The translations under genes and the position numbers were made by a program. From contig JAAXWW010000001.1 of assembly GCA_013334765.1 (NCBI GenBank), forward strand, positions 236,589-300,588: a DNA stretch of 64,000 bases, given 5' to 3'. Each line of letters starts with the position of its first letter. Within the stretch, counting starts at the first letter, position 1. The notes beneath the pieces were generated by a model, which saw only the letters and a program-made list of their open reading frames with translations, had not been told where the DNA came from and did no database searches. This document shows positions 1 to 64,000 of the stretch, in pieces. This stretch comes from Candidatus Moraniibacteriota bacterium (lineage in GTDB: Bacteria; Patescibacteriota; Minisyncoccia; Moranbacterales; UBA2206).

Positions 1-370
1 TGATAAAGGAAACTGATTTGTATATGGAATAGAAGGTTATCGCGAAGCCGATGCTCAGAATGATGTCGGAAGCCTTGATGCCTAGATATTGCCTGAAAGC
101 GAATGTGAGCATGGCGAGGACTCCGAGATCGACCAGGGCGTTCATGATGCCGGTCACGAAGAACTTCGCGAACTGCCAAAGGAAAACCAATCTCTTGCTG
201 AGGAGATGCGCGACATACAGTCCGAACGGCGTGCCGATAATGAAAAAAGGTACTAGCCAGATATTGATTGTTTCATAAAGATCCGGTTTCGCGGCTTTCA
301 GGACCGGCATGGCGAGAAGACCGATGATGGCTCCGGCAACCGTGCTGAAGGCGGTATCTTTCTTTGTCAT
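1..370 (-). CDS. GtrA-family membrane protein (5' part; gene continues beyond window start)
   Basis: Reverse complement of 351-370 is ATGACAAAGAAAGATACCGC (MTKKDTA...). Translation continues ...FAKFFVTGIMNALVDLGVLAML..., a GtrA-like signature (PF04138-like). Not in the ORF track because the stop lies outside the window. Confidence 0.5.
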   Translation of the reverse strand, partial: MTKKDTAFSTVAGAIIGLLAMPVLKAAKPDLYETINIWLVPFFIIGTPFGLYVAHLLSKRLVFLWQFAKFFVTGIMNALVDLGVLAMLTFAFRQYLGIKASDIILSIGFAITFYSIYKSVSFI

Positions 371-455
371 TACGACAGCCGCAGGCTGCGTTCCAGTCTG
401 TTCCATATATGTTTTTTGTTTTTTTTCGAGGCTTGTTATTGTGCCTCGGGTTTGC

Positions 456-1220
456 TTATAGTTCCTTGTCCTGGTTATTTTCTCCCAGCTCTTTCTTGAG
501 TTCCTCAAGATCAGGAGTCCACTCGTCGATAATGGACATGTTATCCTTTTCTTGTTCTGATATCCCATCGCTGGTTGAAACCGGTCCTATTTCCGTCGGA
601 TCGTTTTTCTTTTGGCTGTCGCTCAGGATATCGTCGATATCCCTGGGCTGTTCCGGTTTTGCGAATGGCTTTTGCGAATCGCTGAAACTTCTTTGCAATA
701 CGTTCTCGATAGCTCCCCAATCGGAATCTATGTCGCGAGGAACCACCAAAGTCACCTCGTCTCCGGGTTCCACTTTGAAATAGGTTATGGAAGCTAGCAG
801 CACTTTATATGCCCGTCCTTCGGCGGCTATGAAATAGTTTCCGCCGGCGTCCTGGTTGGCTGTCCCGATGAGGATCCTTCTGGCGGCCGGGCTTATCTGC
901 TTATAGATGAATGACCCGTCTTCCGTTATGGTGAGCTTGAGCATATCGCCCTCGACCAGTTTGGATTTCGACGCGTAGTTGGCCGGAACGGGATATTGTT
1001 TGCCGTCGCTCCCTAGCATTATCTGACCGTCGAAGGTCCCTTCGACTATCCGGCCTCCGTTCTCGTCGTCTTCGGTTTTCTTTTTCCTGCCGACTTTCTT
1101 CTTTCCTTCAAGCTGCAAGAGCATCGCTTTTGCCCCCTGAAGAGTCTTTTCGGCGTTATAGATCATTTCCCTAAGTGCTTTGATTTTCTTTTCACTTTGG
1201 TTGTTGTTTTGCTCGTCCAT
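456..1220 (-). CDS. hypothetical protein (254 aa), acidic C-terminus
   Basis: Long ORF with a GGAG Shine-Dalgarno 8 nt upstream of the ATG (RC of 1221-1241). No recognised domain. Confidence 0.5.
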   Translation of the reverse strand: MDEQNNNQSEKKIKALREMIYNAEKTLQGAKAMLLQLEGKKKVGRKKKTEDDENGGRIVEGTFDGQIMLGSDGKQYPVPANYASKSKLVEGDMLKLTITEDGSFIYKQISPAARRILIGTANQDAGGNYFIAAEGRAYKVLLASITYFKVEPGDEVTLVVPRDIDSDWGAIENVLQRSFSDSQKPFAKPEQPRDIDDILSDSQKKNDPTEIGPVSTSDGISEQEKDNMSIIDEWTPDLEELKKELGENNQDKEL

Positions 1221-1465
1221 CTTTGTTTCTCCAAAAGCGAATTTTGGAATATTTAGCGAATTGTGTGTTTATTTTTGAGAGTTTTTCCTCTTCAATTGAA
1301 TTATACAATTGATTCAATTGATAGGCAAGCCTCACGTTGCAATCCGTAATCATAATACGAGCAAGTATCGCGATCCGGTTCATTTGTTGAGAAGTTGTTG
1401 ATAACTTTTTGCTGGGTGGCTTATTAGAGCCACATGTCTTGGAATATTTCTGGGGTTGCCTGGTG

Positions 1466-1494
1466 TTGACCTTTGTATCCTGGTGGTTTAGAAT
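1466..1494 (+). promoter_or_regulatory. sigma70-like promoter for mraZ operon (TTGACC-17-TAGAAT)
   Basis: TTGACC 1466-1471, 17-nt spacer, TAGAAT 1489-1494, about 70 nt upstream of mraZ. Confidence 0.35.
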
Positions 1495-1562
1495 AGATTT
1501 ATGTTACACAGAAGTGGAGATTAGTGGGGAATAAGCAGAAAGTAATCCATCAAGAACGCGCA

Positions 1563-1997
1563 ATGTTCATCGGAGAATACCAGCATTCGATAGATCCTAA
1601 GAAAAGATTGGCAGTGCCGATAAAATTCCGCGCGGAGCTGGAGAACAAAGTCGTGGTGACGAGGGGGTTGGACAAATGCCTTTTCATCTATCCGGTCAGG
1701 GTTTGGAACGAATTGGCGGATAAGCTGGGAGCGCTTCCGATGGGGGAGTCGGCAACGAGAAGCTTTATCCGTCTCATGCTCTCAGGAGCGATCGATGTGG
1801 AAGTCGATAAACAAGGCAGGATACTTATTCCTGACTATCTGAAAGAATATGCCGGATTAGATAAGAATGTCGTGATTGCTGGAATATATAACCGGTTGGA
1901 AATCTGGGATGAAGGAAAATGGAACGAATACAAAGTGGATGCCGAAAAGAACAGCGATGAAATAGCTGAGCAGTTAGGGAAGCTGGGGGTTTATTAA
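1563..1997 (+). CDS. mraZ: transcriptional regulator MraZ
   Basis: MFIGEYQHSIDPKKRLAVP... is a typical MraZ N-terminus. The ORF track starts at GTG 1524; ATG 1563 matches the family start better. First gene of the dcw cluster. Confidence 0.85.
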   Translation: MFIGEYQHSIDPKKRLAVPIKFRAELENKVVVTRGLDKCLFIYPVRVWNELADKLGALPMGESATRSFIRLMLSGAIDVEVDKQGRILIPDYLKEYAGLDKNVVIAGIYNRLEIWDEGKWNEYKVDAEKNSDEIAEQLGKLGVY

Positions 1998-2010
1998 AAA
2001 TTGCATACTT

Positions 2011-3057
2011 ATGACCGTCCATATTTCCGTATTGCCGGAAGAGAGCATTGAAAATCTGAATATCAAAGAGGGTTCTGTCGTGGTCGACGCGACGCTGGGC
2101 GGCGGAGGACATTCGCTTTCCATATTGGAAAAAATAGGTGACAAAGGAAAGCTGATCGCGATCGATGTCGATGAGGATGCTATAGGCAAGTTCAAGTCAG
2201 AACTTGAAAATAAGAAAATAGAAGCTGAAGGGAGAGTTTTTCTGATAAGGGATAATTTCAAGAATATCGGGAGTATTTTGGATAGTTTGAAGATAGGGAA
2301 AGTCGACGCTATTCTGGCGGATCTCGGATATTCGTCCGATCAGTTGGAAAACGCTCAAAGGGGAATGAGCTTTCTGTCTGACGCGCCTCTGGATATGCGT
2401 CTTGATCGGGATAATGGACTCAGCGCTGAAAAGGTCGTCAATGAATATTCGGAGGCTGAGTTGGAAAGGGTTTTTCGTGAATACGGCGAAGAGAAATTTT
2501 CCAGGCGCATCGCCAAGGGCATATTGGAAGCGCGGAAAAAGAAAAGGATCGGGACAACCCTGGAGTTGGCCGGGATCATTGAAAAGAATGTTCCGTCCGC
2601 GTATGCTCATGGGCACATCCACCCAGCCACGAGAGTTTTTCAGGCCATACGCATCGAAGTCAATAATGAATTGGAAAATCTGAAGATATTTTTGGATAGT
2701 GCGATAGGAAGGCTCAATGAGGGCGGAAGGATCGGAGTGATCTCTTTCCATTCCCTTGAGGATAGGATCATCAAGGAAGGCTTCAAGGAAAATGCGGGGG
2801 GATGCATTTGTCCGGATTCAGTCCTTTTGGAGGGATTGCAGAAGGAATACCTTTCGGCCGTCGAGCAGAATGATCCGTCTGCTGAGCGTCTCGAGAAGGA
2901 TCTCAGGAAAGGCTTCGCGGATTCATCTCATTGCGTGTGCGGGAGAGTCCGGAAAATAAAGATAATCACGAAAAAGCCTATCGTTCCGGGAGAGGATGAA
3001 ACCAGGAAGAATCCCAGATCGAGAAGCGCGAAACTGAGAGTAGCAGAGAAAATATAA
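2011..3057 (+). CDS. rsmH: 16S rRNA (cytosine1402-N4)-methyltransferase RsmH/MraW
   Basis: VDATLGGGGHS, SFHSLEDRI and a C-terminal ...NPRSRSAKLRVAEKI. The CxCP...CxCG pair is present with an unusual ~35-aa insert between the two Cys pairs. Confidence 0.9.
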   Translation: MTVHISVLPEESIENLNIKEGSVVVDATLGGGGHSLSILEKIGDKGKLIAIDVDEDAIGKFKSELENKKIEAEGRVFLIRDNFKNIGSILDSLKIGKVDAILADLGYSSDQLENAQRGMSFLSDAPLDMRLDRDNGLSAEKVVNEYSEAELERVFREYGEEKFSRRIAKGILEARKKKRIGTTLELAGIIEKNVPSAYAHGHIHPATRVFQAIRIEVNNELENLKIFLDSAIGRLNEGGRIGVISFHSLEDRIIKEGFKENAGGCICPDSVLLEGLQKEYLSAVEQNDPSAERLEKDLRKGFADSSHCVCGRVRKIKIITKKPIVPGEDETRKNPRSRSAKLRVAEKI

Positions 3058-3086
3058 ATTTATTCAAGCGGGGGGGCGATAAGTCG

Positions 3087-3530
3087 ATGTCGAAGGTATT
3101 GGTCATAAACTATAGGGGATCCGGAGATTATCTTGGATATGCCAGGATGAAGGCGGCGAAAAAAAGCGAAAACTGCTTCTGCTCTTTGCTTGCGGGTTCC
3201 AGCCAGAAGAAAGAGGCGAAAAAGTCTTCAGGAGAGAAAGGGGGTGCTAAGATAAGCCTGCTCGGTGCCGGTTCTTTCATGCTGGTGTTCGTTGCCTGCA
3301 CGGCTGCTTTCTATCTGTTCCAAGTGAACGAATTGGCCAACAAGGGATATGAAATAAGGGATTTGGAAAAGAATATCCAGATGCTTGAAAAAGAAAACAA
3401 GAGCATGCAGATAAGGGAGGTGGAACTTACGTCGATGTATTCGATCGAAAAAGCTACTGAAAATCTGGGCCTGGTGAATTCGACCGCGGCTTCCTATGTG
3501 GCTATGAGCGCAACGGTAGCGATGAAATAA
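3087..3530 (+). CDS. FtsL-like cell-division protein (single TM plus coiled coil)
   Basis: Position between rsmH and ftsI; TM helix (LLGAGSFMLVFVACTAAFYLF) followed by a coiled coil. Confidence 0.45.
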   Translation: MSKVLVINYRGSGDYLGYARMKAAKKSENCFCSLLAGSSQKKEAKKSSGEKGGAKISLLGAGSFMLVFVACTAAFYLFQVNELANKGYEIRDLEKNIQMLEKENKSMQIREVELTSMYSIEKATENLGLVNSTAASYVAMSATVAMK

Positions 3531-3548
3531 AAACATATTCTTACTGAT

Positions 3549-5465
3549 ATGGGCAAGGATTCGAAAAGGAAATCCGGGAAAAAGTCGGAGTCTTTCGGAA
3601 GGCCGAAAGCGTCTCCGTCCAATCGAAGGATCCGCATCCTGGCCCTCTTTGTTTTTTTTGCCGCTGTTTCGATATGCTTGAAGCTTTATTTCCTTCAAGT
3701 GAAAGCATACGGGTATTATAGCGAGCTTGCGGACAACCAGCATTCCGTTCTCAAGAACCTTTTTCCCAAAAGGGGGGAGATTTTCCTGAAAGACCATGAC
3801 GGGTTGCGTCCGGTCGCGGTGAACAAGGAAACCAAGATGGCATATGCCATCCCGAGAGAGATCGAGGATCCCAGGGGTGTCGCCGCGCCGCTGTCTTCAG
3901 CTCTCGGGCTTGATAGGAACGATTTGGAAGAAAGGCTGTCTCGGCCTGATGACATGTATGAACCGCTGAAGCACAGGCTGAGCGATGAGGAAATAGCGGC
4001 GGTCAATGATTTGAAGCTTCCCGGCATCCATTTGGCGGACGAGTCATACCGCTATTATCCGGCCAGCGAACTGGCTGCCCATGTCCTGGGCTTTGTCGGC
4101 TGGAAAGACAATCAGCTTGGAGGAAGATATGGCGCGGAACTTTCTTTCGAAGACCGCCTCCGCGGCGAAGCGGGGCATCTTGTTCAGAAGGGTGATAATT
4201 CCGGAGGCTGGATCGCGACAAAAAACAAGGATGTGACCAGCGCCAAGGATGGGGATAATCTCGTCCTCACTATCGATGACATCATCCAATATGAGACGGA
4301 GAAGATATTGAAAGCCTCGGTTGAGAAATTCGAAGCTGATCGCGGAACCATAATCGTCATGGATCCGCCGACCGGCAAGATACTGGCCATGGCCAATTAT
4401 CCGACGTTCAACCCGAACGAATACGGAAAAACGGAAGACATGGATGCTTTCCGCAATCTGGCGATAAGCGATGCCTATGAGCCGGGGAGCATTTTCAAGG
4501 CCTTCACGCTGGCAGCGGCGCTGGATGACGGAAAGATAAGCCCGGACACCACATATACTGACACCGGAACGGTCAATGAAGCGGGATACGCGATCAAGAA
4601 TTCTGATTTCAAGGCTAACGGAGTCCAGACCATGACGCAGGTTTTGGAAAAATCGCTCAATACGGGAGTCATCTTCGCGGAAAAACTGGTTGGGAACAAG
4701 GATTTCGCCGATTATGTCAGAAGGTTCGGATTCGGAGCGGAGACCGATGTCGACCTTTTCGGAGAGGCGGAGGGCAATATCAACAACCTGAAGGATTTGA
4801 AAAGCAATATCCAATTCTTCACTTCAGCCTTCGGTCAGGGGATTACGGCGACGCCGATCCAGCTGGCGGCCGCATACAACGCCATTGCCAACGGCGGAGT
4901 GCTCGTGAAGCCGCAGATAGTCGACAGGTTCATCCATCCGGACGGGAGCGAAGAGACTGTTCCTGCTCAAGAAGTGAGAAGGGTCATTTCACAGCAAGCC
5001 GATGCCGAAATCGCGCAGATGCTTCGCTCGGTGGTGACCGATGGGCATGGCAAAAGGGCCGATGTGCCAGGATACCTGGTTGGCGGAAAGACTGGAACGG
5101 CTCAGGTCGCGAGCAATGATTCCAAGGGATACGCGGATGGCAAGAGTATCGGTTCATTCGCTGGCTTTGCGCCCATCAACAATCCGAAATATACTGTCTT
5201 GGTGCGCTTGGATGATCCGAAGAATGTCGAGTGGGCGGAATCGAGCGCGGCGCCTACTTTCGGTGAGCTTATGGCGTTTCTTCTGAAATACGGACGGGTT
5301 GAGCCGACCGAGAGCTATACTCAGAAGAATCTGGATGATTTCAACGCGACGCACACGCTCAAGGATTATTTCGCTGACAAAGAGAAAGAGGAAGACAAGA
5401 AGAATACGGATGGGCAGGATAACAATTCCAGCTCTTCGGATTCCGCTGCCGCGGATAAGAGATAG
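3549..5465 (+). CDS. ftsI: peptidoglycan D,D-transpeptidase FtsI / PBP2-class penicillin-binding protein
   Basis: N-terminal TM, SxxK (GSIFKAF), SxN and KTG(T) (GGKTGTAQV) motifs; dcw context. Confidence 0.85.
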   Translation: MGKDSKRKSGKKSESFGRPKASPSNRRIRILALFVFFAAVSICLKLYFLQVKAYGYYSELADNQHSVLKNLFPKRGEIFLKDHDGLRPVAVNKETKMAYAIPREIEDPRGVAAPLSSALGLDRNDLEERLSRPDDMYEPLKHRLSDEEIAAVNDLKLPGIHLADESYRYYPASELAAHVLGFVGWKDNQLGGRYGAELSFEDRLRGEAGHLVQKGDNSGGWIATKNKDVTSAKDGDNLVLTIDDIIQYETEKILKASVEKFEADRGTIIVMDPPTGKILAMANYPTFNPNEYGKTEDMDAFRNLAISDAYEPGSIFKAFTLAAALDDGKISPDTTYTDTGTVNEAGYAIKNSDFKANGVQTMTQVLEKSLNTGVIFAEKLVGNKDFADYVRRFGFGAETDVDLFGEAEGNINNLKDLKSNIQFFTSAFGQGITATPIQLAAAYNAIANGGVLVKPQIVDRFIHPDGSEETVPAQEVRRVISQQADAEIAQMLRSVVTDGHGKRADVPGYLVGGKTGTAQVASNDSKGYADGKSIGSFAGFAPINNPKYTVLVRLDDPKNVEWAESSAAPTFGELMAFLLKYGRVEPTESYTQKNLDDFNATHTLKDYFADKEKEEDKKNTDGQDNNSSSSDSAAADKR

Positions 5466-5553
5466 ATGCTATGATGATAATATGCGGGCGTTCATGTTCG
5501 CCTCACTCGTTCAGTTGTCATATGCAAATGCATAAGTCATAAAGATACAGGAT

Positions 5554-6903
5554 ATGCCGGAAGAAAAATCGAAAAAGAAAATCATGCTGGAACGGATCCT
5601 CCGATTCATGGCTTCTCAGATAGTCAAGAAATACAATCCTCGGATCGTCGCGATAACCGGTTCGGTCGGGAAGACTTCAACGAAAGAAGCTGTTTTCTCC
5701 GTTCTTTCCCCGCACTTCCGCGTCAGGAAGAATGAGAAGAATTATAACAATGAAATCGGGCTGCCTTTGACCGTCATCGGTTCTGAAACGGGCGGAAAAT
5801 CGCTTTTGAAATGGATGGGCGTCTTCTTGAAATGGGCGCTGATCATGCTTTGGCCGGTGGAATATCCGGAGATATTGGTTTTGGAAATGGGGGCTGACAG
5901 GAAAGGGGATATCGCCTATCTGACAGGATTCATGAAGCCGGCCATCTCTGTTTTGACGGAAGTGTCCGCCAGCCATCTGGAGCATTTCAAGACTATCGGC
6001 GCGGTTCTCAAGGAGAAGGCGACTATACTCAAAGCCCTCGAAGAAAAGGATCTGGCTATTCTCAACGCGGACAACGTTCAGATCGCGAAGATCCTTTCCA
6101 AGCCCAAGCAGTACGGGATAAGATCGAACATATTGTCATATGGTTTTTCTGATCAGGCCGATGTGAAGGCTGCCGATGTTTTTTATGGATATTCGGATAT
6201 GGAAAAAGAAGGCGATATGGCAAGCAATGATATGCGAGGGCTCAGTTTCAAGCTGACATACAAGGGAACCACTCTGCCGGTGAGGCTTAACAATATCCTG
6301 GCAAAGCATAATATATATGCTGCCATGGCCGGGATTTCAGTCGGTCTGGGCTTCGAACTCAATCTTGTCGATATCGCTGCCAGCCTTGAGAATTTCTCCT
6401 TGCCGCCGGGGCGGATGAGCCTTATCGCTGGCATGAAAGAATCGCATATCATAGACGATACATATAATGCTTCGGTGGTGTCGACCAAAGCAGCGCTAGA
6501 CGTTTTAGGCGAGATGGGCGGCGCGAGAAAGATCGCGGTGCTTGGCGATATGCTGGAGCTGGGCACGGAAACCGAAGCTGGCCACGCGGAAGTAGCTGAT
6601 AAGTTCTTGGAAATCAAAGGGGATATCTTCATCGGAGTCGGAACCAGGATGCTGTTCGCGGTTGAAGAACTGAAAAAAAGAAAATTCAAGGAGGGCAATC
6701 TCTATCATTTCCGAAGCCCGATGGAGGCGGCTGCGAAACTGGAAGAAATCATCGGGAAAGGGGACATTGTCCTTGTGAAAGGCTCTCAGGGGCTTCGCAT
6801 GGAGAAAGTGGTTGAGGAAGCGATGCTTGAGCCGTATAAAGCCAAGGATCTTCTTTGCCGCCAGAACAAGGCCTGGAAAAATGAGCCCTGGAGCGCGGTT
6901 TGA
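5554..6903 (+). CDS. murF: UDP-N-acetylmuramoyl-tripeptide--D-alanyl-D-alanine ligase (Mur ligase family, MurF-like)
   Basis: Mur-ligase P-loop IVAITGSVGKTSTKE; length and domain order fit MurF. Confidence 0.75.
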   Translation: MPEEKSKKKIMLERILRFMASQIVKKYNPRIVAITGSVGKTSTKEAVFSVLSPHFRVRKNEKNYNNEIGLPLTVIGSETGGKSLLKWMGVFLKWALIMLWPVEYPEILVLEMGADRKGDIAYLTGFMKPAISVLTEVSASHLEHFKTIGAVLKEKATILKALEEKDLAILNADNVQIAKILSKPKQYGIRSNILSYGFSDQADVKAADVFYGYSDMEKEGDMASNDMRGLSFKLTYKGTTLPVRLNNILAKHNIYAAMAGISVGLGFELNLVDIAASLENFSLPPGRMSLIAGMKESHIIDDTYNASVVSTKAALDVLGEMGGARKIAVLGDMLELGTETEAGHAEVADKFLEIKGDIFIGVGTRMLFAVEELKKRKFKEGNLYHFRSPMEAAAKLEEIIGKGDIVLVKGSQGLRMEKVVEEAMLEPYKAKDLLCRQNKAWKNEPWSAV

Positions 6904-7022
6904 TGGATATTATGCAAATAGAGCATTTTAGGCGTGTTTTATATGTTTACTTTTTCCCTCCCCAACGCTATACTTCTAGATAGGCTGGTATTTTCCAGGC
7001 CTAATTCTTAATACATAAAACC

Positions 7023-7625
7023 ATGACTGCTATTTTGGAAAGCCTGTTCGGTTCGAAAGAGAGAGCGCGGCTTATCAGGTTTTTCCTGCAAAATCCCGAT
7101 TGCGCGTATGATTATTTGGAAGTTTCCAGGAGGAATATGCTTAAAGGCCCGAAACTGAAGAGGGAGATCGAAAACCTGTCCAAGATGAAGTTCATTTTGA
7201 AGCGTTCAAATAAGGGAAAGCCGGTTTATCAGCTCAACCAGAGTTTCGAATTCTATCCGGAACTCAAGAGCTTGGTCGCGAAATCCAACGTTTCTCCTCA
7301 TTGCCTGAGCCTCAACAGGATTCCCAAGATAGGCAATATCAAGCTCGCCATGGTAAGCGGTGTTTTCATAAACTATTCCAAGAGCAAGGCCGACATGATC
7401 ATCGTCGGGGAAGCTGTCAGCAAAGCCCGGCTCAATTCGCTCATGAAATCGCTTGAGGCGGAAATCGGAAAAGAGATCACTTTTGTCCTCATGAGCCTTG
7501 AGGAATTCAAATACCGCCTCAACATGCTGGACAAGTTCGTCTTGGAGTTTCTTGAAGGACCGAATGAGGAGATAATAAACAAGATAACCGGGCTCAAGCA
7601 GTTCATCGCTAAGCGGAAGATGTAA
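7023..7625 (+). CDS. hypothetical protein (200 aa), possible wHTH N-terminus
   Basis: ORF only; no Shine-Dalgarno seen. Confidence 0.4.
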   Translation: MTAILESLFGSKERARLIRFFLQNPDCAYDYLEVSRRNMLKGPKLKREIENLSKMKFILKRSNKGKPVYQLNQSFEFYPELKSLVAKSNVSPHCLSLNRIPKIGNIKLAMVSGVFINYSKSKADMIIVGEAVSKARLNSLMKSLEAEIGKEITFVLMSLEEFKYRLNMLDKFVLEFLEGPNEEIINKITGLKQFIAKRKM

Positions 7626-7639
7626 TCCTCGATATTTTT

Positions 7640-8728
7640 ATGCTATATATTTTTTTCGGTCTGATTCTTGTTGTTGCCGCTCTTTTGCTGTGGATGGTCA
7701 TCGATCTTCGCAAGAGGCTTGAAACAGGGAAAGACGGTGAGAAAATGGCAGTCGTTCTCGAGAGGCTGGAGCGCCTGTCTTGGGACAACAAGGAACTGCG
7801 CAAATCGGTGGATGTGAAACTCTCAGAAACTCATCGTGCGACTCAGGAGAATTCAAGCAGCATCATGCGCACCGTTCAGGGGATTACCGGGCAATCAGCC
7901 AAGCAGATCGCGGACGTGGTGGCCGGGCTCACCAAGCTTGAAGAAACCAACAAGCAGGTGATCAACTTTTCGGCTCAATTGCAGAACCTGCAGGACATAT
8001 TGAAGAATCCGAAACAAAGAGGTGTCCTGGGCGAGTATTTCCTTGAGGAAACATTGAAGAACGTCCTTCCTCCGAATTCCTATCAGATGCAATACAAGTT
8101 CAAAGACGGAACCATTGTCGATGCCGTCGTTTTCGTGCAGGAAAAAGTGGTGCCGATCGATTCCAAGTTCTCTTTGGAAAACTATGAAAGGATATTGAAT
8201 TCGCGCGAAGCGGAAGAGCGCGAGAAATTAGAAAAAAGTTTCAAGCAGGATCTTAAGAACCGTATCGATGAAACTTCGAAATATATAAAGCCGTCCGAGG
8301 GGACGATGGATTTCGCTTTCATGTTCATTCCGTCAGAAGCCATATATTATGATCTTCTGGTCAATAAGGTCGGTGCGGTTCAGGTGAACACGCGGGACCT
8401 TATCGAGTATGCTTTTTGCGAGAAGAAAGTCATCATAGTCTCCCCGACTTCTTTCCTGGCCTATCTTCAGACGGTCCTTCAGGGGCTGCGCGCCCTTCAG
8501 ATCGAGGAATCGGCCAAGCAGATAAGGATTGACGTGGAAAAACTCAAGAAGCACGTCATGTCATATAGCGATCTGATGAAGAAGATGGGCGGAAGCCTTT
8601 CTACCACCGTGAGCCACTATAACAATACCTTCAAGGAGCTCGGCAAGATCGACAAGGATGTCGCCAAGATATCGGAAGGAGAGAGGACAGTCGAAACGCT
8701 ATCGATAGAGAAGCCGTCTTTGGATTAG
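7640..8728 (+). CDS. rmuC: DNA recombination protein RmuC
   Basis: N-terminal TM, long coiled coil, and the FAFMFIPSEAIYYDLL RmuC core. Confidence 0.8.
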   Translation: MLYIFFGLILVVAALLLWMVIDLRKRLETGKDGEKMAVVLERLERLSWDNKELRKSVDVKLSETHRATQENSSSIMRTVQGITGQSAKQIADVVAGLTKLEETNKQVINFSAQLQNLQDILKNPKQRGVLGEYFLEETLKNVLPPNSYQMQYKFKDGTIVDAVVFVQEKVVPIDSKFSLENYERILNSREAEEREKLEKSFKQDLKNRIDETSKYIKPSEGTMDFAFMFIPSEAIYYDLLVNKVGAVQVNTRDLIEYAFCEKKVIIVSPTSFLAYLQTVLQGLRALQIEESAKQIRIDVEKLKKHVMSYSDLMKKMGGSLSTTVSHYNNTFKELGKIDKDVAKISEGERTVETLSIEKPSLD

Positions 8729-8818
8729 AGACGGATTTACTCTTATCCATGTCTGATTTGATATGGCAATCGGCTAGCATAGGCAGACGCGCGCGATTTA
8801 TATGTAAAAACACCGAAT

Positions 8819-9232
8819 ATGTTTTCCGGCATTCCATTCAAGAATTTGAATCCCTTGGGCTTTTTCACTAAGATAAAGCTTTTTTTCAAAGAAGAATATT
8901 TCAAGAGCCCCGTTGCCAAATGGCTCGTCATTTCGGGACTGGTCGCGAATCTGGCCGATTGGCTGGCGCTGCGCCTCTTTTTGCGCCCAGTGACCGATAC
9001 GGTCATCATCCACTACAACGTATATTTCGGAGTCGATATGATCGGAGATCCGGATCAGGCCTATTGGCTGCCGACTATCGGGCTTATCCTGTTTTCGATA
9101 AACTTCTTGTTTTCTATATATTTTTATGCTAAGAAGGAAAGAATCGCGACGCATATCCTGCTTATGGCAAGCCTCATGATACAACTGAGCCTCATGGTCG
9201 CGATAGCTAGCGTTATCATAATAAACTATTAG
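8819..9232 (+). CDS. hypothetical integral membrane protein (137 aa)
   Basis: Three to four predicted TM helices; no RBS. Confidence 0.35.
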   Translation: MFSGIPFKNLNPLGFFTKIKLFFKEEYFKSPVAKWLVISGLVANLADWLALRLFLRPVTDTVIIHYNVYFGVDMIGDPDQAYWLPTIGLILFSINFLFSIYFYAKKERIATHILLMASLMIQLSLMVAIASVIIINY

Positions 9233-9288
9233 CCTTATGGCTTATCTGCGGGTTTTTTAAAGCCGCGTAAGCCCGGAATACTGCCAGT

Positions 9289-10989
9289 ATGGATAAGTTC
9301 TATTTTCCGAATCCGAAAACTACGGACCCTAAAGAGAGGAGAGTGCAGCGCATCCTTGAAATAATTCCCGGAGTGCTCACCTGGGCTACGCTTGTCGGGA
9401 TGATCGTCCTTTCATTCCTTTTGCCGGTGTGGGTCGCGACTTTCATTATCGTGTTCGACGTGTATTGGATATTGCGCACCATCTATGTCGCTTATTATTC
9501 TGTTGAAGGATACAACAAGCTGAAAGAAGGCAAAAAGATCAACTGGTGGGACAGATGCCAGAATATTTCCAATCCTTCCAGATATGCCGAAATGCTGGAA
9601 GAGAAAATCGCAAGGCTGAAATCCAGCTTGAAGGAAAAAGGACTGATGAAACGGAAAGAGGTGCGTATTTTGAAAAATGAAATGGCGAGGGAGGAAAAAT
9701 ATCTGGGCGAAGTCAGGGAGCTTGAAAAGATAAAAGGCCAGATTTTGGACTGGAGAGAGATTGTCCATGTGGTCATGCTTCCGACTGCCACTGAACCGGC
9801 AGATGTCATAGAGCCGGCCATCCAGGCTGTTGCTGACGCTAATTTTCCCAACGAACAGATCATAATCCTCTTGGCTACCGAAGAGAGGGAGAACGAAGAA
9901 AGACGGCTTGAGAAAGTCAATCATCTCAGAAGCAAATTCGATGGTGTTTTCAGGGATTTCATTGTCACGACCCATAAGGTCAAGGATGATGAGATGAAAG
10001 CCAAAGGATCCAACGCGACTTTCGCAGCACATGAACTGGCGGAATATCTCAACGAGAGGAATATCGATTTCAAACGGGTCATATTCTCGAATTTCGATTG
10101 CGACAGCGTGGCGCATCCGGAATATTTCGCCGCGCTCACCTATGAATACATAACTGATCCCAAGAGGCTGCAGAGGAGCTATCAGCCGCTCCCGATGTAT
10201 CACAACAACCTTTGGGACACCAACGCTTTCGTGCGCGTTATCGTCACCGGATCGAGCTTCTGGCATATCTTCCAAAGCACCCGCATCGAGGGCATGGTGA
10301 CGTTCTCATCGCATAGCGAGCCTTTCGACACCCTCTACCGGGTCGATTTCTGGCCGCTCAACATGATAAGCGAGGACTCGATCATCTATTGGAAGTGCTT
10401 TTCTTATTATAATGGCGACTACAAAGTGAAGCCGATCTATTTGCCGATTTCGTTGGATGCGGTTTTGGCGGAAACATATTGGAAAACCATCAAGAACCAG
10501 TACAAGCAGAAAAGGCGCTGGGCTTATGGAATCGAAAATTTTTCAGTGATCATGCGCGCGATAGTGCCCAACAAGAAGATATCCTTCGGCAAGAAATTCG
10601 GCATAGCTTTCGAGATGCTCGAAGGCCATCATTCCTGGGCGACGTCGTCGATCATCCTGGCGGCTCTCGGATGGCTCCCTCTCATCCTGGGAGGCGAGGA
10701 ATTCAACCAGAGCGTCCTTGCGCACAACCTGCCTTTCATCACCCGGTATCTGATGATGATCGCCATGACGGGACTGGCAGTATCGATGTCGCTGAGCTTC
10801 CTTCTCCTGCCGCCGCGTCCCGCGAGATATTCCGCTTGGAGGAATCTTCATATGCTCTTGCAATGGGTCCTGGTGCCGGTAATATCGCCGCTTCTCGGTT
10901 CTCTTCCGGCCATCGATTCGCAAACGAGGCTGATGCTCGGAAAATATTTCGGCGAATTCTGGGTCACGGACAAAATCAGGAAAAAATAG
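9289..10989 (+). CDS. family-2 processive glycosyltransferase (cellulose-synthase-like membrane GT)
   Basis: Multi-TM protein with D, DxD-like and QxxRW (QYKQKRRWAYG) motifs. Confidence 0.7.
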   Translation: MDKFYFPNPKTTDPKERRVQRILEIIPGVLTWATLVGMIVLSFLLPVWVATFIIVFDVYWILRTIYVAYYSVEGYNKLKEGKKINWWDRCQNISNPSRYAEMLEEKIARLKSSLKEKGLMKRKEVRILKNEMAREEKYLGEVRELEKIKGQILDWREIVHVVMLPTATEPADVIEPAIQAVADANFPNEQIIILLATEERENEERRLEKVNHLRSKFDGVFRDFIVTTHKVKDDEMKAKGSNATFAAHELAEYLNERNIDFKRVIFSNFDCDSVAHPEYFAALTYEYITDPKRLQRSYQPLPMYHNNLWDTNAFVRVIVTGSSFWHIFQSTRIEGMVTFSSHSEPFDTLYRVDFWPLNMISEDSIIYWKCFSYYNGDYKVKPIYLPISLDAVLAETYWKTIKNQYKQKRRWAYGIENFSVIMRAIVPNKKISFGKKFGIAFEMLEGHHSWATSSIILAALGWLPLILGGEEFNQSVLAHNLPFITRYLMMIAMTGLAVSMSLSFLLLPPRPARYSAWRNLHMLLQWVLVPVISPLLGSLPAIDSQTRLMLGKYFGEFWVTDKIRKK

Positions 10990-10992
10990 CAC

Positions 10993-11141
10993 AGGACTTG
11001 CGTATTTGCCTCAAAAACCTTTCAAATCGCGAGGCTGTGCGGAACTCGTCCGGGTTATATACGGGTTCGGTCTCGACTCTCCAGAAACTGCTTTCTGTTT
11101 CTGGCTAAGAAAAAGGTTTTTTCAGCAAACGCGTAAGTCCT
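10993..11141 (+). repeat. family-1 palindromic intergenic element, copy A
   Basis: About 30-bp terminal inverted repeats aggacttgcgtatttgcctcaaaaaccttt / aaaggttttttcagcaaacgcgtaagtcct. Near-identical copies at 31930-32077 and 60807-60954. Confidence 0.9.
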
Positions 11142-11162
11142 AAAGCAAATTAGCAAAAAAGC

Positions 11163-12191
11163 ATGGACAAATATATCCTTCCTTTCATCGAAGCTTTTTT
11201 CGTCACCATATTCTTCATATATATCTCGATATATTTCGCGAAAAAGATATCGTGGCTGGGAAGGAACGCTTCCAGACATATTCATAACAAGGCTGCATAT
11301 CGTGTCGGGGGAATAGCGATGGCCTTGTCGTTCGTGCTGGTTCTGATTTTCAACAAGGATCTTGTCATGACTCCGGAACTCCTGGGTTTCATTGTCGGCT
11401 CGCTTCTGCTTGTCGGAGTGGGCGTGTGGGATGATATAAAGGAGATTTTTTGGAAGCTGCAGCTTTGTTTCCAGGTCGCAGCGGCTTGTCTCGTGTTCAT
11501 TCTTGGGGTGAGGATATATTATATTTCAAATCCGTTTACGGGAGGAATAATCAATCTTGATCTTGGCTATACGGTTCTTGTCTCTATTTTTCTTGTCATA
11601 TTCTGGATTCTTCTGGTGGTCAATGCGATCAATTGGGCAGACGGCATAGACGGGCTGTCCGGAGGCGTTGCGCTGATTTCCATCATGGCTATCTTCTTCC
11701 TGACTTTCAAACCGGAGGTTAATCAGCCGCCAGTAGCCATAATATCAAGTATTTTAGCGGGAAGCGTATTCGGATTTTTGGTGTTCAACTTCAATCCGGC
11801 CAGGATCCTTGCGGGGACGTCAGGCGCTATGTTCATGGGATTTTCCTTGGCGACCCTTTCTATATTTTCCGGAACCAAAATAGCGACTGCCATCCTCGTC
11901 CTGGCCATACCTATCATAGATTTCATTTGGGTGATCGGGGACAGGATAAGGCGCAAAAAATCGATTTTCAGGCCCGACAAGAATCATTTGCATCATAAGC
12001 TGCTTGAAATCGGCTGGTCGCAGAAGAAAATAGCCGTTATCTATTATTCGATCACGCTCGCCGTTTCGATAATAGCCTTGAATACCAGAGCGGTCGGGAA
12101 AAGCCTGACTCTTTTTTCTGCGGTTCTTCTGATGTTTTTTGCCTATCTTCTGATAGACAGGTCGCTTCGTTTTTCCAAAGGGAAGGAATAG
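11163..12191 (+). CDS. glycosyltransferase family 4 (WecA/TagO/MraY-like polyprenyl-phosphate sugar-1-phosphate transferase)
   Basis: NAINWADGIDGLSGG motif and about 10 TM helices. Distinct from the bona fide mraY at 24037. Confidence 0.75.
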   Translation: MDKYILPFIEAFFVTIFFIYISIYFAKKISWLGRNASRHIHNKAAYRVGGIAMALSFVLVLIFNKDLVMTPELLGFIVGSLLLVGVGVWDDIKEIFWKLQLCFQVAAACLVFILGVRIYYISNPFTGGIINLDLGYTVLVSIFLVIFWILLVVNAINWADGIDGLSGGVALISIMAIFFLTFKPEVNQPPVAIISSILAGSVFGFLVFNFNPARILAGTSGAMFMGFSLATLSIFSGTKIATAILVLAIPIIDFIWVIGDRIRRKKSIFRPDKNHLHHKLLEIGWSQKKIAVIYYSITLAVSIIALNTRAVGKSLTLFSAVLLMFFAYLLIDRSLRFSKGKE

Positions 12192-12237
12192 AGAAGATTT
12201 CTATGGATCTTGCGAATATGCAAAGTTCCGCATAAAA

Positions 12238-12275
12238 AGAAAAATCCGTCCAGCTTGCGCGGGACGGATTTTTCT
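12238..12275. terminator. rho-independent terminator (bidirectional)
   Basis: aaaaatccgtcc-cagcttgcgc-gggacggatttttc with T/A runs on both sides, between convergent genes. Confidence 0.6.
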
Positions 12276-12404
12276 TTTTATGAAAAAGTAGTGATATACT
12301 TGTTTCGTTTGCCTGCCTTAGCCGAAGCTACGCTGGACGAGTCCGCCTTCGTCCCGCTTAGCGGGACTACGGCGGACAAGGAAAGAACATGCAATTGTTG
12401 TTTT

Positions 12405-13049
12405 TTAGGATAGTGACGGTACTCTTACTGCGTATTTGTGAAGGTTTTTCAGTTGCGCCGCGTTGAGATTCTTTGATTTTGAAATCGCATCTCCTATGAG
12501 GCTCTTGGAAAATTCTACCGAGCTTCCGATGTTCACCTTTCCAGTTCCGACATTCTTCCTCATGTAATCTTCGATGTATATCTTGTGTTCGGCCGTCAGG
12601 GTCGAATCAGGATTCTTTTCCAGATAATCAGCTAGGGCTCTTCTGGCAAGCTTGGTCGTTCCATCGCCTTTTCCGGCTGTTTCTATGAACGAGCTGTCGG
12701 TTTCCTTGCTTGTTCCGGCGGCAACGCTGCTAGCAACGCTGTTCTTCTGCTGGACGGCCTGATCTTTGGATTGGCTGTCAGCCCGTGCCTGGTTGTCCGA
12801 TGTTGAAGCGTCGGAGTCTCCTGATATGGCTTCGCTCAGAACGTCATTCTTGGCGGCTGATTCGTCATTCGCAGGAGCCATCGATCTGTTCGAATAGGAA
12901 TAGATTCCTCCAGCGATAAGGACTACGATGATTATGCTCACGATGATTCTCAGGTTGTCCTGAAACCATTGCTTCATGCTTGCTGGCTCAGCCTGTTCGG
13001 TCTCGTTTTTCTCAGTCGTTTCTTCGTTTGTTTCTTGGTCAAATTCCAT
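12405..13049 (-). CDS. hypothetical membrane-anchored protein (214 aa), Ser/Ala/Asp-rich linker
   Basis: Strong Shine-Dalgarno (AAGGAAGGTG) 6 nt upstream of the ATG; single N-terminal TM. Confidence 0.5.
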   Translation of the reverse strand: MEFDQETNEETTEKNETEQAEPASMKQWFQDNLRIIVSIIIVVLIAGGIYSYSNRSMAPANDESAAKNDVLSEAISGDSDASTSDNQARADSQSKDQAVQQKNSVASSVAAGTSKETDSSFIETAGKGDGTTKLARRALADYLEKNPDSTLTAEHKIYIEDYMRKNVGTGKVNIGSSVEFSKSLIGDAISKSKNLNAAQLKNLHKYAVRVPSLS

Positions 13050-13533
13050 AATTTCACCTTCCTTTCTATTTTAATTATTATTTCCGCCAAATGCACCGGA
13101 TTTATTATCGGTGCAAGTAAGGACCCCCGGCGGAAGTGTTTTTTAATGTGCTTTCGTTGAAGCCGAAGCGCATAGCGCCTCTTTTATTCCTTATATTCAA
13201 TTCTAGCTCATCCGTTTATGCCGTCAACTAGACAATTTTGGCAGTTCAGGGTGTTATATCGGGCAATAATCGTCAGAATTAAGAGCTGCAGGAGGACTCT
13301 TTGCGTGCCGATGCGCTACCTGAAAATTTCAGTTGGTTATGTTTGTCGATCATAGAAATATTTTAAAGCGATAGCCGAATAGAAATTTATCGTTGTTCAT
13401 TTTTCCTGTTCTTTATTTCGAAAAACAAAAAAATAATTTATTCATGATGCATGAAGCGCTGATTATGAAAGATAAAAGATGATTTTTTTTCATTCGAAAA
13501 AATATTTATCATAAAAAAACAAAAAAATATTCC

Positions 13534-13542
13534 TGTGGATAA
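13534..13542 (-). promoter_or_regulatory. perfect DnaA box (TTATCCACA) inside ~650-bp AT-rich gene-free region
   Basis: tgtggataa is the RC of TTATCCACA. A second 8/9 match (tgtggaaaa) lies at 13586-13594. Confidence 0.3.
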
Positions 13543-13552
13543 CTTTTCTCTA

Positions 13553-13580
13553 TTGCAAATAAAATTATATGTTATATAAT
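13553..13580 (+). promoter_or_regulatory. sigma70-like promoter (TTGCAA-16-TATAAT)
   Basis: TTGCAA 13553-13558 and TATAAT 13575-13580; about 130 nt upstream of the Lys-rich ORF. Confidence 0.3.
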
Positions 13581-13713
13581 TCACATGTGGAAAATTATTT
13601 TTTAAATTTAAAAAATAATTTCTGCAAAAAACAAAGGTCGAAACAAAAAGAAAATTGGAGAGAATAATTTCCAAGGAATTAGAAAATAAAAATAGAAAGG
13701 ACGGTGATAAAAA

Positions 13714-13866
13714 ATGGCAAAGAAAAAAGTAGCTAAGAAAGCTGTGAAGAAAGTAGCCAAGAAAAAGGTTGCTAAGAAAGCCGTGAAAAAAGTTGCTAAG
13801 AAAAAAGTAGCTAAGAAGGCCGTGAAGAAGGTTGCTAAGAAGAAAGTGGCTAAGAAAAAGAAATAG
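13714..13866 (+). CDS. 50-aa lysine/alanine-rich repeat protein, histone H1/Hc1-like (MAKKKVAKKAVKKVAKKK x3)
   Basis: ATG 13714 with AAAGGA Shine-Dalgarno; 39-bp (13-aa) unit repeated 3.5x; stop TAG 13864-13866. Absent from the ORF track (<60 aa); its reverse complement appears there as the FLATFF ORF. Confidence 0.6.
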   Translation: MAKKKVAKKAVKKVAKKKVAKKAVKKVAKKKVAKKAVKKVAKKKVAKKKK

Positions 13867-13964
13867 TTTTCAACGAAAGCGTTCCGATCGTGGAACAAGC
13901 AAACTTAAGAAATAAAGATAGCTTAAGTTTTCCATACGGGTGCCGGTGCACCGGTGTCATGTAT

Positions 13965-14000
13965 AAAGCAAAAAACCGCTAACATGCGGTTTTTTGCTTT
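13965..14000. terminator. rho-independent terminator (bidirectional) between Lys-rich gene and prmC
   Basis: aaagcaaaaaaccgc-taacat-gcggttttttgcttt, a perfect 15-bp stem with U-runs on both strands. Confidence 0.75.
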
Positions 14001-14014
14001 ATACGGGGCTATTT

Positions 14015-14896
14015 TCAAATAATATCGATCACGCACATCCGCCATCTGCCGGACAGGTCTTTCCTGAATCCGGTTTTCACTCCGGGAAGGATCTCTTTTA
14101 TGATTTCCAAGAGCTTCTGCTTCTGTTCCGGGCTTATTTCCAGAATCGCGCAGGATATGCTTCCGTTTTTTCTGCCGTTTATCTTTCTGATCTGCTCAAG
14201 GAGCCTTTCATAGTGAGACAATCCAGAGCGTGCGCTGTAGAGGGCGCTTTTCGGTTCGAATATTTTCACATCCGGCATCGTTGCGGAATATATTTCTTTC
14301 GAGAGGTAGGGGAGATTGGCAACTATTATTGAATTTGGAATTTTGAATTTGGAATTTTGAATGAATTCATTCAGCAAATCGCTCTTTATGAATTTTATTT
14401 TCTTGTCGACATCATTTTTTTTCGCGTTATGCTTAGCAACTCTCAATGCTTCTTCGCTTATGTCGACGGCGAACAAGCTCGTCTTTTCTTTCAGAAGTTC
14501 GCTGTCCTTGATTCCGCGCGCGATAGATATGGCGATGTTGCCTGACCCGGTTCCGACATCAATGACGGACATGGATTCATGTTTGTCTCCTTTTATTCTT
14601 TCAAGCGCCATCTCGACCATCATTTCGGTTTCGGGACGGGGGATGAGGGTGTGGCGGTTCACTTTGAAGTCCGATCCATAGAATTCCTTGTGTCCGAGGA
14701 TATACGCGATCGGCTTATGTTCCATCCTTCTTGCAGCGAATCTTGCGAATTTTCCATAATCTTTCCGACTGAGTTCATATTCCGGGTGCGCCAGCACGAA
14801 TTCCCGTGATCGGGCAATCGCGGCAGCCAAAAGAAGCTCGAGATCAAGCGATTCGAGTTCTTGCTGGTATTTTTTGATGACGGATTGAATGATCAT
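14015..14896 (-). CDS. prmC: release-factor glutamine N5-methyltransferase PrmC/HemK
   Basis: VIDVGTGSGNIAI SAM motif and IVANLPY (NPPY-like) motif; directly downstream of prfA. Confidence 0.85.
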   Translation of the reverse strand: MIIQSVIKKYQQELESLDLELLLAAAIARSREFVLAHPEYELSRKDYGKFARFAARRMEHKPIAYILGHKEFYGSDFKVNRHTLIPRPETEMMVEMALERIKGDKHESMSVIDVGTGSGNIAISIARGIKDSELLKEKTSLFAVDISEEALRVAKHNAKKNDVDKKIKFIKSDLLNEFIQNSKFKIPNSIIVANLPYLSKEIYSATMPDVKIFEPKSALYSARSGLSHYERLLEQIRKINGRKNGSISCAILEISPEQKQKLLEIIKEILPGVKTGFRKDLSGRWRMCVIDII

Positions 14897-14957
14897 GGTT
14901 ATAAAAATACTCCCTTTTTCATTCCGGGAGTATGGTTATGATATTCAGTTTGTTTTC

Positions 14958-16022
14958 TTAGGCTTTCCCGAGTTTCAGCTTGGTGTCTTCTTCTTGGAGC
15001 ATCGAGATAATCGGGTCGATGTTTCCATCGAGGATCCCTTGGATATTGCTCCAGCTTTCCTTGATGCGGTGATCGGTGATGCGGTCCTGCGGGAAGTTGT
15101 ATGTCCTGATTTTCTCGCTTCGGTCTCCGGTTCCGATCTGGGAGCGTCTAGCGTCTCCGAGCTCCTTGGATTTCTTCTCTTCTTCGATTTGGAGCAGCCT
15201 GGAGCGCAGCACCTTCATGGCTTTGTCCTTGTTTTTCATCTGGGACTTCTCATCCTGGCATGACACGATGAGTCCGGTCGGGACATGGGTGATGCGAACG
15301 GCTGATTTGGTCGTGTTGACGGACTGGCCGCCAGGTCCGGATGAGCAGAAAGTGTCGATCCTAAGGTCATTGAGGTCGATCTTGAAATCCAGTTCTTCTG
15401 CTTCAGGGAGAACCGCCACTGTCGCGGTCGAGGTGTGGATGCGGCCGTTCTTCTCGGTTTCCGGGATCCGCTGCACGCGGTGCACGCCGGATTCATATTT
15501 CATCTTGCCATAGGCTCCGGCTCCGTTGATTTCGAAAACGACTTCCTTGAATCCGCCGATGCCGATCTGGTTGGAATTGAGCATGACAGTGTTCCAGCGG
15601 TTCTTTTCGGCATATCTGGAATACATCCGGAAAAGATCTCCAGCGAACAAGGCGGATTCGTCCCCGCCGGCTCCGGCGCGGATCTCGACGATGATGTTCT
15701 TGTCGTCGTTCGGGTCTTTCGGAAGAAGCATGAATTCGATTTCTTTCTCGAGATTTTCTTTTCTTTCTGCAAGCTCGATGTTCTCATCCATTGCCATCTG
15801 CTTCATTTCTGGTTCTTCTTCCGCGTTGATGATTTCGGCGTTCTGTTTCATATCCAGCTGGACTTTCTCATATTCATTGATGAGCGTCATTATTCCCTCC
15901 AGTTCCGCCTGCCGTTTTCCCAGTTCTGCCATTTTTTTCATATCGGAAACTATCTCAGGGGAATTGAGCTGGTTCTGGATATCCTGGTATTCGGTTTTGA
16001 TCTGTTCTATTTGTTCACGCAT
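14958..16022 (-). CDS. prfA: peptide chain release factor 1
   Basis: [20 protein letters not shown] (GGQ motif), full-length RF1. Confidence 0.9.
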
Positions 16023-16065
16023 ATCGCCTATTCTAGCTTGTTTTTGGGGTTTTGTAAATGAGTCA

Positions 16066-16115
16066 GCGGCATGAAAAGAAAAAGCCGCCAGGAATCGTTC
16101 GATTCTCTGGCGGCT
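16066..16115 (-). terminator. rho-independent terminator after small ORF (minus strand)
   Basis: Stem agccgccag / ctggcggct with a U-run on the minus strand (RC of 16060-16082). Confidence 0.5.
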
Positions 16116-16147
16116 GGTGTCAGTGCGGATTGGTGGCCTTGCGCTTT

Positions 16148-16378
16148 TTAGGGAAGATTATGATAAACACAGATTCTTCCCTTTTTGGTTTCCACGATCT
16201 CTATGAGAACCAAATGCGGTCCGACTTCGTCCGGGCAGCTCTTGTCGTCTTCCAATGAGATAAAGAAACCGGGGTGTTCGATAATTTCCAGAAATCCTCC
16301 CGTAACCAGTGTTCCTTCCCGGATGGCCTTTTCGCTCAGAAGAACAAGGCTATTCCGGAATGCTTTTTCCAAGCACAT
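16148..16378 (-). CDS. hypothetical small protein (76 aa) in kinase-prfA operon
   Basis: ORF with an AAGAAGG-like RBS, followed by its own terminator. Confidence 0.35.
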
Positions 16379-16430
16379 ATCCCACCGCCTTCTTTTTAGG
16401 TACTGACATCGTATGTTAGCATAAGATCAT

Positions 16431-17369
16431 TTATTTGTCAATAGCAATATTTTTCTCTATTTCTCTCAGAATCGGTAGATAATCCAGTCTGATGTTGCGT
16501 ATTGCTTCGTTGTCGTTAGCATATTTGGTTTGCGTTCCGCTCCTCGGGTCGAAATCATTATAGTCTTCATCAAATGAGCCGGGCATCCCTCTTTTTGATA
16601 AGCCGAAATCAATCAGCACGGGGTTTCCTGTTTTCCAGTCAATCATTATATTCCCCGCATGGATGTCCCGATGATGAATTCCCTGATCATTCATTTTTCT
16701 TATGAATTCGGCGAGCGATTTGAAGAATGATTCCGGATTGAAATTCTTGGGCAACACTTTCTTTTCCTCGACTTCTCTTAGTGTGAACCCGTTTATTTTT
16801 TCCATTACGAATACCGGATGACCGTCGACGATTCTCTTGTAATACGGCATTGGAACTTTGACTGGTCCGGATGGTTCCACTCCTGTCGCATCTTTTTGAA
16901 TCGATATTTCATCGGATATGTCATTCTGTTTGGAATGCAGATCCAAGTCATATATGTATTTGCAGCAATATAGCTTATCGAGCATGAAAACCTCCGCAAC
17001 ATTCCCTTTGCCGAGAGAGTTTTTGGGATCTTTGATCTTTTTCTTAATCCTTTCAATGATAGCGCTCGATTCTGACGAGTCACTCTTTATGAAATCTTCC
17101 TCTTTTGAATTCGGCGATGATTTAGCGGTGGGAATCTCCCTTTCTTTTATGATGTAACGCATGTTCTCATACAGCTCTTTCAATTTTTCCGGATCGAAGC
17201 ATTCTGCGAAAATTTCCTCCTGCACATCGGCTATGCTTTTAGGAAGAATGCCGGAATCGAGGATTTCCTGAATCGCGTTTTCATAGTCGATAGGCGCTTC
17301 TTGTTTTTCAGTAGGATGGGTTGTGCTGTATCCGAACGGATTTTCCATGTTCATAGTTCCTGGTGTCAT
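16431..17369 (-). CDS. minimal eukaryotic-like protein kinase (RIO/Bud32/Kdo-kinase-like)
   Basis: Glycine loop LGKGNVAEV, a K in CCKYI, catalytic loop HRDIHAGNIMID, and DFG (LIDFGLSK). No activation or substrate lobe. Confidence 0.65.
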   Translation of the reverse strand: MTPGTMNMENPFGYSTTHPTEKQEAPIDYENAIQEILDSGILPKSIADVQEEIFAECFDPEKLKELYENMRYIIKEREIPTAKSSPNSKEEDFIKSDSSESSAIIERIKKKIKDPKNSLGKGNVAEVFMLDKLYCCKYIYDLDLHSKQNDISDEISIQKDATGVEPSGPVKVPMPYYKRIVDGHPVFVMEKINGFTLREVEEKKVLPKNFNPESFFKSLAEFIRKMNDQGIHHRDIHAGNIMIDWKTGNPVLIDFGLSKRGMPGSFDEDYNDFDPRSGTQTKYANDNEAIRNIRLDYLPILREIEKNIAIDK

Positions 17370-17460
17370 TTATCCTAGATCCTTATCAATTGTATCATAC
17401 TCGCCTGACAAGCGGTGTTTTTTTGTGCTAATATTCAAGAAACAAGGCTATTCTTACGAT

Positions 17461-17736
17461 ATGAAAACCTTCTCCGAAAAAATCATCGAAATCGTCGAAA
17501 AAATCCCGAAGGGGGAGACTTTGACATATAAGGGAGTGGCCGAAAAGGCGGGAAATGCCAAGGCGGCGCGGGCGGTGGGGAATATCCTGAACCGCTATTA
17601 TCGGTTCTGCGACAAGAACGGAATGGATAAGATTCCGTGCCACAGGGTCGTTCGGAGCGACGGCAGAAGCGGTGGATATGTCCTGGGCGAAAAGAAAAAA
17701 CGCGATATGCTCAGGAAAGAATCATTGAGCCGTTGA
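17461..17736 (+). CDS. methylated-DNA--protein-cysteine methyltransferase DNA-binding domain protein (mini-MGMT/YbaZ-like)
   Basis: IPCHRVV active-site motif, 91 aa. The ORF track extends it 5' to 17323; ATG 17461 fits the family. Confidence 0.7.
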   Translation: MKTFSEKIIEIVEKIPKGETLTYKGVAEKAGNAKAARAVGNILNRYYRFCDKNGMDKIPCHRVVRSDGRSGGYVLGEKKKRDMLRKESLSR

Positions 17737-17766
17737 CGATGCTTTTTCAAAAAGAGCTGGAAAAAT

Positions 17767-17794
17767 TTGATTTCCAGCGGATTTAGTCTATAAT
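17767..17794 (+). promoter_or_regulatory. sigma70-like promoter TTGATT-16-TATAAT
   Basis: 17767-17772 and 17789-17794; 58 nt upstream of the tandem-REC gene. Confidence 0.4.
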
Positions 17795-17852
17795 ATAAAC
17801 ATAATTCGCAAAGTCATAAAGATAAATTTTATCAAAAATTTATATTAAATTT

Positions 17853-18650
17853 ATGCCAAAGATTGTTCTGGTTGAAGATGATCCGATGATTTCCGAGATT
17901 TATGAGAGGAAGTTCCGCGAGGAAGGGTTCGACATTTCGAGCGTGGCCTCAGGCGAGCAGGTATTGGAATTGGCAAAGAAAGAGCATATCGACCTTATCC
18001 TGACCGATCTCCTTATGCCCAAGATGGACGGGTTCGAGCTTATCAAGCAGCTTCGCGGCGGAGGATACGATCCGGACATACGGATCATAGTTTCAAGCAA
18101 TCTCAGTGAAATCGAAGATCATAAGAAGGCTTTCAGTCTTGGTGCCAATGGATTCGTTGTCAAATCGGATTATACCCCAGGCGAGCTGGTGGAAGAGATC
18201 AAGAATGTCTTGCATGAATTCAAGGAGCAGAAAAAGAACATCCGCAGGCGCGAAAACGGAATCGAGAAGAACGGGAAAAGGATATTGCTGATGGAGGACG
18301 AGGCGGTTTTCGCGGAAATGTTCGGGGAGAAGCTCACGTTTGACGGTTTCGATGTGGAAGTGGCGATGACCGGACAAGAATCCATCAAAAAATCCAAAGA
18401 AGGGCATTACGACGCTTTCATCGTGGATATGGTGATGCCGGGAATGACAGGAGATGAGATAATCGCTCAACTCCTTGCTGATGAAGGCACGAGAAATGTC
18501 CCCATTGTCGCTTACACCGCTTCCGATATAGATGAGATTATCAAGAAAGTCAAAGCGTTGGGAATCAAGGAGGTCTATACTAAAACCCAGCTTACTCCGA
18601 GCAAGCTGGCCATGAAGGTGCGAGAGGCTTGCGGAATAGAGGAGGAATAG
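17853..18650 (+). CDS. response regulator with two tandem receiver (REC) domains, no output domain
   Basis: Two CheY-like REC domains (VLVEDDP...DLILTDLLMPKMDG and RILLMEDE...FIVDMVMPGMTG). Confidence 0.8.
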   Translation: MPKIVLVEDDPMISEIYERKFREEGFDISSVASGEQVLELAKKEHIDLILTDLLMPKMDGFELIKQLRGGGYDPDIRIIVSSNLSEIEDHKKAFSLGANGFVVKSDYTPGELVEEIKNVLHEFKEQKKNIRRRENGIEKNGKRILLMEDEAVFAEMFGEKLTFDGFDVEVAMTGQESIKKSKEGHYDAFIVDMVMPGMTGDEIIAQLLADEGTRNVPIVAYTASDIDEIIKKVKALGIKEVYTKTQLTPSKLAMKVREACGIEEE

Positions 18651-18794
18651 GAATCGATCTTCTTTTTCCCGTGTCCTTGACGGCATGTTTTGGCTGGTAT
18701 ATAACTAAAAAACGAAAGATTTCCGCTTGCTGGAGATTCGGAAGCGGCTTTTGCAGGTTTTTAGGATAAGAAATATCATAAACTGAGAAAAAAT

Positions 18795-20114
18795 ATGGAA
18801 AGGAAACTGGTTTCGGAAACTCCCGGGCTTATCGGGCAGACAATAAGGCTGGCCGGCTGGGTGCACAACAGAAGGGACCATGGCAAGCTCATTTTCATCG
18901 ATCTTCGCGACCGAAGCGGGATTCTGCAAATGGTGGTTATTCCCGACAAGGAAGAGGCATATAATGTGGCGAAAGAGCTCAGGAGCCAGTTTGTCGTGGA
19001 AATCGAAGGTTTGGTTAAGGCGCGTCCCGGCGGACAAGCCAAGGAAAGCGCTCTTGGCGGAGTCGAAATTGAGGTTTCGGGAATCAGGATCATTTCCGAT
19101 GTGAAGGAAGAGCTTCCTTTCGATGTTTCCAAGAAGGAATTGGAGCTGAATCCCAGCACGCTTTTCGATAACAGGAATCTGGCTCTTCGCAACAAGAAAG
19201 TGAACGACATATTCAAGGTCTATGCCCAGGTGCTGAAGTCGTATGGCGAAGTCATGAGGGAGAACGGGTTCATGGAAATAAAATCGCCTAAGATATTGTC
19301 GGCGGCGACTGAGGGCGGAGCGAACTTTTTCAAGATAAAATATTTCGACAGGGAGGCATATTTGGCGCAGAGCCCGCAGTTCTATAAGCAGGCCGGAGTG
19401 GGCGCTTTTGAACGGGTCTTTGAAATCGGTTCTGTTTTCAGGGCTGAGCCGCATTTCACGACCAGGCATGTCAACGAATACATAGGCATAGACGCGGAAA
19501 TGGGCTTTATCGAGAATTTTTCCGACATAATGGATCAGTTGGAGATGGTGATGAAGCGCATAATAGCGGATGTCAAAGAGAACTGCCAGGAAGAACTCAA
19601 GGAATATGAAGGAGGCGAATTCCTGGTTCCTGACAAGTTCCCGCGCATCAGGCTTGAAGAGGCACTTGAGATCCTGAAGAATGAATACGGCAAGGAATAT
19701 CTGGGAATTGATATCGATCCGGAAGGCGAGAGGCTTATCTGTGATTGGGCCAAGGAGAAGCACGGATCGGATTTCGTTTTCCTGACTCATTATCCAGTGT
19801 CCATACGGCCTTTCTATGCTATGCCGAGTCCGGATGGAAAATCGACTGAGAGTTTCGATCTGATTTTCAGGGGCGTCGAAATCGGTACTGGCGGACAAAG
19901 GATCAACCGCTATGATGATATGGTCAAGAGTATCCAAAAGCACGGCCTCAAGCCGGAAGACTTCAAGCACTATCTGGATATTTTCAAAATCGGAATGCCT
20001 CTTCATGGAGGATGGGGATTGGGTTCGGAAAGGATCGCTCAGAAGATCCTGGGACTTAAGAGCGTGAAGGAGGCTATTCTTTTCCCGCGAGACGTCAAAA
20101 GGCTGACGCCGTAG
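18795..20114 (+). CDS. aspS: aspartyl-tRNA synthetase, archaeal/eukaryotic type (class IIb)
   Basis: Class II motifs FRAEPHFTTRH and GGWGLGSERIAQ; 439 aa without the bacterial GAD insertion. Confidence 0.9.
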   Translation: MERKLVSETPGLIGQTIRLAGWVHNRRDHGKLIFIDLRDRSGILQMVVIPDKEEAYNVAKELRSQFVVEIEGLVKARPGGQAKESALGGVEIEVSGIRIISDVKEELPFDVSKKELELNPSTLFDNRNLALRNKKVNDIFKVYAQVLKSYGEVMRENGFMEIKSPKILSAATEGGANFFKIKYFDREAYLAQSPQFYKQAGVGAFERVFEIGSVFRAEPHFTTRHVNEYIGIDAEMGFIENFSDIMDQLEMVMKRIIADVKENCQEELKEYEGGEFLVPDKFPRIRLEEALEILKNEYGKEYLGIDIDPEGERLICDWAKEKHGSDFVFLTHYPVSIRPFYAMPSPDGKSTESFDLIFRGVEIGTGGQRINRYDDMVKSIQKHGLKPEDFKHYLDIFKIGMPLHGGWGLGSERIAQKILGLKSVKEAILFPRDVKRLTP

Positions 20115-20136
20115 GAGATAAAAATAAAAACCGGAC

Positions 20137-21315
20137 ATGCAAAAACACAAAGAGTTTTTGGACAGGAAAAGGATCAGGATCATCAACCTGGTAACCATGA
20201 TGATGGGATTTTCCCAGGCGATTTTGGCTTATGTCATGTCGACCTATTTCAAAAAGGCTTCCGGCACTGAAAATGTCGGGCCTTTTTATTTTATTTCCTA
20301 TGCCATCCTACTGATCCTTCTTCTCAATCTGCACAAGCTGGTGCGCATCATGGGCAAGATCAACGTCTTCATCCTTTCGGTTTTCTTCAATATCATATTC
20401 ATCGCTCTTCTTGCGAATATCGTGCCGTCATATCTGGGGATGTTCATCCTGATGCTCTATGTCATTTCATCCGGACTCGAATGGGTGGCAATGGATGCCG
20501 TTTTGGAATCGTATTCGACGGATGGCGAATCCGGAAGGATACGCGGGAAGCATCTGATGATCCTGAATATCGGTTTCTTGCTCGGGCCTTTCATTTCCAC
20601 GCGGCTCTTGGAACAGTTCAGTTTTCAAGGGGTATTCATATTCCTCCTTTTCTTCAATTCCCTGATGTTCATCTATACGCTTATCAAGCTGCGCGGATCC
20701 AATGAGAAATTCGAGAAGGAAATAAGGGTTAGGGATGTCATAAGGAAAGTCATGAAGAGGAAAGACCTGTTCCATATCTATTATATATCCTTTGCCTTGG
20801 AATTTTTTTATGCCCTCATGGTCATATATACGCCGATCTATCTTCTGGACAGGGGCCTGGATTGGAATCAGATCGGTCTCATTTTCACGGCGATGCTGAT
20901 TCCGTTCGTTATCGTCCAATATCCGGCAGGCGTTCTGGCTGACAGGAAATGGGGCGAAAAGAAGATGCTTGCTGCGGCAGTCTTTTTCATGGGGATTTTC
21001 ACATTGCTTGCTTTTTTCATCCATTCGAAAAGCGTCCTCATCTGGTCGCTGGTCCTTTTCGGCACGCGTATCGGGGCGGCCCTTATCGAGGTTCTTCGCG
21101 ATTCGTATTTCTATCGTCTCATCGATGGCGAGGATGTTGATCTTATCAATTTTTTCAGGACTTCCATGCCCATAGCCTTCATTCTGGGTTCCGTCCTGTC
21201 GTTCCTTCTCCTGCTGTTTTTTCCGGTGAAAGCGGTGTTCATTCTTGTAGCCGCTGTCTCCTTGTCCGCCCTTGTTCCCGCGCTTTCCCTAAAGGACAAC
21301 AGGCCGCGCAAATAG
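20137..21315 (+). CDS. MFS transporter
   Basis: 12 TM-like hydrophobic segments, MFS topology. Confidence 0.7.
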   Translation: MQKHKEFLDRKRIRIINLVTMMMGFSQAILAYVMSTYFKKASGTENVGPFYFISYAILLILLLNLHKLVRIMGKINVFILSVFFNIIFIALLANIVPSYLGMFILMLYVISSGLEWVAMDAVLESYSTDGESGRIRGKHLMILNIGFLLGPFISTRLLEQFSFQGVFIFLLFFNSLMFIYTLIKLRGSNEKFEKEIRVRDVIRKVMKRKDLFHIYYISFALEFFYALMVIYTPIYLLDRGLDWNQIGLIFTAMLIPFVIVQYPAGVLADRKWGEKKMLAAAVFFMGIFTLLAFFIHSKSVLIWSLVLFGTRIGAALIEVLRDSYFYRLIDGEDVDLINFFRTSMPIAFILGSVLSFLLLLFFPVKAVFILVAAVSLSALVPALSLKDNRPRK

Positions 21316-21376
21316 TTTGTAAATCCAGAAAAAAATGATAGAATGAGAGGCAGGTCAGGTAAGATTTAAGGGAAAC

Positions 21377-22084
21377 ATGGTGTATAACGTCAAACTTGAA
21401 AAATTCGAAGGCCCGATGGACCTCCTTCTTGAGCTTATTGAAAAAGAGAAGCTGGACGTCACGGAATTGAGCCTTGCGAAAATCACTGACCAATACCTGG
21501 AGCATATAAGGGGGAATGAGGATATCCGCCTTGGCAATCTGGCTGATTTCCTGTCGGTCGCTGCCAAGCTGATCCTTATAAAATCCAGGGCTATCCTGCC
21601 GTCGCTCCGGTTCACTGATGAGGAAGAGAAGGAAATCGGCGATCTGACTCACCAGATCGAGGAATACAAGAAATTCAAGGAAGCGTCGATTGAAATCGGA
21701 AAGCTCTTCAAACTCAGCAGGTTTTGTTTTTCGCGTTCGGGATTCCTGGGCGTGAAATCGGTTTTCTATCCGCCGGAGGGTATCAATGCCTATGATCTCA
21801 AGAAATATTTCCTAAAGGTCGTTTTGGAGATTCCGATAATCGAAAAGCTCCAAGAAGAAGTGGTCAGGGAGATCGTGACGCTTGAGGATCGGATCGCGGA
21901 TCTCGAGGTGACGATCAGGAAGAAAGTGGAAACGTCCTTTTTCGAGATAACGGCCAATGCTGAAGACAAGGTGGACGTGATCATCTCCTTTCTGGCGATG
22001 CTTGAAATGGTGAAGCAGAGAGTGATAGATGTGGAGCAGAACGAGCTGTTCAATGACATACGCCTGAATATGAAATCCGCATAG
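21377..22084 (+). CDS. scpA: segregation and condensation protein A
   Basis: LEKFEGPMDLLLELIEKEKLDVTELSLAKITDQY. Confidence 0.85.
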   Translation: MVYNVKLEKFEGPMDLLLELIEKEKLDVTELSLAKITDQYLEHIRGNEDIRLGNLADFLSVAAKLILIKSRAILPSLRFTDEEEKEIGDLTHQIEEYKKFKEASIEIGKLFKLSRFCFSRSGFLGVKSVFYPPEGINAYDLKKYFLKVVLEIPIIEKLQEEVVREIVTLEDRIADLEVTIRKKVETSFFEITANAEDKVDVIISFLAMLEMVKQRVIDVEQNELFNDIRLNMKSA

Positions 22085-22118
22085 GCGGGTTTCCATCTTA
22101 ATTCATAAGTATATCGAA

Positions 22119-22724
22119 GTGGATCAAAAGAAATTGAAATCGATAATCGAAAGCATTTTATTCATAAGCGGTGAGCCGCTGTCGCTTTCGCGCATCTCGA
22201 AAGTTACTGGCGCTTCGGAAGAGGAAATCGAAACGGCTCTTGGATTTGTCGTTGAGGATTATTCCGATGGAAGAGGGGTAGTTGTCATAAGGAAAGAGGA
22301 CAAGGTGGAGATGGCGACCAGTCCGGAAAACGCGGAGATCATTTCCGAGCTGGTGAAAAGCGAGATTCAGGAGAACCTCAGTCCGGCGGCATTGGAAGTC
22401 TTGTCGATCATCGCTTATCGTGGTCCGATTGCGCGCGTTGAGATCGAGTCTATCCGCGGGGTCAACTGCAGCTTCACTTTGCGTTCGCTGCTGATGCGTT
22501 CTCTTATTGAGAGAGTGGATAATCCGAAAGACAGCCGGGGATATCTGTATAAGATTTCTTTCCAATTCCTGGAAAGCCTGGGTATGCCGAGCGTTGAAAA
22601 ATTGCCTGATTTCGATAATCTGAGCAAGGACACCAGGATTGAAAGCGTTTTGGTGAAAGAAGAAGATGGGAAAGCGCCGAACGCTGAAACGGTTATGGAA
22701 AATATTGCTGATGAGAGTAAATAG
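22119..22724 (+). CDS. scpB: segregation and condensation protein B
   Basis: SILFISGEPLSLSRISKV...LEVLSIIAYRGPI. Confidence 0.85.
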   Translation: MDQKKLKSIIESILFISGEPLSLSRISKVTGASEEEIETALGFVVEDYSDGRGVVVIRKEDKVEMATSPENAEIISELVKSEIQENLSPAALEVLSIIAYRGPIARVEIESIRGVNCSFTLRSLLMRSLIERVDNPKDSRGYLYKISFQFLESLGMPSVEKLPDFDNLSKDTRIESVLVKEEDGKAPNAETVMENIADESK

Positions 22725-22747
22725 GCGATATGATTGGCTGATGACCA

Positions 22748-22900
22748 GGCGAAGGAGAGGAAATTCAAAGGAACCAAACTCGAATACTCCGTTTTCTTTC
22801 CAAAATATTCACGCCTCTGATTCGTCGGTATGCCTCAGAAAATTTTGGAGAAAATGGGCATTCTCAGACAGTGTTTCCTTCGAATTTCCTCTCCTTCGCC
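22748..22900 (+). repeat. family-3 palindromic intergenic element, copy a
   Basis: 25-bp terminal inverted repeats ggcgaaggagaggaaattcaaagga / tccttcgaatttcctctccttcgcc; core about 85% identical to 25159-25313. Confidence 0.85.
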
Positions 22901-22934
22901 TTAGCTGTATTATTCTATAGATTTAAAAATACCA

Positions 22935-23966
22935 ATGCTGAATCTGATAATTACAATCCTAGCCGTTCCGTTCCTGCCGGCTTTTTTCTATGGCAATGCC
23001 GCGAATGGCATAAGCCAGCAGGATAGCGCCAGCACCGTTGTCATTGAGAATGACGATTCCAAAGTTCTTGGAGAGGCAAGCGAATCCGGCGCGGTGTGCG
23101 GCAACATCCAGAAGCAGAATCTTTTTCCGATCGAAGCCGACGGATTGGTGCCGAGAAGAGTGAAGGGATCTCCTGATATGATGGTCTGGGCCGGATCGGC
23201 CGTTTCCATAGATGCTGACACGGGAACGATCCTCTATTATGATAATGGCAGGAAGAGGACGCAGATCGCGTCGCTCACGAAACTGATGACGGCGATGCTG
23301 GTTATTGATAATATAAAGGATCTCAACGAGCCGGTCACCATAACGAAAGAGGCGATGATGGTTCCGGCGACGATTGTCGGATGTCCGACAAGCACGCTTT
23401 GCAACAGCAACCGGATGTATACCGGAGAGAAGGTGCGCGCGATAGACCTTCTGAAAGTCATGCTCTTGAACAGTGCCAATGATGCGGCGACGGCACTCGG
23501 GGTTCAGGTGGCCGGATCGACTGAGAAGTTCGCCAAGATGATGAATGATAAGGCTGATGAGATGGGGCTGGTGGATACGCATTTCTGCACGCCCTCGGGG
23601 CTGGAAATAGACGGGCATGAAGATGAGTGCTATTCGTCAGCCTATGACATCGCAAGGATCGGAGTGGCGTCGCTTGGCTATGACCTTATCTGGCAGATAA
23701 TGAAGATACCGGAAGGCGTTTTCTATTCCGCGGACGGCAAATACATGCATCAGATGAAGAACACGGACGCGTTTCTGGGAAATATGTCGAATTGCCTAGG
23801 CGCGAAAACAGGGTTCACTCCTTTGGCTGGGAAGTCGCTGCTTCTGGCTACGGTCGATCCGACGGGGAAGCACAAGGTGGTCTCGGTCCTTCTCAACGAC
23901 GAGAACCGCTGGGAGGATATGCGTTCATTGGTGGACTGGGCATATGGAAGCTATGAGTGGAAATAA
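22935..23966 (+). CDS. D-alanyl-D-alanine carboxypeptidase (S11, PBP5/DacC-like)
   Basis: SxxK (IASLTK), SxN (NSANDAA) and KTG (GAKTGFT) motifs. Confidence 0.8.
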   Translation: MLNLIITILAVPFLPAFFYGNAANGISQQDSASTVVIENDDSKVLGEASESGAVCGNIQKQNLFPIEADGLVPRRVKGSPDMMVWAGSAVSIDADTGTILYYDNGRKRTQIASLTKLMTAMLVIDNIKDLNEPVTITKEAMMVPATIVGCPTSTLCNSNRMYTGEKVRAIDLLKVMLLNSANDAATALGVQVAGSTEKFAKMMNDKADEMGLVDTHFCTPSGLEIDGHEDECYSSAYDIARIGVASLGYDLIWQIMKIPEGVFYSADGKYMHQMKNTDAFLGNMSNCLGAKTGFTPLAGKSLLLATVDPTGKHKVVSVLLNDENRWEDMRSLVDWAYGSYEWK

Positions 23967-24036
23967 TTTATCATATAAAGAACGGGGTATGAAGCATGGA
24001 GCGGTATCCGATTATGTTTCCTGCCACGCATAAGCT

Positions 24037-25143
24037 ATGGAATTTTCTCAGGTGCAAACCATTCCGGTGGTGATGAATATCATGAAGGTTCTTCTGACGG
24101 GGTTCCTGGCTTTCATCATAGCCTTTTTCCTTACGCCCCTCATGACGCATTTCCTGTATAAATACAGGATAGGCATAAAGATAAAGAAAACGGATGTTAA
24201 TGGTGAGAAGCTGACCTATGTCAGCCAGCTTCATCAGCATAAGGCCAATACTCCCGTCATGGGAGGGATTCTGGTCTGGTTCACTGTGATGATATTGGTT
24301 TTCGCTTCGCATTATCTATTTCCGATCCTGGCTGGATGGTGGGATATGAACTTTTTGGCCAGGCTTGATTTTTTGAGCCGCAAACAGGTATGGCTTCCTC
24401 TTTTTGCTCTCGTTTCAGCCGGAATACTCGGGCTTTGCGATGATTTCGCGAGCGTTAAGGGGCTTGGGAAGAACAAAGGGGGCGGAATAAGGTTTTTGAC
24501 CCGTTTCGGATGGCTTATCCTTATTTCGGGCCTAGGCGCCTGGTGGTTTTATTATAAGCTCGGGTGGGACAGGATCCATATCCCGGCTATCGGCGATTTC
24601 AGTATCGGGCTGTGGTATATCCCGCTTTTCATGTTCGTCATCCTTTTTGCGGCTATTTCTTCCAATGAGACGGACGGGCTGGATGGTCTCAATGGAGGGA
24701 TCCTGCTTATCGCCTTCGCTTCGTTCGGAATAATATCGTTCGTCGGCAATAAGCTTGATCTGGCGGCTTTCTGTGCCGCGATTTCGGGCGCTCTTCTGGC
24801 ATTCCTTTGGTTCAATGTCTATCCGGCGCGCTTTTTCATGGGGGATACGGGAGCGATATCGCTCGGCGCGACTCTCGGGGTGGTTGCTATGATCACTAAT
24901 TCCGCGCTCATACTTTTCATCATAGTTTTCGTGTATATCATTGAATCCATGTCTGTTGTCATACAGCTTGGATCCAAGAAATTCTTCAAGAGGAAGGTTT
25001 TTCTGGCGGCCCCGATCCATCATCATTTCGAAGCCAAAGGCTGGCCGGAGACCAAAGTGACTATGCGAGCATGGATACTTACGTTGGTTTTCGCGCTGGT
25101 AGGGGTTATAATAGGGATATTGGGAATGGGCAAGTGGAAATAA
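24037..25143 (+). CDS. mraY: phospho-N-acetylmuramoyl-pentapeptide transferase
   Basis: NETDGLDGLNGG and a ...HHHFEAKGWPETKV C-terminus. Confidence 0.9.
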   Translation: MEFSQVQTIPVVMNIMKVLLTGFLAFIIAFFLTPLMTHFLYKYRIGIKIKKTDVNGEKLTYVSQLHQHKANTPVMGGILVWFTVMILVFASHYLFPILAGWWDMNFLARLDFLSRKQVWLPLFALVSAGILGLCDDFASVKGLGKNKGGGIRFLTRFGWLILISGLGAWWFYYKLGWDRIHIPAIGDFSIGLWYIPLFMFVILFAAISSNETDGLDGLNGGILLIAFASFGIISFVGNKLDLAAFCAAISGALLAFLWFNVYPARFFMGDTGAISLGATLGVVAMITNSALILFIIVFVYIIESMSVVIQLGSKKFFKRKVFLAAPIHHHFEAKGWPETKVTMRAWILTLVFALVGVIIGILGMGKWK

Positions 25144-25158
25144 TCAAGTGTGCCAGGC

Positions 25159-25313
25159 GGCAAACCGGATGAGATTTCAAAAGAACCAAACTCGAATGCT
25201 CGGTTTTCTTCTCAAAATATTCACGCCTCTGAATCGTTAGCATGCCTCGGAATATTTTGAAGAAAACCGGCATTCTCAAACAGTGTTTCTTTTGAAATCT
25301 CACCCAGTTTGCC
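25159..25313 (+). repeat. family-3 palindromic intergenic element, copy b
   Basis: Terminal inverted repeats ggcaaaccggatgagatttcaaaag / cttttgaaatctcacccagtttgcc; core shared with 22748-22900. Confidence 0.85.
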
Positions 25314-25337
25314 TAATAACTAAAAATAAAAAAAACT

Positions 25338-26375
25338 ATGTTAAGAAGAATACAGGATGCTGATGTTGCGAATAAGAAAGTGCTGGTGAGGGTTGATTTC
25401 AACGCGGCGCTTGAAAACGAGGATGTGAAGGAGACATTCAAGGTTGCGGCAGCGAAGGAGACTGTCGATTATCTTCTTTCGAAAAATGCCAAGGTGGCGA
25501 TGATAACCCATTTGGGCAGGCCGGATGGCAAGGCTGTTCCGGAATTGTCACTGGGACAGATCAGGGATGATGCTGAGAGGATCCTTGGGATCAGGACTGC
25601 TTTTGTTCCCGACTGCATCGGGGAAAAAGTCGGTGAGGCTATGGATGCTCTTGGGTTCGGTGAGACATTGCTTTTGGAAAACGTGCGATTCTATGACGGC
25701 GATGAAAAAAACGATCCTGAGTTTGCCGGAAAGCTGGCTCAGAATTTCGATATCTTCATAAACGACGCTTTTTCGGCATCGCATCGCGATCATGCTTCCG
25801 TTTCGGGGATAGCCAGGATTTTGCCGAGTTTTGCCGGATTGAGGCTTCAGAAAGAAGTCGAAGAAATGGAAAAGGTGAAGGAGGGATTCTCTCGGCCGGC
25901 AGTCGCGATCATCGGCGGCGCTAAAATCGAAACCAAACTTCCGGTCATCGAGTTTTTCGAGGAAAAATATGACAATGTATTGGTCGGTGGAAAGATTGCC
26001 AATGAGGCGATCGATCAGAAGCTGGAATTTTCGGAGAAAGTGGTTTTGCCGGCGGATTTCGTGGATGACCGCTTGGATATCGGCCCCGACACGCTTTTGC
26101 GCTTCAAGGAAATCGTCCTTGGCGCCAAGACGATTGTCTGGAACGGTCCGACTGGAAAATTCGAGGATGAGAAATATGCGGTGAGTTCCAATGAGATACT
26201 CAACGCGGTTATTGCAAGCGGAGCTTATTCCCTGATTGGCGGAGGCGAGACGCTCGAAATTCTTGAAAAGAACGATGCGATGGGTAAGGTGAGTTTCGTT
26301 TCGACTGGAGGAGGAGCGATGCTTGATTATCTCGGCGGAGCGCCCATGCCGGGGATTGAGGTGTTGGAATCCTAG
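25338..26375 (+). CDS. pgk: phosphoglycerate kinase (compact, 345 aa)
   Basis: VLVRVDFN, GGGETL and STGGGA motifs. Confidence 0.9.
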   Translation: MLRRIQDADVANKKVLVRVDFNAALENEDVKETFKVAAAKETVDYLLSKNAKVAMITHLGRPDGKAVPELSLGQIRDDAERILGIRTAFVPDCIGEKVGEAMDALGFGETLLLENVRFYDGDEKNDPEFAGKLAQNFDIFINDAFSASHRDHASVSGIARILPSFAGLRLQKEVEEMEKVKEGFSRPAVAIIGGAKIETKLPVIEFFEEKYDNVLVGGKIANEAIDQKLEFSEKVVLPADFVDDRLDIGPDTLLRFKEIVLGAKTIVWNGPTGKFEDEKYAVSSNEILNAVIASGAYSLIGGGETLEILEKNDAMGKVSFVSTGGGAMLDYLGGAPMPGIEVLES

Positions 26376-26392
26376 CTTTTTCAGTATCTGGC

Positions 26393-26548
26393 GGCGAGGG
26401 GATTTATTATTTCTGAATGAACTCACCTGTCTGAGAACGCGCATTTTTTCAAAAATATTCCACCGGATGCCGTCGATTGAGGGAATATTTTTGAATAAAA
26501 AATGCGACGTTCGAGTCAGTTCATTCAGAAATAATAAATCCCCTCGCC
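26393..26548 (+). repeat. family-2 palindromic intergenic element, copy 1
   Basis: Arms ggcgaggggatttattatttctgaatgaactcac / gtcagttcattcagaaataataaatcccctcgcc; core cgcattttttcaaaaatattcc...ggaatatttttgaa...aaaaatgcg. Confidence 0.85.
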
Positions 26549-26591
26549 TAGTATTAAAATGTAAAATGTAAGAATTTAACGAATAAATAAT

Positions 26592-27848
26592 ATGAGCAAA
26601 ATAAAAAAAATATTCGCGCGTGAGATTCTGGATTCGAGGGGCAATCCTACGGTGGAAGTTGAGATGGAATTGGAGAGCGGATTGAGCGCGACAGCGGCTG
26701 TGCCGTCGGGAGCTTCGACCGGATCGCATGAAGCGCTTGAGCTTCGCGACAATGATCCGAAAAGATATCACGGCCTGGGAGTCATCCAGGCGGTCAAGAA
26801 CGTGAACACGAAAATCCAGAAGGCGATTGTGGGAATGGAAGTTTCGATGCAAGCCGAGATCGACAAGGCGATGATCGATCTTGACGGCACGGAAAACAAA
26901 TCGAAACTCGGAGCCAATGCGATTTTGGGCGTGTCTCTGGCAGCGGCGCGCGTGGCGGCTATGGAGAAAAAGGTGCCGCTTTACGAATATATCGCAGTCC
27001 TTTATGGCGAAACTCCGAAAAAGTTCAAGACCCCGATCCCGATGTTCAACGTGATAAACGGCGGAGCGCACAGCGATTCCGGCCTTTCGATCCAGGAATT
27101 CAAGATCGTGCCACACGGAATAAAGAAATTCAAAGAGCAGCTCCGGGCTGGAAGCGAAGTTTTTCATGAGCTCAAAAAGCTCTTGGCTTCTGAAGGATAT
27201 TCTGTCGGTGTGGGGGACGAGGGAGGATTCGCGCCGCGCCTTGAAAGCAATGCCAAAGCGTTGGAATTCATCAATCTTGCGATTGAGAATGCGGGATATG
27301 AGAAAGGCAAGCAGGTGGCGATCGGACTCGACGCGGCTGCTAGCGGGTTCTATAACGAGCAGGAAGGCCAGTATGTGTTCAAGCCGGAGAACGCTCCGCT
27401 GACGCGGGAGATGCTGGTGAATATATATAACGAGTGGATCGATAAGTATAACGTGATTTCGGTCGAAGACGGATTGTTCGAGGACGATTGGGAGGGATGG
27501 CACGCCATGGAGGAGAAAATCGGGAAAAGGGTGATGTCTATCGGGGACGATCTTCTGGTGACGAATGTGAAACGGGTCAAGAAAGCGATCGAAGAAAAAG
27601 CATGCAACGCGGTTCTCATCAAGGTGAATCAGATTGGAACGCTCACGGAGACATTGGATTGTATGCGGCTTGCCAAGAAGAACAAGATGAAGCGGGTGAT
27701 GTCGCACCGCTCGGGAGAAACGACCGATGACTTCATTTCTGATCTCGCTGTCGGAGCGGGTGCTGAATATATGAAGTCGGGCTCGCTTTCCAGAGGCGAA
27801 AGGATCTGCAAATACAACAGGCTTTTGAGGATTGAGGAGAAGATATAG
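26592..27848 (+). CDS. eno: enolase
   Basis: MSKIKKIFAREILDSRGNPTVEVE... full-length enolase. Confidence 0.95.
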   Translation: MSKIKKIFAREILDSRGNPTVEVEMELESGLSATAAVPSGASTGSHEALELRDNDPKRYHGLGVIQAVKNVNTKIQKAIVGMEVSMQAEIDKAMIDLDGTENKSKLGANAILGVSLAAARVAAMEKKVPLYEYIAVLYGETPKKFKTPIPMFNVINGGAHSDSGLSIQEFKIVPHGIKKFKEQLRAGSEVFHELKKLLASEGYSVGVGDEGGFAPRLESNAKALEFINLAIENAGYEKGKQVAIGLDAAASGFYNEQEGQYVFKPENAPLTREMLVNIYNEWIDKYNVISVEDGLFEDDWEGWHAMEEKIGKRVMSIGDDLLVTNVKRVKKAIEEKACNAVLIKVNQIGTLTETLDCMRLAKKNKMKRVMSHRSGETTDDFISDLAVGAGAEYMKSGSLSRGERICKYNRLLRIEEKI

Positions 27849-27857
27849 GCAAAAGAA

Positions 27858-27890
27858 AATCGCCGCCAGTCCGTTTGGATTGGCGGCGAT
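27858..27890 (-). terminator. rho-independent terminator for minus-strand 36-aa ORF (11-bp stem)
   Basis: aatcgccgcca-gtccgtttggat-tggcggcgatt; the U-run (ttttcttttgc) is on the minus strand. Confidence 0.55.
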
Positions 27891-27929
27891 TGTGGAAGCC
27901 CCATCTTTAACATTGATCACCTTCTCATT

Positions 27930-28040
27930 TTAGGGGAGAAACATCGGAATAAGGAAAAGGGCGACCAATCCCAGGATGGTTAAGCCTATCAGCCTAACAG
28001 TAGACATGGCCGATGATGCTATCATTCCGAACATGTTCAT
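27930..28040 (-). CDS. 36-aa hydrophobic single-TM peptide (MNMFGMIASSAMSTVRLIGLTILGLVALFLIPMFLP)
   Basis: ATG (RC of 28038-28040) with a GGAGG Shine-Dalgarno 6 nt upstream; stop TAA (RC of 27930-27932); own terminator. Too short for the ORF track. Confidence 0.4.
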   Translation of the reverse strand: MNMFGMIASSAMSTVRLIGLTILGLVALFLIPMFLP

Positions 28041-28130
28041 GATACGCCTCCGGTTGATAGGTTCGAAAGAACTCCTCCTGCTTGGATTGTGACTCCATAT
28101 TGTCATAAAGTCAATTTTAAGAATAACATC

Positions 28131-29111
28131 ATGTCAAAAATCATCTGCATCGGTTCGGTCTGCAAGGATATCTTCTTTCCTACTTCGGAAGGGACGATAA
28201 TCGATACTCCGGACGATATCCTGAGCCAGAAGAAAATCGCTTTCGAGCTGGGAGCGAAATACAAGATAGGTGAGAGGTTCGAGACGATTGGAGGATGCGC
28301 CGGGAATGTGGCAGTCGGCCTTTCGAGGCTCGGGGTGGAATCTTCCTGTTATGGGATTATCGGAGGGGACGAGTCCGGAACCTGGATAAAGGATCAGCTT
28401 GAGAAAAACGGCGTAGGTACGGAGCTTATCGAGATCCTTTCCGATAGTCAGAGCGATATGTCAGCCATAATCATCGATTCAAGGAGCGCTGACAGGGTCA
28501 TCTTTTCCAATCAGAAAGCCAATGGCGAGCTCATTGTCGACAAGGGCAAGATAGATGATGCTGAGTGGATTTTCATCGGCGATCTGCATGGGGAGTGGGA
28601 AGACAATCTGGACAGGATTTTTGAAGATGCCAAGGATAATGGGATGAAGATAGCTTTCAATCCGCGCCAGAGCAATATCCATGACAATCCGAAGAAGATC
28701 TTGGATTGCATCCGGGGAGCGGAGGTGCTGATTCTCAATAAGGATGAATCAATGGAACTTGTCTCGGCATTGGGTGAAAGCATTCCCAAAGAGGATCTGG
28801 AAAGTGAGGATTTCCTGGTTAGGAAATTCTTGGATCTCGGCGCCAAGGTCGCCGTCCTGACTGACGGGGAAAGGGGCGGCTGGGCTTCTGATGGCGGGGA
28901 TGTCCTGCATGTTGCGGCTCGCAATGCTGAAGCGGTCGACTCGACGGGAGCGGGAGACGCGTGTGCCAGCGCGTATCTGGCGGCTCACATGAAAGGAAAG
29001 GGATTGGAGGAATGCCTTCGGTGGGGAATCCGGAACGGAGCGAGCGTGGTTGAACACTATGGAGCGATCGAAGGGCTTTTGGATGAGGAGAAGATTTCAT
29101 CATTGGAATAG
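28131..29111 (+). CDS. PfkB-family carbohydrate/nucleoside kinase (ribokinase-like)
   Basis: GGxxxN and DSTGAGDA motifs. The ORF track starts at 28089; MSKIICIGSV at 28131 is the likely start. Confidence 0.8.
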   Translation: MSKIICIGSVCKDIFFPTSEGTIIDTPDDILSQKKIAFELGAKYKIGERFETIGGCAGNVAVGLSRLGVESSCYGIIGGDESGTWIKDQLEKNGVGTELIEILSDSQSDMSAIIIDSRSADRVIFSNQKANGELIVDKGKIDDAEWIFIGDLHGEWEDNLDRIFEDAKDNGMKIAFNPRQSNIHDNPKKILDCIRGAEVLILNKDESMELVSALGESIPKEDLESEDFLVRKFLDLGAKVAVLTDGERGGWASDGGDVLHVAARNAEAVDSTGAGDACASAYLAAHMKGKGLEECLRWGIRNGASVVEHYGAIEGLLDEEKISSLE

Positions 29112-29198
29112 CCAGCCTTTCTGAATCAGGGCTTGCTTGCTTGCATACGGCAACTAATGTTCCGGCCTGTCAGTTTATATACTAAATACAAAAAATAT

Positions 29199-31259
29199 AT
29201 GGATCTTCAAAAACTGTTCAATCCCTCGTCTATCGCGATAGTCGGCGCGTCTGAGGAGGCGGGGAAGGTGGGGAACGTGATCGCGAAAAATGTCCTGGAG
29301 CTGGGATACGCGGGAAAGGTTTTCCTGGTCAATCCGAAATATGACGAGCTTTTCGGGAGGAAGTGCTATAAGAACCTATCCGAAGTTGAAGAACCGGTCG
29401 ATCTGGTCATCATTTCCATTCCGGGAAAATTCGTCGCGGCGGAGATCAGGAATAACGCGGATAGGCACAAGAACTATGTGATAGTCTCTTCCGGTTTTTC
29501 AGAAATAGGCGAAGCTGGAAAAATTCGAGAGGAAGAGATTTTGAAAATCGCGAGTGAAAACGGTCTTTCTATTCTGGGACCGAATTGTCTGGGGTTCATC
29601 GTTCCGCGTCTCAAGCTCAACGCGTCTTTCGCGTCGGGAATTTCAGAAGAAGGGAATGTGGCGCTTGTCTCGCAGTCCGGTGCTTTGGCGGTCGCCCTTA
29701 TGGATTCGGCGAAAGGAATGGATCTGAAATTTTCAAGCGTCATTTCCGTTGGGAACAAGATGCAGATATCGGAAACGGAACTGATGGAATATCTTGCTGA
29801 GGATGAGAATACGAAAGTCATCGCGATGTATTTGGAAGGGATAAAAGATGGAAAGAAATTTTTGGAAGCGGCGAGCAAGGTTTCTGCCAAAAAACCGATC
29901 GTGGTTTTGAAAGCGGGGAAGACCGAGAAATCGCAAAAAGCGATCTCTTCGCACACGGGAGCGCTCGCTGGAAGCGACGATATCATGGATGTGGCATTCA
30001 GGAAATGCGGAGTCTTGCGGGCGGAAAGCCTGGAAGAGTTTTTCGAGATCGTCAGCTTCATTTCGCTGGAAGGATTTCCGAAAAACGGCAAGGTGGCAGT
30101 CATCACTAATGCCGGAGGACCGGGAGTGCTCACGGCGGATGCCTTTTTAGGAAAGAGCGTTGCGCTTCATGAATTCGACGAAAAGACTAAGGAAAAATTC
30201 AGGAAGTTCCTGCCGGAAGAATCGTCGCTTGGGAACCCGATCGATATGCTGGGGGACGCGAAAGAGGATCGCTATCGGAAAACATTGAGCTTGCTGGATA
30301 AGGATCCGGAAGTCGGGACGGTTCTTGCTATCCTGACGCCGCAGGATCAGACTCCGGTCGCGAAAGTGGCCAGCGTCCTTTCCAAATTCAAGGAAAAGAG
30401 CGATAAGGTCATCCTGGCTTCTTTCATCGGAGGGGAACGTATAAAAAAAGGCCTTAAGAAATTGTCGGATAATGGCGTTCCTCAGTTTTCTTTTCCGGAA
30501 AACGCGGTGAAGGCTTTGGACGCGGCATATAGCTGGAGCCTTGGGCGAAACGGATATGTTCCAGCGGATGGAAAGGAAAATACTGAGAGGAAAGAGAAAG
30601 CGCTTTTGGTCATAAGGAACGCCAAGCATGAAGGCCGGAATGCTCTTTTCTTTTCCGAAGCGAAGGAAATCATGGAGATGTATGGGGTGAGATGCTCTGA
30701 TGCCAGGGAAATAGGTCCCGGGGAAAAGGAAGTCCTGATTGATTTTTTCCCATCGGTTCTCAAGGTCGATAGCGATAAGGTCATTCATAAGACTGATAAG
30801 AAAGGCGTTGTTCTGGATATCGAGAATCAGGAGAGCTTCGATGCGGCGGTCAATGATCTGCGGCGTGAATTCTATGGAGCACACCTAGTGGCTCAGCCGA
30901 TGCTATCGAAGGGAATGGAACTCATTTTCGGCATAAAGAAGGATCCGATATTCGGGCCGATCGTTATCTGCGGCCTGGGAGGGATATACACGGAGATTTT
31001 CAAGATGGTAGACTTCTTCATCCCGCCATTCGGCGAAGGGGAAATAAAGAAGCTGCTCATGAGCGGCAAGACGAAGTTCCTCTTTGAAGAAACCAGAGGG
31101 CAGAAGCCGTATGACATCGATGAGGTGGTCGGGATAATAAAGGGAATCGGTGATTTTTCGCGGGAGGTGGACGAGTTTTCCGAGTTCGACATCAACCCCC
31201 TTATTGTCTATAATGATGGAAAAGCGGCAGTAGCCGTGGACGTGAAAATAATTCTTTAA
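29199..31259 (+). CDS. acetyl-CoA synthetase (ADP-forming), fused alpha/beta (CoA-binding + ATP-grasp)
   Basis: N-terminal CoA-binding fold (SIAIVGASEEAGKVG) and C-terminal ATP-grasp. The track ORF begins at 29133; MDLQKLF at 29199 is the likely start. Confidence 0.8.
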   Translation: MDLQKLFNPSSIAIVGASEEAGKVGNVIAKNVLELGYAGKVFLVNPKYDELFGRKCYKNLSEVEEPVDLVIISIPGKFVAAEIRNNADRHKNYVIVSSGFSEIGEAGKIREEEILKIASENGLSILGPNCLGFIVPRLKLNASFASGISEEGNVALVSQSGALAVALMDSAKGMDLKFSSVISVGNKMQISETELMEYLAEDENTKVIAMYLEGIKDGKKFLEAASKVSAKKPIVVLKAGKTEKSQKAISSHTGALAGSDDIMDVAFRKCGVLRAESLEEFFEIVSFISLEGFPKNGKVAVITNAGGPGVLTADAFLGKSVALHEFDEKTKEKFRKFLPEESSLGNPIDMLGDAKEDRYRKTLSLLDKDPEVGTVLAILTPQDQTPVAKVASVLSKFKEKSDKVILASFIGGERIKKGLKKLSDNGVPQFSFPENAVKALDAAYSWSLGRNGYVPADGKENTERKEKALLVIRNAKHEGRNALFFSEAKEIMEMYGVRCSDAREIGPGEKEVLIDFFPSVLKVDSDKVIHKTDKKGVVLDIENQESFDAAVNDLRREFYGAHLVAQPMLSKGMELIFGIKKDPIFGPIVICGLGGIYTEIFKMVDFFIPPFGEGEIKKLLMSGKTKFLFEETRGQKPYDIDEVVGIIKGIGDFSREVDEFSEFDINPLIVYNDGKAAVAVDVKIIL

Positions 31260-31297
31260 AAGCGGAATTCTTTCTTTTCTGAGTTCCGAATAAAAAA

Positions 31298-31864
31298 ATG
31301 GACAATAAGAAATACAAAATCCTGATTGTTGATGATGGCGATGACGCGAGAACTATATACAAGGATGTCTTTGAGAAGGAAGGTTTCGATGTGGTCGAGG
31401 CTCTTGACGGAGTCGAAGGATTGGAAAAAGCGATAAAGGAAATGCCGGACGTCGTTTTCACTGGGATCATAATGCCGAGAATGGACGGATTTAGCCTGAA
31501 AGAGGAGCTTTCCAAGAACGTGGCTACTTCCAATATTCCGGTTTTCATGAATTCCCACATGGGTCGTGAAGAGGACAGGAAAAAGGCCCAGATTTCGGGG
31601 ATAAAGGATTTTTTCGTGGTAGGAATGATCACGCCAAAAGAAGTGGTCGTGAGGATAAAAGCCACTCTTGAAGGCGGGAACTATATGCTTAAAGTGAACC
31701 ATTCCGATTCTGACGCTTTCCGCCTCGTGAACGATCTTGGATTGGGCAATGGTTTTTCATGTCCCAGATGCGGAAACGAAATGGTCTTGAATCTGAAAAC
31801 TATCAGCCTTCCGAACAAGGAGTTTTCCGCCAAGCTGTCCTGTCCTATTTGCGACGGGAAATAA
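31298..31864 (+). CDS. response regulator receiver domain fused to C-terminal zinc ribbon
   Basis: REC (ILIVDDGDD...FTGIIMPRMDG) plus CPRCG...CPICDG. Confidence 0.75.
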   Translation: MDNKKYKILIVDDGDDARTIYKDVFEKEGFDVVEALDGVEGLEKAIKEMPDVVFTGIIMPRMDGFSLKEELSKNVATSNIPVFMNSHMGREEDRKKAQISGIKDFFVVGMITPKEVVVRIKATLEGGNYMLKVNHSDSDAFRLVNDLGLGNGFSCPRCGNEMVLNLKTISLPNKEFSAKLSCPICDGK

Positions 31865-31888
31865 GTTTTTTGCTGTCGATATCAAAAG

Positions 31889-31925
31889 CGAGGCAGGTTC
31901 GTGTTTCTGTGCCTCGTCTCTTTTC
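31889..31925 (+). terminator. rho-independent terminator
   Basis: cgaggca-ggttcgtgtttctg-tgcctcg followed by tctcttttcg. Confidence 0.5.
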
Positions 31926-31929
31926 GCTC

Positions 31930-32077
31930 AGGACTTATGCGTTTGCCTCAGAAACCTTTTAAATCGCGAGGCTATTCGCGATCTGTCCGGGTTATATATG
32001 GTTTTATCTTGACTTTCCAGAAATTGCTTTCTGTTTCTGGCTAGAGAAAAGGTTTTTTCAGCAAACGCATAAGTCCT
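31930..32077 (+). repeat. family-1 palindromic intergenic element, copy B
   Basis: About 88% identical to 10993-11141; both arms carry compensating changes (tatgcg). Confidence 0.9.
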
Positions 32078-32111
32078 ATTTGTTATTAATTAATCCTTCA
32101 GGCTCAGCAGA

Positions 32112-33818
32112 ATGGATAAATATTGGAAAATAAGGAAAATAGCTGAAAACAGCCAGCTTACTAGCTTGGAAATCAACCCGGTCATCCGAGACTTGCTTTT
32201 GGCGCGCGGAATAGATTCGGGGGAGAAGATGGAAGATTTTTTTTCTTCGGATTATGACGATCTTCACGATCCGAGCGGTTTCAAGGGAATGAAAGAGGCT
32301 GTCGAAAGGATTTCACAGGCAAGGAAAAGCGGAGAAAAGATCGCTATTTTCGGTGACTATGACGCGGACGGAGTCACGGCAACGGCGCTTCTTTATGGGG
32401 CACTCAAGGATCTGGGATTTTCGGATATCGCTTACTATATCCCCGACAGGCAGCTTGAAGGATATGGAATGAATGACAAGGCGATAGGATTCCTTGCCGA
32501 AGACGGGGTAAAGCTGGTCATCACAGTTGACTGCGGCATAACCAACGTGTCTGAGGTTGAGAAGGCGAAAAGCCTCGGCATCGATGTGATAATAACGGAT
32601 CATCATAATATTCCGGAGCATCTTCCTGAGGCAGTCGCTGTCATCAATCCGCATATCGAAGATTCCGGTTTCCCCTTTCGCAATCTGGCCGGGGTCGGTG
32701 TGGCGTTCAAGCTCGCGACGGCGCTGTATGCTTCGATGGCTCCCTTGAAAATCGATCAGCTCAAATGGATGCTGGACCTTGTCTGCATCGGGACGATCGC
32801 GGATTGTGTCGAGCTCCTGGGCGAAAACAGGATCTTCGTCAAATACGGGCTTATCGTTCTTTCCAAAACCAAGAGAGCCGGCCTTCAGGAAATGTTCAAG
32901 GTAGGAAGGATCGATATCTCGGAAGACAACGTGCCTGACGCGCATCGGGTGGCGTTCCAGATCGCTCCGCGCATCAATGCTGCCGGAAGGATGGATCACG
33001 CCAGCGTTTCATATAAGCTGATCATCGAAAGCGATCCTGTCATCGCTCGCGACATGGCACTGGATGTCGAGAAGAAGAATCAGGAGCGGCAGAAAGTGAC
33101 CGGTCAGATCGTCAAGGAAATCGAGATGATCGCAACCAATTCTTTCAAAGACAAAAGGTTCATCTTCGTTGCCAATGAGCATTGGCCGGTCGGTATCCTG
33201 GGGCTTGTTGCTGGCAAGATAACCGATCAGTTCCAGAAACCGACAGCGGTTCTCCAGAAGCAGGACAAGGAATATGTCGGATCGCTTCGCAGCGTTCCGG
33301 AAGTGAATATCATGGACGCGCTTAGGGAATGCTCGGATATCCTCATCAGGTTCGGAGGGCATGCCCAAGCGGCTGGGGTGCGGGTGTCGCACGAGAATAT
33401 CGAAAAGTTCTATGAGCATATGTCAGAAGCGGTAGAGAAAAGAATGGCAGGGCGCGAAGCGTTTTCCTGCATAGATATCGATTCGGAAATAGACCCTGCT
33501 AGCATAGACCCACATCTCGTGTCTGAAATCAGGAGGATGGAGCCTTTCGGAATGGGAAATTCGGAGCCGGTGTTCGTTGCGAGAGGGATGACAGTGAAGG
33601 ATGTCCGTGTAGTGGGCAACGGCAGCAAGCATCTCAAGATGACGCTCGGCGCGCCAGGGAACGGGAATGTTTTCGATTCGATCGGGTTCGGATTGGGAGA
33701 CAAGTTCCCTTCCATTCCGATCGGCAGCTCGGTGGACGCGGTTTTCAATATCCAAGAGGACGGATGGAATGGGAACAGGAAAATACAGTTCAGGATAATC
33801 GATTTGAAAGTAAACTGA
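32112..33818 (+). CDS. recJ: single-stranded-DNA-specific exonuclease RecJ
   Basis: DHH motif (IITDHHNIPE), DHHA1 GGHAQAAG. Confidence 0.85.
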   Translation: MDKYWKIRKIAENSQLTSLEINPVIRDLLLARGIDSGEKMEDFFSSDYDDLHDPSGFKGMKEAVERISQARKSGEKIAIFGDYDADGVTATALLYGALKDLGFSDIAYYIPDRQLEGYGMNDKAIGFLAEDGVKLVITVDCGITNVSEVEKAKSLGIDVIITDHHNIPEHLPEAVAVINPHIEDSGFPFRNLAGVGVAFKLATALYASMAPLKIDQLKWMLDLVCIGTIADCVELLGENRIFVKYGLIVLSKTKRAGLQEMFKVGRIDISEDNVPDAHRVAFQIAPRINAAGRMDHASVSYKLIIESDPVIARDMALDVEKKNQERQKVTGQIVKEIEMIATNSFKDKRFIFVANEHWPVGILGLVAGKITDQFQKPTAVLQKQDKEYVGSLRSVPEVNIMDALRECSDILIRFGGHAQAAGVRVSHENIEKFYEHMSEAVEKRMAGREAFSCIDIDSEIDPASIDPHLVSEIRRMEPFGMGNSEPVFVARGMTVKDVRVVGNGSKHLKMTLGAPGNGNVFDSIGFGLGDKFPSIPIGSSVDAVFNIQEDGWNGNRKIQFRIIDLKVN

Positions 33819-33915
33819 CCGATTATGTTATAAGTTTAGGGAACTTGACAATTTCCTAGAAAATCATATGCTTTCATTATTCATGTAGTACATTAATAGA
33901 AAAGGAGGTTCTGCC

Positions 33916-34182
33916 GTGGCAAAGTTTTTTATTTCTCAGGCGATGTCGTTCGGTTTTGCTGTTCGGGAGAGGATGGAATCTGACGGTATGGATGTGGCGG
34001 AAGCCATGTTAGCGGTGTTAGAAAATTACAAGCAGTCAATCTCATACAAGGATATGGAATCTAGAAACGTTGTTTTCTCGGACGGAAGCAATGTTGTGTT
34101 GATGATTGAGAAAGAAGGTCTTCTTCTTTGTTGTGTCGGACCTGAACACAGCGGAGTGAGTGGCTATGTTGCTTTGGCATGA
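33916..34182 (+). CDS. hypothetical small protein (88 aa)
   Basis: GTG start preceded by a perfect AAAGGAGGT Shine-Dalgarno 7 nt upstream. Confidence 0.4.
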   Translation: MAKFFISQAMSFGFAVRERMESDGMDVAEAMLAVLENYKQSISYKDMESRNVVFSDGSNVVLMIEKEGLLLCCVGPEHSGVSGYVALA

Positions 34183-34316
34183 ATTTAACAAGAATGGGAG
34201 AGGGGCGGTGTATAGAGGATTGTTCAAGAATGGCAGTCCTCTTTTCTATGCGGAGAAACTAGGTCAAATCGGTCAGGGATGCTATAATATCTGCATAAGT
34301 ATCTGATTGTTTAGTT

Positions 34317-34748
34317 ATGGAAAAAATCGTGGTGTATACCGATGGCGGGTCGCGAGGAAATCCTGGTCCGGCGGCGGTCGGTGTTTGGATCGAAACGCTT
34401 GGGAAGAAATACGGCGAATATATCGGAGACAATCGGACGAACAATGAAGCGGAGTATGAAGCGCTCATTTTCGCTTTGAAAAAGATCAAGCAATTGGTCG
34501 GGAAAGATAAGACCAAAACGAAACAGGTAGAATGCTATCTTGATAGCGAATTGGTGGTGAAGCAATTGAATCATGAATATAAGCTGAAAGACGAGCGCAT
34601 CCAGGATTATTTCATCGAGATTTGGAACCTGATGCTGGACTTCGGCGGGGTGACTTTCACTCATGTCCTGCGCGAAAAGAACAAGGTCGCTGACGCGATG
34701 GTGAACGAGGCGCTGGACGCTAAAGCGAATCAGGGAAGTTTGATATAG
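34317..34748 (+). CDS. rnhA: ribonuclease HI
   Basis: VYTDGGSRGNPGPAAVG, NNEAEYEALIFAL, and a promoter with extended -10 TGcTATAAT (34284-34292). Confidence 0.85.
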   Translation: MEKIVVYTDGGSRGNPGPAAVGVWIETLGKKYGEYIGDNRTNNEAEYEALIFALKKIKQLVGKDKTKTKQVECYLDSELVVKQLNHEYKLKDERIQDYFIEIWNLMLDFGGVTFTHVLREKNKVADAMVNEALDAKANQGSLI

Positions 34749-34931
34749 CTAGCAGATTTTCCGTGTCATCCTGAGGGGAGTGATCCCGCCTTGGCGGGAG
34801 AACGCAGTCGAAGGATCTGCTTGCGAATATTTCCCGGAGTATTTCGTGACAATATCTTTCGACTTCGCTACGCTTCGCTCAAGATGACAAAATATTTTTG
34901 GCCCCGAGTAAAAATTACAAGAAATAAAAAA

Positions 34932-36239
34932 ATGGCAAAAGCAAAAAAATGGATCGTTTGGGTTCTGATTATCGCGGCGGTTATCGGCGGGATTGTTTTC
35001 TATGTCAGAAGCCGCGCGCCTAAAACCTTATACACTACTGCTGATGCAATTAGGGGAACGCTCAATCAGACCGTTTCAGTAACAGGCGATTTGGTGGCGA
35101 ATGAGGAAATAACGCTCAACTTCGAATTAGGAGGGCGTGTCAGCAAGGTGTTCGTGAAGCCGAGCGACCAAGTGGCGGCAGGAGACAGGATCGCGACTCT
35201 CACTGACGACGTGCTCCAAAAGCAGGTCGATCAGGCCAAGGCTAATCTGGATCAGGCGATTGCCAGCGCGGGAACCAACAGCGACGAGCTGCGAGAAGCG
35301 AGAGTGACAGTGGATAATGCCCGGAACACCCTTGATCAGACGAAGGATCTCAATGATAGGAATATCAAAGCGGCCAAGAGCGCGGTTGAAGACGCGGAAA
35401 ATTATTATGACGATGCCAAGAAGCTGTATGACAGTTCGCAGACCCCGACCAACAAGCTCACTAGGACATCGGCTGAAAACGCGCTCAATAGCGCTGAGCA
35501 GAGTCTGAAAGTCGCCCAAGAGCAGGCTGATCTTGCCAAGGCGAATGCCGAAAACACGCTGAACAGCGCTGAGGCGCGGGTGAAAACTGTCGAATCCGAT
35601 TTCGCACAAGATTCGCGGGATGCTTCTGTTGCCGAGGCCAGGGCTAATTATGAAATGTCGGTTCTCAATTTCAACAAAGCGACGCTTGTTTCGCCGGTTA
35701 ACGGAATAATCACGGAAGTGAACAACAAGGAAGGCGAGGTTCTGGGAACCGGAGTCATCAAGGAGACTTTTTCTCGCGTGATGTCTTTGGATATGATCAT
35801 AGAATCACAGGTTCCTGAATCTGACATAGTGAAGATAAGGAACGGCGAACATGCCAAGATAACGTTCGATGCGCTTTCTCAGGATGATGTTTTCGATGGG
35901 GAAATCATCGAGCTCGATCCGGCTTCGACCACGATCCAAGACGTCGTTTATTATCAGATAAAACTCCGGATGAATACGGCTGATTCCCGCATCAAGCCAG
36001 GCATGAGCGCCAATGTCGACATAGCGACTGCCGAGAAAAAGGACGTGATCATGGTTCCTATGCGGGCAGTCAAGACTGACGATGCGAGCAAAAAGAAATA
36101 TGTCGATGTGCTGCAAACGGATAACACCACCAAGAAGGCATATGTGGAGACAGGGCTTCAGGGAGATGAAGGCATGGTAGAAATAAAATCAGGACTCAGT
36201 GGAGGAGAGAAAGTGGTGACATTCGTGGCTACGAAATAG
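34932..36239 (+). CDS. HlyD/MacA-family periplasmic adaptor (membrane fusion protein) of ABC efflux system
   Basis: N-terminal TM (KKWIVWVLIIAAVIGG), long coiled coil, beta-barrel and MP domain. The track ORF begins at 34791 (TTG); ATG 34932 is the likely start. Confidence 0.8.
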   Translation: MAKAKKWIVWVLIIAAVIGGIVFYVRSRAPKTLYTTADAIRGTLNQTVSVTGDLVANEEITLNFELGGRVSKVFVKPSDQVAAGDRIATLTDDVLQKQVDQAKANLDQAIASAGTNSDELREARVTVDNARNTLDQTKDLNDRNIKAAKSAVEDAENYYDDAKKLYDSSQTPTNKLTRTSAENALNSAEQSLKVAQEQADLAKANAENTLNSAEARVKTVESDFAQDSRDASVAEARANYEMSVLNFNKATLVSPVNGIITEVNNKEGEVLGTGVIKETFSRVMSLDMIIESQVPESDIVKIRNGEHAKITFDALSQDDVFDGEIIELDPASTTIQDVVYYQIKLRMNTADSRIKPGMSANVDIATAEKKDVIMVPMRAVKTDDASKKKYVDVLQTDNTTKKAYVETGLQGDEGMVEIKSGLSGGEKVVTFVATK

Positions 36240-36262
36240 CTGAAAAATGCGCAAGTATTTTG

Positions 36263-36315
36263 GAAATAAAAAAATCCGCCGAAGTGCCACGATGATACTG
36301 TGGTTTCGGCGGATT
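36263..36315 (-). terminator. rho-independent terminator (minus strand) after small membrane gene
   Basis: aatccgccgaa...ttcggcggatt, an 11-bp stem with a nested hairpin; U-run on the minus strand. Confidence 0.5.
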
Positions 36316-36336
36316 GGTTAGGAAATGCGTCCCGGT

Positions 36337-36525
36337 TTATTGCTCCTTTTCGGGCTTGGGTTTCTTCAATGCAGCGGCGATTTTATCCGCTGCAAGGCAT
36401 ACCGCTCCGGAGATGGCAAGTACTCCGGTTGTTATGGCTATTCCAAATTCGAAGTTTCCTTTAAATATGACTGATGCCCCCGATACTCCCGCCAATAATC
36501 CAATTAAAAAAAATCCTTTGGACAT
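36337..36525 (-). CDS. 62-aa two-TM glycine-zipper membrane protein
   Basis: GGAGGAGG Shine-Dalgarno 8 nt upstream of the ATG (RC of 36526-36541). GxxxG-rich TM helices with a KKPKPEKEQ tail. Lies antisense between hlyD-like and ABC ATPase genes. Confidence 0.5.
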   Translation of the reverse strand: MSKGFFLIGLLAGVSGASVIFKGNFEFGIAITTGVLAISGAVCLAADKIAAALKKPKPEKEQ

Positions 36526-36607
36526 TGATTGGTCCTCCTCCAGTAGCTTTTAATAAACCTTAGTCAGCTTCCAATCTGACCAGGCATTATACTCTTTATT
36601 TGCCAAT

Positions 36608-37339
36608 ATGTCAAGTGCCATAATTCAAGCGAAAAACCTTTGCAAGACCTATTCATCCGAAGGGGTGGCGACTGCGGCGCTTTGCGGCGTCACTTTTTCC
36701 GTGGCCAAAGGCGAATTCATCTCCATTATGGGGCCGTCCGGTTCCGGGAAATCGACCTTGATGCAGATGCTCGGGATGCTGGATCGGCCGACAGGCGGAG
36801 AATATCTTTTCGAAGGAAAGAATATCAATGACTATACTGACGACGAACTGGCCAAGATCCGGAACAAGAAGATCGGGTTCATCTTCCAATCATTCAATCT
36901 TCTGCCCAGGACCAGCGTCTATGAGAACGTGGAACTGCCGCTTCTCTATGATGACGATCATCTGGAGATGAACAATGAAGAAAAGATTATGAAAGCGCTC
37001 CGGTCGGTGGGTATGGAACACCGGGTCGATTATCTTTCCAATCAGCTTTCCGGCGGGGAAAAGCAAAGAGTGGCGGTAGCGCGAGCGCTGGTTAATGATC
37101 CGGAAGTCATTTTCGCGGACGAGCCGACTGGCAATCTGGATTCCAAATCCGGTTTGCAGGTGATGAGGATCCTTCAGGAACTGAACAATCAGGGGCATAC
37201 GATCATCCTGGTGACCCACGAAACGTATACCGCCCAGCATGCCAAAAGGATATTGCAGGTCAAGGATGGAAAATTGGTCGGAGACGCGATCGTTACGAAC
37301 AGGCTGATCGCCAAGGGAGAAGGGGAGCTGTTGAAGTAG
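36608..37339 (+). CDS. ABC transporter ATP-binding protein (MacB/LolD-type)
   Basis: Walker [10 protein letters not shown], signature [15 protein letters not shown], Walker [12 protein letters not shown]. Confidence 0.9.
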
Positions 37340-37437
37340 CATACTGTATACCGTATATTGTATATCGTATGGAAAATACGAAAATAAAATAATTTACTGA
37401 TCTGAATGCATGGAAAGAAAGTCATAAGCTGGTCCTG

Positions 37438-37746
37438 ATGACCTATAGGTATAGCGATAGCTTTCCTAAAAGTGAAATTTTTGGACTAACCAATCAGATC
37501 AGAAGAGCTGTTGTTTCCGTCGTGTCTAATATTGCCGAAGGCTTCAGCAGAAGCACAGTTAGGGATAAATGCCATTTTTATTCAATCGCGCACGGATCGT
37601 TAACGGAATTGCAGAGCCAGCTGATAATTGCAAGAGACCTGCATTTTTTAGAAAAAATCAATTTCGAAAAGCTTGCATCGCAAACCATAGAAGTCTCAAA
37701 GCTTATCAGCGGATTAAAGAGGATAGGAGGTGATACAAAATACTAA
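37438..37746 (+). CDS. four-helix-bundle protein (23S rRNA intervening-sequence protein family, TIGR02436-like)
   Basis: SFPKSEIFGLTNQIRRAVVSVVSNIAEGFSR...GSLTELQSQL. The conserved N-terminus (DLNAWKESHKLVL) is encoded in-frame upstream (37399-37437) without ATG/GTG/TTG (only CTG at 37402). Inverted repeats flank the gene. Confidence 0.7.
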   Translation: MTYRYSDSFPKSEIFGLTNQIRRAVVSVVSNIAEGFSRSTVRDKCHFYSIAHGSLTELQSQLIIARDLHFLEKINFEKLASQTIEVSKLISGLKRIGGDTKY

Positions 37747-37770
37747 ATACGATATACGGAATACGAAGCA

Positions 37771-39012
37771 ATGAAGCTATCAAGCCCGATCAAAATCTCA
37801 TACAAAAACCTGATGGCGGCCAAGTTCCGCTCGTTTTTGACTGTGCTCGGAATCATTATCGGAGTGGCTTCCGTCATCATCGTCATGGCGATCGGGGAAA
37901 GCGCCCAGCAGCTTATCATCGATCAGGTCCAGGGCATCGGAGTCAACCTGATCGGCGTGTTGCCTGGAGCGGCAAGCGACAAAGGCCCGCCGGCTTCGGT
38001 TTTCGGGATTGTCACTACGACTTTGAAAATTGACGACATGAACGCGATATTGGAAAAGCGGAACGTTCCCAATGCGGTGGCGGCTTCGGGATATGTCAGT
38101 GGCTCAGCCGTGGCCAAATACGAAAGCAATTCTCCGACGACCAGCTATCAAGGCGTGTCAGCCAGTTTTCCCAATATTGAAAAAGTGGAATTGGGAGCGG
38201 GACGCTTCTTCACTTCGGCTGAAGATTCCGGCTTGGCCAGAGTGGCGGTCTTGGGCGCTGCCAGGGCGGAAGACCTTTTCGGCAACCAGGATCCGATCGG
38301 CAAGGTCTTTACTCTCAAGGATACTAATTTCACAGTCATCGGGGTTTTCGACAAGCGCGGCTCGAGCGGGTTCTCCAATACTGATGAGCTGGTCTATATT
38401 CCCCTGCAGACAGCCCAGAAACTGATGCTGGGCATCGATTACCTGAATTTCATGCGCATTGAAATAGATTCTTCTGATAATGTCGATCGGGCGACGGCCG
38501 ATGTCAAGCTGACCTTGCGCGAACGCCATCGGATCGCAGATCCGTCGGACGACGATTTCTCAGTGAGAAGCACGGCTCAAGCGCTTTCGACCATAACCAA
38601 CGTTACGAACATACTTAAATATTTCCTGACCGGCATCGCTGCCATTTCCCTTTTGGTCGGCGGGATAGGCATAATGAATATCATGCTCATTTCGGTCCAG
38701 CAGCGCATCCGGGAAGTCGGCCTCAGGAAAGCGGTAGGCGCCAGGCGGAGGCATATCATCGTTCAATTCCTGATCGAATCCATATTCATCACTTTGATCG
38801 GAGGAATTATCGGGATCATCCTAGGAATAATGATAGCTTTTTTGGCGGCAGTCATCATAAACTCGCTCGGCTATGATTGGAAATTCATGATAACGGCAAG
38901 CTCTATCCTGGTAGCGACTTCGGTTTCCATAATCATCGGAGTGATTTTCGGGCTTTATCCGGCCAGGAAAGCGGCCAGGATTTCTCCGATGGAGGCGCTC
39001 CGGTATGAATGA
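37771..39012 (+). CDS. ABC transporter permease, MacB/FtsX family
   Basis: MacB_PCD plus FtsX C-terminal 4-TM domain. Confidence 0.85.
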   Translation: MKLSSPIKISYKNLMAAKFRSFLTVLGIIIGVASVIIVMAIGESAQQLIIDQVQGIGVNLIGVLPGAASDKGPPASVFGIVTTTLKIDDMNAILEKRNVPNAVAASGYVSGSAVAKYESNSPTTSYQGVSASFPNIEKVELGAGRFFTSAEDSGLARVAVLGAARAEDLFGNQDPIGKVFTLKDTNFTVIGVFDKRGSSGFSNTDELVYIPLQTAQKLMLGIDYLNFMRIEIDSSDNVDRATADVKLTLRERHRIADPSDDDFSVRSTAQALSTITNVTNILKYFLTGIAAISLLVGGIGIMNIMLISVQQRIREVGLRKAVGARRRHIIVQFLIESIFITLIGGIIGIILGIMIAFLAAVIINSLGYDWKFMITASSILVATSVSIIIGVIFGLYPARKAARISPMEALRYE

Positions 39013-39114
39013 TAAAAAATCCAAAATCCAAACCAAGTCCAAAATCCCAACTCCTGAATCATGAATATTTTTTGAGCTTTGGATTTTGAAGTTTGGATTT
39101 GCACATAACTCATT

Positions 39115-40371
39115 ATGTTCCGCCAATTTTTCACATCCGTAAGATTCGCGATTAAGAACCTCCGCTCCAATGTGGCGAGGACCGTTTTGACGCTGTTCGG
39201 GATAGTCATCGGGATCATGGCGGTCATCGTGGTCTCTTCCAGCGGACAAGGCGTCAAGGATTATATCCTTGGCCAATTCGACAGTTATGGGGATGATCTC
39301 ATTCAAATAGAAACCAAGATACCTTCGACGTCGAAGAATTCCAGCGAAAACGCGATGGGCCAAGCGCAAGGAGTGGAAATCACGACGCTTAAGACTTCGG
39401 ATGGAGAAGCGCTTTTGAAGATTCCCAACGTTTCCAAATACGCGGCCGGAGATTTGGGGCAGGAAATCGTTTCCCGCCAGAGCGAGAACAAAAGGACGAT
39501 ACTTTACGGCGTGGGCGCCAATATGCCGGACATAGACAAGGGGATAAAATTATCAGAAGGGACTTTCTATTCGGATCAGGACGATGCGAGCTTGGCGCAA
39601 GTGGCAGTCATCGGTTCCGACATCAAAGAGACATTTTTCGGAAACGATGACGCGATCGGGAAGGATATCAAGATAAAGGGGATGAATTTCCGGGTGATCG
39701 GCGTGGCGGAAAAACGAGGAGCGGTGACTTTCTTCAATTATGACGAGCTTATCTATATCCCGGTCAGGACATTGGAAAAAAAGATCATGGGAATCGATCA
39801 CGTTCAATTCATTTCGCTCAAAGTCAAAGACGTGAAATCGGTGGATGTGACGGCGGCCGACGTGACCGACACGATGCGCCGGCTTCATAATATCCATAAT
39901 CCGGATCAGGACGATTTCGCCGTTTCGACTATGCAGGAAGCGCGGGATACTATCGATAGCGTTTTCGGAACGATCGACATCCTCCTTCTGGCGCTCACTT
40001 CCATTTCGCTTGTCGTCGGCGGAGTCGGGATAATGAACGTGATGTATGTGGCTGTCATTGAGAGGACATTCGAGATCGGCCTCCGGAAATCGGTCGGCGC
40101 GAGGTCGGCTGATATCCGGAATCAGTTCCTGCTGGAAGCAGTGATTATCACGCTCATTGGGGGCATAGCAGGCATAATCCTCGGCTATCTGGTTTCGGTC
40201 GGCTTCTCATACGTGTTGGCTTCTATGGGTTTTTCCCTCAAATTCTCGATCACTCTGAAATCGGTTCTGATTTCGGTCGGCTTCTCGATGGGGACTGGGA
40301 TAATTTTCGGATTCTATCCGGCATATAAAGCCTCGAAACTTTCTCCGATGGAAGCGCTGAGGAAGGAATAA
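39115..40371 (+). CDS. ABC transporter permease, MacB/FtsX family (second copy)
   Basis: Paralog of the previous gene. Confidence 0.85.
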   Translation: MFRQFFTSVRFAIKNLRSNVARTVLTLFGIVIGIMAVIVVSSSGQGVKDYILGQFDSYGDDLIQIETKIPSTSKNSSENAMGQAQGVEITTLKTSDGEALLKIPNVSKYAAGDLGQEIVSRQSENKRTILYGVGANMPDIDKGIKLSEGTFYSDQDDASLAQVAVIGSDIKETFFGNDDAIGKDIKIKGMNFRVIGVAEKRGAVTFFNYDELIYIPVRTLEKKIMGIDHVQFISLKVKDVKSVDVTAADVTDTMRRLHNIHNPDQDDFAVSTMQEARDTIDSVFGTIDILLLALTSISLVVGGVGIMNVMYVAVIERTFEIGLRKSVGARSADIRNQFLLEAVIITLIGGIAGIILGYLVSVGFSYVLASMGFSLKFSITLKSVLISVGFSMGTGIIFGFYPAYKASKLSPMEALRKE

Positions 40372-40396
40372 TACCCCGAAATTACGCCATAAACTG

Positions 40397-40427
40397 AAAA
40401 AGCCGCAAGTTGTGGGCTTTTTTTGTT
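40397..40427 (+). terminator. rho-independent terminator after efflux operon
   Basis: aaaaagcc-gcaagttgtg-ggcttttttt. Confidence 0.6.
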
Positions 40428-40477
40428 TGTGATAGGCTTTATTAAAGAAAAACTTTAGCTTTAATGGCGTAAAAACT

Positions 40478-40888
40478 ATGGAACACGAAATGCAAGAGGA
40501 AGAAAAAATCCATGATGCTGTGACTGAAGAGATTGAAGAAAAAGACGACGAAGCAGAGAGTGAATCGAACTGTGCGGAAGACGCGAAAAGGAAGAAACGG
40601 GAACATTATGTCGAGATCATCCTCTTTCTGGTTCTGGGAATCCTTGTCGGGATCGCGATCAAGACTGAAGCGATCAAGAAAATAACGGTAGGCTTCGATG
40701 ACTACAAGATGAAAGCGGAAAGCCAGGACTATGATATAAACAAGCTGCAGAGCGATTTGGCAAGTGAAAGGGCCGCGCAGGATGCTGCAAGCCAAGCAGA
40801 AGAGAATCAGGTTCAGGACGGAGGATCGGCTGATGAGCAGGCGAAGGTACAGGATCAAGGCGCCAACAGCCAGACCCCAGGGCAATAG
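40478..40888 (+). CDS. hypothetical acidic membrane-anchored protein (136 aa)
   Basis: Acidic N-terminus, one TM, Q/D/A-rich tail. Confidence 0.45.
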   Translation: MEHEMQEEEKIHDAVTEEIEEKDDEAESESNCAEDAKRKKREHYVEIILFLVLGILVGIAIKTEAIKKITVGFDDYKMKAESQDYDINKLQSDLASERAAQDAASQAEENQVQDGGSADEQAKVQDQGANSQTPGQ

Positions 40889-40943
40889 GCGGCGTGTTCG
40901 CAAAGAGCGAATGCATATATCGAAATCATAATAAGCTTTAATA

Positions 40944-42062
40944 ATGAGAAATATGGAAGAAGAAAAGAAAACAGAATCCGAAGCGCCTTGCGAATGCGGG
41001 TGCGAATGCGGGTGCGAAAATGAAGACGGGAAAAATAAAAAATGCTGCAGCGAAAAAGATAGCAAGAAAATGAAAAACATCATTTCCTTGGTGATACTTC
41101 TCGGGGGTCTTTTCATTGGAAGCCTTTTCGTGGATGTGGCGCAGATGGTGCGGGGAAGCGGATTCTCGACCAAGAACCTCAACCGTTCGGAAATATTCCA
41201 ATCGGAAGGGAAGACCTGGGTGGCATATTCCGAGCCGGCTGTTCCGGTCCAGGTCATCAATGACGATTCCTGCGACAAGTGCGACGTGAGTGATGCTTTG
41301 GTTTGGATGAGAAGGATCGTGCCGACTATTTCTACTGAGAAAGTCGATTATAGCTCAGCCAAAGGAAAAGAGCTGATTCAGAAATTCGGGATCAAAACCC
41401 TGCCGGCTTTCGTTTTCGGTAGCGATGTGACGAAAACCGATTTCTATTCGCAGGCTCAGACTCTTTTCACCGAAAAGGACAACCGATTCCTTCTGAATTC
41501 CGACCAGATCGGCCTTCCAGTTGGAAAATATCTCGAATCGCCGGCTGTTTTCGATAATGACGCGATTTCCGGACCGAAAGACGCCAAGGTGAAAGTGGTC
41601 ATTTTCTCCGATTTCCAGTGCCCCTATTGCAAGGTGTTCTTTCAGAACTTGAGAACTGTCATGGGGCAATACCAGGACAATGTGCTTTTCGACTTCAAAG
41701 AGCTTCCTCTTGATATCCATCCTCAGGCCGATAACGCGGCACTGGCTTCGGAATGCGCCCTAGAGCAGGGAAAGTTCTGGGAATATGCCGACAAGCTGTA
41801 TGCCGCGCAGGCCGAATGGGGCGCGACCAAGGATACTTCCAAATTCAAGAGCTATGCCGTGGCATTGAAACTCGATACTGCCAAATTCAACTCATGTTTG
41901 GACAGCAAGAAATACAAGGACAAGGTCGCGGCTGATGTGCAACAGGCGGCCGACCTCGGTCTCACCGGAACCCCGTCGATTTTCGTCAACAACAATTTCG
42001 ACAGCGGAGCTCTGACAGCCGATCAGCTGAAGGGTATGATCGACGCGGAGCTCAATAAATAG
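40944..42062 (+). CDS. DsbA-like thiol:disulfide oxidoreductase with N-terminal CECGCECGCE motif
   Basis: Thioredoxin-fold CxxC (FQCPYCKVF), TM anchor, and an N-terminal Cys-Glu repeat. Confidence 0.7.
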   Translation: MRNMEEEKKTESEAPCECGCECGCENEDGKNKKCCSEKDSKKMKNIISLVILLGGLFIGSLFVDVAQMVRGSGFSTKNLNRSEIFQSEGKTWVAYSEPAVPVQVINDDSCDKCDVSDALVWMRRIVPTISTEKVDYSSAKGKELIQKFGIKTLPAFVFGSDVTKTDFYSQAQTLFTEKDNRFLLNSDQIGLPVGKYLESPAVFDNDAISGPKDAKVKVVIFSDFQCPYCKVFFQNLRTVMGQYQDNVLFDFKELPLDIHPQADNAALASECALEQGKFWEYADKLYAAQAEWGATKDTSKFKSYAVALKLDTAKFNSCLDSKKYKDKVAADVQQAADLGLTGTPSIFVNNNFDSGALTADQLKGMIDAELNK

Positions 42063-42086
42063 TCCGGAATAAGCGAGATTGCAAGA

Positions 42087-42118
42087 AACATCCTTGATTT
42101 TCAAGGATGTTTTTTCTT
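42087..42118 (+). terminator. rho-independent terminator
   Basis: aacatccttga-ttt-tcaaggatgtt followed by ttttcttt. Confidence 0.8.
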
Positions 42119-42299
42119 TATTTTTATTTTATCTCTCTTGTGATAGACTGAAAATCGGTTCTTTCTTATTTTTCTCCTGAAATTTCAGATTTGATCTGAT
42201 TTCCAGCGGTGGCTGTTGTTTTGAATTTTATGAGTTTGCTGTTCAGGCGGCTTTCGATGGATCATGCAAACTTGAAAAAATATCCCAAGGAAGGTAGTT

Positions 42300-43094
42300 A
42301 TGGAAGCCTTGATTGCTGATAAGAAGCGGATTCGTTGTATCAACTACAGATATCCAAGAGGATATGCGGTCAAACCTGTCAGCGAACAGGTCAGGACCCT
42401 GCTGGCTGATTTCGGGTCAATCGGGCTGAGTCTTGATGTCCCGGAGCTAGCCCAGCAAAAAAAAGAGACAACTTTTTCCCCTCGGAACGCCGAAGGGATG
42501 TTTGTTTTCCCATGGTGGAAATGCCTGGCTGGTTCATATCTTGGAGCAGTCAGTGCGGCTGTTTCTTTGCTTGAGCGGAAAATAGATACTGATATCGACA
42601 TCGGATTATTGTCTGCCATAAGGAGATCCAGACATACGGAACAAGCGCTATCGATAATCTCCGAAAAACAATCAAGTAATACGTTGGTTATTCCAGCTCA
42701 GCTTGGTTATTTTTTCCAGAATATCGGAGTGAAGGCGTCGGATGAGTCATTCCTGAATGAAGCCGATTCGTATAGCGGCAAGCTGATCTATCCGGATATG
42801 TTCGGGCTGGGAGTGTTCGAAGTTCTGATGATTCTTCTGACTCATCCGGAAAGATTGCTTGGTCAAGGAGGCAATACCGGGTGCGATTCTGATGTTGTCG
42901 AGAAGAGCCTAGCTATCGATTGCCCTGCTGACAACTGCATCGATGAGATCGATTGGAGGAAAGGACGCGAAGTCGTGAGATCGTCACCGTATTTTTTTTC
43001 TGATTATGGGGACAGTATTTCGCTAGGGTTGTGGCCGCATTATCTATCCAACATCTCTTCCGGTATTGCTACGGGATTCTTTCCAAGATCATGA
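42300..43094 (+). CDS. hypothetical protein (264 aa)
   Basis: AAGGAAGG Shine-Dalgarno 5 nt upstream; no recognisable domain. Confidence 0.5.
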   Translation: MEALIADKKRIRCINYRYPRGYAVKPVSEQVRTLLADFGSIGLSLDVPELAQQKKETTFSPRNAEGMFVFPWWKCLAGSYLGAVSAAVSLLERKIDTDIDIGLLSAIRRSRHTEQALSIISEKQSSNTLVIPAQLGYFFQNIGVKASDESFLNEADSYSGKLIYPDMFGLGVFEVLMILLTHPERLLGQGGNTGCDSDVVEKSLAIDCPADNCIDEIDWRKGREVVRSSPYFFSDYGDSISLGLWPHYLSNISSGIATGFFPRS

Positions 43095-43182
43095 ATCCTG
43101 GCATTATCGGATCATTCAAGGACTGCTCGCGCATCTGCGGGCAGTCCTTTTTTCTTTGGTTTCCTGCTCTTGCGCTATGTGG

Positions 43183-43188
43183 TATAAT
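43183..43188 (+). promoter_or_regulatory. extended -10 (TGgTATAAT) 7 nt upstream of porG ATG (leaderless mRNA candidate)
   Basis: tgtggtataat-gataggc-ATG. Confidence 0.4.
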
Positions 43189-43195
43189 GATAGGC

Positions 43196-43765
43196 ATGAA
43201 ATATCATAAAGACATTTTAGAAGTAATATTCTATGCCAGGGGCGGTCAGGGAGCGAAAAGCGCTGCTGAGATCTTGGCGCAGTCGGCGCTCAAAGAAGGA
43301 AAGTTCGTGCAGTCTTTTCCGAGCTTCGGTCCTGAAAGGAGTGGCGCGCCGACTAAGACATATCTCAGGATATCGAACCGGGAAATCCGCACGCATGAGC
43401 CTGTCGTTGATCCGGACATCGCTGTCGTCCTCGACGAGACGCTTTTGGAATCGGAACCGGTCACGCAAGGCTTGGACAAGAACGAAGCCATAATCGTGAA
43501 CACTGAAATGACGGCGCAGGAAGTGAAGAACATATTGCGATTCGACGGTAAGGTTTATCCGACAGCTGCCAATAGGATTTCGATGGATATCGTCGGTCAG
43601 CCCAGGCCGAACACCGTCATTCTGGGCAAGCTGGTCCAGGTAACCGAGATGGTGAAGCTGGAAAGCGTCCTGGAAGAATTCAGGAATATTTTCGAAGCCA
43701 AAGTCGGGAAAGAGATCACCGACAAGAACATCGCCGCCATAGAGAAGGCGTATGATTTGATATAA
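43196..43765 (+). CDS. porG: pyruvate:ferredoxin oxidoreductase gamma subunit
   Basis: IFYARGGQGAKSAAEILAQ... The track ORF is 5'-extended to 43031. Confidence 0.8.
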   Translation: MKYHKDILEVIFYARGGQGAKSAAEILAQSALKEGKFVQSFPSFGPERSGAPTKTYLRISNREIRTHEPVVDPDIAVVLDETLLESEPVTQGLDKNEAIIVNTEMTAQEVKNILRFDGKVYPTAANRISMDIVGQPRPNTVILGKLVQVTEMVKLESVLEEFRNIFEAKVGKEITDKNIAAIEKAYDLI

Positions 43766-43808
43766 TATTCAAAAAAACAGTCAGTGTTAAAGAATAAGGA
43801 ATATTTTT

Positions 43809-44081
43809 ATGGATAATAAAAAAAGGGAAATCGCGATAAAGCATGATATCAAGAAAGCTCCCAAGACCGGGAACTGGAGATATATGCGTCCGGAAGTGGA
43901 CAAAGAGAAATGCATCGGCTGCACTACCTGCGTTCCTTTCTGTCCGGATGTCTCCATCGAGATGAAGAAGTGGAAAGATGGGGAAAAGGACAAGGCGGAT
44001 ATTGACTATGATTTCTGCAAGGGTTGCGGGGTTTGCGCGGACGTGTGTCCGGTGAAAGCGATAAGAATGCTTAAGAAATAG
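43809..44081 (+). CDS. porD: pyruvate:ferredoxin oxidoreductase delta subunit (2x[4Fe-4S] ferredoxin)
   Basis: CIGCTTCVPFCP and CKGCGVCADVCP. Confidence 0.85.
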   Translation: MDNKKREIAIKHDIKKAPKTGNWRYMRPEVDKEKCIGCTTCVPFCPDVSIEMKKWKDGEKDKADIDYDFCKGCGVCADVCPVKAIRMLKK

Positions 44082-44089
44082 AAATTGCT

Positions 44090-45241
44090 ATGGCAATAAA
44101 GAATAATGACAACAGGAAGGCGTTGACTGGCGGAGCCGCGATAGCGGAAGCTCTTCGTCAGATCGGTCCGGATGTGATGCCGGTCTATCCGATCACGCCC
44201 CAGACGCCGATCATCGAAACATATGCCAAGTTCGTGGCAGACGGGGAAGCCGATACGGAAATGATAGAAGTCGAATCGGAGCATAGTGCCATTTCGGCGG
44301 CAGTCGGAGCGAGCGCCGCCGGAGCGCGCACTGTCACGGCGACGAGTTCCCAAGGGCTGGCTCTTATGCACGAGATCTTGTATATCGCGAGCGGGATGCG
44401 GCTGCCGATCCTGATGCCGGTGGCGGCTCGGGCGCTGGCTTCGCCGATCAATATCCATGGCGATCACAGCGATGTCATGGGCGCGCGGGACGCGGGCTGG
44501 ATCCAGCTGTTCGCGGAAAATCCCCAGGAGGCATATGACAAGACGATTATCGGAATGAGGCTGGCAGAGGCTGCCAAACTGCCGGTGATGGTCATTATCG
44601 ATGGATTCAATACTTCCCATAGTGTTGAGAATCTGGAAATGCTTGACGGAAAGGCAGTCAAGAAATTCGTCGGTGAATACAAGGCGGAAAAATCGCTTTT
44701 GGATGTCGCGAATCCGGTGACTTTCGGATCGTTCGCGCTTCAGGATACGTTCTTCGAATTCAAGATCGAACAGGAAAAGGCGATGGCGGAAGCGCTCGAT
44801 CAATACAGGAAAATAGCCAAGGAATATGCCGCGATAAGCGGAAGGGAATATTCCTTGTTTGAAAAATATGCGACGAAAGATGCTGACAAGATCCTTGTCA
44901 TGGCTGGTTCGGCCGCAGGAACGACCAAGGACGCGATTGATGAATTGAGAGCCAAAGGGAAAAAGGTCGGACTCATTGAAATCGAGCTGTTCCGGCCATT
45001 CCCGCGCAAAGAACTGCTGAAGGCGCTTTCCGGCGCCAAGGAGATCATCGTGATGGATCGGGCGCAGTCGATCGGATCCAACCCGCCTTTCTATACTGAA
45101 ATCGTTTCCGCTATGCATGATTCGAAAAAAACCGGCTGCGACATCAGGTCTTTCATTTATGGAATCGGAGGACGGGATCTTTTCAAGAGCCAGATCATCG
45201 ATTTGGTGAATGGGAAAATCAAGGGTAAGTATTTAAATTAG
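44090..45241 (+). CDS. porA: pyruvate:ferredoxin oxidoreductase alpha subunit
   Basis: PFOR domain I / pyrimidine-binding domain. Confidence 0.85.
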   Translation: MAIKNNDNRKALTGGAAIAEALRQIGPDVMPVYPITPQTPIIETYAKFVADGEADTEMIEVESEHSAISAAVGASAAGARTVTATSSQGLALMHEILYIASGMRLPILMPVAARALASPINIHGDHSDVMGARDAGWIQLFAENPQEAYDKTIIGMRLAEAAKLPVMVIIDGFNTSHSVENLEMLDGKAVKKFVGEYKAEKSLLDVANPVTFGSFALQDTFFEFKIEQEKAMAEALDQYRKIAKEYAAISGREYSLFEKYATKDADKILVMAGSAAGTTKDAIDELRAKGKKVGLIEIELFRPFPRKELLKALSGAKEIIVMDRAQSIGSNPPFYTEIVSAMHDSKKTGCDIRSFIYGIGGRDLFKSQIIDLVNGKIKGKYLN

Positions 45242-45250
45242 TATTTCGAT

Positions 45251-45535
45251 ATGACAAAGAAAAAAGAAATGAGTATCGATGATTTGGCGGTGCTGATTAA
45301 AAAAGAGTTCGACCGAGTCGATGACAGGTTCGCTGGCATTGATAAAAGATTCGCTGGCATTGATAAAAGGTTTGTAAACATCGACAAAAGATTCGATGGC
45401 GTCGAAGAGCGTTTGGATAGGCTTGAGTTCAGTCAGAAAGATATCCGGAACGAGCTGAATTTCATGGTGCATAAGTTCGAGCTGAAAGAGCTCGAATACA
45501 GGGTTGAGAAATTGGAAAAGAAATTTTCAAAATAA
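45251..45535 (+). CDS. 94-aa coiled-coil repeat protein inserted between porA and porB
   Basis: Heptad repeats RFAGIDK RFAGIDK RFVNIDK RFDGVEE encoded by a 21-bp tandem DNA repeat (about 45313-45400). No Shine-Dalgarno; 2-nt gap to porB. Confidence 0.4.
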   Translation: MTKKKEMSIDDLAVLIKKEFDRVDDRFAGIDKRFAGIDKRFVNIDKRFDGVEERLDRLEFSQKDIRNELNFMVHKFELKELEYRVEKLEKKFSK

Positions 45536-45537
45536 TT

Positions 45538-46440
45538 ATGAACAAAGAACTGGCTAAGAATTTCGCTCCCGGCCATAGCGCCTGCCAAGGCTGCGGTTTT
45601 CCGGCGATAGTGAGGACGATTTTGGGCGAGGCGACGACACCGATCGTGGTTGCCAATGCGACGGGGTGCCTCGAGGTGACATCGACCATCTATCCGTATA
45701 CGGCCTGGAAAGTGCCGTATATCCACAATGCTTTCGAGAATGCCGCTGCCACCATTTCCGGAGTCGAGCGGGCATACAAAGCGCTCAGCAAGAAAGGGAA
45801 GATAAAGAAGAAGATAAAATTCGTGGCTTTCGGAGGCGATGGCGGGACATATGATATCGGATTGCAATCCCTTTCGGGCGCTCTTGAACGCGGCCATGAT
45901 TTCCTGTATGTGGTCTATGACAACGGAGGATATATGAACACCGGAAATCAGCGATCGTCTGCGACTCCGTATGGAGCGGGGACGGAAACGACTCCGGTCG
46001 GCAAGGAGTCTTTCGGGAAAATGGAAACCAGGAAAAGCATCATGGAGATCGTGAATGCTCACAGGGTTCCGTATTTGGCGCAGGCCAACGTCGCGTATCT
46101 CGCGGATCTCAAGAAGAAAGCCAAGAAGGCGCTGGAAGTGGAAGGCCCGTCTTTTCTGGCTGTCTTTTCGCCTTGCACCAACAATTGGAAATTCCCGACT
46201 TCTCAATATGTGAGGATCGCGCGTCTTGCCACTGAAACGAATTTCTGGCCGCTCTATGAAATCGAGAACGGCAAATACAATATCAATTGGGCAACGGAAA
46301 AGCCGAAGCCGGTGGAAGAATTCCTCAAGACCCAGGGCAGGTTCAAGCATCTTTTTTCTGAAAAGAACAAGGGCGTCCTGAAAGAGGTTCAGAAGAAAGT
46401 CGATGACGAATGGATGAGGCTGGTTAATCTGACGGACTAA
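45538..46440 (+). CDS. porB: pyruvate:ferredoxin oxidoreductase beta subunit (TPP-binding)
   Basis: GCGFPAIV...GGDGGTYDIG TPP motif. Confidence 0.85.
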   Translation: MNKELAKNFAPGHSACQGCGFPAIVRTILGEATTPIVVANATGCLEVTSTIYPYTAWKVPYIHNAFENAAATISGVERAYKALSKKGKIKKKIKFVAFGGDGGTYDIGLQSLSGALERGHDFLYVVYDNGGYMNTGNQRSSATPYGAGTETTPVGKESFGKMETRKSIMEIVNAHRVPYLAQANVAYLADLKKKAKKALEVEGPSFLAVFSPCTNNWKFPTSQYVRIARLATETNFWPLYEIENGKYNINWATEKPKPVEEFLKTQGRFKHLFSEKNKGVLKEVQKKVDDEWMRLVNLTD

Positions 46441-46452
46441 TAATAAAAAGAT

Positions 46453-46767
46453 ATGGAATTCAAGGAACTGCAGAATAAGATAACGTTGGCTCTTGCCAGA
46501 TACGGAAGCGACAACGGCATAAGGGTGGATGACGAGTATGTCTTGGTGAAGCTTTTCGAGGAGATGGGGGACATCGCCAAAACAGCTTTGATATACAAGA
46601 ACAAATGCGAAAACAGGAAGATGATTCCGCGTGATGAGGCCAAGAAGATGATCGCTGTCGAAATCGCCGACACAGTCGGCCTGTTGCTGGCTTTTGCCAG
46701 TCAGCTGAATATAGATGTGGAAGAGGAAATAAAAGATAAGTGGCTTTCCAAATACGCGGAAGCCTGA
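46453..46767 (+). CDS. MazG-like nucleotide pyrophosphohydrolase domain protein
   Basis: EEMGDIAKTAL...IADTVGLLLAFASQLNIDVEEEIKDKW. Confidence 0.6.
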   Translation: MEFKELQNKITLALARYGSDNGIRVDDEYVLVKLFEEMGDIAKTALIYKNKCENRKMIPRDEAKKMIAVEIADTVGLLLAFASQLNIDVEEEIKDKWLSKYAEA

Positions 46768-46777
46768 TTTTCCAGTG

Positions 46778-46850
46778 AGCCGCCTGTCGGAATCGAACCG
46801 ACGACCTACGCGTTACGAGTGCGTCGCTCTGCCAACTGAGCTAAGGCGGC
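46778..46850 (-). tRNA. tRNA-Thr (anticodon CGU)
   Basis: RC reads GCCGCCTTAGCTCAGTTGGCAGAGCGACGCACTCGTAACGCGTAGGTCGTCGGTTCGATTCCGACAGGCGGCT, a cloverleaf with anticodon loop CTCGTAA. Confidence 0.8.
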
Positions 46851-46851
46851 T

Positions 46852-46927
46852 GACTACGCCGAGGCTTCGTCAGCCAAAGGCCGACTATGCCGAGGCTTCG
46901 TCAGCCAAAGGCCGACTATGCCGAGGT
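46852..46927. repeat. 31-bp tandem repeat x2.45 abutting tRNA-Thr 5' end
   Basis: gactacgccgaggcttcgtcagccaaaggcc / gactatgccgaggcttcgtcagccaaaggcc / gactatgccgaggt. Confidence 0.85.
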
Positions 46928-46985
46928 TTCTTTGCTTGGGCATGACCTAGACATGATATAATAAGTCTTAAAATAATTCAAATCC

Positions 46986-47504
46986 ATGAAAATATATATC
47001 TGCGAAATCTGCGGAGACGCCTATATCGGTTCTGAAAAGCCGGCCAATTGCCCTTTCTGCGGGGCAAGGTCCAATTTCATAAAGGACGGCGCGGAAGCCA
47101 AGCCGATTGTCAATGAGAAGATAGAAATCAGTGAAGAATCCAGGAAGAATCTTTTGGAAACATTGGATCTGGAAATAGACGCCAATGCGATATATCTCTG
47201 CATGGCCGGGAAGGCGAAGGAATATATGATAAAGGCGATGTATAAGAGGCTGGCCAAGGTGGAATTCGAGCACGCGACTATTGTTACGAAACTTTTGGGG
47301 ATGGATGCTCCCAAAGCCAAGGAGCTGCCGTGTCCGGACAGCGATGCTGAAAATTTCGAAAAGACTATCGCGCTTGAGGATCACGCTGCCGCTCTTTATC
47401 GCGAATTCGTCAAGAAATCGGCCGAAAAGAATATCAGGATTTTCTTCACGGCTCTTTCCCAGGTGGAAGAGGAACATAAGCAGCTTATTTCGGAAATTGC
47501 CTGA
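46986..47504 (+). CDS. rubrerythrin-family protein with N-terminal rubredoxin-like CxxC...CxxC
   Basis: CEICG...CPFCG followed by a ferritin-like domain with ExxH pairs (EDHAAALY, EEEHKQLI). Extended -10 tGaTATAAT at 46944-46952. Confidence 0.8.
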   Translation: MKIYICEICGDAYIGSEKPANCPFCGARSNFIKDGAEAKPIVNEKIEISEESRKNLLETLDLEIDANAIYLCMAGKAKEYMIKAMYKRLAKVEFEHATIVTKLLGMDAPKAKELPCPDSDAENFEKTIALEDHAAALYREFVKKSAEKNIRIFFTALSQVEEEHKQLISEIA

Positions 47505-47516
47505 GAGACTATTATC

Positions 47517-47670
47517 GGAAAGAGAGTGATGATATTTCAAATGACTGACTCGAGCATCGCATTTTTTATTCAAAAATATTCCCTCGCTCGACGGCATCCG
47601 GTGGAATATTTTTGAAAAAATACGTGCTCTCAAACAGGTGAGTCGTTTGAAATATCATCACTCTCTTTCC
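47517..47670 (-). repeat. family-2 palindromic intergenic element, copy 2 (inverted relative to copy 1)
   Basis: The core is the reverse complement of the 26449-26515 core; different arms (ggaaagagagtgatgatatttcaaa...) that pair with each other. Confidence 0.85.
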
Positions 47671-47707
47671 TTGAGATAAGAGTAAAGCTTTAACAAAAGC
47701 TATAACA

Positions 47708-48786
47708 TATGGAAGATAAAATCATAGAATTGAAGAATAAGATCCTGCTTTTGCGGGACTATCTTTGACGTTGCGGGAAAGGAAAACAGGATCCTGGAGC
47801 TGGAGGCTGAATCGAATCGGGAGGGGTTCTGGGATGACCATCAGAAGGCTTCTTCGGTCATGCAGGAACTGGAAGAGATCAGGAAAGAGATAAGGATCCT
47901 TTTGGAAAGCGAAAAGGAAATAGCCGATATTTCGGAATTCTTGGAAATGGCGGAGAGCGAAGAGGAAAAGGATGAGATAGGGAACAAGGTTGCGGAACTT
48001 GAAAAGAACCTGGCCGAGCTGGAATTCAAGACCCTTTTCGACGGGGAATATGACAGCAATCCGGCAATCGTTTCGATATATTGCGGCGCCGGCGGGGTGG
48101 ATGCGCAGGACTGGTCGGAAATGATCCTCAGGATGTATCTCAGGTGGGCGGAAAAGAACGGTTTTCGGGCCAAGCTTCTGGATGAGACCCGCGGGCAGGA
48201 GGCCGGGATCAAGAACGCCACGATAGAATTCACCGGCCCCTATGCTTATGGATATTTGAAAAGCGAATCGGGCGTGCATCGCCTGGTGCGCCTTTCGCCT
48301 TTCAACTCGGACAATCTGAGGCAGACTTCCTTTGCCATGGTCGAGGTCCTGCCTGTTATCGATATGATAAGCGAAGTGGAGATCAAACCGGATGATCTTA
48401 GGGTGGATGTTTTCCGTTCGCAAGGGGCTGGCGGTCAGGGCGTCAATACGACGGATAGCGCGGTGAGGATCCTGCATATCCCGACTGGAATCATGGTCAC
48501 TTGCCAGAACGAGAGGAGCCAGATGCAGAACAGGGAACAGGCGATGAAGATCCTGAAAGCCAAGCTGCACAAGAAATACCTGGAAGAAAAAGAAGCGGAA
48601 AAAAACAAACTGCGGGGCGAGCAGGTGAGTGCCGAATGGGGAAGCCAGATACGGTCATATGTGGTTCATCCGTATAAAATGGTGAAGGATCACCGCACTA
48701 AGCATGAAACTGCGGATGTCGAAAGCGTTTTCGACGGGAACATCAACGGTTTCATGGAAAGCTATTTGGAGGGTTTGAAAAAATAG
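47708..48786 (+). CDS. prfB: peptide chain release factor 2 (programmed +1 frameshift; apparent extra 1-nt frame disruption)
   Basis: N-terminal MEDKIIELKNKILLLRDYL then CTT TGA C at 47762-47768. The +1 frame gives DVAGKENRILELEAESNR and stops at 47835; the main ORF (47860-48786, SPF motif, GGQ in QGAGGQGVNTT) is in the next frame. The junction is in the G-run 47817-47826. Confidence 0.8.
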
Positions 48787-48835
48787 TTTATAATATGTTC
48801 ATGTCGGATAATTTCATTATTCTAAGCTTCTCATT

Positions 48836-49519
48836 ATGATCAAATTCGATTCGGTATCGAAAATATATAAAGACGATTATGTGGCTCTCGACAATGTGAC
48901 CTTCGAAATAAAGGAAGGCGATTTCGTTTCTATTGTCGGGGCGAGCGGGGCTGGCAAATCGACCCTGCTCAAGCTCATATATGCCGAGGAGTCCCCGACT
49001 TCCGGGACGGTATATTTCAACGGCGGACCGCTTGAGGGAATGAGCCGGAGGAAAGTGCCGTTCCATAGGAGGAATATCGGGACTGTTTTCCAGGATTTCA
49101 AGCTCTTGCCGAAAAAGACGGCTTTCGAGAATATCGCCTATGCTCTGGAAGTGTCCGGCGCGCCGACGGAAGAGATCATGGAATATGTCCCTCAGATTTT
49201 CGAAATAGTCGGACTGTCCGACAAGGTGAACAAGTTTCCGCATGAACTGTCCGGAGGAGAACAGCAGAAAATAGCTCTTGCCCGCGCCCTTATCAACAAG
49301 CCGCTCGTTATCATAGCGGATGAGCCGACGGGAAACCTCGATCCTGTTTCTTCGGTTGAAATAATGCAGCTGCTGCTCAAGATCAACAAGCTCGGAACGA
49401 CAGTCGTTTTGGCGACGCATGACAAGGAAATAGTGAACAAGGCGACAAGGCGAGTCATCGTCCTTGAAAAGGGGAAAGTGATCTGCGACGAAGAAAAAGG
49501 CAAATACAAGATCTGTTAA
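48836..49519 (+). CDS. ftsE: cell-division ABC ATPase FtsE
   Basis: Walker A GASGAGKSTL, LSGGEQQKIALARAL; followed by ftsX. Confidence 0.9.
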   Translation: MIKFDSVSKIYKDDYVALDNVTFEIKEGDFVSIVGASGAGKSTLLKLIYAEESPTSGTVYFNGGPLEGMSRRKVPFHRRNIGTVFQDFKLLPKKTAFENIAYALEVSGAPTEEIMEYVPQIFEIVGLSDKVNKFPHELSGGEQQKIALARALINKPLVIIADEPTGNLDPVSSVEIMQLLLKINKLGTTVVLATHDKEIVNKATRRVIVLEKGKVICDEEKGKYKIC

Positions 49520-49532
49520 AATAAAAAAAACT

Positions 49533-50441
49533 ATGTTTCTAATCATTGGGAGAACAATCAAAGAGGCTTCTAGGAATTTCATCAGGAACGGCTGGCTTAC
49601 GGTTGCTGCGGTGAGCGTCATGATCATGTCGCTTTTCATCATCAGCGTCCTCTATACTGTGACTATGACTGCCAGCGGGATATTGAAAGGCGTTGAGAAT
49701 AAAGTCAATGTGAGTGTGTATTTCAAGCCGGACACAACCGAGAACGATATCCAGAAAATCAAATCGGATCTGGAAAAATATAACGAGATAAAGTCCGTCG
49801 AATATGTCTCGAAAGACAAGGCCCTTGCCGATTTCAAGGCCAATAATGTCAACGAGCCGAGGATCCTGGACGCGCTCAACGAGATCGGGGATAACCCGCT
49901 GCCGTCCTCGCTTGTCATCCAGGCCAATAGCCCCTCCCAATACGATTCGATAGTCACCTATCTCGGCGACGCCTCCTTCAAGGACGAGATAAGCCATATA
50001 AACTACGGCAAGACGAAGGATGTCATCAACAGGCTGAACAATATCATTTCCGAAATAAAGAATGCCGGCCTGTATATCTCGCTTCTTTTCGCGGCTATTT
50101 CCGTGCTTATCATCTTCAACACGGTGAGGATCACCATCTATACCCATAAGCAGGAAGTGGAAGTGATGCGCCTGGTCGGGGCATCCAACATGTTCATCCG
50201 CCTGCCGTTCGTTTTCGAAGGGATCTTCTATGGGATCGTGGCTTCGGTGGTTTCGATGGGGCTCCTTTTCGCGGCGCTCAAGTTCGCTTCCCCATATGTG
50301 ACCAAGATAATCCCGACTGAAGACCTGGTTTCTTTCTATATAAGCAACTTCCTTCTTCTTCTCGGCACCCAGCTTGCGATCGGCGCGGTGATCGGGATCC
50401 TCTCGAGTTTGATCGCGATCAGGAAATATCTGAAGGTGTAG
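49533..50441 (+). CDS. ftsX: cell-division permease-like protein FtsX
   Basis: FtsX topology (TM, large periplasmic loop, 3 C-terminal TM). Confidence 0.85.
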   Translation: MFLIIGRTIKEASRNFIRNGWLTVAAVSVMIMSLFIISVLYTVTMTASGILKGVENKVNVSVYFKPDTTENDIQKIKSDLEKYNEIKSVEYVSKDKALADFKANNVNEPRILDALNEIGDNPLPSSLVIQANSPSQYDSIVTYLGDASFKDEISHINYGKTKDVINRLNNIISEIKNAGLYISLLFAAISVLIIFNTVRITIYTHKQEVEVMRLVGASNMFIRLPFVFEGIFYGIVASVVSMGLLFAALKFASPYVTKIIPTEDLVSFYISNFLLLLGTQLAIGAVIGILSSLIAIRKYLKV

Positions 50442-50541
50442 CTATAAAACCTTTATTTCAGGCTAAAAAAGCTTCTTATTGACCCGGGGTTGATTTTATC
50501 TTGGTTTTGCGTTAGATTGTCTTAGTAGCTGATCCTTACAT

Positions 50542-50613
50542 TGGGGAATAGCCAAGCGGTAAGGCAGTAGGTTCTGGTCCTACCATGCGGGGGTTCGAAT
50601 CCCTCTTCCCCAA
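50542..50613 (+). tRNA. tRNA-Gln (anticodon CUG)
   Basis: TGGGGAATAGCCAAGCGGTAAGGCAGTAGGTTCTGGTCCTACCATGCGGGGGTTCGAATCCCTCTTCCCCA closely parallels E. coli tRNA-Gln; anticodon loop TTCTGGT. Confidence 0.85.
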
Positions 50614-50619
50614 CATCCC

Positions 50620-50650
50620 AAATAACCCCTTATTTAAAGGGGTTATTTTT
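50620..50650 (+). terminator. rho-independent terminator after tRNA-Gln
   Basis: aaataacccctt-attta-aaggggttattt followed by tt. Confidence 0.75.
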
Positions 50651-50687
50651 ATACCCATGTGTAACTTCAGAACTCGTCAGGTGTCTA

Positions 50688-50716
50688 TTGACTTATTACG
50701 TATAGTATGCTACTAT
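50688..50716 (+). promoter_or_regulatory. promoter TTGACT-17-TACTAT for GC-rich cassette gene
   Basis: 50688-50693 and 50711-50716; GGAGG RBS at 50754-50758. Confidence 0.45.
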
Positions 50717-50765
50717 ACAAAGTTCACAAAGGCAATAAAACACAACAACCACTGGAGGCTGCACG

Positions 50766-51032
50766 ATGGACAGGCAAGAATTGGAACAAATGCTCGCGAA
50801 AGGAAACGGCTGCCAGCCCATGTCCCTGGCGCATCACAACTACGACGCGGATAAAATCACCGAAGTCAAGGTGGTGAGCCTCACCTGCTCCGGATACGAA
50901 AAAGAACTCAAAGAAGCCATCGTCGGAGGTTGGAAGCTGATGTCCCTGCTGGTTACCAACACCGCCATCTTCCAGGGAGCGCCTGAACACAGGATCACCG
51001 CGGTACTGGTGAAGCTTCAGGAAGAGCAGTAG
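50766..51032 (+). CDS. 88-aa hypothetical protein, DUF4177-like; conspicuously GC-rich versus surroundings
   Basis: Own promoter, RBS and terminator. Codon usage (ctg/gcg/ggc/acc) unlike neighbours. Lies immediately 3' of tRNA-Gln. Confidence 0.55.
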   Translation: MDRQELEQMLAKGNGCQPMSLAHHNYDADKITEVKVVSLTCSGYEKELKEAIVGGWKLMSLLVTNTAIFQGAPEHRITAVLVKLQEEQ

Positions 51033-51054
51033 CCTGCTGGACCAACGGTCCCAA

Positions 51055-51095
51055 GGAGGCGCCCTACCGAACGGTAGCGCGCCTCCTTTTTTATT
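51055..51095 (+). terminator. rho-independent terminator (nested hairpin)
   Basis: ggaggcgc-cctaccgaacggtag-gcgcctcc followed by tttttt. Confidence 0.8.
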
Positions 51096-51187
51096 TGCTA
51101 AGTATTTATGGGAAGTCAAAAAGAGCTCTGTATATTATGTGAAATCAAATAAGTTCCAACTTCGTCCCACAGGCGCAACATCTAAAA

Positions 51188-51217
51188 ATAAGCTTTGAGT
51201 AAAGCTTATTTTTTTTA
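51188..51217 (+). terminator. rho-independent terminator
   Basis: ataagcttt-gagt-aaagcttat followed by tttttttt. Confidence 0.6.
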
Positions 51218-51256
51218 CCCAAATAAGACCATTAGAACTCGTGGTATAATTCTCAT

Positions 51257-51835
51257 ATGAGAAAAGAAAAGATAATATTGGTTCATGGGTGGGGCAGTTC
51301 TCCCAGGGACGACTGGTTTCCTTGGGTGTCTTCTGAGTTGAAAAAGCTCGGCTTTGATTTTGCGATGCCGGAAATGCCCAATACGGAAGAGCCGAAGATA
51401 GAAGAATGGGTTCCATATCTGGAGAAAATAGCCAAGGACTATGATGAGAATACGATTTTCGTGGGTCATAGCATCGGTTGTCAGGCTATAATGAGATTCT
51501 TGGAAAAGCAGAACAGAAGAGCTAGGGGAGCTGTTTTTGTTGCAGGCTGGTTCGAATTGGAGAATCTGGAAGAAGAAGAGGGATCAGAAGCGATAGCCAA
51601 GCCTTGGATTGAGACGCCGATAGATTTTGAAAAGGTGAAACGGAATATCGGGAAATCAATCGTGTTTCTGGGAGATAATGACCCATGGGTTCCAGTGGAA
51701 AGGACCAAGGAATCTTTTGAAATAAACCTGGGTTCAGTCGTTGAAATTATTCCTGGCGCTGGGCATATGTCTGCTGATGATGGCTTCAGTGCGTTTCCAA
51801 GAATAATCGAAGAGATAGCGAAATTAGCCGAGTAG
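51257..51835 (+). CDS. alpha/beta hydrolase, YdeN/RBBP9-type serine hydrolase (PF06821-like)
   Basis: ILVHGWGSS, nucleophile elbow GHSIG. -10 TGgTATAAT at 51242-51250 only 6 nt before the ATG. Confidence 0.7.
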   Translation: MRKEKIILVHGWGSSPRDDWFPWVSSELKKLGFDFAMPEMPNTEEPKIEEWVPYLEKIAKDYDENTIFVGHSIGCQAIMRFLEKQNRRARGAVFVAGWFELENLEEEEGSEAIAKPWIETPIDFEKVKRNIGKSIVFLGDNDPWVPVERTKESFEINLGSVVEIIPGAGHMSADDGFSAFPRIIEEIAKLAE

Positions 51836-51867
51836 AATATTCGGCAGCCTTTTGGATAACAGCTATA

Positions 51868-52440
51868 ATGCAAATCATGGTGGATAAAATGGATGAAGAA
51901 GACATCTGCCGGCTCATAGAAAGCGATGAATGGATGATGAAGGTGCTGGCGGCGGTGAAATCGCTTGGTCTTCCGGATTGCTGGATCGGGGCGGGGTTCG
52001 TGCGCAATAAGGTCTGGGATCATCTTCATGGCTTCGAACACCGGACGCCGCTATCCGATATCGACGTCATATATTTCGATTCCGGAAACAAGGAAGAAAG
52101 CGCTGAAAATGATCTTGAGAACAGGCTTCAGGAGCTTTTTCCCGGTTTGCCGTGGTCTGTAACGAATCAGGCTAGGATGCATATGGCGAATGGCGACGAG
52201 CCATATCTTTCTTCAACTGACGCTCTGTCCAGATGGCCGGAAACGGCGACAAGCGTTGCGGTCAGGTTGGATGAGGGGAATAGGATAGTCTTCAACGCGC
52301 CCAATGGTATTTCTGATCTGGTTAATCTAAAAGTTTGCCCTACTCCCGCGTTCCGTTCCAAGAAAGATATTTATGAAAACCGCTTGAAGAAAAAGAGATG
52401 GGAGGATAAATGGTCAAGAATAGAGGTATTTCATTTTTAG
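51868..52440 (+). CDS. nucleotidyltransferase-family protein (PF10127-like)
   Basis: WIGAGFVRNKVWD...SDIDVIYFD. TATAAT at 51864-51869 overlaps the first ATG; the second ATG at 51877 is 7 nt downstream, a possible leaderless start. Confidence 0.65.
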   Translation: MQIMVDKMDEEDICRLIESDEWMMKVLAAVKSLGLPDCWIGAGFVRNKVWDHLHGFEHRTPLSDIDVIYFDSGNKEESAENDLENRLQELFPGLPWSVTNQARMHMANGDEPYLSSTDALSRWPETATSVAVRLDEGNRIVFNAPNGISDLVNLKVCPTPAFRSKKDIYENRLKKKRWEDKWSRIEVFHF

Positions 52441-52497
52441 GTCAGAGTTTCTGCAGTTTTGCTTTATAGGGAATAATAAACTTACGGTGATAAGTCA

Positions 52498-53454
52498 GTG
52501 CATGAAATGAAAAAGCCGATTATCGTCATTGTCTCGACCTTATTGCTCTTATCGGTTTTTCGTTATGCTTATAACTATCATCTGCCCAAGAAAAAATACC
52601 CAGGAATACCGACGGATAATAACAATAAAAAAAGCGAATCTTCCAATATTGTAGGAGAGAATAGTGGCAGCGTTTCAGATAAAAGCGCTACTGATCCTCA
52701 AAAAGAATCTGCGATTGTGTTCAGCGATGATTTTTCAAAAAGCGGGACTTTTGAAGAAGCTGGGAGCATGAACGAAAGCGCCAGCAAGGATTGGTGGGTC
52801 AATTCCGGAGCTTTCTTTAATGTGAAGAACGGAGTGGGGATGACGTTGGCGGGAGATCTTGCGAAAAATGATAAGTGGCAAAAGGAATATGAAAAATATG
52901 ATCCTGACGAGACAGACAAGGGCATTCATCCGCAAAATATCTTCCGTCTCGTTCTGAAATCCAAATGGAAGAATCTCAGGCAGGAGTCTTATTGCAAAAT
53001 CGATCGATATATCATCAGCGATAGCGAGAACCGCAGCGAATCGAACGGATTATTGCTCTTCAATAGGTATGTGGATGAGAATAATCTTTATTATACCGGG
53101 GTAAGGGTTGATGGGACCGTTGTAATAAAAAAGAAGATTGGTGGAAAATATTATACTATGGCGCAGAAGGTTTTCTATCCTGGGAGATATGACAGGAAGA
53201 ATAGCCCGAATCTTCTTCCTGTCGGAAAATGGATCGGGATCAGGAGTGAAGTTTTTGATAATCCTGACGAGTCTGTTTCTATAAGAATATATATCGATGG
53301 CAACCGATCAGGAGACTGGAAGCTTGCGCTGACAGCCGATGATAATGGCAAAGGTTTTGGGGGAGCGGCTATCATGAATTCCGGCTATGCCGGTATCCGA
53401 ACTGATTTCATGGACGCGGAAATCGATGATTATAGGATAGAAGAGATTAAATAG
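52498..53454 (+). CDS. hypothetical secreted/membrane-anchored protein, possible concanavalin-like jelly-roll (DUF1080/LamG-like)
   Basis: Signal anchor, then a C-terminal ...MNSGYAGIRTDFMDAEIDDYRI beta-rich region. Confidence 0.45.
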   Translation: MHEMKKPIIVIVSTLLLLSVFRYAYNYHLPKKKYPGIPTDNNNKKSESSNIVGENSGSVSDKSATDPQKESAIVFSDDFSKSGTFEEAGSMNESASKDWWVNSGAFFNVKNGVGMTLAGDLAKNDKWQKEYEKYDPDETDKGIHPQNIFRLVLKSKWKNLRQESYCKIDRYIISDSENRSESNGLLLFNRYVDENNLYYTGVRVDGTVVIKKKIGGKYYTMAQKVFYPGRYDRKNSPNLLPVGKWIGIRSEVFDNPDESVSIRIYIDGNRSGDWKLALTADDNGKGFGGAAIMNSGYAGIRTDFMDAEIDDYRIEEIK

Positions 53455-53479
53455 ATTAAATAGATTAAATAGATTAAAT
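53444..53479. repeat. 9-bp tandem repeat (agattaaat x4) spanning stop codon
   Basis: Produces four consecutive in-frame IK* units. Confidence 0.9.
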
Positions 53480-53495
53480 AGATAAGGATATCTTT

Positions 53496-53627
53496 ATGCC
53501 TGTATTGATAAACTTCAAGATCTGCGACAATGCCAAGGACTGCAGCGGCATCGCGGTGTGTCCGACTGGCGCATTGAGTTGGGAACTGATGACGGCGTGT
53601 TATAATCTTAGGATAAGGGTAAGATAA
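53496..53627 (+). CDS. 43-aa Cys-containing peptide (MPVLINFKICDNAKDCSGIAVCPTGALSWELMTACYNLRIRVR)
   Basis: AAGGA Shine-Dalgarno 8 nt upstream. A C-x5-C-x5-CP-x-GA ferredoxin-like half motif. Below the ORF-track cutoff. Confidence 0.35.
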   Translation: MPVLINFKICDNAKDCSGIAVCPTGALSWELMTACYNLRIRVR

Positions 53628-53632
53628 AAAAC

Positions 53633-53836
53633 ATGGACGAGATATTGAAAAAAATCGAGGAACAGGATAAGAAACTGGAGGCGATATATCATTCGATTGA
53701 GCAGATGCGGAAATATTTCCTCTGGACACTTATCATCACGATAGCAACTATCGTTCTTCCTTTGATCGCTTTAGCCTTTGTCATCCCGATGGTCATGAAG
53801 ACGCTTGGTTCGGCCTATGGAGGACTTCTGAATTAG
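53633..53836 (+). CDS. 67-aa small membrane protein (N-terminal helix plus one TM)
   Basis: ORF 6 nt after the Cys peptide; weak RBS. Confidence 0.35.
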   Translation: MDEILKKIEEQDKKLEAIYHSIEQMRKYFLWTLIITIATIVLPLIALAFVIPMVMKTLGSAYGGLLN

Positions 53837-53977
53837 GATTTGATTTCAAGTATTCAAATGAAACCAGAGATTGCGGTTCTTGGTTTTTTTGTTTTCGGAA
53901 ATGAAAACAGGGAGAAAACGGTATGACCGCTCTCTCCCTGGTTGGGGGTTGTTGGACGGCTGCTTTTTTTGATGGGG

Positions 53978-54490
53978 TTATCTTTTCGCGATCTCGACCC
54001 TTGTTCCGGGAGCCTGCTCTTTTTTGGGCAGTTTCCTTATAATCCTAACGGGAACCTTTTTTCTTCTGCCGATCCTCATGGCTTCCTGGCAATCCTTTTC
54101 GGTCGGTCCTGTGTAGAGATCTATGTGGTCCGGATGCTCTTTCCAGTCTCCCGTCTGGTCGACGACCGTGCCGTTCCAGTTGATTCCATCAATCTGGAGC
54201 TCGGTATCGGGTGGGAAAGTACCGAAGCTGGCGGCTATGTCGCCTCTTTTCAGCTTTTTGCCGAAAGAGGATATGTCTCCTCCATTCAAGCGGTCTTTCT
54301 TGCCGCAATAGGCCGTCACTTCTGCAAGGACAATCTCCCCTTTTGCATGATTTTTGGGTCTCGCTTCGTCTCGGTGTTCTTTCGTGGGTTGATGATTCTC
54401 CGCCCCCCAAGCGATAGAATCATAAAAAACATCAAGTGGAAGCACCAATGATATCATGACGCCCAGTAGCGCCAAAGTGTTCTTGTTCAT
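53978..54490 (-). CDS. 3D-domain (MltA-like C-terminal domain) secreted protein
   Basis: AAGGAG Shine-Dalgarno 6 nt upstream of ATG 54490, signal peptide MNKNTLALLGVMISLV, and the 3D domain (EVTAYCG...DQTGDW...IDLY). The track ORF extends to 54610. Confidence 0.65.
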   Translation of the reverse strand: MNKNTLALLGVMISLVLPLDVFYDSIAWGAENHQPTKEHRDEARPKNHAKGEIVLAEVTAYCGKKDRLNGGDISSFGKKLKRGDIAASFGTFPPDTELQIDGINWNGTVVDQTGDWKEHPDHIDLYTGPTEKDCQEAMRIGRRKKVPVRIIRKLPKKEQAPGTRVEIAKR

Positions 54491-54655
54491 GCCGTCTCCT
54501 TCTTTTTTCAAGCAGCCATGGCGTCCAGGTTGGTCCGGATGTTGCCGGTTATTTTTCCTGGCGCCCGTTAAAGTATACATGAACTGCTGCCCGGTGGCAA
54601 TAGCGTCCATGAAAAAGGCTTTATTTGAAGGTTGATAAGCTATGACAGAACGTTT

Positions 54656-54682
54656 TTAGCACTCAGACTTGACGAGTGCTAA
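54656..54682 (+). promoter_or_regulatory. CIRCE operator (HrcA binding site), perfect consensus
   Basis: TTAGCACTC-AGACTTGAC-GAGTGCTAA. Confidence 0.9.
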
Positions 54683-54697
54683 GAGGGAATATATAAT
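54669..54697 (+). promoter_or_regulatory. promoter TTGACG-17-TATAAT overlapping CIRCE; -10 ends 6 nt before hrcA ATG
   Basis: 54669-54674 and 54692-54697; ATG at 54704. Confidence 0.55.
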
Positions 54698-54703
54698 GTA
54701 AAC

Positions 54704-55441
54704 ATGGAAGAAAGATTAGAGAAAATTTTGACTGCCATCATTCAGGAATATACCCAGACGGCTGTTCCGGTCGGATCGAAGATCCTTTCGGAGAAATACG
54801 GCTTCGAGCTGAGCGCGGCGACGATCAGGAATGACATGGCGCGGCTCGAGAAGGAGGGATTCCTGTTCCAGCCGCACACCAGCGCCGGACGGATCCCGAC
54901 TGACAAGGGATACCGCTATTTCGTCGAGAAGGTGATGGGCGACGAGGAGCTCAGCCGCGAGGATCAGCGCAGGCTGCAGGCGGAGGTGCTGAAGCTGAAA
55001 GCCCAGAACAAGCGGTTTTCAAGAACGACTTCGAAGCTGCTGTCATCGCTTTCGGGAAGCCTGGTCATTTCGGGGATCGAGAACGAATTCTATGATTTCG
55101 GAATCAGCGAGCTTTTGGAAAACCCTGAATTCCGCGAGATCGACGAGTTCTCAAGGATTGCCGAAGCCTTGGACTATATCGATGAGAACGTGGATTCGAT
55201 ACTCAGGAAACTGAAGGATGGCGAGACGAAGATATTCATCGGGAAAGAGAATCCGATCAGGAACATTTCCAATTGTTCGATGGTGGTTTCTCCGTATACG
55301 ACAAAAGAGGGGGAAAAGGGACTGCTGGCCATCATCGGTCCGAAGCGGATGAGATATGCCAAGAACAAGTCGTTGCTGGAATATCTGGGAAAGCTGCTCG
55401 GTCCGTCTGCGGTCATCGTGACATTCGTTCACTTTATATAA
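54704..55441 (+). CDS. hrcA: heat-inducible transcription repressor HrcA (short, 245 aa)
   Basis: wHTH (GSKILSEKYGFELSAATIRNDMARLE); CIRCE upstream; grpE-dnaK downstream. Confidence 0.85.
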   Translation: MEERLEKILTAIIQEYTQTAVPVGSKILSEKYGFELSAATIRNDMARLEKEGFLFQPHTSAGRIPTDKGYRYFVEKVMGDEELSREDQRRLQAEVLKLKAQNKRFSRTTSKLLSSLSGSLVISGIENEFYDFGISELLENPEFREIDEFSRIAEALDYIDENVDSILRKLKDGETKIFIGKENPIRNISNCSMVVSPYTTKEGEKGLLAIIGPKRMRYAKNKSLLEYLGKLLGPSAVIVTFVHFI

Positions 55442-55453
55442 TCGATAAAGCCT

Positions 55454-56014
55454 ATGCATATGAAAACAAAACAGGGAAAACAGGAAGAGAAGCCGAAGAA
55501 GGGCATCAAGGATGTCGAAGAGGAGATAGCGGTCAAGGAGGGGGAGATCATTAAAGAGCTGGAAGAGAAAGTCGGCGAATATCTGAACGGTTGGAAACGC
55601 TGCCAGGCTGATTTCGAGAACTATAAAAAGAGGCAGGAGGAGGGGAAGAAGGAGATGGGGCAATACCTGAAAGAGAGCATCCTTCTTGAGCTTCTTCCGG
55701 TGGTGGATAATTTCCATGCTTCGACGGATCACATTCCGGATGGCGAGAAGGAAAGCCCGTGGGTGGTGGGAATCATGCATATCCAGCGGCAGTTGGAAAC
55801 GGTGCTGACTGACAACGGGGTTTCGGAAATCCCGGTTGCTGTCGGGGATGAGTTCGATCCGCATATCCATGAAGCGGTCGATCAATCGAAAAAAGACGCA
55901 GACGAGGATGAAGAAGAACCTGAAAACGAAAAAGAAAGCATAAAGAAGATAGTCAGGAAAGGATACAGGATGGGAGACAGGATCATCCGTCCAGCGAGAG
56001 TGGTGGTTGGATAG
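55454..56014 (+). CDS. grpE: nucleotide exchange factor GrpE
   Basis: Coiled-coil N-terminus and LLPVVDNFHAS GrpE motif. Confidence 0.85.
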   Translation: MHMKTKQGKQEEKPKKGIKDVEEEIAVKEGEIIKELEEKVGEYLNGWKRCQADFENYKKRQEEGKKEMGQYLKESILLELLPVVDNFHASTDHIPDGEKESPWVVGIMHIQRQLETVLTDNGVSEIPVAVGDEFDPHIHEAVDQSKKDADEDEEEPENEKESIKKIVRKGYRMGDRIIRPARVVVG

Positions 56015-56189
56015 TTTTTTAAAACAGAAGTATTTTACGAAGTCGTTTTCCTGCAAGGATAATCATTTTACTTGCCTTTCGTTCTCCGCCGGCTGGCGGA
56101 CGGAAGCCGCAAAATGATGATGCCAGCAGGAAGGCTCGGAGTATCATTATGATATTTTGTCACAACAAACTAGAAGGAGGTGAAAAAAT

Positions 56190-56594
56190 ATGCGTGGAAT
56201 AATGCATTGGAGCCCTATGAGGGAAATGGACAGGTTCTTTGACGAAGATGCCTGGGGAGCGGATTTCGTTCCGGCGATAAATGTCTTTCAGGACAAGGAT
56301 AATGTTATTGTCGAAACATCCCTTCCGGGAATCGATCCTGAAAAAGTGGATATCTCGGTCGAGAACGATGTCCTCACTATCTCCGGGTCTCGCGAAGAGA
56401 AGAGCGAGATAAAAAGGGAAGATTATTATCGTAAGGAGATTAGGGAGGGAAGTTTCTCTAGGTCTGTAATCCTGCCGATGGCGGTGAAGGCAAGCGAAGC
56501 GAAAGCTCACGCTGAGAAGGGAATCCTCAGGATCACTCTTCCGAAGGCAGAAGAAGTCAAGCCTAAGAAGATCTCTGTAGAGGTGAAGAAATAG
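56190..56594 (+). CDS. Hsp20/alpha-crystallin small heat-shock protein
   Basis: AAGGAGG Shine-Dalgarno; alpha-crystallin domain (VDISVENDVLTISGSREE...GILRITLPK). Confidence 0.85.
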   Translation: MRGIMHWSPMREMDRFFDEDAWGADFVPAINVFQDKDNVIVETSLPGIDPEKVDISVENDVLTISGSREEKSEIKREDYYRKEIREGSFSRSVILPMAVKASEAKAHAEKGILRITLPKAEEVKPKKISVEVKK

Positions 56595-56739
56595 GTGCAT
56601 CCCTCATGCCGCTCGATACGGCAAGTCGGCATCGAGCGGCGAATGGGGCGCATGTCAGCAGATAATTTAATTTCGTAAGCAATAATGTTCCGATCGTCAA
56701 AACGTTAAAGGGGTTGGCGGTTGGGAACAGGAAAAATAT

Positions 56740-58650
56740 ATGGCGAAAATATTGGGCATCGATCTTGGGACGACCAATTCGGCGATGGCTATCGTTGAAG
56801 GAGGATCGCCTGCGATTGTGGAAAACAAGGAAGGGGCGAGAACTACTCCTTCTATGGTAGCGGTTTCTAAGAGCGGCGAGAGGTTGGTGGGGCTTCTGGC
56901 GAAACGCCAGGCGGTCACTAATCCTGAAAACACTTTGTTTTCGGTGAAGCGCTTGATCGGGCGCGCATTCGGAGATGAAGAAGTGCAAAGAGACACCAAG
57001 CTTGTCCCGTATAAGATAGTGAAATCGGACGGCGGGGTCAAGGTCGTTATGGGAAGCAAGGAATATACTCCTCAGGAAATTTCAGCCATGGTTCTTGGAA
57101 AGCTCAAGGCCGATGCGGAAGAGAAGCTGGGAGAAAAGATCACCGAGGCTGTCATTACGGTTCCTGCATATTTCGATGACTCGCAGAGGAAGGCGACCAA
57201 GGAAGCGGGAGAGATCGCGGGGCTCAATGTGAGGAGGATCATCAATGAGCCGACTGCGGCCGCTCTGGCATACGGATTCAACAAGAAGAATGATGAGAAG
57301 ATTGCGGTGTATGATCTTGGAGGAGGGACTTTCGATATTTCCATCCTTGAGGTGGGCGGTGACACCGTGGAGGTGAAATCGACCAACGGGGACACCCATC
57401 TGGGAGGAGACGACTTCGACCAGATGATCATCACTTGGATTATCAGCGAATTCAAGAAACAGGAAGGAATTGACTTGTCGAATGATCCGCTGGCTCTCCA
57501 GAGGATCAAGGAAGCGGCCGAGAAGGCGAAGATCGAGCTTTCAACCGCTATGGAAACGGAAATCAACCAGCCGTTCATCACGACTGATGCCAATGGCCCG
57601 AAACACTTGGTCATGAAGATCACTAGGGCAAAGCTTGAAGAGCTGGTCGGAGACCTCGTTGCCAAGACTCTTGAGCCGACCAAGAAGGCTTTGGCGGATG
57701 CCAAGCTGTCGGTTGGGGATATCAATGAAGTGGTGATGGTAGGAGGAATGACCAGGATGCCTCTTGTCGTGAAGACTGTTGAGGAATTCTTCAAGAAGAA
57801 GCCGAACCTTTCAGTCAATCCGGATGAAGTGGTGGCTCTCGGAGCTGCGATCCAGGGAGGAGTTCTCCAGGGGGACGTGAAAGACGTGCTGCTGCTGGAC
57901 GTGACTCCGCTCACGCTTGGAATCGAAACGATGGGCAACGTGATGACGCCTCTTATCGATAGGAACACGACTATCCCAGCTTCCAAGTCGCAGACATTCT
58001 CAACGGCGGCTGACAACCAGCCTTCAGTCGAGATCCATGTGCTTCAGGGGGAACGGCCGATGGCAGCTGACAACAAGACGCTTGGAAGATTCATCCTGGA
58101 TGGCATTCCGCCGTCTCCTCGCGGAATTCCGCAGATCGAGGTTTCTTTCGATATCGACGCGAACGGGATACTGAGCGTCAAGGCGAAAGACAAGGCGACC
58201 GGCAAAGAGCAGTCGATCCGCATCGAGGCTTCATCCGGGCTTTCCAAGGATGAGATCGAGAAAATGAAGAAGGATGCCGAGGCGCATGCTGATGAAGACA
58301 AGAAGAAGAAAGACCTTATCGAAGTGAGGAACATGGCGGATACGCTCATGTATACTACTGAGAAGGCTATGCGTGATGCCGGAGACAAGGTGACTGCCGA
58401 TGATAAGAAGCCGGTTGAGGAAAAGATCGAAGCGCTCAAGAAAGTGAAGGATGCCGATGACGTTGAAGCCATCAAGAAAGCGACGGAAGAGCTTTCGACC
58501 GAAGCCCAGAAGATCGGACAGAAGCTCTATTCTGCCTCCGCCTCCGCTTCTGCTGAAGCTTCGGCGGACAAGTCCGCTTCCTCTGAAGAACCAAAATCGG
58601 AAGAGCCGAAAGAAGGGGAAGTGAAGGACGCTGAGACGAAAGAGAACTAG
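56740..58650 (+). CDS. dnaK: chaperone DnaK (Hsp70)
   Basis: [16 protein letters not shown], full-length Hsp70. Confidence 0.95.
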
Positions 58651-58666
58651 GGGATTCGGGAAATAG

Positions 58667-58708
58667 AAAAAACCGCCTTCACATCCTGTGTTGGCGGTTT
58701 TGGTTTTT
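58667..58708. terminator. rho-independent terminator (bidirectional) after dnaK
   Basis: aaccgcc-ttcacatcctgtgtt-ggcggtt with U-runs on both strands. Confidence 0.75.
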
Positions 58709-58729
58709 GGGAAGCGGCGCGGCGTTTCC

Positions 58730-59296
58730 CTAGATTTTTCCGGCGAAGAGAGCATAGAGCCTCTCTGATATTTCATACACAGTGAAAGCGATGGCGTTAC
58801 TGGTCCACCATCGGTCCGATAGTGGATCATACCCTATTTCGGAGGTGTCCGGGATGATAACATAAAGGCCGAGTTTTTTAGCCGCCAGGGCATATAGGCG
58901 AGCATCCCTGGGGTGAGCGATTATTGCTACGACGCATCCGGGTTTTTTTTCTTCCGAAAGAAAGACCAGCCTTCGGTAAATCATTTTAAAGATATCGAAT
59001 ATTTCTCCGCCTGCATGAGTTTTTTGCACGTCTGTTATTTTGCTTGTGGGACTTACGCATAAAAAATCAGCAATCTCTTTGGGAATCACCAAATGGGGCA
59101 CGCGACAGGATAGGAGAATTTCACGGATAATTTCTGCCATCCTGTTGTTGCTGCCAATCGGACAGTTGCACTGATGGAACCCGAAGGGCACCACTAAAAG
59201 AGTTTCGACATTTTTGAAGCTTAATTTCCAGATGGTTTTAGTTTCCCAGCAAAAGAAACACCAGAACAGCTTTCTGATAAAAGCGAATAACTTCAT
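58730..59296 (-). CDS. DUF218 (YdcF/SanA/ElyC-like) membrane protein
   Basis: ATG at 59296 preceded by GGAGG 5 nt upstream; N-terminal TM then a DUF218-like core. The track ORF starts at TTG 59335. Confidence 0.55.
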   Translation of the reverse strand: MKLFAFIRKLFWCFFCWETKTIWKLSFKNVETLLVVPFGFHQCNCPIGSNNRMAEIIREILLSCRVPHLVIPKEIADFLCVSPTSKITDVQKTHAGGEIFDIFKMIYRRLVFLSEEKKPGCVVAIIAHPRDARLYALAAKKLGLYVIIPDTSEIGYDPLSDRWWTSNAIAFTVYEISERLYALFAGKI

Positions 59297-59572
59297 GGCG
59301 TCCTCCAGAGCAGTCCGGCTATATGTTTTTGTCAAAAAAACTATAAGAATGATTTATACCATGGATATGCGTGTTGAGTCAAATAAAAAGGGCAACGCGC
59401 GTTGGCGTTGCCCTGGGTTTTTTGGTCGGCCTCGGGGCGAGACAAGCTTTTTCTCCTTTGTCAGGAGTTTCTTCATTGGCTTCTGGGTAGGAAGCTTTTG
59501 AAATTGCTGTCTCATATGCCCCGAGGACGCGTCGATATTCTTGCAGTAATTCGAGAAAAAGGCAAGGCCTGA

Positions 59573-59599
59573 TTAGCACTCGATGATTGAGATTGCTAG
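59573..59599 (+). promoter_or_regulatory. degenerate CIRCE-like inverted repeat upstream of dnaJ
   Basis: TTAGCACTC-gatgattga-GATTGCTAG; the left half is perfect, the right half 6/9 (GAtTGCTAg vs GAGTGCTAA). Confidence 0.3.
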
Positions 59600-59658
59600 A
59601 TTTTTCATTTCGTGCTAGATTTTATTGGAAGGAAAATCGTATAATTTCGAATAAAAAT

Positions 59659-60753
59659 ATGGCGGATTATTATGAAATATTGGGCGTGACAAGAGGCGCC
59701 AGCGATGATGAGATCAAGAAAGCATATAGGAAACTGGCGCATAAGCACCATCCTGACAAGCAGGGCGGCGACGAGGCCAAGTTCAAGGAAATAAACGAGG
59801 CCTATCAGGTGCTTTCCGACAAATCGAAGCGCGAGCAATACGACCGGTTCGGCAAGAACTTCAATCAGGGACAGGCCGGCGGCGGCCAGGGCTTCGGCGG
59901 TTTCGATTTCAGCGGCTTCGGCGGCGGCAACGGGAACGGCTTCAATTTCGAGTTCGGCGGCGGAGATTTCGAGGATATTTTCTCGACTATTTTCGGCGGC
60001 GGCGGACGCGGCGGATCAGGAAGGAAAAGAGGGCAGGATATCCAGGTGGATGTCGATATTACTTTCGAAGAGATGGTCAGCGGTTCGGAGAAAGAGCTCA
60101 GGCTGTATAAATCCGTGGTGTGCGACAGGTGCCACGGGAACGGCGGCGATCCTGGGTCTGAGATGAAAACCTGTGCCACATGCCACGGTTCGGGACGGGT
60201 GAGAAGGGTGACCAGGGGATTCTTCGAAAACTTCGAACAGGTGGTGGAATGCCCGACCTGCCACGGAGCGGGGAAGACATATGAGAAGAGGTGTTCGAAA
60301 TGCGGAGGCGATGGCAAAGTCAAGGAGGAAGTGAAAATGAAGATAAGGATACCGGCTGGAATCGCTGACGGGCAGACTATTTCTTTCCAAGGAGAAGGGG
60401 AGGTCGGAGAACACGGATCGATGCCTGGCGACCTCTATGTCATGGTGCACGTCAAGAAGCACAAGGAGTTCACGAGGAGCGGCTTGGATATCCTGAGCAG
60501 CGTCGAAATCCCTTTTTCGATGGCGGCGCTCGGCGGGGAGACAGTTATCAGCACTATTTCCGGCCAGCTGATTCTCAAGATCCCGTCCGGAACGCAATCG
60601 GGCGAGGTATTCAAAGTGAAAGGCAAAGGAGTGCCGGAACTTCGCGGCAGCGGAAGAGGGAACCAGATGGTGAAAGTCATCGTCAAGACTCCCAAGAAGC
60701 TTTCCCGTGCCCAGAAGAGGATATTGGAAGAACTGAAAGAATCCGGAGAATGA
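59659..60753 (+). CDS. dnaJ: chaperone DnaJ
   Basis: J domain (DYYEILGV...HPD), G/F region, four CxxCxGxG zinc-finger repeats. The track ORF is 5'-extended to 59587. Confidence 0.9.
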
Positions 60754-60806
60754 TTTTCTGGTTTTCCTTTTTTTGTGATATCATTGCATCAGGGAAAATA
60801 AAATAC

Positions 60807-60954
60807 AGGACTTGCGCATTTGCCTCAAAAACCTTTTAAATCGCGAGGCTGTGCGGAACTCATCCTGGTTATATATGGTTCGGTCTTGACTCTCCAGAAA
60901 CTGCTTTCTGTTTCTGGCTAAGAAAAAAGTTTTTTCAATAAACGCGCAAGTCCT
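60807..60954 (+). repeat. family-1 palindromic intergenic element, copy C
   Basis: About 90% identical to 10993-11141; arms carry matching ttgcgc/gcgcaa changes. Confidence 0.9.
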
Positions 60955-60968
60955 AAAATAAAAACAAT

Positions 60969-61469
60969 ATGAATCTGACCGCAATGCTTTCGACGCTGGG
61001 GCTTTCGGCGTCCATGGCGCAGGATGCCACGCTGTTCCTGGTTGTCCTCCTTCTGAGCTTCGTCTTCGGAGTCTCGATCGGGCGGGCGAAACTCATAACC
61101 ATCCTTGCTAACATATATGTGGCTTTCTCGATCTTTTCCGTTATTCCTGACAAGCTCATCGCTGATTATGTTTATGATGTCATAACCTTCTTGGCTCTTA
61201 TTGTCGGGCTGACTCTTTTTTCCGGAAAGCTCATCGAGGTCCCTTTCCATATTTCGGGGTCGGGATTCCTTTGGAGGGTTTTCGCTCTCAGCTTCCTGGA
61301 AGTCGTCATGACGCTCAGCATAATCATCGACATGGTTCCGAAAAAGGAAGCGCTTTCGTATATATCAGCCAGTTCGTACGGATATCTGGCTTCGTCGAAT
61401 ATGATGCTGGTCTGGATGGTCGCGCCGCTCGTTTTCCTGGCGCTCATCCATAACAAGGTGAACCGCTGA
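60969..61469 (+). CDS. hypothetical integral membrane protein (166 aa)
   Basis: Four to five TM helices; terminator gtccg-aag-cggac followed by cggtttttgttt at about 61506-61530. Confidence 0.5.
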   Translation: MNLTAMLSTLGLSASMAQDATLFLVVLLLSFVFGVSIGRAKLITILANIYVAFSIFSVIPDKLIADYVYDVITFLALIVGLTLFSGKLIEVPFHISGSGFLWRVFALSFLEVVMTLSIIIDMVPKKEALSYISASSYGYLASSNMMLVWMVAPLVFLALIHNKVNR

Positions 61470-61544
61470 TTTGACGAAAAAGAACGCGGTGCTATAATCT
61501 AAAAAGTCCGAAGCGGACCGGTTTTTGTTTCGAATGAAATACAT

Positions 61545-61617
61545 GCGCCCATAGCTCAGTTGGTAGAGCAGTTGCCTTTTAAGCAAACGGTCCCAGGTTC
61601 GAGTCCCGGTGGGCGCA
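61545..61617 (+). tRNA. tRNA-Lys (anticodon UUU)
   Basis: GCGCCCATAGCTCAGTTGGTAGAGCAGTTGCCTTTTAAGCAAACGGTCCCAGGTTCGAGTCCCGGTGGGCGCA closely parallels E. coli tRNA-Lys; anticodon loop CTTTTAA. Confidence 0.85.
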
Positions 61618-61739
61618 CACAACACATAATATGGAACGGATTCCCGAGAGGGGATTTTTTGTTTGACCTCGAAAGGGGAATATGCTAATTTAGTGTATCG
61701 TAGCTTAACAACAAAATAGCGGTTATCGGGAGGTGCTTT

Positions 61740-61997
61740 ATGTTTTCCAGGATAAATCTTCCTGCGAAAGCAGTCGTCTTTATCAGGCGTATCTCTGACC
61801 TTTTCATGGTTATTCTGGCTATCCTTTGCGGTTCAATATCGTACGTATCATCGCGGATCGCTTCCGCGCTGGCATGCGGCGGAGAGAGGAGTGGAATGAT
61901 CATAGTGTTTTTTCTGGCCATGATATTGGCAAGCGCTTTCTTTATCATTGCCTGGATATCGAAATATTTCGAGGAGTGTATATGCTTCCCGAGATGA
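61740..61997 (+). CDS. hypothetical small membrane protein (85 aa)
   Basis: GGGAGG Shine-Dalgarno 6 nt upstream; two TM helices; terminator cccggagcgg...ccgcttcgggg followed by tttttttt at about 62016-62062. Confidence 0.4.
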   Translation: MFSRINLPAKAVVFIRRISDLFMVILAILCGSISYVSSRIASALACGGERSGMIIVFFLAMILASAFFIIAWISKYFEECICFPR

Positions 61998-62086
61998 AGT
62001 CACGGTTTTATCCTTTTGCCCCGGAGCGGAACGTGTTTTCCGCTTCGGGGCTTTTTTTTATTTTGTTTTTCATATATAATCCAGTT

Positions 62087-63163
62087 ATGAAAAACAGAAA
62101 AACAACCATAGCAGTTTTAGCGGCTTCATCCCTGTTTTTTGCTGGATGCTCTTTCGCTCCGGCTCAAAATGCCGGAACTGAAACGGTTCAGAAGTATGCT
62201 GTTTCTGAGAGCTTCTGGAAGTCAACGGATGGCGGAAAGAATTGGGAAGTGAAAGACCAGTCTTCGAACAAGCCTACCACCAAGGATCTGGATATCGTGA
62301 ATTTGGCAGTCGATCCGGCGAACGGCAATAATGTCTTTTTGGGCCTTAGGAGCGGAGGAATAGTGAAAACGGCTGACGGCGGAGACAATCTGGAATTCAC
62401 CGGTTTCAAATTGGACAAGACCTATGCTTTGGCGATAAGCCCTGCTAATCCGAAAACGATGTACGCGAGCGCTCTTTTTGAAAAGAGAGGCAAGATGGTC
62501 AAGACTGTCGATGGCGGCGAGAAATGGGATGAGGTGTATACTTTCCCGACTGATGGAGCCTTAATCCTGTCGATCGCTTTGGACAGGAATAATCCGAATA
62601 CTGTTTTTGCCTCAACCAGCGATAACCAGGTGATAAAGAGCGTCGACGGCGGAGCGTCATGGAAGAAGGCATATAAGGCGAAGGGTCCGGTCGTGAAAGT
62701 CGCGATCGATTCTTTGAACAGCGATCTTGTCTATTTCCTGACCCAGGGCGGAGAGGCTTTCAGGAGCCAGGATGGCGGCGGAAGCTTCGAGGGCATGTCG
62801 CAAGCCATGACGGCTGCCAAGCTGATGTCATCGGGATACGGTGTCGTCGAGACTGATCCGACTAGGACGGGAACGGTGTATCTGGGAGGCAAGCAGGGCA
62901 TAATCAAAAGCAGCGATGGAGGGAAGACATGGATCAATATGCCGACTCTCAATGACCCTTCGACTGCCGAAGTCCGTGCGCTTGCGATAAATCCCAGCAA
63001 CTCCAATGAGATCGTCTATGGCGCGGGACAGGCGACATACAAATCGATAGATGGCGGAAACAGCTGGACGACTTTCCAATTCAACGTGGGAAAGATAATC
63101 AATAATATAGAATATAGCAGAACCGATCCGAGCGTGGTCTATCTGGGTTTTGCTAATAAGTAA
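62087..63163 (+). CDS. BNR/Asp-box repeat beta-propeller lipoprotein (Ycf48/sialidase-like fold)
   Basis: Lipobox LFFAGCS; seven S/T-x-DGG-x-x-W Asp-box repeats. TATAAT at 62075-62080 is 6 nt before the ATG. The track ORF starts at 61826. Confidence 0.65.
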   Translation: MKNRKTTIAVLAASSLFFAGCSFAPAQNAGTETVQKYAVSESFWKSTDGGKNWEVKDQSSNKPTTKDLDIVNLAVDPANGNNVFLGLRSGGIVKTADGGDNLEFTGFKLDKTYALAISPANPKTMYASALFEKRGKMVKTVDGGEKWDEVYTFPTDGALILSIALDRNNPNTVFASTSDNQVIKSVDGGASWKKAYKAKGPVVKVAIDSLNSDLVYFLTQGGEAFRSQDGGGSFEGMSQAMTAAKLMSSGYGVVETDPTRTGTVYLGGKQGIIKSSDGGKTWINMPTLNDPSTAEVRALAINPSNSNEIVYGAGQATYKSIDGGNSWTTFQFNVGKIINNIEYSRTDPSVVYLGFANK

Positions 63164-63173
63164 TTTCAAATTT

Positions 63174-63731
63174 ATGTATCAAGAAGCAATTGAAAAAAGC
63201 AGGGAAGAATTCGAAAAGGCCATTTCTCATTTCAAGGAGGAGATGTCCAAGCTCCGCACGGGAAGAGCATCAGCTTCTCTGGTCGAGGATCTGTCAGTGG
63301 ATTATTATGGATCCAAGTCTCCCTTGAAGCAGATCGCCAGCATAAATATCCCGGAACCCAGGACGATCATGATTTCTCCGTGGGACAAAGGCGCTCTTGT
63401 GTATGTCGAGAAGGCGGTCCGCGAGTCGGACCTCAATCTCAATCCGGTCAATGACGGAATCGCTGTCAGGATAAACATCCCCCCTCTAAATGAGGAGAGA
63501 AGGCGGGAATTGGTAAAGATGCTTAACAACAAGGCTGAGGAATCGCGCGTTGCGGTGAGGCACACTCGTGAAGAGGCTTGGGATGAGATCCAGGAGCTTG
63601 AAAAGGAAGGCAAGATAGGCGAGGATGACAAGTTTCAGGGAAAGGATAAGCTGCAGAAAGTGGTTGATGAATACAATATGAAAATCGAGGAATTGAGAAA
63701 GAAGAAGGAAGAAGAGATAATGACCGTATAA
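63174..63731 (+). CDS. frr: ribosome recycling factor
   Basis: MYQEAIEKSREEFEKAISHFKEE...LRTGRAS. The track ORF starts 8 codons earlier. Confidence 0.85.
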   Translation: MYQEAIEKSREEFEKAISHFKEEMSKLRTGRASASLVEDLSVDYYGSKSPLKQIASINIPEPRTIMISPWDKGALVYVEKAVRESDLNLNPVNDGIAVRINIPPLNEERRRELVKMLNNKAEESRVAVRHTREEAWDEIQELEKEGKIGEDDKFQGKDKLQKVVDEYNMKIEELRKKKEEEIMTV

Positions 63732-63811
63732 TCAGCCTTTATATGATAGGGGGCTAAGTCCCTAATCGGGGGCTTAGCTCTTGCGCGCATAAGATCATAA
63801 AATAAAAAATC

Positions 63812-64000
63812 ATGCTTTTGACTGTCGTTGTTTTTCTTGTGATGCTGGGATTGCTCATCTTCGTTCATGAACTGGGGCATTTTGTCGTGGCGAAAAGGAA
63901 CGGGATCGAGGCTTCGGAATTCGGTTTCGGCTTTCCTCCGAGAATGATCGGATTGCAATTCCTGCAAGCGGGCAAAGACGGGAAGAAAGGAAAATGGCGC
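63812..64000 (+). CDS. rseP: RIP metalloprotease RseP/site-2 protease (5' part; continues beyond window)
   Basis: MLLTVVVFLVMLGLLIFVHELGHFVVAK with an HExxH motif in TM1; genomic context after frr. Confidence 0.7.
   Translation, partial: MLLTVVVFLVMLGLLIFVHELGHFVVAKRNGIEASEFGFGFPPRMIGLQFLQAGKDGKKGKWR

Follow-up and report, generated by a model that had tools for sequence, protein, structure and literature searches.

Palindromic intergenic repeats in a Candidatus Moraniibacteriota genome are very probably MITEs of an IS701-family insertion sequence circulating in Patescibacteria

We analyzed a 64-kb stretch of DNA from Candidatus Moraniibacteriota (hereafter, the window), in which three copies of a palindromic repeat of about 150 nt lie dispersed between genes. 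These repeats are very probably non-coding MITEs, passengers of an IS701-family (ISMesi2-like) insertion sequence (IS) that circulates in the Patescibacteria (CPR). A sequence-only reading of the window had left the choice open between a MITE, a REP-like element, and a small structured RNA family. The first of these options is supported by terminal inverted repeats (TIRs) of the IS701 type, a target-site duplication (TSD) with a fixed length of 5 bp, small size without coding content, ends that are shared with an autonomous IS, and an empty site for one of the three copies. The family is real and apparently undescribed, as we found no description in the literature searched of its end sequence or of MITEs in Patescibacteria.

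All three copies were located on the + strand in the same orientation, at the positions given by the sequence-only reading (10993-11141, 31930-32077, and 60807-60954), with true limits that extend one base further on each side. The earlier estimate of 88-90% identity captured their high similarity but was slightly too narrow, since blastn gave pairwise identities of 92.6% (A-C), 84.7% (A-B), and 83.9% (B-C). The copies and their main parts are as follows.

10992..11142, + strand: MITE copy A, 151 nt including the terminal C...A; its left TIR is CAGGACTTGCGTATTTGC, and its right TIR (reverse complement) is TAGGACTTACGCGTTTGC, which equals the family consensus
31929..32078, + strand: MITE copy B, 150 nt, the most diverged copy with ~84% identity to A and C; its TIRs carry the ATGCG variant at both ends
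60806..60955, + strand: MITE copy C, 150 nt, with 92.6% identity to A
11081..11104, + strand: inner hairpin CCAGAAAC-TGCTTTCT-GTTTCTGG, repeated at 32017-32040 and 60894-60917

Each copy is an imperfect palindrome, as originally described. Inverted arms of 30-31 nt, which are 77-87% complementary, enclose 86-89 nt that contain the inner hairpin, and this hairpin is exact in all three copies. Its sequence, CCAGAAAYTGCTTTCTGTTTCTGG, occurs exactly three times in the window, compared with 0 occurrences expected from shuffles. The folding of each copy far exceeds that of shuffled sequences on either strand (z from -4.4 to -9.2), with + strand folds of -46 to -62 kcal/mol (z from -4.4 to -8.3). The differences between arms that had been reported among the copies (tatgcg in B, ttgcgc/gcgcaa in C, and ttgcgt/tacgcg in A) are all present. 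At arm position 8, the predicted pair is G.U in A, A-U in B, and G-C in C, while position 9 pairs as C-G in both A and C and as U-A in B. None of the copies has coding capacity, as the ORFs that overlap them are chance ones of 45-47 aa.

A collapsed repeat in the assembly was considered as a source of these copies, and the check was negative. The copies differ from one another, their flanks are unique, and an independent Logan assembly of SRR11449211 recovers the same genes on contigs that break inside copies A and B, with contig L001 stopping 29 nt into the 3' arm of copy B. Such breaks are expected of a genuine dispersed repeat in de Bruijn assembly. Separately, the window contains a degenerate, solitary TIR-like fragment, ATGACTTATGCATTTGC, at 5524..5541 on the - strand, where a spacer separates the genes at 3549-5465 and 5554-6903. 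An older element, from the same superfamily as the window copies, probably left this fragment behind.

In order to find relatives beyond the window, we searched GTDB species genomes with the pattern AGGACTTN5TTTGC-N(100-130)-AAAN5AAGTCCT, which fixes parts of both arms and leaves the interior free; about 2 chance hits were estimated for this library. The pattern matched 41 loci, of which 40 are palindromic elements, mostly 130-156 nt long, from 25 Patescibacteria species genomes. The remaining match, in Cryptobacterium, was rejected as a chance match. Hosts include Moranbacteria, Kuenenbacteria, Saccharibacteria, Komeilibacteria, and other Patescibacteria, along with one contig labeled Bdellovibrionales, and the UBA4824 genome alone carries at least 10 copies of one 150-nt type. 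Family members end in (T/C)AGGACTTACGCGTTTGC at both termini, a sequence from which the outer 18 nt of the window copies deviate by 0-4 mismatches per end, and several types of interior, unrelated to one another, can be distinguished among them. Homologues outside the window therefore exist for the ends but were not found for the interior. The inner-hairpin pattern had 0 matches in one scan each of the species-genome and JGI metagenome contigs, which indicates that the interior of the window subfamily is lineage-specific.

The family members are intergenic without exception, occupying 26 tandem, 9 convergent, and 5 divergent spacers. We found no gene that travels with the element, whether a RAYT or a domesticated transposase, in an all-against-all comparison of 235 flanking ORFs; only syntenic housekeeping clusters recur in that set. 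Neither the arm pattern nor the 17-mer had a match among viral contigs (0 each), which indicates that the element is not phage-borne. Many metagenome contigs terminate at the repeat.

Some of the interiors have structure of their own. A hairpin module of the form GTCATTC(C/T)...GAATGAC, arranged in inverted pairs, builds the interiors of loci L007, L008, L010, L016, L028, L033, L034, L037, and L040 (for example GTCATTCCCGCGAAAGCGGGAATCC), whose hosts are members of the Saccharibacteria and Kuenenbacteria and two unclassified MAGs. This module has the appearance of a short palindromic repeat in its own right, enclosed by the AGGACTT ends. In another observation, L016 (4254-4401, Kuenenbacteria) and L038 (2949-3098, Moranbacteria) occupy the same spacer between the same orthologous genes and have unrelated interiors, which could be the result of independent insertion into a rare permissive spacer or of an old shared insertion.

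A search for target-site duplications at the boundaries of the copies, which the sequence-only reading had suggested, uncovered a 5-bp duplication. In the window, the sequences flanking the copies are as follows.

10987..10991: left TSD of copy A, TAGCA, in which the GT2 gene (9289-10989) has its TAG stop codon
11143..11147: right TSD of copy A, AAGCA, a 4/5 match to the left one
31924..31928: left TSD of copy B, TCGCT, decayed; the empty site in locus L168 reads TTTGT
32079..32083: right TSD of copy B, TTTGT, the same five bases that L168 carries once at its orthologous empty site
60801..60805: left TSD of copy C, AAATA
60956..60960: right TSD of copy C, AAATA, a 5/5 match

The two halves at copy B, TCGCT and TTTGT, match at only 2 of 5 positions. 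Across the family, the signal is much stronger than chance. In a first set of 47 elements, 12 had an exact 5-bp duplication, compared with 0.7 expected from flank permutation, and 25 matched at four or more of the five positions (4.2 expected by the same permutation). An independent metagenome set gave 23 exact duplications out of 39 (0.97 expected), and no signal was present in that set at lengths of 4, 6, 7, or 8 bp. The duplication lies immediately outside the Y...R termini.

Locus L168, whose RecJ is 83% identical to that of the window, provides an empty site for copy B. The order of the REC-Zn-ribbon gene and recJ is kept there, and a single TTTGT is found exactly at the insertion point. 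For this comparison, the 150-nt MITE and one copy of its TSD (155 nt in total) were explicitly removed from the window sequence, because MAFFT misplaced that gap. The L168 sequence then aligns with the window minus these 155 nt free of gaps from the REC-Zn hairpin to the start of recJ. Two other loci, L002 and L003, also have no element upstream of recJ, yet were rejected as clean empty sites because the gene further upstream differs. At another position, the Moranbacteria locus L018 has a member upstream of a conserved gene where neither L038 nor the window has one.

The autonomous partner was identified in a metagenome scan for the 18-mer end, which returned at least 120 loci. Among those listed, 23 are elements of 1046-1129 bp (~1.07 kb) bounded by the same ends in inverted orientation, and 19 of these listed 23 contain an intact ORF of 322-327 aa. 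Against the NCBIfam model NF049921 (“IS701 family transposase”), the ORF scores 350.9 bits, above the cutoff of 250, with E=7e-105. This match, which covers model positions 3-315 of 318, belongs to the ORF of the partner IS and to none from the window. Pfam matches to DDE_5, DDE_Tnp_1, and DDE_Tnp_2 were obtained as well. Judged by its sequence, the ORF is an IS701-family DDE transposase. The repeat, which could not be matched to a named family in the sequence-only reading, can now be placed, because its ends are the TIRs of an IS701-family (ISMesi2-like) insertion sequence.

This IS is widespread. A large protein collection contained 2,744 relatives of its transposase at E < 1e-20, and most of the listed relatives were on contigs of ~1.0-1.6 kb, about as long as the IS itself, as is typical of a multi-copy repeat. 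One intact IS lies between gdh and trpS with an exact AAATA duplication, and its contig encodes a TrpRS with 100% identity to the one in a Candidatus Gribaldobacteria genome, indicating that the IS lives in CPR chromosomes. The clade is not confined to the CPR, since relatives at ~66% identity have labels that include Methanoperedens and “uncultured archaeon.” Among full-length IS copies, just 3 of 21 had an exact 5-bp TSD, a low count that may be due to chimeric metagenome assembly of a multi-copy repeat. IS-sized pairs of ends did not occur among the loci from GTDB species genomes, and the IS was seen in the metagenome scan alone. The window subfamily and the sampled IS copies have only their terminal 17-24 nt in common, and none of the IS copies recovered is recognizable as a source from which the interior of the window copies could have been derived by deletion.

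Based on these results, we propose the following scenario for the origin of the window copies. Transposase would be supplied in trans by a full-length IS elsewhere in the genome, either now or in the past. It would bind both ends and excise or copy the element, which would then insert at a 5-bp staggered cut in AT-rich intergenic DNA. A compact CPR genome would tolerate insertions only in the short spacers between genes, and the placement of the copies right next to stop and start codons would follow from this. Two inverted ends, plus a subfamily-specific extension of the arms to ~30 bp, give the copies their palindromic shape. When co-transcribed with its neighbors, such an element can form a long hairpin, and nothing points to selection on that hairpin. 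The window copies look old or decaying, given their 84-93% identity, their TSDs matching at 5/5, 4/5, and 2/5 positions, and the absence of a transposase gene from the 64-kb window by tblastn.

Each copy lies between two co-directional + strand genes, and two of the upstream genes have hairpins of their own.

Copy A: GT2 gene upstream and GT4 gene downstream; 3 nt after the stop codon and 21 nt before the start codon
Copy B: REC-Zn-ribbon gene upstream and RecJ gene downstream; 65 nt after the stop codon and 34 nt before the start codon
Copy C: DnaJ gene upstream and an ORF of 166 aa downstream; 53 nt after the stop codon and 14 nt before the start codon
31890..31925, + strand: terminator-like hairpin (GAGGCA...TGCCTC) belonging to the REC-Zn gene, with a T-rich tail behind it
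60743..60771, + strand: terminator-like hairpin and T-run 3' of dnaJ, upstream of copy C and separate from it

An exact-protein look-up of the 166-aa ORF gave no match. The description of the copies as sitting directly after a stop codon, where a terminator would be expected, holds strictly for copy A only, and the terminator role itself is not supported. Terminator scans found no intrinsic terminator (a GC-rich stem followed by a U-tract) coinciding with any of the three copies, and no U-tract follows them. The hairpin of the REC-Zn gene is separate from copy B, upstream of it, and conserved in L168, which has no MITE. With their own terminator-like hairpins upstream, the genes preceding B and C do not rely on the element as a stand-in. 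Promoter scans at the three copies showed nothing consistent; a hybrid TTTTCA-16-TAAAAT site is present at the junction of copy C only.

Elsewhere in the window, a 31-nt direct repeat, GGCYGACTAYGCCGAGGCTTCGTCAGCCAAA, with 94% identity between its copies (46848-46909) starts at the 5' end of a tRNA gene (46778-46850, - strand) and could represent a scar of integration or a duplication of the tRNA end. Within an ORF, a tandem array of a lysine-rich coding repeat, AKKKVAKKAVKKV..., spans 13709-13857, with a period of 39 nt and five overlapping 71-nt copies in the style of histone H1 or HU tails. Logan contig L001 also contains, at 5390-5698 (approximately 37440-37750 of the window by the RecJ offset), a 102-aa gene with Pfam matches to 23S_rRNA_IVP and bAvd, within a MacB/FtsX ABC-transporter cluster. 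bAvd is an accessory protein of diversity-generating retroelements, and no reverse transcriptase was found among the called genes nearby.

An alternative to simple passenger status is that former MITEs have been kept for a transcribed long hairpin that serves the flanking operons, as an RNase III processing site, an mRNA 3'-end stabilizer, or a transcriptional insulator, with arms that co-vary under selection. We consider this unlikely. Its appeal stems partly from the arms. The sequence-only reading had taken compensating changes between them as a sign of selection for base pairing, which is more than the data will bear: 4 of 54 predicted pairs changed on both sides among the three copies, compared with 1.7 +/- 1.0 in shuffles. 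The excess of double changes is there, and some constraint on pairing may underlie it, but it is marginal, as 21 of 500 shuffles reach 4 and the structure was derived from the same three sequences. At the five arm positions that our search pattern left free, in 47 family members, 18 matched double changes were observed along with 43 single ones, and several of the double changes are common to related elements and thus do not represent independent events. ISMesi2 and the CPR IS likewise differ from each other by matched changes at the two ends, although the ends of the IS are 1 kb apart and unable to pair. Concerted change of the two ends is therefore general among elements recognized by one transposase and is not by itself a sign of RNA pairing. 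Moreover, the window arms are 77-87% complementary, a level that does not exceed the 84-93% identity between copies, as neutral, independent decay of two ends predicts.

The arrangement and folding of the copies can be read in the same two ways. All three window copies are sense-oriented between co-directional genes, but three copies in the same orientation are a 1 in 4 outcome by chance. Their folds are very stable, as described above, but among the 26 elements in tandem contexts the sense-strand fold was the more stable one in 14 and the less stable one in 12 (Wilcoxon p=0.97), and G.U and A.C mismatches in the window arms are balanced between strands. Divergent and convergent spacers are also occupied, and one orientable subfamily has 5 copies along and 2 opposite to its flanking genes. 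In favor of retention, the spacers of a conserved gene cluster are filled by different palindromic elements in different Moranbacteria. Against it, L168 lacks any element in its counterpart of the copy B spacer.

Two other palindromic families were observed in the window. The second family, of ~155 nt, is present at 26393-26548 and 47517-47670 in opposite orientations. Between its two copies, identity is 89% over the 88-nt core but only 71-74% in the outer 34-nt arms, and yet these arms are 91-97% self-complementary within each copy. Arm covariation is thus much stronger in this family than in copies A, B, and C. A foldback origin could account for this, as could insertion into the center of an existing palindrome or selection for pairing. 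The third family, also of ~155 nt, is present at 22747-22901 and 25159-25313. The outermost ~20 nt of its arms differ between copies (AGGCGAAGGAGAGGAAATTC... and GGCAAACCGGATGAGATTTC...), and each copy is self-complementary at 82-85% over 34 nt; in this family, too, arm covariation is much stronger than in copies A, B, and C. A conserved co-directional gene cluster hosts both copies in its spacers, and the same cluster in the Moranbacteria loci L018 and L038 has AGGACTT-type elements in the equivalent spacers.

A broader proposal would be that the window MITEs and these other ~155-nt palindromic families, which fill neighboring spacers, have been recruited as operon punctuation in the CPR. If so, co-transcribed hairpins would be RNase III processing or mRNA-stabilizing sites, and selection for pairing would keep the arms complementary while their sequence turns over. 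We found no positive support for this proposal at the family level, and we regard it as improbable.

It is less probable still that the repeats are a free-standing structured ncRNA or a cis-regulatory RNA family, such as a riboswitch-like leader. The stable predicted secondary structure, the conserved inner hairpin, and the position of the copies, which end 14-34 nt ahead of a start codon, would be consistent with such a role. In opposition, the only Rfam matches in the whole window at the gathering threshold were three tRNAs, and a search over copy A with E up to 10 returned nothing credible. The genes downstream of the copies are functionally unrelated (a GT4 glycosyltransferase, RecJ, and the 166-aa protein of unknown function), and the elements occur in both orientations and in all spacer types without a sense-strand bias in folding. 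Outside the source genome, the transposon ends are conserved and the interior is not, and the TSDs and the empty site show insertion. The structured-RNA reading is already contradicted by the TSD and by the ends shared with the IS.

The remaining option from the sequence-only reading, a REP/REPIN-type element mobilized by a RAYT (Y1 HUH) via a single-stranded hairpin intermediate, would account for compensatory arm changes at the DNA level, and it fits two short conserved sequences inverted around a variable spacer with some arm positions compensated, but it retains almost no probability and was rejected, since REP/REPIN elements insert without target duplication while this family has a fixed 5-bp one, its ends are identical to those of an IS701-family element with a DDE transposase, and no gene recurs near its members.

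The MITE reading has several implications for the study of Patescibacteria. The end TAGGACTTACGCGTTTGC, a 5-bp TSD, and an IS701-family partner together provide a signature by which this repeat can be annotated. The repeat interrupts short-read assemblies of Patescibacteria genomes, and the partner transposase is mostly found on isolated contigs of ~1.1 kb. Small, streamlined CPR genomes still hold an active-looking IS/MITE system, which is common to the distant Saccharibacteria, Kuenenbacteria, and Moranbacteria. Its presence in lineages this distant suggests either horizontal spread or long retention. No new mechanism is involved, as the repeats are an ordinary kind of element and not a new structured RNA.

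Among known systems, REPINs and their RAYTs resemble the window family in having an inverted pair of short conserved sequences that forms a hairpin, an intergenic location, and many copies. They differ from it in that the window family has a 5-bp TSD and a DDE partner, with no RAYT and no GTAG-type REP head. Hairpin-folding MITEs between genes are well known in bacteria, and Correia, ERIC, and RUP elements duplicate TA at their targets. The window copies share with Correia (Neisseria), ERIC (enterobacteria), RUP (Streptococcus pneumoniae), and MITEAba12 a length of 100-160 bp, the lack of coding sequence, TIRs, placement between genes, co-transcription with neighbors, many dispersed copies, and a TSD of fixed length. 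Their ends and their parent IS family are different. MITEAba12 is an IS-derived element of the Moraxellaceae (PMC6382973).

The closest likeness is to IS701-family elements on plasmids. The nearest plasmid relatives of the CPR transposase are ~40% identical and come from Gloeocapsa, Piscirickettsia, Acinetobacter, and Allomeiothermus, the last of which is annotated as “IS701-like element ISMesi2 family transposase” on plasmid pMESIL01. ISMesi2-like and ISAba11-like members of IS701 encode a DDE transposase in ~1.1 kb, comparable to the single ORF of the 1046-1129 bp CPR IS; unlike them, the window elements contain no transposase and reside in Patescibacteria. The IS701 family has TSDs of 4-5 bp according to ISfinder. 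The single ISMesi2 copy that we inspected is flanked by a 7-bp repeat, TGGAGGA, as opposed to 5 bp in the window family. Its ends on pMESIL01, TAGGAGTTACGCAGTTG and TAGGACTTACGCAGTTG, carry the terminal motif of the window repeats. They start with TAGGA(G/C)TTACGC, for which the window family has the counterpart TAGGACTTACGC, and at end positions 13-14 the window family has GT where ISMesi2 has AG.

Follow-up and report, generated by a model that had tools for sequence, protein, structure and literature searches.

A previously undescribed palindromic intergenic repeat in a Candidatus Moranbacteria genome and other Patescibacteria

Large hairpins between co-directional genes

The window (the whole stretch of DNA that was analyzed, 64,000 nt from a Candidatus Moranbacteria MAG) contains seven large hairpins of the 155-bp size class, which together make up about 1.7% of its DNA. 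The assignment to a Candidatus Moranbacteria MAG comes from its PGK protein, which has an exact match there; an exact-protein look-up with the MraY ORF gave no match. The enolase of the window is on a Logan contig of SRR11449211. The genes at the seven spacers encode glycosyltransferases; a response regulator and RecJ; DnaJ; ScpB and a D-Ala-D-Ala carboxypeptidase; MraY and PGK; PGK and enolase; and a rubrerythrin-like ORF and prfB. Each element begins 13–23 nt after the upstream stop codon. A preliminary description of this DNA had already counted seven such hairpins, all in spacers between co-directional genes, and a repeat search combined with gene calls bears this out, with all of these genes on the + strand.

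Two of the hairpins, which had been reported from the scpB/dacC and mraY/pgk spacers, were found there: copy 3a at 22747–22901 and copy 3b at 25159–25313. Both are 155 nt long, and each is a single long hairpin, with a minimum free energy of −68.7 kcal/mol for 3a (z-score −8.25) and −68.9 kcal/mol for 3b (z-score −11.16); none of 200 dinucleotide shuffles was as stable. In 3a, the repeat search gives inverted-repeat arms at 22747–22810 and 22838–22901. The outer helix is specific to the copy: its 5′ arm, GGCGAAGGAGAGGAAA (22748–22763), pairs at all 16 positions with its 3′ arm, TTTCCTCTCCTTCGCC (22885–22900). Further in lie the two sides of an internal loop, at 22778–22785 (ACTCGAAT on the + strand, AUUCGAGU on the − strand) and at 22860–22871 (ATTCTCAGACAG on the + strand, CUGUCUGAGAAU on the − strand). 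On what we call the polar strand (defined below; the − strand in 3a), these are the 3′ and 5′ sides of the loop, respectively. The arms of the middle helix flank an apical region (22811–22837) that folds as a loop with a short irregular helix; one arm ends in CAAAATATTC (22801–22810) and the other starts with GAAAATTTTG (22838–22847). The polar strand of 3a, CUGUCUGAGAAU...AUUCGAGUUU, is antisense to scpB and to the D-Ala-D-Ala carboxypeptidase gene. The covariance model described below scores 3a at 98.8 bits on the − strand (22761–22886).

Copy 3b has the same anatomy, again with the − strand as its polar strand, and scores 108.8 bits. The repeat search places its inverted-repeat arms at 25159–25188 and 25284–25313, its internal-loop motifs are ACTCGAAT (25190–25197) and ATTCTCAAACAG (25272–25283), and its apical region spans 25223–25249. 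Its outer arms, GGCAAACCGGATGAGA and TCTCACCCAGTTTGCC, pair at 14 of 16 positions (the two exceptions are A·C on the + strand and G·U on the − strand). The two copies share a core, which appears as a direct repeat of 22764–22884 and 25176–25296. The preliminary description had given this core as about 85% identical over 105 bp; the identity holds (about 86%), while the repeat is slightly longer, at 121 nt. It had also stated that the terminal repeats match themselves within each copy and are unrelated between copies. The self-matching is as described, but the ends are not unrelated: in an ungapped alignment, GGCGAAGGAGAGGAAA and GGCAAACCGGATGAGA agree at 10 positions out of 16, and of the six that differ, five come with a Watson-Crick change on the opposite arm. 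In other words, these ends are homologues that have diverged between 3a and 3b and have retained their pairing.

Two more hairpins belong with these. Copy 2a lies in the pgk/enolase spacer (26393–26548; 105.5 bits), and copy 2b (47517–47670; 98.2 bits) lies between the rubrerythrin-like ORF (46986–47504) and prfB, which starts at 47709. A 30-nt degenerate pattern, CTGTYTGAGARYRCNNNTTTTYTYMAAAAT, matches the window at 3a, 3b, and 2b on the − strand, at 2a on the + strand, and nowhere else (0 matches expected). We define the polar, or common, strand as the one that matches this pattern, so it is sense in 2a, to which family 3 lies in inverted orientation. The cores are about 85% identical between 3a and 3b, 91% identical between 2a and 2b, and 58–65% identical between family 2 and family 3. 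Families 2 and 3 are one family; the earlier suspicion that they are diverged members of one superfamily held up in every test, including the specificity of the CTGTYTGAGARYRCNNNTTTTYTYMAAAAT motif for these four copies.

The other three hairpins, which we term family 1, lie on the + strand at 10993–11142, 31929–32078, and 60806–60955. All three have the termini AGGACTTRYGCRTTTGC; inside these is a different core, and the covariance model gives no match to them. Family 1 is tied to families 2 and 3 solely via its termini, which are common to long forms of family 2/3 in other genomes. These long forms (many copies) have a second internal loop, CCGAGUC / GCGAGGUG, with CGAG opposite CGAG, and end in AGGACTTACGCRTTTGC / AGGAGTTACGC..., as do family 1 and other 150-bp hairpins with unrelated interiors.

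The 17-nt termini AGGACTTAYGCRTTTGC occur on family 1 and also on hairpins of about 150 bp from other Patescibacteria contigs (L018:1328-1472 and L045:~1358-1496), again with unrelated interiors. The AGGACTTAYGCRTTTGC-ended hairpins look like conserved ends around exchangeable cargo, and they seem nearer to a true MITE than family 2/3 is. No IS with AGGACTTAYGCRTTTGC ends was seen. Also, the spacer between the PBP and Mur-ligase genes (5466–5553) ends in ...GCAAATGCATAAGTCAT and has a match at 5524–5540 on the − strand with two mismatches. It is the solitary right end of a family-1-type element, and since no left end matches it, it is probably a truncated remnant.

Several other features of the window stand apart from the hairpins. 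In prfB (RF2; 47709–48786), a short ORF from 47709 reaches TAT CTT TGA C at about 47760–47768, and the ORF with the PCRF domain goes on in the +1 frame, so this gene seems to be read by way of the classic +1 programmed frameshift. A gene for a 102-amino-acid “23S rRNA intervening-sequence protein” (PF05635, bAvd-like) sits between ABC-transporter ATPase and permease genes and is flanked by 19-nt inverted repeats (37352–37370 and 37747–37765), which suggests that 37352–37765 is a small inserted cassette. At about 13709–13860 on the + strand, overlapping direct repeats with a period of 15/24 nt encode a lysine/alanine-rich protein (AKKAVKKVAKKK..., histone H1/Hc1-like); here a longest-ORF caller takes the opposite strand (13608–13898). 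A 790-codon frame on the − strand (25548–27920) runs antisense across pgk, 2a, and enolase. It has no Pfam match and is almost certainly spurious, so longest-ORF calling can choose the wrong strand in this genome. Finally, beside a tRNA gene (46778–46850, − strand), the region 46668–46923 contains a 31-nt tandem duplication (46848–46878 and 46879–46909, 94% identical), each unit of which is an inverted match to 46668–46689.

A family with a constrained fold

A strict pattern gave 4 matches among 185,579 species genomes. Three of the matching genomes are labeled as Patescibacteria or Paceibacterota and the fourth as a MAG of Bdellovibrionales. A looser pattern matched 77 metagenome stretches, about 50 of which contain true elements; in finding these metagenome copies, the pattern held a portion of one arm fixed. 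From 53 distinct cores we built a covariance model, which scores members at 83–132 bits on the polar strand and at 25–50 bits on the other strand (its E-values are rough because calibration was shortened). The model adds copies that the pattern missed (in L005/L036, L029, and L092). The preliminary description had expected that such a model would bring up further copies, and the genome scan, the metagenome scan, and the model together yield about 55 more distinct ones, with the same architecture and essentially all on Patescibacteria contigs. What they have in common resides in helices that covary and in loops that are conserved, and not in low-complexity A/T runs. On other contigs, the cores of family 3 are 81–93% identical to those of the window, which is as close as 3a is to 3b.

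Two arrangements on these contigs deserve mention. L005 contains two elements that point the same way and are separated by about 500 bp (L005:2653-2773 and 3165-3285; likewise L036), of which the second was found by the covariance model only. In three contigs from distant relatives, with 65–70% nucleotide identity (L011, L015, and L028), a different hairpin subfamily lies beside a tRNA gene. Their neighborhood is homologous to 45433–46350 ... prfB of the window, where the window has 2b (region 45433–48786). The element may have been conserved here for a long time, or this region may have received insertions more than once.

Across the family, the elements are palindromic, intergenic, and 140–190 bp in size, and they have four parts. 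The outer helix (25–45 bp) is variable and copy-specific. It is followed by a conserved asymmetric internal loop, 5′-YUGUYUGA opposite 5′-GAGUU, in which closure by U·G, G·A, and A·G is possible on one strand only. Then comes an A/U-rich middle helix of 26–30 bp with a 2-nt bulge, and finally an apical loop of about 20 nt, often with GCCGUYGA.

The fold of the core is under clear constraint. Over the 26 pairs of the middle helix, 97% of the cells in the alignment are standard pairs, and 12 pairs have double-sided changes. Such changes occur in 211 cells, as compared to 59 ± 6 in shuffled data and at most 38 with slid partners. No search pattern included the 3′ loop motif (UCGAGU), yet its TCGA is the same in all 53 of the 53 copies. 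The bulge is conserved in position and free in sequence, so the constrained form is the folded single strand rather than the duplex.

The pairs say less about the nature of this strand, RNA or DNA. By folding energy, the polar strand is the more stable one in 45 of 54 copies, and it has 234 G·U pairs as compared to 86 on the other strand, but this excess is largely a search artifact because the pattern fixed the T-runs of one arm. The outer helices, which are unbiased in this respect, have 62 G·U and 69 A·C, with no excess on either strand, and so give no support for one-strand selection at the RNA level. At the mid-helix positions that are free of search bias, there are 30 G·U and 9 A·C on the polar strand, with one column contributing 16 of the 30.

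We compared the internal loop to known motifs. Beside the middle helix, the polar strand of each of the 53 copies could form tandem G·A/A·G pairs, as in a kink-turn; in the alignment, the positions of the kink-turn C helix, which should be Watson-Crick pairs, are G·G and U·U, which departs from the canonical layout. The consensus layouts of loop E and of an IHF site in the apical loop did not fit either. GUUCGAGUC resembles a T-arm, but its RUUC covaries with GAAY as a helix, which argues against a mimic of the tRNA T-loop. A small peptide was rejected as well: a 15-codon frame from the apical loop is common to 3a and 3b and absent in family 2 and in subfamily A. Two scans of viral contigs returned only chance matches that were not hairpins, so we also set aside a phage origin.

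Rfam models find only three tRNAs above threshold in the whole window, and a permissive scan of 22600–26700 gives chance-level matches only (for example, plant miRNA precursors at 35 bits, where the threshold is 211 bits). Searches of the literature brought up no account of repeats of this kind from CPR bacteria; the subject that came nearest was TIGR arrays (see below). The family of 3a and 3b is a previously undescribed palindromic intergenic repeat.

Orientation, gain, and persistence

Among copies with two co-directional flanking ORFs, the polar strand is antisense to both neighbors in 27 and sense in 7, with orientation and gene calls on metagenome contigs depending on a longest-ORF heuristic. 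If we consider only genes that are verified (by Pfam or by gene calling), the polar strand is antisense for three of the four window copies and for L092. The polar strand also has a terminator-like arrangement: its middle hairpin, which U·G, G·A, and A·G could extend, is directly followed by a U-rich tract. In the 14 nt after the middle hairpin, there are on average 6.8 T on the polar strand and 4.1 on the other, with the polar strand higher in 51 of 53 copies; the tail of family 2 is T-poor (5 T in 14), and for this family the terminator idea is weak. A scan of 22500–26800 with the terminator consensus finds nothing at the elements. Ordinary terminators, with a short GC-rich hairpin and a T-tract, do occur in the window (12231–12282 and 13961–14004). 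Together, the tract and the orientation suggest a putative one-way terminator that would be tolerated in gene arrays only if it points against transcription.

An internal promoter was considered and rejected: a single 9/12 match (TTGAGA-17-AATATT) lies in 3b, and its spacing is not kept across subfamilies. As to translation signals, the approximately 43 predicted starts in the window have A/T-rich leaders and almost no Shine-Dalgarno sequence upstream, and several hairpin-bearing metagenome relatives have GGAG-type sites directly after the element. That the outer arms act as Shine-Dalgarno/anti-Shine-Dalgarno pairs is ruled out, as this genome has almost no Shine-Dalgarno sequences upstream of genes.

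To see gain and loss, we used the genomic contexts of PGK homologues. One relative (L093; mraY 78% identical at the nucleotide level) has the gene order scpA-scpB-dacC-mraY-pgk-eno-pfkB, as in the window, and at the sites of 3a, 3b, and 2a it has spacers of 21, 19, and 23 nt with no elements. Another (L092; mraY also 78% identical) has a 71-nt scpB-dacC spacer without 3a and a 220-nt mraY-pgk spacer with a diverged element (74% identity to 3b, 82.5 bits), whose polar strand is antisense. Since the same syntenic sites are filled in some genomes and empty in others, the elements behave as insertions that individual lineages acquired separately, and these gene clusters can do without them.

After acquisition, the elements stay under constraint, with helices that change by compensation. 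In L035 (85%), the orthologue of 3b is 94.2% identical to it, while identity between this contig and the window is 66% at third codon positions in the genes on either side and 33–68% in the dacC-mraY spacer. The differences between the two 3b copies cluster in the apical loop and include one compensatory change of a T:A pair to C:G. This evidence from orthologous sites comes from one close pair and one distant pair. Conservation of 94% over 155 nt is more than would be expected for a purely selfish insert, and so speaks for a constraint of some kind, on the structure or at the level of the host.

There are no direct repeats in the flanks of the seven window copies that would indicate a target-site duplication, and there is no terminus common to the family 2/3 copies (beyond the 10 of 16 positions shared by 3a and 3b, the ends of 2a and 2b differ again). 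None of the relatives that we compared has an empty site near enough in sequence to fix the insertion junction. Of about 65 ORFs in the window, 39 were scanned against Pfam; all are housekeeping, with no transposase, integrase, or Y1_Tnp among them. We rejected the idea that the core had entered terminator hairpins that were already in place. The L057 copy, at a different locus on a different contig, has outer arms (CGAAGGAGRG) similar to those of 3a, so the arms travel with the element. Response-regulator homologues adjoin elements in four loci; this is a common domain, and no link is established.

Possible roles and comparison to known systems

Our preferred explanation, to which we would give about even odds (a probability near 0.5), is that these are REPIN- or MITE-like non-autonomous palindromic repeats, specific to Patescibacteria, that are recognized by their conserved interior and not by their ends and that have orientation-dependent effects at the RNA level. 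They would spread as non-autonomous DNA, like REPINs, MITEs, ERIC, or Correia elements. As there are no conserved termini and no target duplication, a trans-acting factor probably recognizes the folded conserved core instead of the ends. The effect on the host would be orientation-dependent and at the level of RNA. The G·A-extended middle hairpin of the polar strand and the U-rich tract right after it would form a terminator-like arrangement. With the polar strand mostly antisense, sense transcription would read through, and the mRNA would carry a 60- to 70-bp intercistronic hairpin, which is a likely substrate for RNase III or a barrier to 3′ exonucleases, and antisense transcription would be stopped at the element.

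A more ambitious version is doubtful. It holds that the elements are a strand-polar hairpin class of Patescibacteria that goes beyond selfish DNA: a lineage-specific protein would recognize the tandem-G·A internal loops of a single-stranded fold (RNA or DNA), spread would require neither terminal repeats nor target duplication, and the elements would be kept as one-way transcriptional insulators or processing sites between genes, in hosts whose genomes have spacers of 20 nt and hardly any Shine-Dalgarno sequences.

Strong covariation and conserved asymmetric loops, as seen here, are also typical of functional RNAs, so the elements could be stand-alone genes for small RNAs, with a promoter on the polar strand giving a hairpin RNA of about 150 nt whose loops bind a protein or RNA in trans. 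The closure of the loop on one strand only, the second CGAG/CGAG loop of the long forms, and the unbiased mid-helix G·U counts would agree with this. As the polar strand is usually antisense to its neighbors, such an RNA would need its own transcription, for which there is a weak −35/−10-like match inside 3b, and the hairpin with its U-tract could serve as its terminator. But one column supplies 16 of the 30 mid-helix G·U pairs, the outer helices show no G·U bias, no promoter is conserved upstream, and the match in 3b is poor and would place the start inside the hairpin. Also, gain and loss of multiple copies between housekeeping genes would be unusual for a trans-acting RNA gene, and there is no Rfam relative. 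We consider this reading rather unlikely. The symmetry of the outer helices, with similar numbers of G·T and A·C, would be expected if pairing is maintained at the level of DNA, for example by template-switch correction of quasi-palindromes. In that case, a hairpin or cruciform on one strand could be a site for recombination, for HUH/Y1-type transposition, or for priming, comparable to REP/RAYT, the bottom strands of attC, or the single-strand origins of rolling-circle plasmids. Polarity would then derive from the conserved mismatches and the bulge, as in attC, the ends of IS200/IS605, and REP; the orientation bias could reflect the direction of replication, as the genes here follow GC skew; and the absence of TIRs and TSDs would suit a single-strand mechanism. 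We give this DNA-level reading a similarly low chance: the scanned ORFs include no integrase or Y1 transposase, the ends have neither GTAG/CGTC (REP) nor RYYYAAC/GTTRRRY (attC), and the strand that is stabilized by G·A and G·T is usually antisense, which, for co-oriented genes, would not be the lagging-strand template that is exposed as ssDNA.

Two further explanations are much less probable. If the hairpins were cis-regulatory (terminators or attenuators) and had each arisen in their present spacer without ever moving, this would account for the tight fit between stop and start codons and for the purifying selection on the 3b orthologue. However, the same 120-nt core, 85–91% identical, is found in spacers and genomes that are unrelated, spacers of 19–23 nt occupy all three sites in a fully syntenic relative, ordinary terminators occur elsewhere in the window, and the terminator scan finds none at the elements. 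The shared core and the empty syntenic sites largely refute this idea, and we regard it as very unlikely. The last candidate, which we can hardly credit, is that the elements are solitary units of a TIGR-like (box C/D-type) array of guide RNA stem-loops. It comes to mind because TIGR arrays occur in CPR bacteria, have flanking stems that are variable but consistently palindromic, and have box C/D motifs that form G·A pairs (PMC12045711). Yet our elements are solitary rather than in tandem arrays, their interior is a continuous covarying helix without unpaired variable spacers of 8–12 nt, their motifs are not RUGAUGA/CUGA, and there is no Nop-domain protein among the ORFs scanned.

Patescibacteria are ultra-small and have streamlined genomes of roughly 1 Mb. 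A repeat family that invades such minimal genomes might be a parasite of uncommon success, or it might be a regulatory module that can be reused, and the coding-like conservation at orthologous sites, the asymmetric loops, and the orientation preference keep both possibilities open. The covariance model (R1) is a searchable RNA/DNA motif for CPR metagenomes and metatranscriptomes. The element could also be a handle for the factor that binds or mobilizes it and a marker of insertion dynamics in uncultivated lineages.

How does the family compare to known systems? It lacks defining features of MITEs (shared TIRs, TSD), REP/REPIN (GTAG/CGTC units), attC, and intrinsic terminators (a short G+C-rich stem, a loop of 3–8 nt, and a T-tract immediately 3′) and departs from the canonical layout of kink-turns, so we assign it to no named family. 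Among the signs of a MITE, insertion polymorphism between related genomes is present (L093 is empty and L092 lacks 3a), while the family 2/3 copies have no terminal inverted repeats in common and the window copies have no target-site duplication. Intrinsic (Rho-independent) terminators have a hairpin and then a U-rich tract, as does the polar strand in many copies of the element. However, the stem here is 3–4 times longer, A/U-rich, and interrupted, and the tract is paired in the full hairpin and lies mostly on the antisense strand. The attC sites of integrons are similar in size (57–141 bp), lie between co-directional ORFs, conserve structure more than sequence, and obtain polarity from extrahelical or bulged bases. 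But attC conserves its outer R″/R′ boxes and varies inside, which is the opposite of what we see, and the ends here have no R″ (RYYYAAC) or R′ (GTTRRRY). Also, attC sites flank cassettes in arrays that adjoin an integrase, while the neighbors here are core housekeeping genes (for ScpB, DacC, MraY, PGK, and enolase). The ssoA-type single-strand origins of rolling-circle plasmids are present once per plasmid, on the lagging-strand template, and have RS_B and CS-6 motifs. They share with our elements an orientation-dependent hairpin of about 150 nt, a conserved internal-loop site, and a conserved motif in the apical loop; the single copy, the lagging-strand template position, and RS_B/CS-6 are all unseen here.

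Correia elements (CREE/NEMIS) of Neisseria, ERIC/IRU of enterobacteria, RUP and BOX of pneumococcus, and the Rickettsia palindromic elements are imperfect palindromes of 100–160 bp that lie between genes and fold in the mRNAs of which they become part. RNase III cuts Correia elements, which may carry promoters or terminators and have a TA duplication. These families have conserved terminal inverted repeats, whereas the termini here are copy-specific. Our elements also differ in having no duplication, two conserved asymmetric features, and the 27:7 orientation bias.

Finally, the family differs from the RAYT-mobilized REPINs, REPs, and BIMEs in that it does not consist of two short REPs. The ends (GGCGAAGG..., GGCAAACC..., and GGAAAGAG...) are without the GTAG/CGTC head, the arms are not short palindromes, and the most conserved part (the loop motifs) is internal and not terminal. 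There is no RAYT among the 39 window ORFs scanned, and the hosts are Patescibacteria rather than Proteobacteria. The likeness is nevertheless broad: in both cases, the elements are non-coding, multi-copy, intergenic, long hairpins without classical TIRs or TSDs, with long vertical inheritance and occasional gain, and REPINs and their relatives are often co-transcribed with genes and are credited with stabilizing mRNA or terminating transcription.

Follow-up and report, generated by a model that had tools for sequence, protein, structure and literature searches.

Dispersed repeats of the REP, REPIN, ERIC and Correia types are known mainly from Proteobacteria and a small number of other cultivated groups. 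Correia elements possess 26-bp terminal inverted repeats, a TA duplication and an IHF site. Imperfect hairpins of ~130–200 nt also occur in rolling-circle plasmids as ssoA-type single-strand origins, which are orientation-dependent on displaced single-stranded DNA (ssDNA). CPR genomes are ~1 Mb in size and tightly packed; therefore, 150-bp insertions between housekeeping genes are conspicuous in them. For a dispersed palindromic repeat in CPR/Patescibacteria, we found neither a description in the literature nor an Rfam match. REPINs form hairpins as ssDNA or mRNA, show compensatory changes and are served by a Y1 transposase acting in trans (PMC3116915), and the active strand of IS200/IS605 elements is biased to the lagging-strand template (PMC5027513).

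Here we analysed a stretch of 64,000 nt from a Candidatus Moraniibacteriota genome (the window) together with related copies from other sources. They constitute a family of intergenic, hairpin-forming repeats that is apparently undescribed and occurs across Candidatus Moranbacteria genomes. We give about an even chance to the reading that these repeats are non-autonomous mobile elements, recognised by their structure and REPIN/IS200-like in logic.

Hairpin elements of the window

The window holds four members of one superfamily, E2, E3, E4 and E6, which match a single covariance model with 107–123 bits. The preliminary description of this DNA had counted two copies, E4 (26393–26548) and E6 (47517–47670), and both are present where it placed them. 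E2 and E3, in which a pattern scan of the window revealed the same asymmetric motifs as in E4 and E6, have to be added to that count.

E4 is a complete 156-nt hairpin element on the minus strand (122.8 bits), located between pgk (25338–26375) and eno (26592–27848). Since its sense strand, read from ACTCGA to TCTCARACAG, is the minus one, it lies antisense to both genes. The ACTCGA motif (26511–26516, minus strand) forms the 5' side of an asymmetric internal loop, and the TCTCAGACAG motif (26427–26436, minus strand), which was part of the search pattern, forms its 3' side. The apical loop (26462–26481, minus strand) contains a semi-conserved CAATCGACGGC motif that was outside the search pattern, and is flanked by the inner arms at 26444–26461 and 26482–26499. 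The outer helix ends in two locus-specific tips, GGCGAGGGGATTTATTA at 26393–26409 and its partner TAATAAATCCCCTCGCC at 26532–26548.

E6 is a complete 154-nt hairpin element on the plus strand (111.6 bits), between the rubrerythrin gene (46986–47504) and prfB. Its ACTCGA motif (47548–47553) and TCTCAAACAG motif (47628–47637) occupy the 5' and 3' sides of the internal loop, respectively, and its apical loop with CGCTCGACGGC extends over 47583–47602, all on the plus strand, between the inner arms at 47565–47582 and 47603–47620. The locus-specific 5' tip GGAAAGAGAGTGATGAT (47517–47533) begins 12 nt past the rubrerythrin stop codon, and the locus-specific 3' tip is ATCATCACTCTCTTTCC (47654–47670). 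E2 (22747–22901, plus strand, 107.1 bits), between scpB (22119–22724) and a D-Ala-D-Ala carboxypeptidase gene (22935–23966), is of another subtype, in which the apical loop is longer. To this subtype also belongs E3 (25159–25313, plus strand, 112.7 bits), between a glycosyltransferase family 4 gene (24037–25143) and pgk.

The outer arms, with 88 nt between them, are 34 nt long and 97% complementary in E4 and 33 nt long and 94% complementary in E6, while the 18-nt inner arms of these elements are 94% complementary. Of the 59 modelled pairs, 55 in E4 and 53 in E6 are Watson-Crick. The RNA folding energies were −86.1 kcal/mol for E4 (z = −12.3) and −77.8 kcal/mol for E6 (z = −11.8), and none of 200 shuffled sequences was as stable as either. 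When both were folded as DNA together with 50 nt of sequence from either side, a check that had been proposed beforehand, the arms of both copies still paired (z = −11.6 and −10.2, respectively).

As had been claimed, E6 is inverted relative to E4 (81% identity over 140 nt to its reverse complement), and the peptide noticed in spurious reading frames does recur (RIFSKIFHRMPSIEGIFLNKKCDVRVS on the plus strand at E4 and RIFSKIFHRMPSSEGIFLNKKCDARVS on the minus strand at E6); it is a by-product of the repeat. A protein-coding function was rejected, with the best frame open in only 31 of the 56 copies described below and a core length modulo 3 of 0, 1 and 2 in 34, 13 and 9 copies, respectively. 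The arms had also been considered unrelated between the two copies and to have been replaced. This is true of the outermost ~15–17 bp (12/30 tip positions identical), the outer ~15 bp being locus-specific, and not of the remainder of the arm, which is related and has mostly diverged by paired substitutions. The inner units share 100 of 124 aligned positions (81%), and the modelled helices differ by 18 double changes from one Watson-Crick pair to another and by 1 single change. The locus-specific tips may possibly not travel with the repeat at all.

Long solo hairpins are present elsewhere in the genome (e.g., 12231–12282 and 13961–14004). Another repeat of the window, family 1, with copies at 10993, 31930 and 60807, gave no match to the covariance model (R1); its copies have conserved termini and, therefore, it is a separate family from E2, E3, E4 and E6.

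Structure and conservation of the family

Copies were collected by pattern scan and model R1, the pattern requiring part of the ACTCGA motif and the 3' TCARACAG motif, but not the apical-loop motif. Pattern matches that the model did not recover were dropped as chance (L005, L022, L029, L030, L038, L040, L043, L049, and L066). In total, 56 distinct copies were obtained (75–142 bits), almost all of them from MAGs and metagenomes of Candidatus Moranbacteria. The scan of GTDB genomes with one pattern gave 23 true matches, nearly all of them labelled as Moranbacteria, Moraniibacteriota or Parcubacteria, and metagenome contigs provided additional copies. The preliminary description had staked its reading on further copies and on conservation in relatives; both were borne out, with many additional copies and an element retained in related genomes. 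Only 2 extra copies and 1 relic were detected in some 400 kb of flanking sequence, and copy number looks low in most genomes. Viral contigs scanned with the element pattern gave 0 matches and, therefore, no sign of a phage origin. At the Rfam gathering thresholds only three tRNAs were detected in the window. At E ≤ 10 the best on-element match in positions 22700–26600 was a plant miRNA model, with 22.1 bits against a gathering threshold of 60.5.

Each copy consists of three helices separated by an asymmetric internal loop and an apical loop, the whole rod measuring 145–155 nt. The internal loop is constant, with AACTC or GACTC on its 5' side and TCARACAGK on its 3' side, and the GA of ACTCGA pairs with the TC of the 3' side. 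The other unpaired constants are a 5' bulge of small size and the YCRACGGC-bearing apical loop, which is semi-constant. Subterminal ATTTC...GAAAT repeats were also observed in the unit. Among the 56 copies, mean pairwise identity was 0.98 and 0.88 in the 5' and 3' sides of the loop, respectively, while it was 0.30–0.59 in the outer arms and 0.30 in the outer tips. The unpaired features between the helices are held constant, and not the helices themselves. Within one genome, the inner ~125 nt of paralogues are 76–90% identical. The outer ~15 bp on each side are only 20–53% identical, which is the chance level, and yet they are mutually complementary. These tips are GC-richer than the adjoining stem (33 vs. 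11% of G-C pairs).

Across the 56 copies, 88.3% of the paired cells were complementary versus 62.8% in shuffles, in agreement with the earlier proposal that complementarity is kept for a structural, hairpin-forming reason. Fifty-one of the 59 pairs were altered on both sides, and the covariation score was 0.572, compared with 0.146 in shuffles and no more than 0.170 in slid controls. It must be considered whether such palindromes could arise by chance or as an assembly artefact. Short-read assemblies do break within the elements, as in the Logan contig L001, which is equivalent to window positions 26519–32054, starts in E4 and ends in E5; therefore, Moranbacteria MAGs are fragmented at these points and copies are under-counted. 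However, 4 pattern matches were observed in the window versus 0 expected, no shuffle folded as well as the elements, and intact copies were recovered from independent assemblies of many projects. Pattern statistics, independent assemblies and covariation refute this explanation, the probability of which we consider negligible.

The type of pair retained bears on a further possibility, namely that the element is transcribed and serves the host as a cis-acting RNA hairpin in operon mRNAs. Its task there could be RNase III-type processing, stabilisation of the 3' end, protein binding or translational coupling, and the hairpin may first have spread as a mobile module, to be retained later. We regard this explanation as possible although rather unlikely. 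The conservation of the loop sequences on one strand is consistent with it. Selected RNA helices, however, tolerate G·U and not A·C, and among the 3234 cells there were 2783 Watson-Crick, 74 G·U and 118 A·C, so that G·U was not favoured. Moreover, the sense and antisense strands fold about equally well, the antisense strand of E2 and E3 doing so as well or better, and E4, inserted antisense, is among the best-paired copies. Beyond the miRNA model mentioned above, Rfam offered no match at E ≤ 10, and there was no terminator-like T-run. A role as intrinsic terminator was discarded, with no terminator-like site on any element in 22600–26700 and 3' flanks devoid of T-runs; likewise for a promoter role, promoter-like matches being weak.

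Gain, loss and orientation of the copies

The locus L076 is syntenic with the window (scpA-scpB-S11-GT4-pgk-eno-pfkB...recJ) and its PGK is 80% identical. Its spacers at the E2, E3 and E4 sites are empty and only 19–23 nt long, and model R1 detected no copy in 18 kb of this sequence. The E2 site is also empty in L075, and the copy downstream of FTHFS is present in L024, L036, and L012 and missing from L032. Given the empty sites in a syntenic relative, copies have been gained and lost. With regard to orthologous copies, those of L024 and L036 differ by 14 double and 3 single changes, E2 and its orthologue in L039 by 7 double versus 13 single changes, and E3 has 94% identity to its orthologue in L041, compared with 82% for the flanking genes. 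This maintenance of the hairpin in place by double changes, unlike that expected of decaying selfish insertions, suggests selection at the locus.

No target-site duplication flanked the ~30 cleanly delimited copies, in which the sole flank signal was an enrichment of TC on the 5' side (11/30), and no terminal inverted repeat was conserved between paralogues. The hairpin ends read GGC.../GGA.../GTG... and ...GCC/...TCC/...CAC. These data are relevant to the classical MITE, that is, an internally deleted insertion sequence of a DDE transposase, moved by cut-and-paste through its terminal inverted repeats. The copies resemble one in being small, intergenic, multicopy, palindromic, and gained and lost between relatives. 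Nevertheless, besides the missing duplication, the chance identity of the outer ~15 bp leaves no conserved terminal inverted repeats, pairing is constrained over the whole length and not at the ends alone, and the orientation bias reported below would not be expected. A classical MITE is thus very improbable.

The first paired base is found between −14 and +9 nt relative to the upstream stop codon in about half of the copies, and in a few loci the 3' tip falls at −8 to +8 nt of the start region of the next gene. Both positions would fit the cis-acting RNA explanation, as would the maintenance of the hairpin between orthologues, with E3 more conserved than its flanking genes. Against it, close relatives do without these sites, the spacers of the corresponding operon being 19–23 nt long, and the flanking genes lack functional coherence. 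The latter, called by a six-frame codon model and checked against Pfam hits, include FTHFS, folD, ABC exporters, pyrophosphatases, tig, tgt, nuoF-like, gatA, gyrA, smc, uvrD, fpg, class II (D/K/N) aaRS, tilS, pgk, eno, and prfB. A gene-specific regulation was also rejected, since these genes share no common function.

Of 55 copies, 46 had their sense strand on the G-rich strand (GC3 skew of the flanks > 0.08) and 4 on the C-rich one (< −0.08); the G-rich to C-rich relation was also counted as about 30:3. With co-directional flanking genes, co-oriented versus opposed copies were 35:5 in the raw count and about 20:5 at independent loci, once orthologues were collapsed, which again speaks in favour of a cis-acting RNA. 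Where the genes are on the C-rich strand, at five loci (L019, L020, L053, L056, and L071), the element follows the skew and mostly ignores gene direction, contrary to that explanation. Three or four copies (E4, L016, L055, and L067) run counter to the skew, and the discordant sample, 5 against 1–2, is too small to separate replication from transcription.

The preference for the G-rich strand would also be compatible with a host DNA element for replication or chromosome organisation, in the form of a hairpin extruded on the lagging-strand template that signals priming or single-strand initiation or else binds a nucleoid or fork protein; the analogue would be the single-strand origins of rolling-circle plasmids. 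Complementarity restricted to Watson-Crick pairs, conserved loops with free stems and in-place maintenance point in the same direction. On the other hand, the sites are dispensable in the syntenic relative, with no copy in 18 kb, the density varies irregularly and seems low beyond this genome, the paralogous subfamilies within a genome look copied and not independently arisen, and the ssoA CS-6 motif TAGCGT is missing from the loop consensus. To our knowledge, chromosomal lagging-strand synthesis has no requirement for such sites. For these reasons we judge a replication element to be decidedly unlikely.

Proposed mode of spread and comparison with known systems

Gain and loss, the orientation bias and the lack of G·U pairs, considered together, speak for a mobile DNA hairpin and not just for a structured RNA. 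The fold, the covariation, the constant loops and the absence of target-site duplications support the mobile reading as well, and E4 retains 55 of its 59 pairs even though it lies antisense to the flanking genes. The in-place maintenance of the hairpin, the low copy number, the agreement with transcription and the non-conserved termini are points against it. The 25 commonest of the 76 Pfam families found when scanning the window proteins included no transposase or partner enzyme, neither a RAYT nor a tnpA.

As a mobile element, the repeated unit would comprise ~125 nt, placed at every locus between ~15 bp of locus-specific, mutually complementary sequence. The rod would form mainly in ssDNA; the sense strand, usually on the G-rich strand, would be the lagging-strand template and would become exposed at each fork passage. 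At the constant loops, a structure-specific enzyme acting in trans may bind or cut; its best analogue would be an HUH-type single-strand transposase such as the TnpA of IS200/IS605 or a RAYT. Such an enzyme would copy or move the unit into other short intergenic spacers without target-site duplication. The helices would need only to pair, and therefore would drift by changes from one Watson-Crick pair to another.

The origin of the tips allows a more speculative proposal, which we hold to be unlikely: that the mobile unit is the inner ~125 nt only and the tips are made at or soon after insertion by inverted copying of the upstream flank. This could proceed by hairpin-primed (snap-back) synthesis from the 3' end of the element once its 5' end is joined to host DNA. 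If true, it would be a new transposition footprint, and we know of no described prokaryotic transposition pathway that leaves such a "target-site inverted duplication." The tips are in keeping with this proposal in being GC-richer than the adjoining stem and in pairing with each other although paralogues resemble one another there no more than by chance. At two or more independent loci, the last 4–5 codons and the stop codon of the upstream gene make up the 5' tip; genes overlapped by this tip are tgt in L017 and L060 and the nuoF-like gene in L009. The tgt gene of L021, a locus lacking the element, terminates at the alignment column where that of L017 does. When the empty L075 spacer was compared with the window flanks at E2 by inverted-duplication alignment, four models gave z ~0, the spacers being very diverged, and the equal length of 71 nt at this site is probably a coincidence. 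As to whether the tips stay with the locus while the unit is exchanged, those of L075 at the E3 site match E3 in 16/30 positions, and equally match the unrelated E6 in 16/30. Alternatively, the tips could result from a stem end that, being unconstrained, drifts fast by ordinary compensatory changes, or from gradual outward extension of the palindrome through template switching. That the unit was inserted into the loop of a pre-existing terminator hairpin is unlikely; the genome does have long solo hairpins, but their G+C clamp adjoins the loop, whereas the element tips are G+C-rich distally, and the empty L076 sites have no hairpin.

Among known systems, integron attC sites are also defined on a folded strand, with variable stems, constant unpaired or extrahelical features, strand specificity and a replication-related orientation. 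They were discarded as counterparts, there being no RYYYAAC/GTTRRRY core sites at the ends, no arrangement in cassette arrays beside an integrase, and housekeeping genes as flanks. The ssoA-type origins likewise combine a conserved loop motif and internal site with variable stems, but the Moranbacteria element is chromosomal, multicopy and located between housekeeping genes, without TAGCGT or a plasmid/Rep context. ERIC/IRU and Correia (NEMIS) elements are similar in being imperfect palindromes of ~125–155 bp, intergenic in operons, cotranscribed with flanking genes and variable in presence among strains. Their primary sequence, however, is conserved along the length, while in the Moranbacteria element only the loops and inner stem are; the latter has, in addition, no target-site duplication, a strong orientation bias and no sequence similarity to them.

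With IS200/IS605 elements (PMC5027513), the Moranbacteria element would share the absence of target-site duplications and terminal inverted repeats, the orientation bias towards the lagging-strand template and the recognition of DNA secondary structure instead of duplex sequence. The missing target-site duplication was observed here, as was the location of the sense strand on the G-rich strand (46/55), which is confounded with gene direction. IS200/IS605 elements carry two small subterminal hairpins (LE and RE) and have a fixed tetra- or pentanucleotide target, whereas the Moranbacteria element is a single hairpin and, in contrast to both IS200/IS605 and REPINs, its termini are not conserved.

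The REPIN-RAYT system (PMC3116915) is alike in that its repeats are non-autonomous, extragenic and multicopy, fold, as ssDNA or mRNA, into a single long hairpin that shows compensatory changes, follow no classical logic of terminal inverted repeats and target-site duplication, and persist vertically for long periods; the enzyme of the Moranbacteria element would presumably be encoded elsewhere too. The latter is longer (145–155 nt), lacks a GTAG-type REP motif, has locus-specific outer ~15 bp and resides in a CPR host. Its two loop motifs could serve as bait for an enzyme moving or binding it, and the covariance model for a census. Above all, in REPINs the 16–25-mer REP arms are conserved and the spacer is free, while the Moranbacteria family inverts this usual pattern, with constant loops and free arms, and thus offers a natural example of putative shape recognition.

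Copies in the window and the extent of the family

The two palindromes of about 155 bp reported in the preliminary description are both present as placed, at 26393-26548 (E4) and 47517-47670 (E6), and they are indeed inverted relative to each other, as reverse-complemented E6 matches E4 along 140 nt with 81% identity. However, the window holds four copies rather than two, as E2 (22747-22901) and E3 (25159-25313) align with E6 and with reverse-complemented E4. All four share the strand-asymmetric motifs ACTCGA (left), CAAAA(A)TATTC and TCTCARACAG (right), and a pattern built from these motifs gave 4 matches in the window against 0 expected. With the sense strand read from ACTCGA to TCTCARACAG, E2, E3 and E6 lie on the plus strand and E4 on the minus strand. 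The outer arms were 34 nt with 97% complementarity in E4 and 33 nt with 94% in E6; in both, 88 nt separate the outer arms and the inner inverted repeat comprises 18 nt at 94%. RNA folding yielded -86.1 kcal/mol (z = -12.3) for E4 and -77.8 kcal/mol (z = -11.8) for E6. Folded as DNA together with 50 nt of sequence from either side, the arms still pair (z = -11.6 and -10.2, respectively), and the concern that they might not do so in context is therefore dismissed. The peptide noticed in spurious ORFs at both sites is real, but it is a by-product of the repeat and a protein-coding reading was rejected, since at most 31 of 56 family members keep any given frame open and the length of the core is not divisible by three. 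An ORF of 790 aa on the minus strand (25548-27920), antisense across pgk, E4 and eno, was regarded as a shadow ORF without support.

A pattern scan of one genome per GTDB species revealed 25 loci, 23 of which fold as the same rod and are labeled nearly all as Moranbacteria, Moraniibacteriota or Parcubacteria group. The same pattern found 48 loci in the metagenome scan and none in the viral scan. A covariance model of the element (R1; 155 positions, 59 pairs) was built from 27 copies and recovered every true copy, at 75-142 bits (sense strand) and 33-67 bits (antisense). After removal of duplicates it had collected 56 distinct copies, only two of which (L024 5785-5935 and L036 4723-4874) were additional to those seeded by the pattern. 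An internally deleted relic was spotted by eye in L027 (~9080-9150); it keeps the outer stem (TGAAGAATTAAAAT / ATTTTAATTCTTCA) and the TCTCAAACAG motif, without the left motif and the inner helices. Given only two extra copies and one relic, most genomes seemingly carry few copies, and four in 64 kb is dense. Contig L001, a short-read Logan contig of the same organism equivalent to window positions 26519-32054, begins within the right arm of E4 and stops within the palindrome at 31930-32077, while the contig of the relative L075 stops 93 nt beyond pgk. Assemblies thus break at these palindromes, and MAGs probably under-report copies. No Rfam family matched the element, nor did searches of the literature bring up any description of this repeat.

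The window contains seven palindromes of ~150 nt. Those at 10993-11141, 31930-32077 (E5) and 60807-60954 (family 1; ~148 nt, all on the plus strand) are 60-83% identical, the closest pair at 83%. Their conserved ends AGGACTT...AAGTCCT close a branched fold and R1 did not match any of these copies, so family 1 is a separate family. Four solo near-perfect hairpins were also present in intergenic positions (12231-12282, 12341-12377, 13961-14004 and 51053-51088), with stems of 17-24 bp and loops of 1-6 nt; two show an A-run/GC-clamp/T-run symmetry like that of bidirectional terminators, and their G+C clamp adjoins the loop, the opposite of the tips (outer ~15 bp) of the element. A tandem 39-nt (24+15) repeat at 13709-13857 encodes a Lys/Ala-rich low-complexity segment of AKKAVKKVAKKK type resembling a histone H1-like or nucleoid protein tail. 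In addition, a classical +1 programmed frameshift is apparent in prfB (47709-48786), where a short ORF runs from the ATG at 47709 into CTT TGA C at 47763-47769 and the long RF2 ORF (PCRF and RF-1 domains) goes on in the +1 frame.

Anatomy and pairing

As read from the R1 alignment, the element begins on the outside with a helix of ~30 bp, followed inwards by the asymmetric internal loop (5' AACTC, 3' TCARACAGK), the middle helix (~15 bp), a 5'-side bulge of 2-3 nt, the AT-rich inner helix (~14 bp) and, at the apex, a loop of 16-30 nt in which YCRACGGC is usually present. It must be noted that the search pattern itself accounts for part of the loop conservation, but not for that of the flanking A residues, of the motif in the apical loop or of the TTT/AAA pairs at columns 19-21. 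Among the 56 copies, 88.3% of the cells were paired (62.8% in column shuffles and at most 60.8% with slid partners), the covariation score was 0.572 (0.146 in shuffles and at most 0.170 in slid controls) and 51 of the 59 pairs had changes on both sides, these statistics being somewhat inflated because the alignment was fitted to R1. The same helices were recovered by single-sequence folds. That the element is an artefact has a vanishingly small probability.

Selected RNA helices tolerate G·U pairs and not A·C. In the element the paired columns comprised 2783 Watson-Crick cells, 118 A·C and 74 G·U (49 A·C and 35 G·U in the first 28 copies), so that G·U wobble is, if anything, the rarer. As RNA, E2 and E3 fold better on the antisense strand, and E4, antisense to its genes, is among the best-paired copies (55 of 59). 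Complementarity is accordingly symmetric, as would hold for DNA or for copying of one arm from the other. The scarcity of G·U pairs and the intact antisense copies weigh against the main rival explanation, a transcribed RNA role, possibly acquired secondarily, which we regard as possible but doubtful. Single changes predominate between copies of at least 90% identity and double changes between more distant ones (18 double and 1 single between E4 and E6; 14 and 3 between L024 and L036), so that mismatches arise first and are compensated or removed later on.

Tips, gain and loss, and upkeep

Paralogues are 76-90% identical over the inner ~125 nt but only 20-53%, the chance level, over the outer ~15 bp on each side (81 and 40%, respectively, for E4 and E6). 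G-C pairs amount to 33% in these tips against 11% in the adjoining stem. No target-site duplication was found at any of ~30 cleanly delimited copies, and a classical MITE seems highly improbable. The only flank signal was a TC that directly precedes the first paired base of 11 of 30 copies; this base is often G, and TCG recurs within ACTCGA of the internal loop and, as part of ATCGAC, in many apical loops. Such a signal may mark a site of cleavage or targeting. About half of the copies have their first paired base at -14 to +9 nt relative to the upstream stop codon, a position that would suit an RNA role. The 5' tip is formed by the last four or five codons and the stop of tgt in L017/L060 and of a nuoF-like gene in L009, and tgt of L021, which is not followed by an element, stops at the same column of the alignment. 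In these loci at least, the 5' tip seems to be host sequence and the 3' tip an inverted copy of it. The tips could have been made at insertion or grown afterwards, or could be the fastest-drifting part of the element.

The relative L076 (PGK 80% identical) shows full synteny with the window from scpA to recJ. In place of E2, E3 and E4 it has spacers of only 21, 19 and 23 nt, respectively, and in place of the family-1 copy E5 (31930) a 65-nt spacer without element; R1 found no match in its 18 kb. In L075 (PGK 87% identical) E2 is absent, the E3 site holds a divergent copy and the pgk-eno spacer (6699-6791) has no E4-like copy. This spacer carries a different repeat, made of direct repeats of CAAAGTTCAAAG type, and, where the contig ends, a small palindrome rich in G+C (ATCCCGGGCTTGACCCGGGAT). 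Orthologues of E2 and E3 occur in L039 and L041, from a relative ~83% identical in DNA. Copies lie on both sides of the formate-tetrahydrofolate ligase gene in L024 and L036; L032 has just the upstream copy and L012 just the downstream one. The genes adjoining elements have nothing in common. Therefore, the element moves or disappears over the time that species take to diverge and is not tied to particular genes; such dispensability in relatives argues against an RNA role.

Orthologous copies have undergone many compensated changes, yet keep 45-58 of the 59 pairs, and E3 is 94% identical to its orthologue against 82% for the surrounding genes. Maintenance of the hairpin in place favors an RNA role, and could reflect either selection for a role at host level or a conversion process. 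Template switching within quasi-palindromes is such a process, known in other bacteria. Since conversion would erase the asymmetric loops and the bulge unless these were selected, the loops are constrained in either case.

Orientation and relation to known systems

Between co-directional genes the element is co-oriented with them 35:5 in raw counts and about 20:5 after orthologous loci were collapsed by hand, which speaks for an RNA role. According to flank GC3 skew, 46 of 55 copies have their sense strand on the G-rich strand and 4 clearly have it on the C-rich one; a hand count of independent loci gives about 30:3. As the G-rich strand carries most genes, these two signals are confounded. 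Among loci with genes on the C-rich strand, orientation agrees with the skew in five copies (L019, L020, L053, L056, L071) and with the genes in one or two (L016, L055); E4 is opposed to both. These loci favor an orientation tied to replication polarity, though not conclusively. Replication uses the G-rich strand as the lagging-strand template and leaves it single-stranded whenever a fork passes. That the element serves host replication or chromosome function is improbable.

With about even confidence, we favor a non-autonomous mobile DNA hairpin, which would be moved as DNA by a structure-specific enzyme acting in trans, with the constant loops as its recognition points. A host function, a MITE and an artefact are less likely than this reading or an RNA role. 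Dispersed palindromic repeats are an already known kind of element. The novelty is a family in a phylum-level group without earlier description of such repeats, and its constant-loop, free-stem design with locus-specific complementary tips is unusual. The element was placed neither with the REPINs, as the conservation pattern is the reverse of theirs, nor with IS200/IS605, as it is without LE/RE hairpins, and no transposase appeared among the 25 commonest Pfam families of the window proteins scanned. In its logic, however, the element is like both REPIN/RAYT (PMC3116915) and IS200/IS605, the latter having the same strand bias as a result of transposition as ssDNA (PMC5027513).

Follow-up and report, generated by a model that had tools for sequence, protein, structure and literature searches.

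An intact, frameshift-dependent prfB in a Moranbacteria-like genome, with a covarying hairpin that probably stands in for the Shine-Dalgarno-like stimulator

According to published descriptions, the frameshift cassette of prfB, the gene for release factor 2 (RF2), varies remarkably little, and its stimulator is a conserved Shine-Dalgarno sequence, in the standard form a Shine-Dalgarno-like AGGGGG 3 nt upstream of CTT (PMC5009743; 10.1101/2024.09.24.614795). At short spacing, the Shine-Dalgarno:anti-Shine-Dalgarno helix promotes the +1 shift at CUU UGA, according to references cited in PMC6321510. Sites without the element have been reported, for example in Winogradskyella psychrotolerans and in clades of Planctomycetota, Firmicutes_A/B and Cyanobacteria (Naeem et al. 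2024, PMC10798248). That study describes loss of the element only, with neither a replacement structure nor Patescibacteria mentioned; what replaces the lost stimulator, if anything, is not stated. The hairpin described here could interest those who study recoding. Where prfB has become in-frame elsewhere, the stimulator and the slippery sequence are both reported lost (10.1101/2024.09.24.614795).

Duplexes within the mRNA itself have been studied as stimulators in engineered constructs. A synthetic hairpin upstream of CUUUGA gave about 60% of the +1 stimulation of a Shine-Dalgarno sequence in an RF2-free E. coli system, and this effect depended on stability, a 12-bp hairpin being active and a destabilized mutant weak (PMC6321510). 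The effect of such hairpins declines with distance, as measured for the attenuation of −1 frameshifting (PMC3639245). Our literature search found no natural prfB hairpin and nothing on prfB of Patescibacteria; a prior report may nevertheless exist.

Layout of prfB and its shift site

The window, i.e., the whole 64-kb stretch of DNA that was analyzed, comes from a Moranbacteria-like (Patescibacteria) genome and carries an ordinary, intact prfB whose shift site is the canonical UAU CUU UGA C. The closest genomes are metagenome-assembled genomes of Candidatus Moranbacteria/Moraniibacteriota and Paceibacteria (best tblastn segment identity, 56-68%). A rubrerythrin-like gene lies upstream of prfB and ftsE-ftsX downstream, an order common to the relatives, and the gene itself is laid out as follows.

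47709-47768, + strand: prfB ORF1 in frame 0, 19 codons (MEDKIIELKNKILLLRDYL) and the in-frame TGA
47759-47762, + strand: spacer, C followed by TAT (47760-47762), the E-site codon also found in the E. coli cassette
47763-47769, + strand: shift site CTT TGA C, with the slippery CTT_T, the RF2-specific stop and the weak-termination context C
47767-48786, + strand: prfB body in the +1 frame, 339 stop-free codons and TAG (48784-48786)
48295-48303, + strand: SPF stop-codon recognition tripeptide, residue 196 of the joined protein
48430-48438, + strand: GGQ catalytic motif, residue 241 of the joined protein

As in a programmed +1 cassette, ORF1 runs to the in-frame UGA and the body is open from the codon overlapping it, with CUU_U, UGA and then C in succession at 47763-47769. 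From GAC at 47767 the +1 frame reads DVAGKENRILELEAESNREGFWDDHQKASSVMQELEE..., and ORF1 joined to this body gives an RF2 of 358 amino acids. The joined product scored 483.1 bits against TIGR00020 (prfB; cutoff, 370) over profile positions 3 to 352 of 353, harbors PCRF (PF03462) and RF-1 (PF00472) domains, and reached 243 to 248 bits with RF1 models, under their cutoffs. Its best matches among solved structures were RF2 chains (E = 3e-103), the first of which, 9fy1_8, aligned without gaps through the region disputed by an earlier note on this DNA. CTTTGA is present in register in 139 of 161 related sequences, and the spacer reads CNNT in nearly all relatives. Furthermore, TGA terminates 9 of the 48 long ORFs in the window, which indicates that UGA is a stop codon here and that RF2 is needed. 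The RF2 score, the +1 frame, the use of UGA as a stop and the conserved CTTTGA together identify an ordinary, intact, frameshift-dependent prfB, in which frameshifting itself would follow from the intact and conserved cassette. The earlier note had named the gene as prfB and had seen the short ORF1 ending in TAT CTT TGA before a C, the canonical CTT TGA C shift site and an RF2 body downstream, all of which are present. Taken as a whole, we consider it likely that the locus is explained by an intact frameshifting prfB, a G that the earlier note introduced and a hairpin that putatively substitutes for the Shine-Dalgarno helix.

Several neighboring features were recorded alongside. The intergenic region between the rubrerythrin gene and prfB (47517-47670) forms one long, near-perfect palindrome with outer arms of 33 nt (94% complementary) and nested 18-nt arms inside; its RNA fold was calculated at −86.3 kcal/mol (z = −12.5), and the arms were found only there within the window. 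In the relative L162 (93% identical), the spacer is unrelated and carries another inverted repeat, of 14 nt; L164 has only about 45 nt, free of any such repeat, between the rubrerythrin gene and the start of prfB ORF1. The palindrome looks like a lineage-specific hairpin insertion, either a MITE-like element or a long bidirectional terminator. Many antisense "shadow" ORFs occur across the window, including those opposite prfB and ftsE; those tested matched no family, and they most probably arise as artifacts of codon usage. The spurious ORF at 46775-46945 is explained by the tRNA-Thr gene.

46777-46850, − strand: tRNA-Thr(CGU)
47722-48570, − strand: antisense ORF of 282 amino acids, opposite prfB
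48788-49642, − strand: antisense ORF of 284 amino acids, opposite ftsE
50542-50614, + strand: tRNA-Gln(CUG)
61545-61618, + strand: tRNA-Lys(UUU)

The element missing from the cassette is the Shine-Dalgarno-like AGGGGG/GGAGG 3 nt upstream of CUU, where the window reads GCGGGAC TAT. The best anti-Shine-Dalgarno pairing at the site was −4.0 kcal/mol, versus −10.7 kcal/mol at the E. coli site, computed with GAUCACCUCCUUA, which may differ from the 16S tail of the host lineage itself; no rRNA was found within the 64-kb window. Upstream of the starts of the 48 long ORFs, called roughly by first ATG, no Shine-Dalgarno enrichment was observed: mean pairing to ACCUCCUUU was −2.2 kcal/mol upstream of starts versus −3.4 kcal/mol inside genes, A/T-rich sequence precedes the start codons, and a strong GGAGG-like motif precedes only about five genes (e.g., the ORFs at 12405-13049, 42300-43094 and 58730-59296). 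Such a pattern suggests that initiation is largely Shine-Dalgarno independent, as in Bacteroidia.

The hairpin upstream of the shift site

Immediately upstream of the spacer, the sequence can fold into a short hairpin at −20 to −5 relative to the C of CTT.

47743-47758, + strand: RNA hairpin of 6 bp with a 4-nt loop
47743-47748, + strand: 5' arm, TCCTGC
47749-47752, + strand: loop, TTTT
47753-47758, + strand: 3' arm, GCGGGA (−10 to −5)

Four nucleotides separate the hairpin from CUU, which places its end one base upstream of the usual Shine-Dalgarno-like position, and a 34-nt fold containing the stem was calculated at −10.3 kcal/mol (z = −3.5). The same architecture was found in the same register in 27 distinct sequences from Patescibacteria relatives, with about 15 different stems, among them TCCCGA/TCGGGA, TCGCTC/GAGCGA, TCGTCC/GGACGA, TTGCTT/AAGCGA and TCCTTC/GAAGGA. 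The residues encoded over the hairpin vary widely (ILLLRD, LPNLRD, IALLSD, IVQLDD, ILQAKD and others). In an ungapped alignment of these 27 relatives (A1), 87.0% of the cells were paired, compared to 64.0 ± 2.7% after shuffling (0/500), and the covariation score was 0.545, compared to 0.159 (0/500). Double changes occur at four of the six stem pairs, and sliding the 3' partner by 1 to 3 columns left only 26 to 59% of the cells paired. The class was picked by GAC at −6 to −4, which fixes just the 3' side of the two outer pairs and not the covarying inner pairs. It was defined after the pattern had been seen and its members are mutually related, points that a held-out set and the slide control answer in part.

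The held-out set comprised seven loci outside our model of the hairpin, R1 (L161-L164 and L170-L172), which scored 41 to 46 bits at their shift sites and folded in the same register; L161 and L162 repeat the 33-mer of the window, whereas the other five are distinct and new, one of them with the new stem TCCCGG/CCGGGA. A search of about 745 kb of related loci with R1 hit prfB shift sites and nothing else. In a control with 84 Chloroflexi-type sites, which have GGTG/GGAG upstream, the candidate helix CGCATC...GGTGCG was 69.0% paired versus 68.4% after shuffling, showed no covariation and was rejected; such sites appear to depend on GGTG/GGAG in its place. No Rfam family was assigned to the window's shift site or its surroundings, with only tRNAs at the gathering threshold and noise at E ≤ 10. 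The distance from hairpin to CUU is fixed at 4 nt, but the start codon lies at differing distances, 34 nt away in the window and 46 nt away in L170. The two outer pairs and the following C (GGA-C) are invariant, so a residual sequence-specific role is possible. From this pattern it is very likely that the hairpin is a selected RNA structure.

A second candidate pairing, between 47741-47751 and 47783-47793 (11 nt, 91%, −12.1 kcal/mol), would span the shift site, in competition with the 5' arm of the hairpin. It is not conserved in relatives and is probably due to chance.

Expression of prfB would follow the classical autoregulatory +1 frameshift. Ribosomes that have read the 19 codons of ORF1 would pause with the RF2-specific UGA-C in the A site and CUU in the P site; with RF2 scarce, the peptidyl-tRNA-Leu would slip from CUU to UUU, and reading would resume at GAC 47767 to give the 358-aa RF2. 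In this paused state, the 3' arm of the hairpin (−10 to −5) would sit one base upstream of the strand normally formed by the Shine-Dalgarno sequence (−9 to −4), so that we infer that a cis stem could refold in the platform cleft and provide a duplex of similar stability. Refolding behind the paused ribosome, the hairpin would take the place of the Shine-Dalgarno:anti-Shine-Dalgarno helix and push the ribosome toward +1. Median energies are compatible in size: the hairpin class has −8.4 kcal/mol for the hairpin and −4.0 kcal/mol for anti-Shine-Dalgarno pairing, against −2.2 and −5.2 kcal/mol at the other sites, and the hairpin median is of the same order as the E. coli Shine-Dalgarno duplex (−10.7 kcal/mol).

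In five other sequences, from other Patescibacteria and related metagenomes (L099, L041, L098, L015 and L127), the Shine-Dalgarno-like GGAGG preceding CTT TGA pairs with a CCUCC-like stretch farther upstream and forms the 3' arm of a hairpin. Such a hairpin, e.g., GCCTCC ctcg GGAGGC, is a cis copy of the Shine-Dalgarno:anti-Shine-Dalgarno helix. These hairpins look like intermediates and would suggest that the helix was internalized step by step. The hairpin of the window is probably a cis-duplex substitute for the Shine-Dalgarno:anti-Shine-Dalgarno helix, as judged from its position and predicted stability. On frameshift stimulation as its actual role our judgment is evenly balanced, since the natural stem has 6 bp against 12 bp in the active synthetic hairpin and five of six close relatives with an in-frame prfB have kept it. 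The broader proposal, that a clade of Patescibacteria with little Shine-Dalgarno use replaced the trans helix by a cis hairpin of similar stability at nearly the same position, is tentative and seems to us to fall slightly short of an even chance.

Alternative readings of the hairpin and of the gene

About 45 of the best 120 protein matches are full length with in-frame N termini. DNA was covered for six such relatives (L083 and L165-L169). Their in-frame state arose via single-base deletions, such as loss of the C after the stem, which gives GGGA TATTTTTAAC. Autoregulation of prfB has been lost repeatedly in this clade through deletion of single nucleotides in or beside the shift site, the in-frame types being RDIFN, KSQEIGKIL, IEAVF and RDYLD. 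Frameshifting and in-frame genes thus occur side by side, which makes the clade suitable for studying the loss of autoregulation. Five of the six in-frame relatives, which have no UGA, keep the hairpin (L165, L166, L167, L169 and L083), and in one in-frame clade (IEAVF, L168) it is gone. Its retention means either that these losses are recent and the hairpin has not yet decayed or that it does something besides stimulating the shift.

The second possibility, that the hairpin is selected mainly for a function other than frameshift stimulation, is the strongest alternative, and we regard it as unlikely. It could be a terminator-like attenuator early in prfB or serve some other mRNA-level function common to frameshifting and in-frame genes. 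A loose consensus scan does flag 47743-47758 followed by CTATCTTTGA as terminator-like (tail, CUAUCUUUGA), and the in-frame relatives combine the hairpin with better T-runs (GGGA TATTTTTAAC, GGGA AAATTTTAAAT and GGGC CGTTTTTAAT). In the frameshifting genes, however, the U-tract is poor (CNNUCUUUGA) and spacers such as CCGU or CUGG occur, and the loss of 1 nt together with two substitutions in an ancestral UAUCUUUGAC accounts for the in-frame T-runs. A function shared with in-frame genes would fit L165 and L166, which have the same in-frame lesion and differ by compensation at the innermost pair (G-C versus A-T). Against any such function stand the spacing, fixed relative to CUU and variable relative to the start codon, and the absence of the hairpin from the in-frame IEAVF clade.

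It is very improbable that the hairpin is a functionless product of chance or of coding constraint. It does lie inside the coding region, and conserved codons for Ile/Leu and Asp supply its outer pairs; yet the residues vary while double changes keep the pairing, none of the 500 shuffles matched it, slid registers failed and the held-out sequences conformed.

The remaining two readings concern the gene rather than the hairpin. The earlier note had placed an extra G in a 10-nt run at 47817-47826, which would put the RF2 body in the wrong frame and imply either a homopolymer error in the assembly or a disrupted prfB, i.e., a pseudogene or a gene in need of a second shift. The following features are at issue.

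47818-47826, + strand: disputed run, CGG GAG GGG (R-E-G), 9 nt, in frame, with no extra G
47835-47837, + strand: out-of-frame TGA that had been taken for a stop

Read from the window, 47817-47829 is tCGGGAGGGGttc (= TCGGGAGGGGTTC), with the 9-nt run CGGGAGGGG at 47818-47826; the string given by the earlier note, CGGGGAGGGG, has no match in the 64-kb window. The TGA at 47835-47837 exists as described and lies in frame 2 relative to the prfB body, which is open for 339 codons from 47767 through 48786 and scores as a full-length RF2 above the cutoff. Adding one G after 47820 yields DVAGKENRILELEAESNRGGVLG*, exactly the translation "...ESNRGGVLG*" reported earlier. A single phantom base in that transcript also explains its coordinates, which are low by one ahead of the run and accurate beyond it: the start codon is an ATG, at 47709-47711 rather than 47708, and TAT CTT TGA is found at 47760-47768 rather than 47759-47767.

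Comparison with other sequences gave the same result. On the separately assembled Logan contig L161, which may share the source reads of the window, the product of a 308-aa ORF is 100% identical and the DNA agrees base for base over 47690-47880. Three relatives that are independent of the window assembly, L162, L164 and L163 (93%, 85% and 82% protein identity), pass through the G-run without an indel (AATCAAGAGGGATTC, AATCAACAAGGTTTC and AACAAGGAAGGCTTC, respectively). The idea of an inserted base stems from the earlier transcript, the sequence itself offers nothing in its favor, and as an explanation it is refuted, with practically no probability left to it. The "extra G" is a transcription slip involving neither a second shift nor an assembly error, and we are nearly certain that prfB is intact and the G a phantom. 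The earlier note had itself allowed that its G-run might be mistranscribed and the +1 frame continuous, and both are the case; its finding was a reading error over an ordinary gene and has no significance in the form in which it was put forward.

UGA is reassigned in some relatives within Patescibacteria (Gracilibacteria and Absconditabacteria), and the earlier note had raised reassignment or under-use of UGA; on this reading the in-frame TGA would simply be a sense codon. To our knowledge, those UGA-reassigning lineages have no RF2. Here an intact RF2 with SPF is encoded, UGA ends 9 of the 48 long ORFs and the body lies in the +1 frame instead of the frame of ORF1, which leaves this reading a negligible chance.

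Comparison with known systems

The gene is of a kind already known, the reported anomaly is not real, and the architecture of the putative stimulator is probably a new variation on a known theme. If the proposed role is true, the hairpin would be to nature what the synthetic "refolding hairpin" stimulators are to the laboratory, would provide a natural test of whether a duplex of any kind at the mRNA exit of the ribosome can drive +1 shifting, and would show how translation signals change in lineages in which Shine-Dalgarno recognition has largely been given up.

With the E. coli-type cassette (AGGGGG UAU CUU UGA C), the window shares ORF1, UAU, CUU_U, UGA-C and a body in the +1 frame, whereas its ORF1 has 19 codons instead of 25 and AGGGGG is absent, a covarying cis hairpin lying within one base of its position. 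Many close relatives resemble the in-frame prfB genes known from elsewhere, while the gene in the window keeps UGA and needs the shift; in-frame prfB elsewhere loses the stimulator, in contrast to the five of six close in-frame relatives that keep the hairpin. As at the sites described by Naeem et al. (PMC10798248), the shift site is retained and the Shine-Dalgarno-like stimulator has degenerated, and the host, like Bacteroidia, makes little use of Shine-Dalgarno sequences for initiation. Unlike at those sites, a structured element fills the vacated position in the window.

The closest likeness in structure is to the synthetic refolding hairpins of the Chang laboratory (Cho et al. 2013, PMC3639245; Huang et al. 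2018, PMC6321510), which likewise place a stable duplex immediately 5' of CUUUGA. Those hairpins are engineered, 12 bp long and GC rich, whereas the one described here is natural, comprises 6 bp of about −9 to −11 kcal/mol and is predicted from sequence. The compensatory changes found in nature are consistent with stem-dependent +1 shifting of the kind seen with the synthetic constructs, and are not proof of it.
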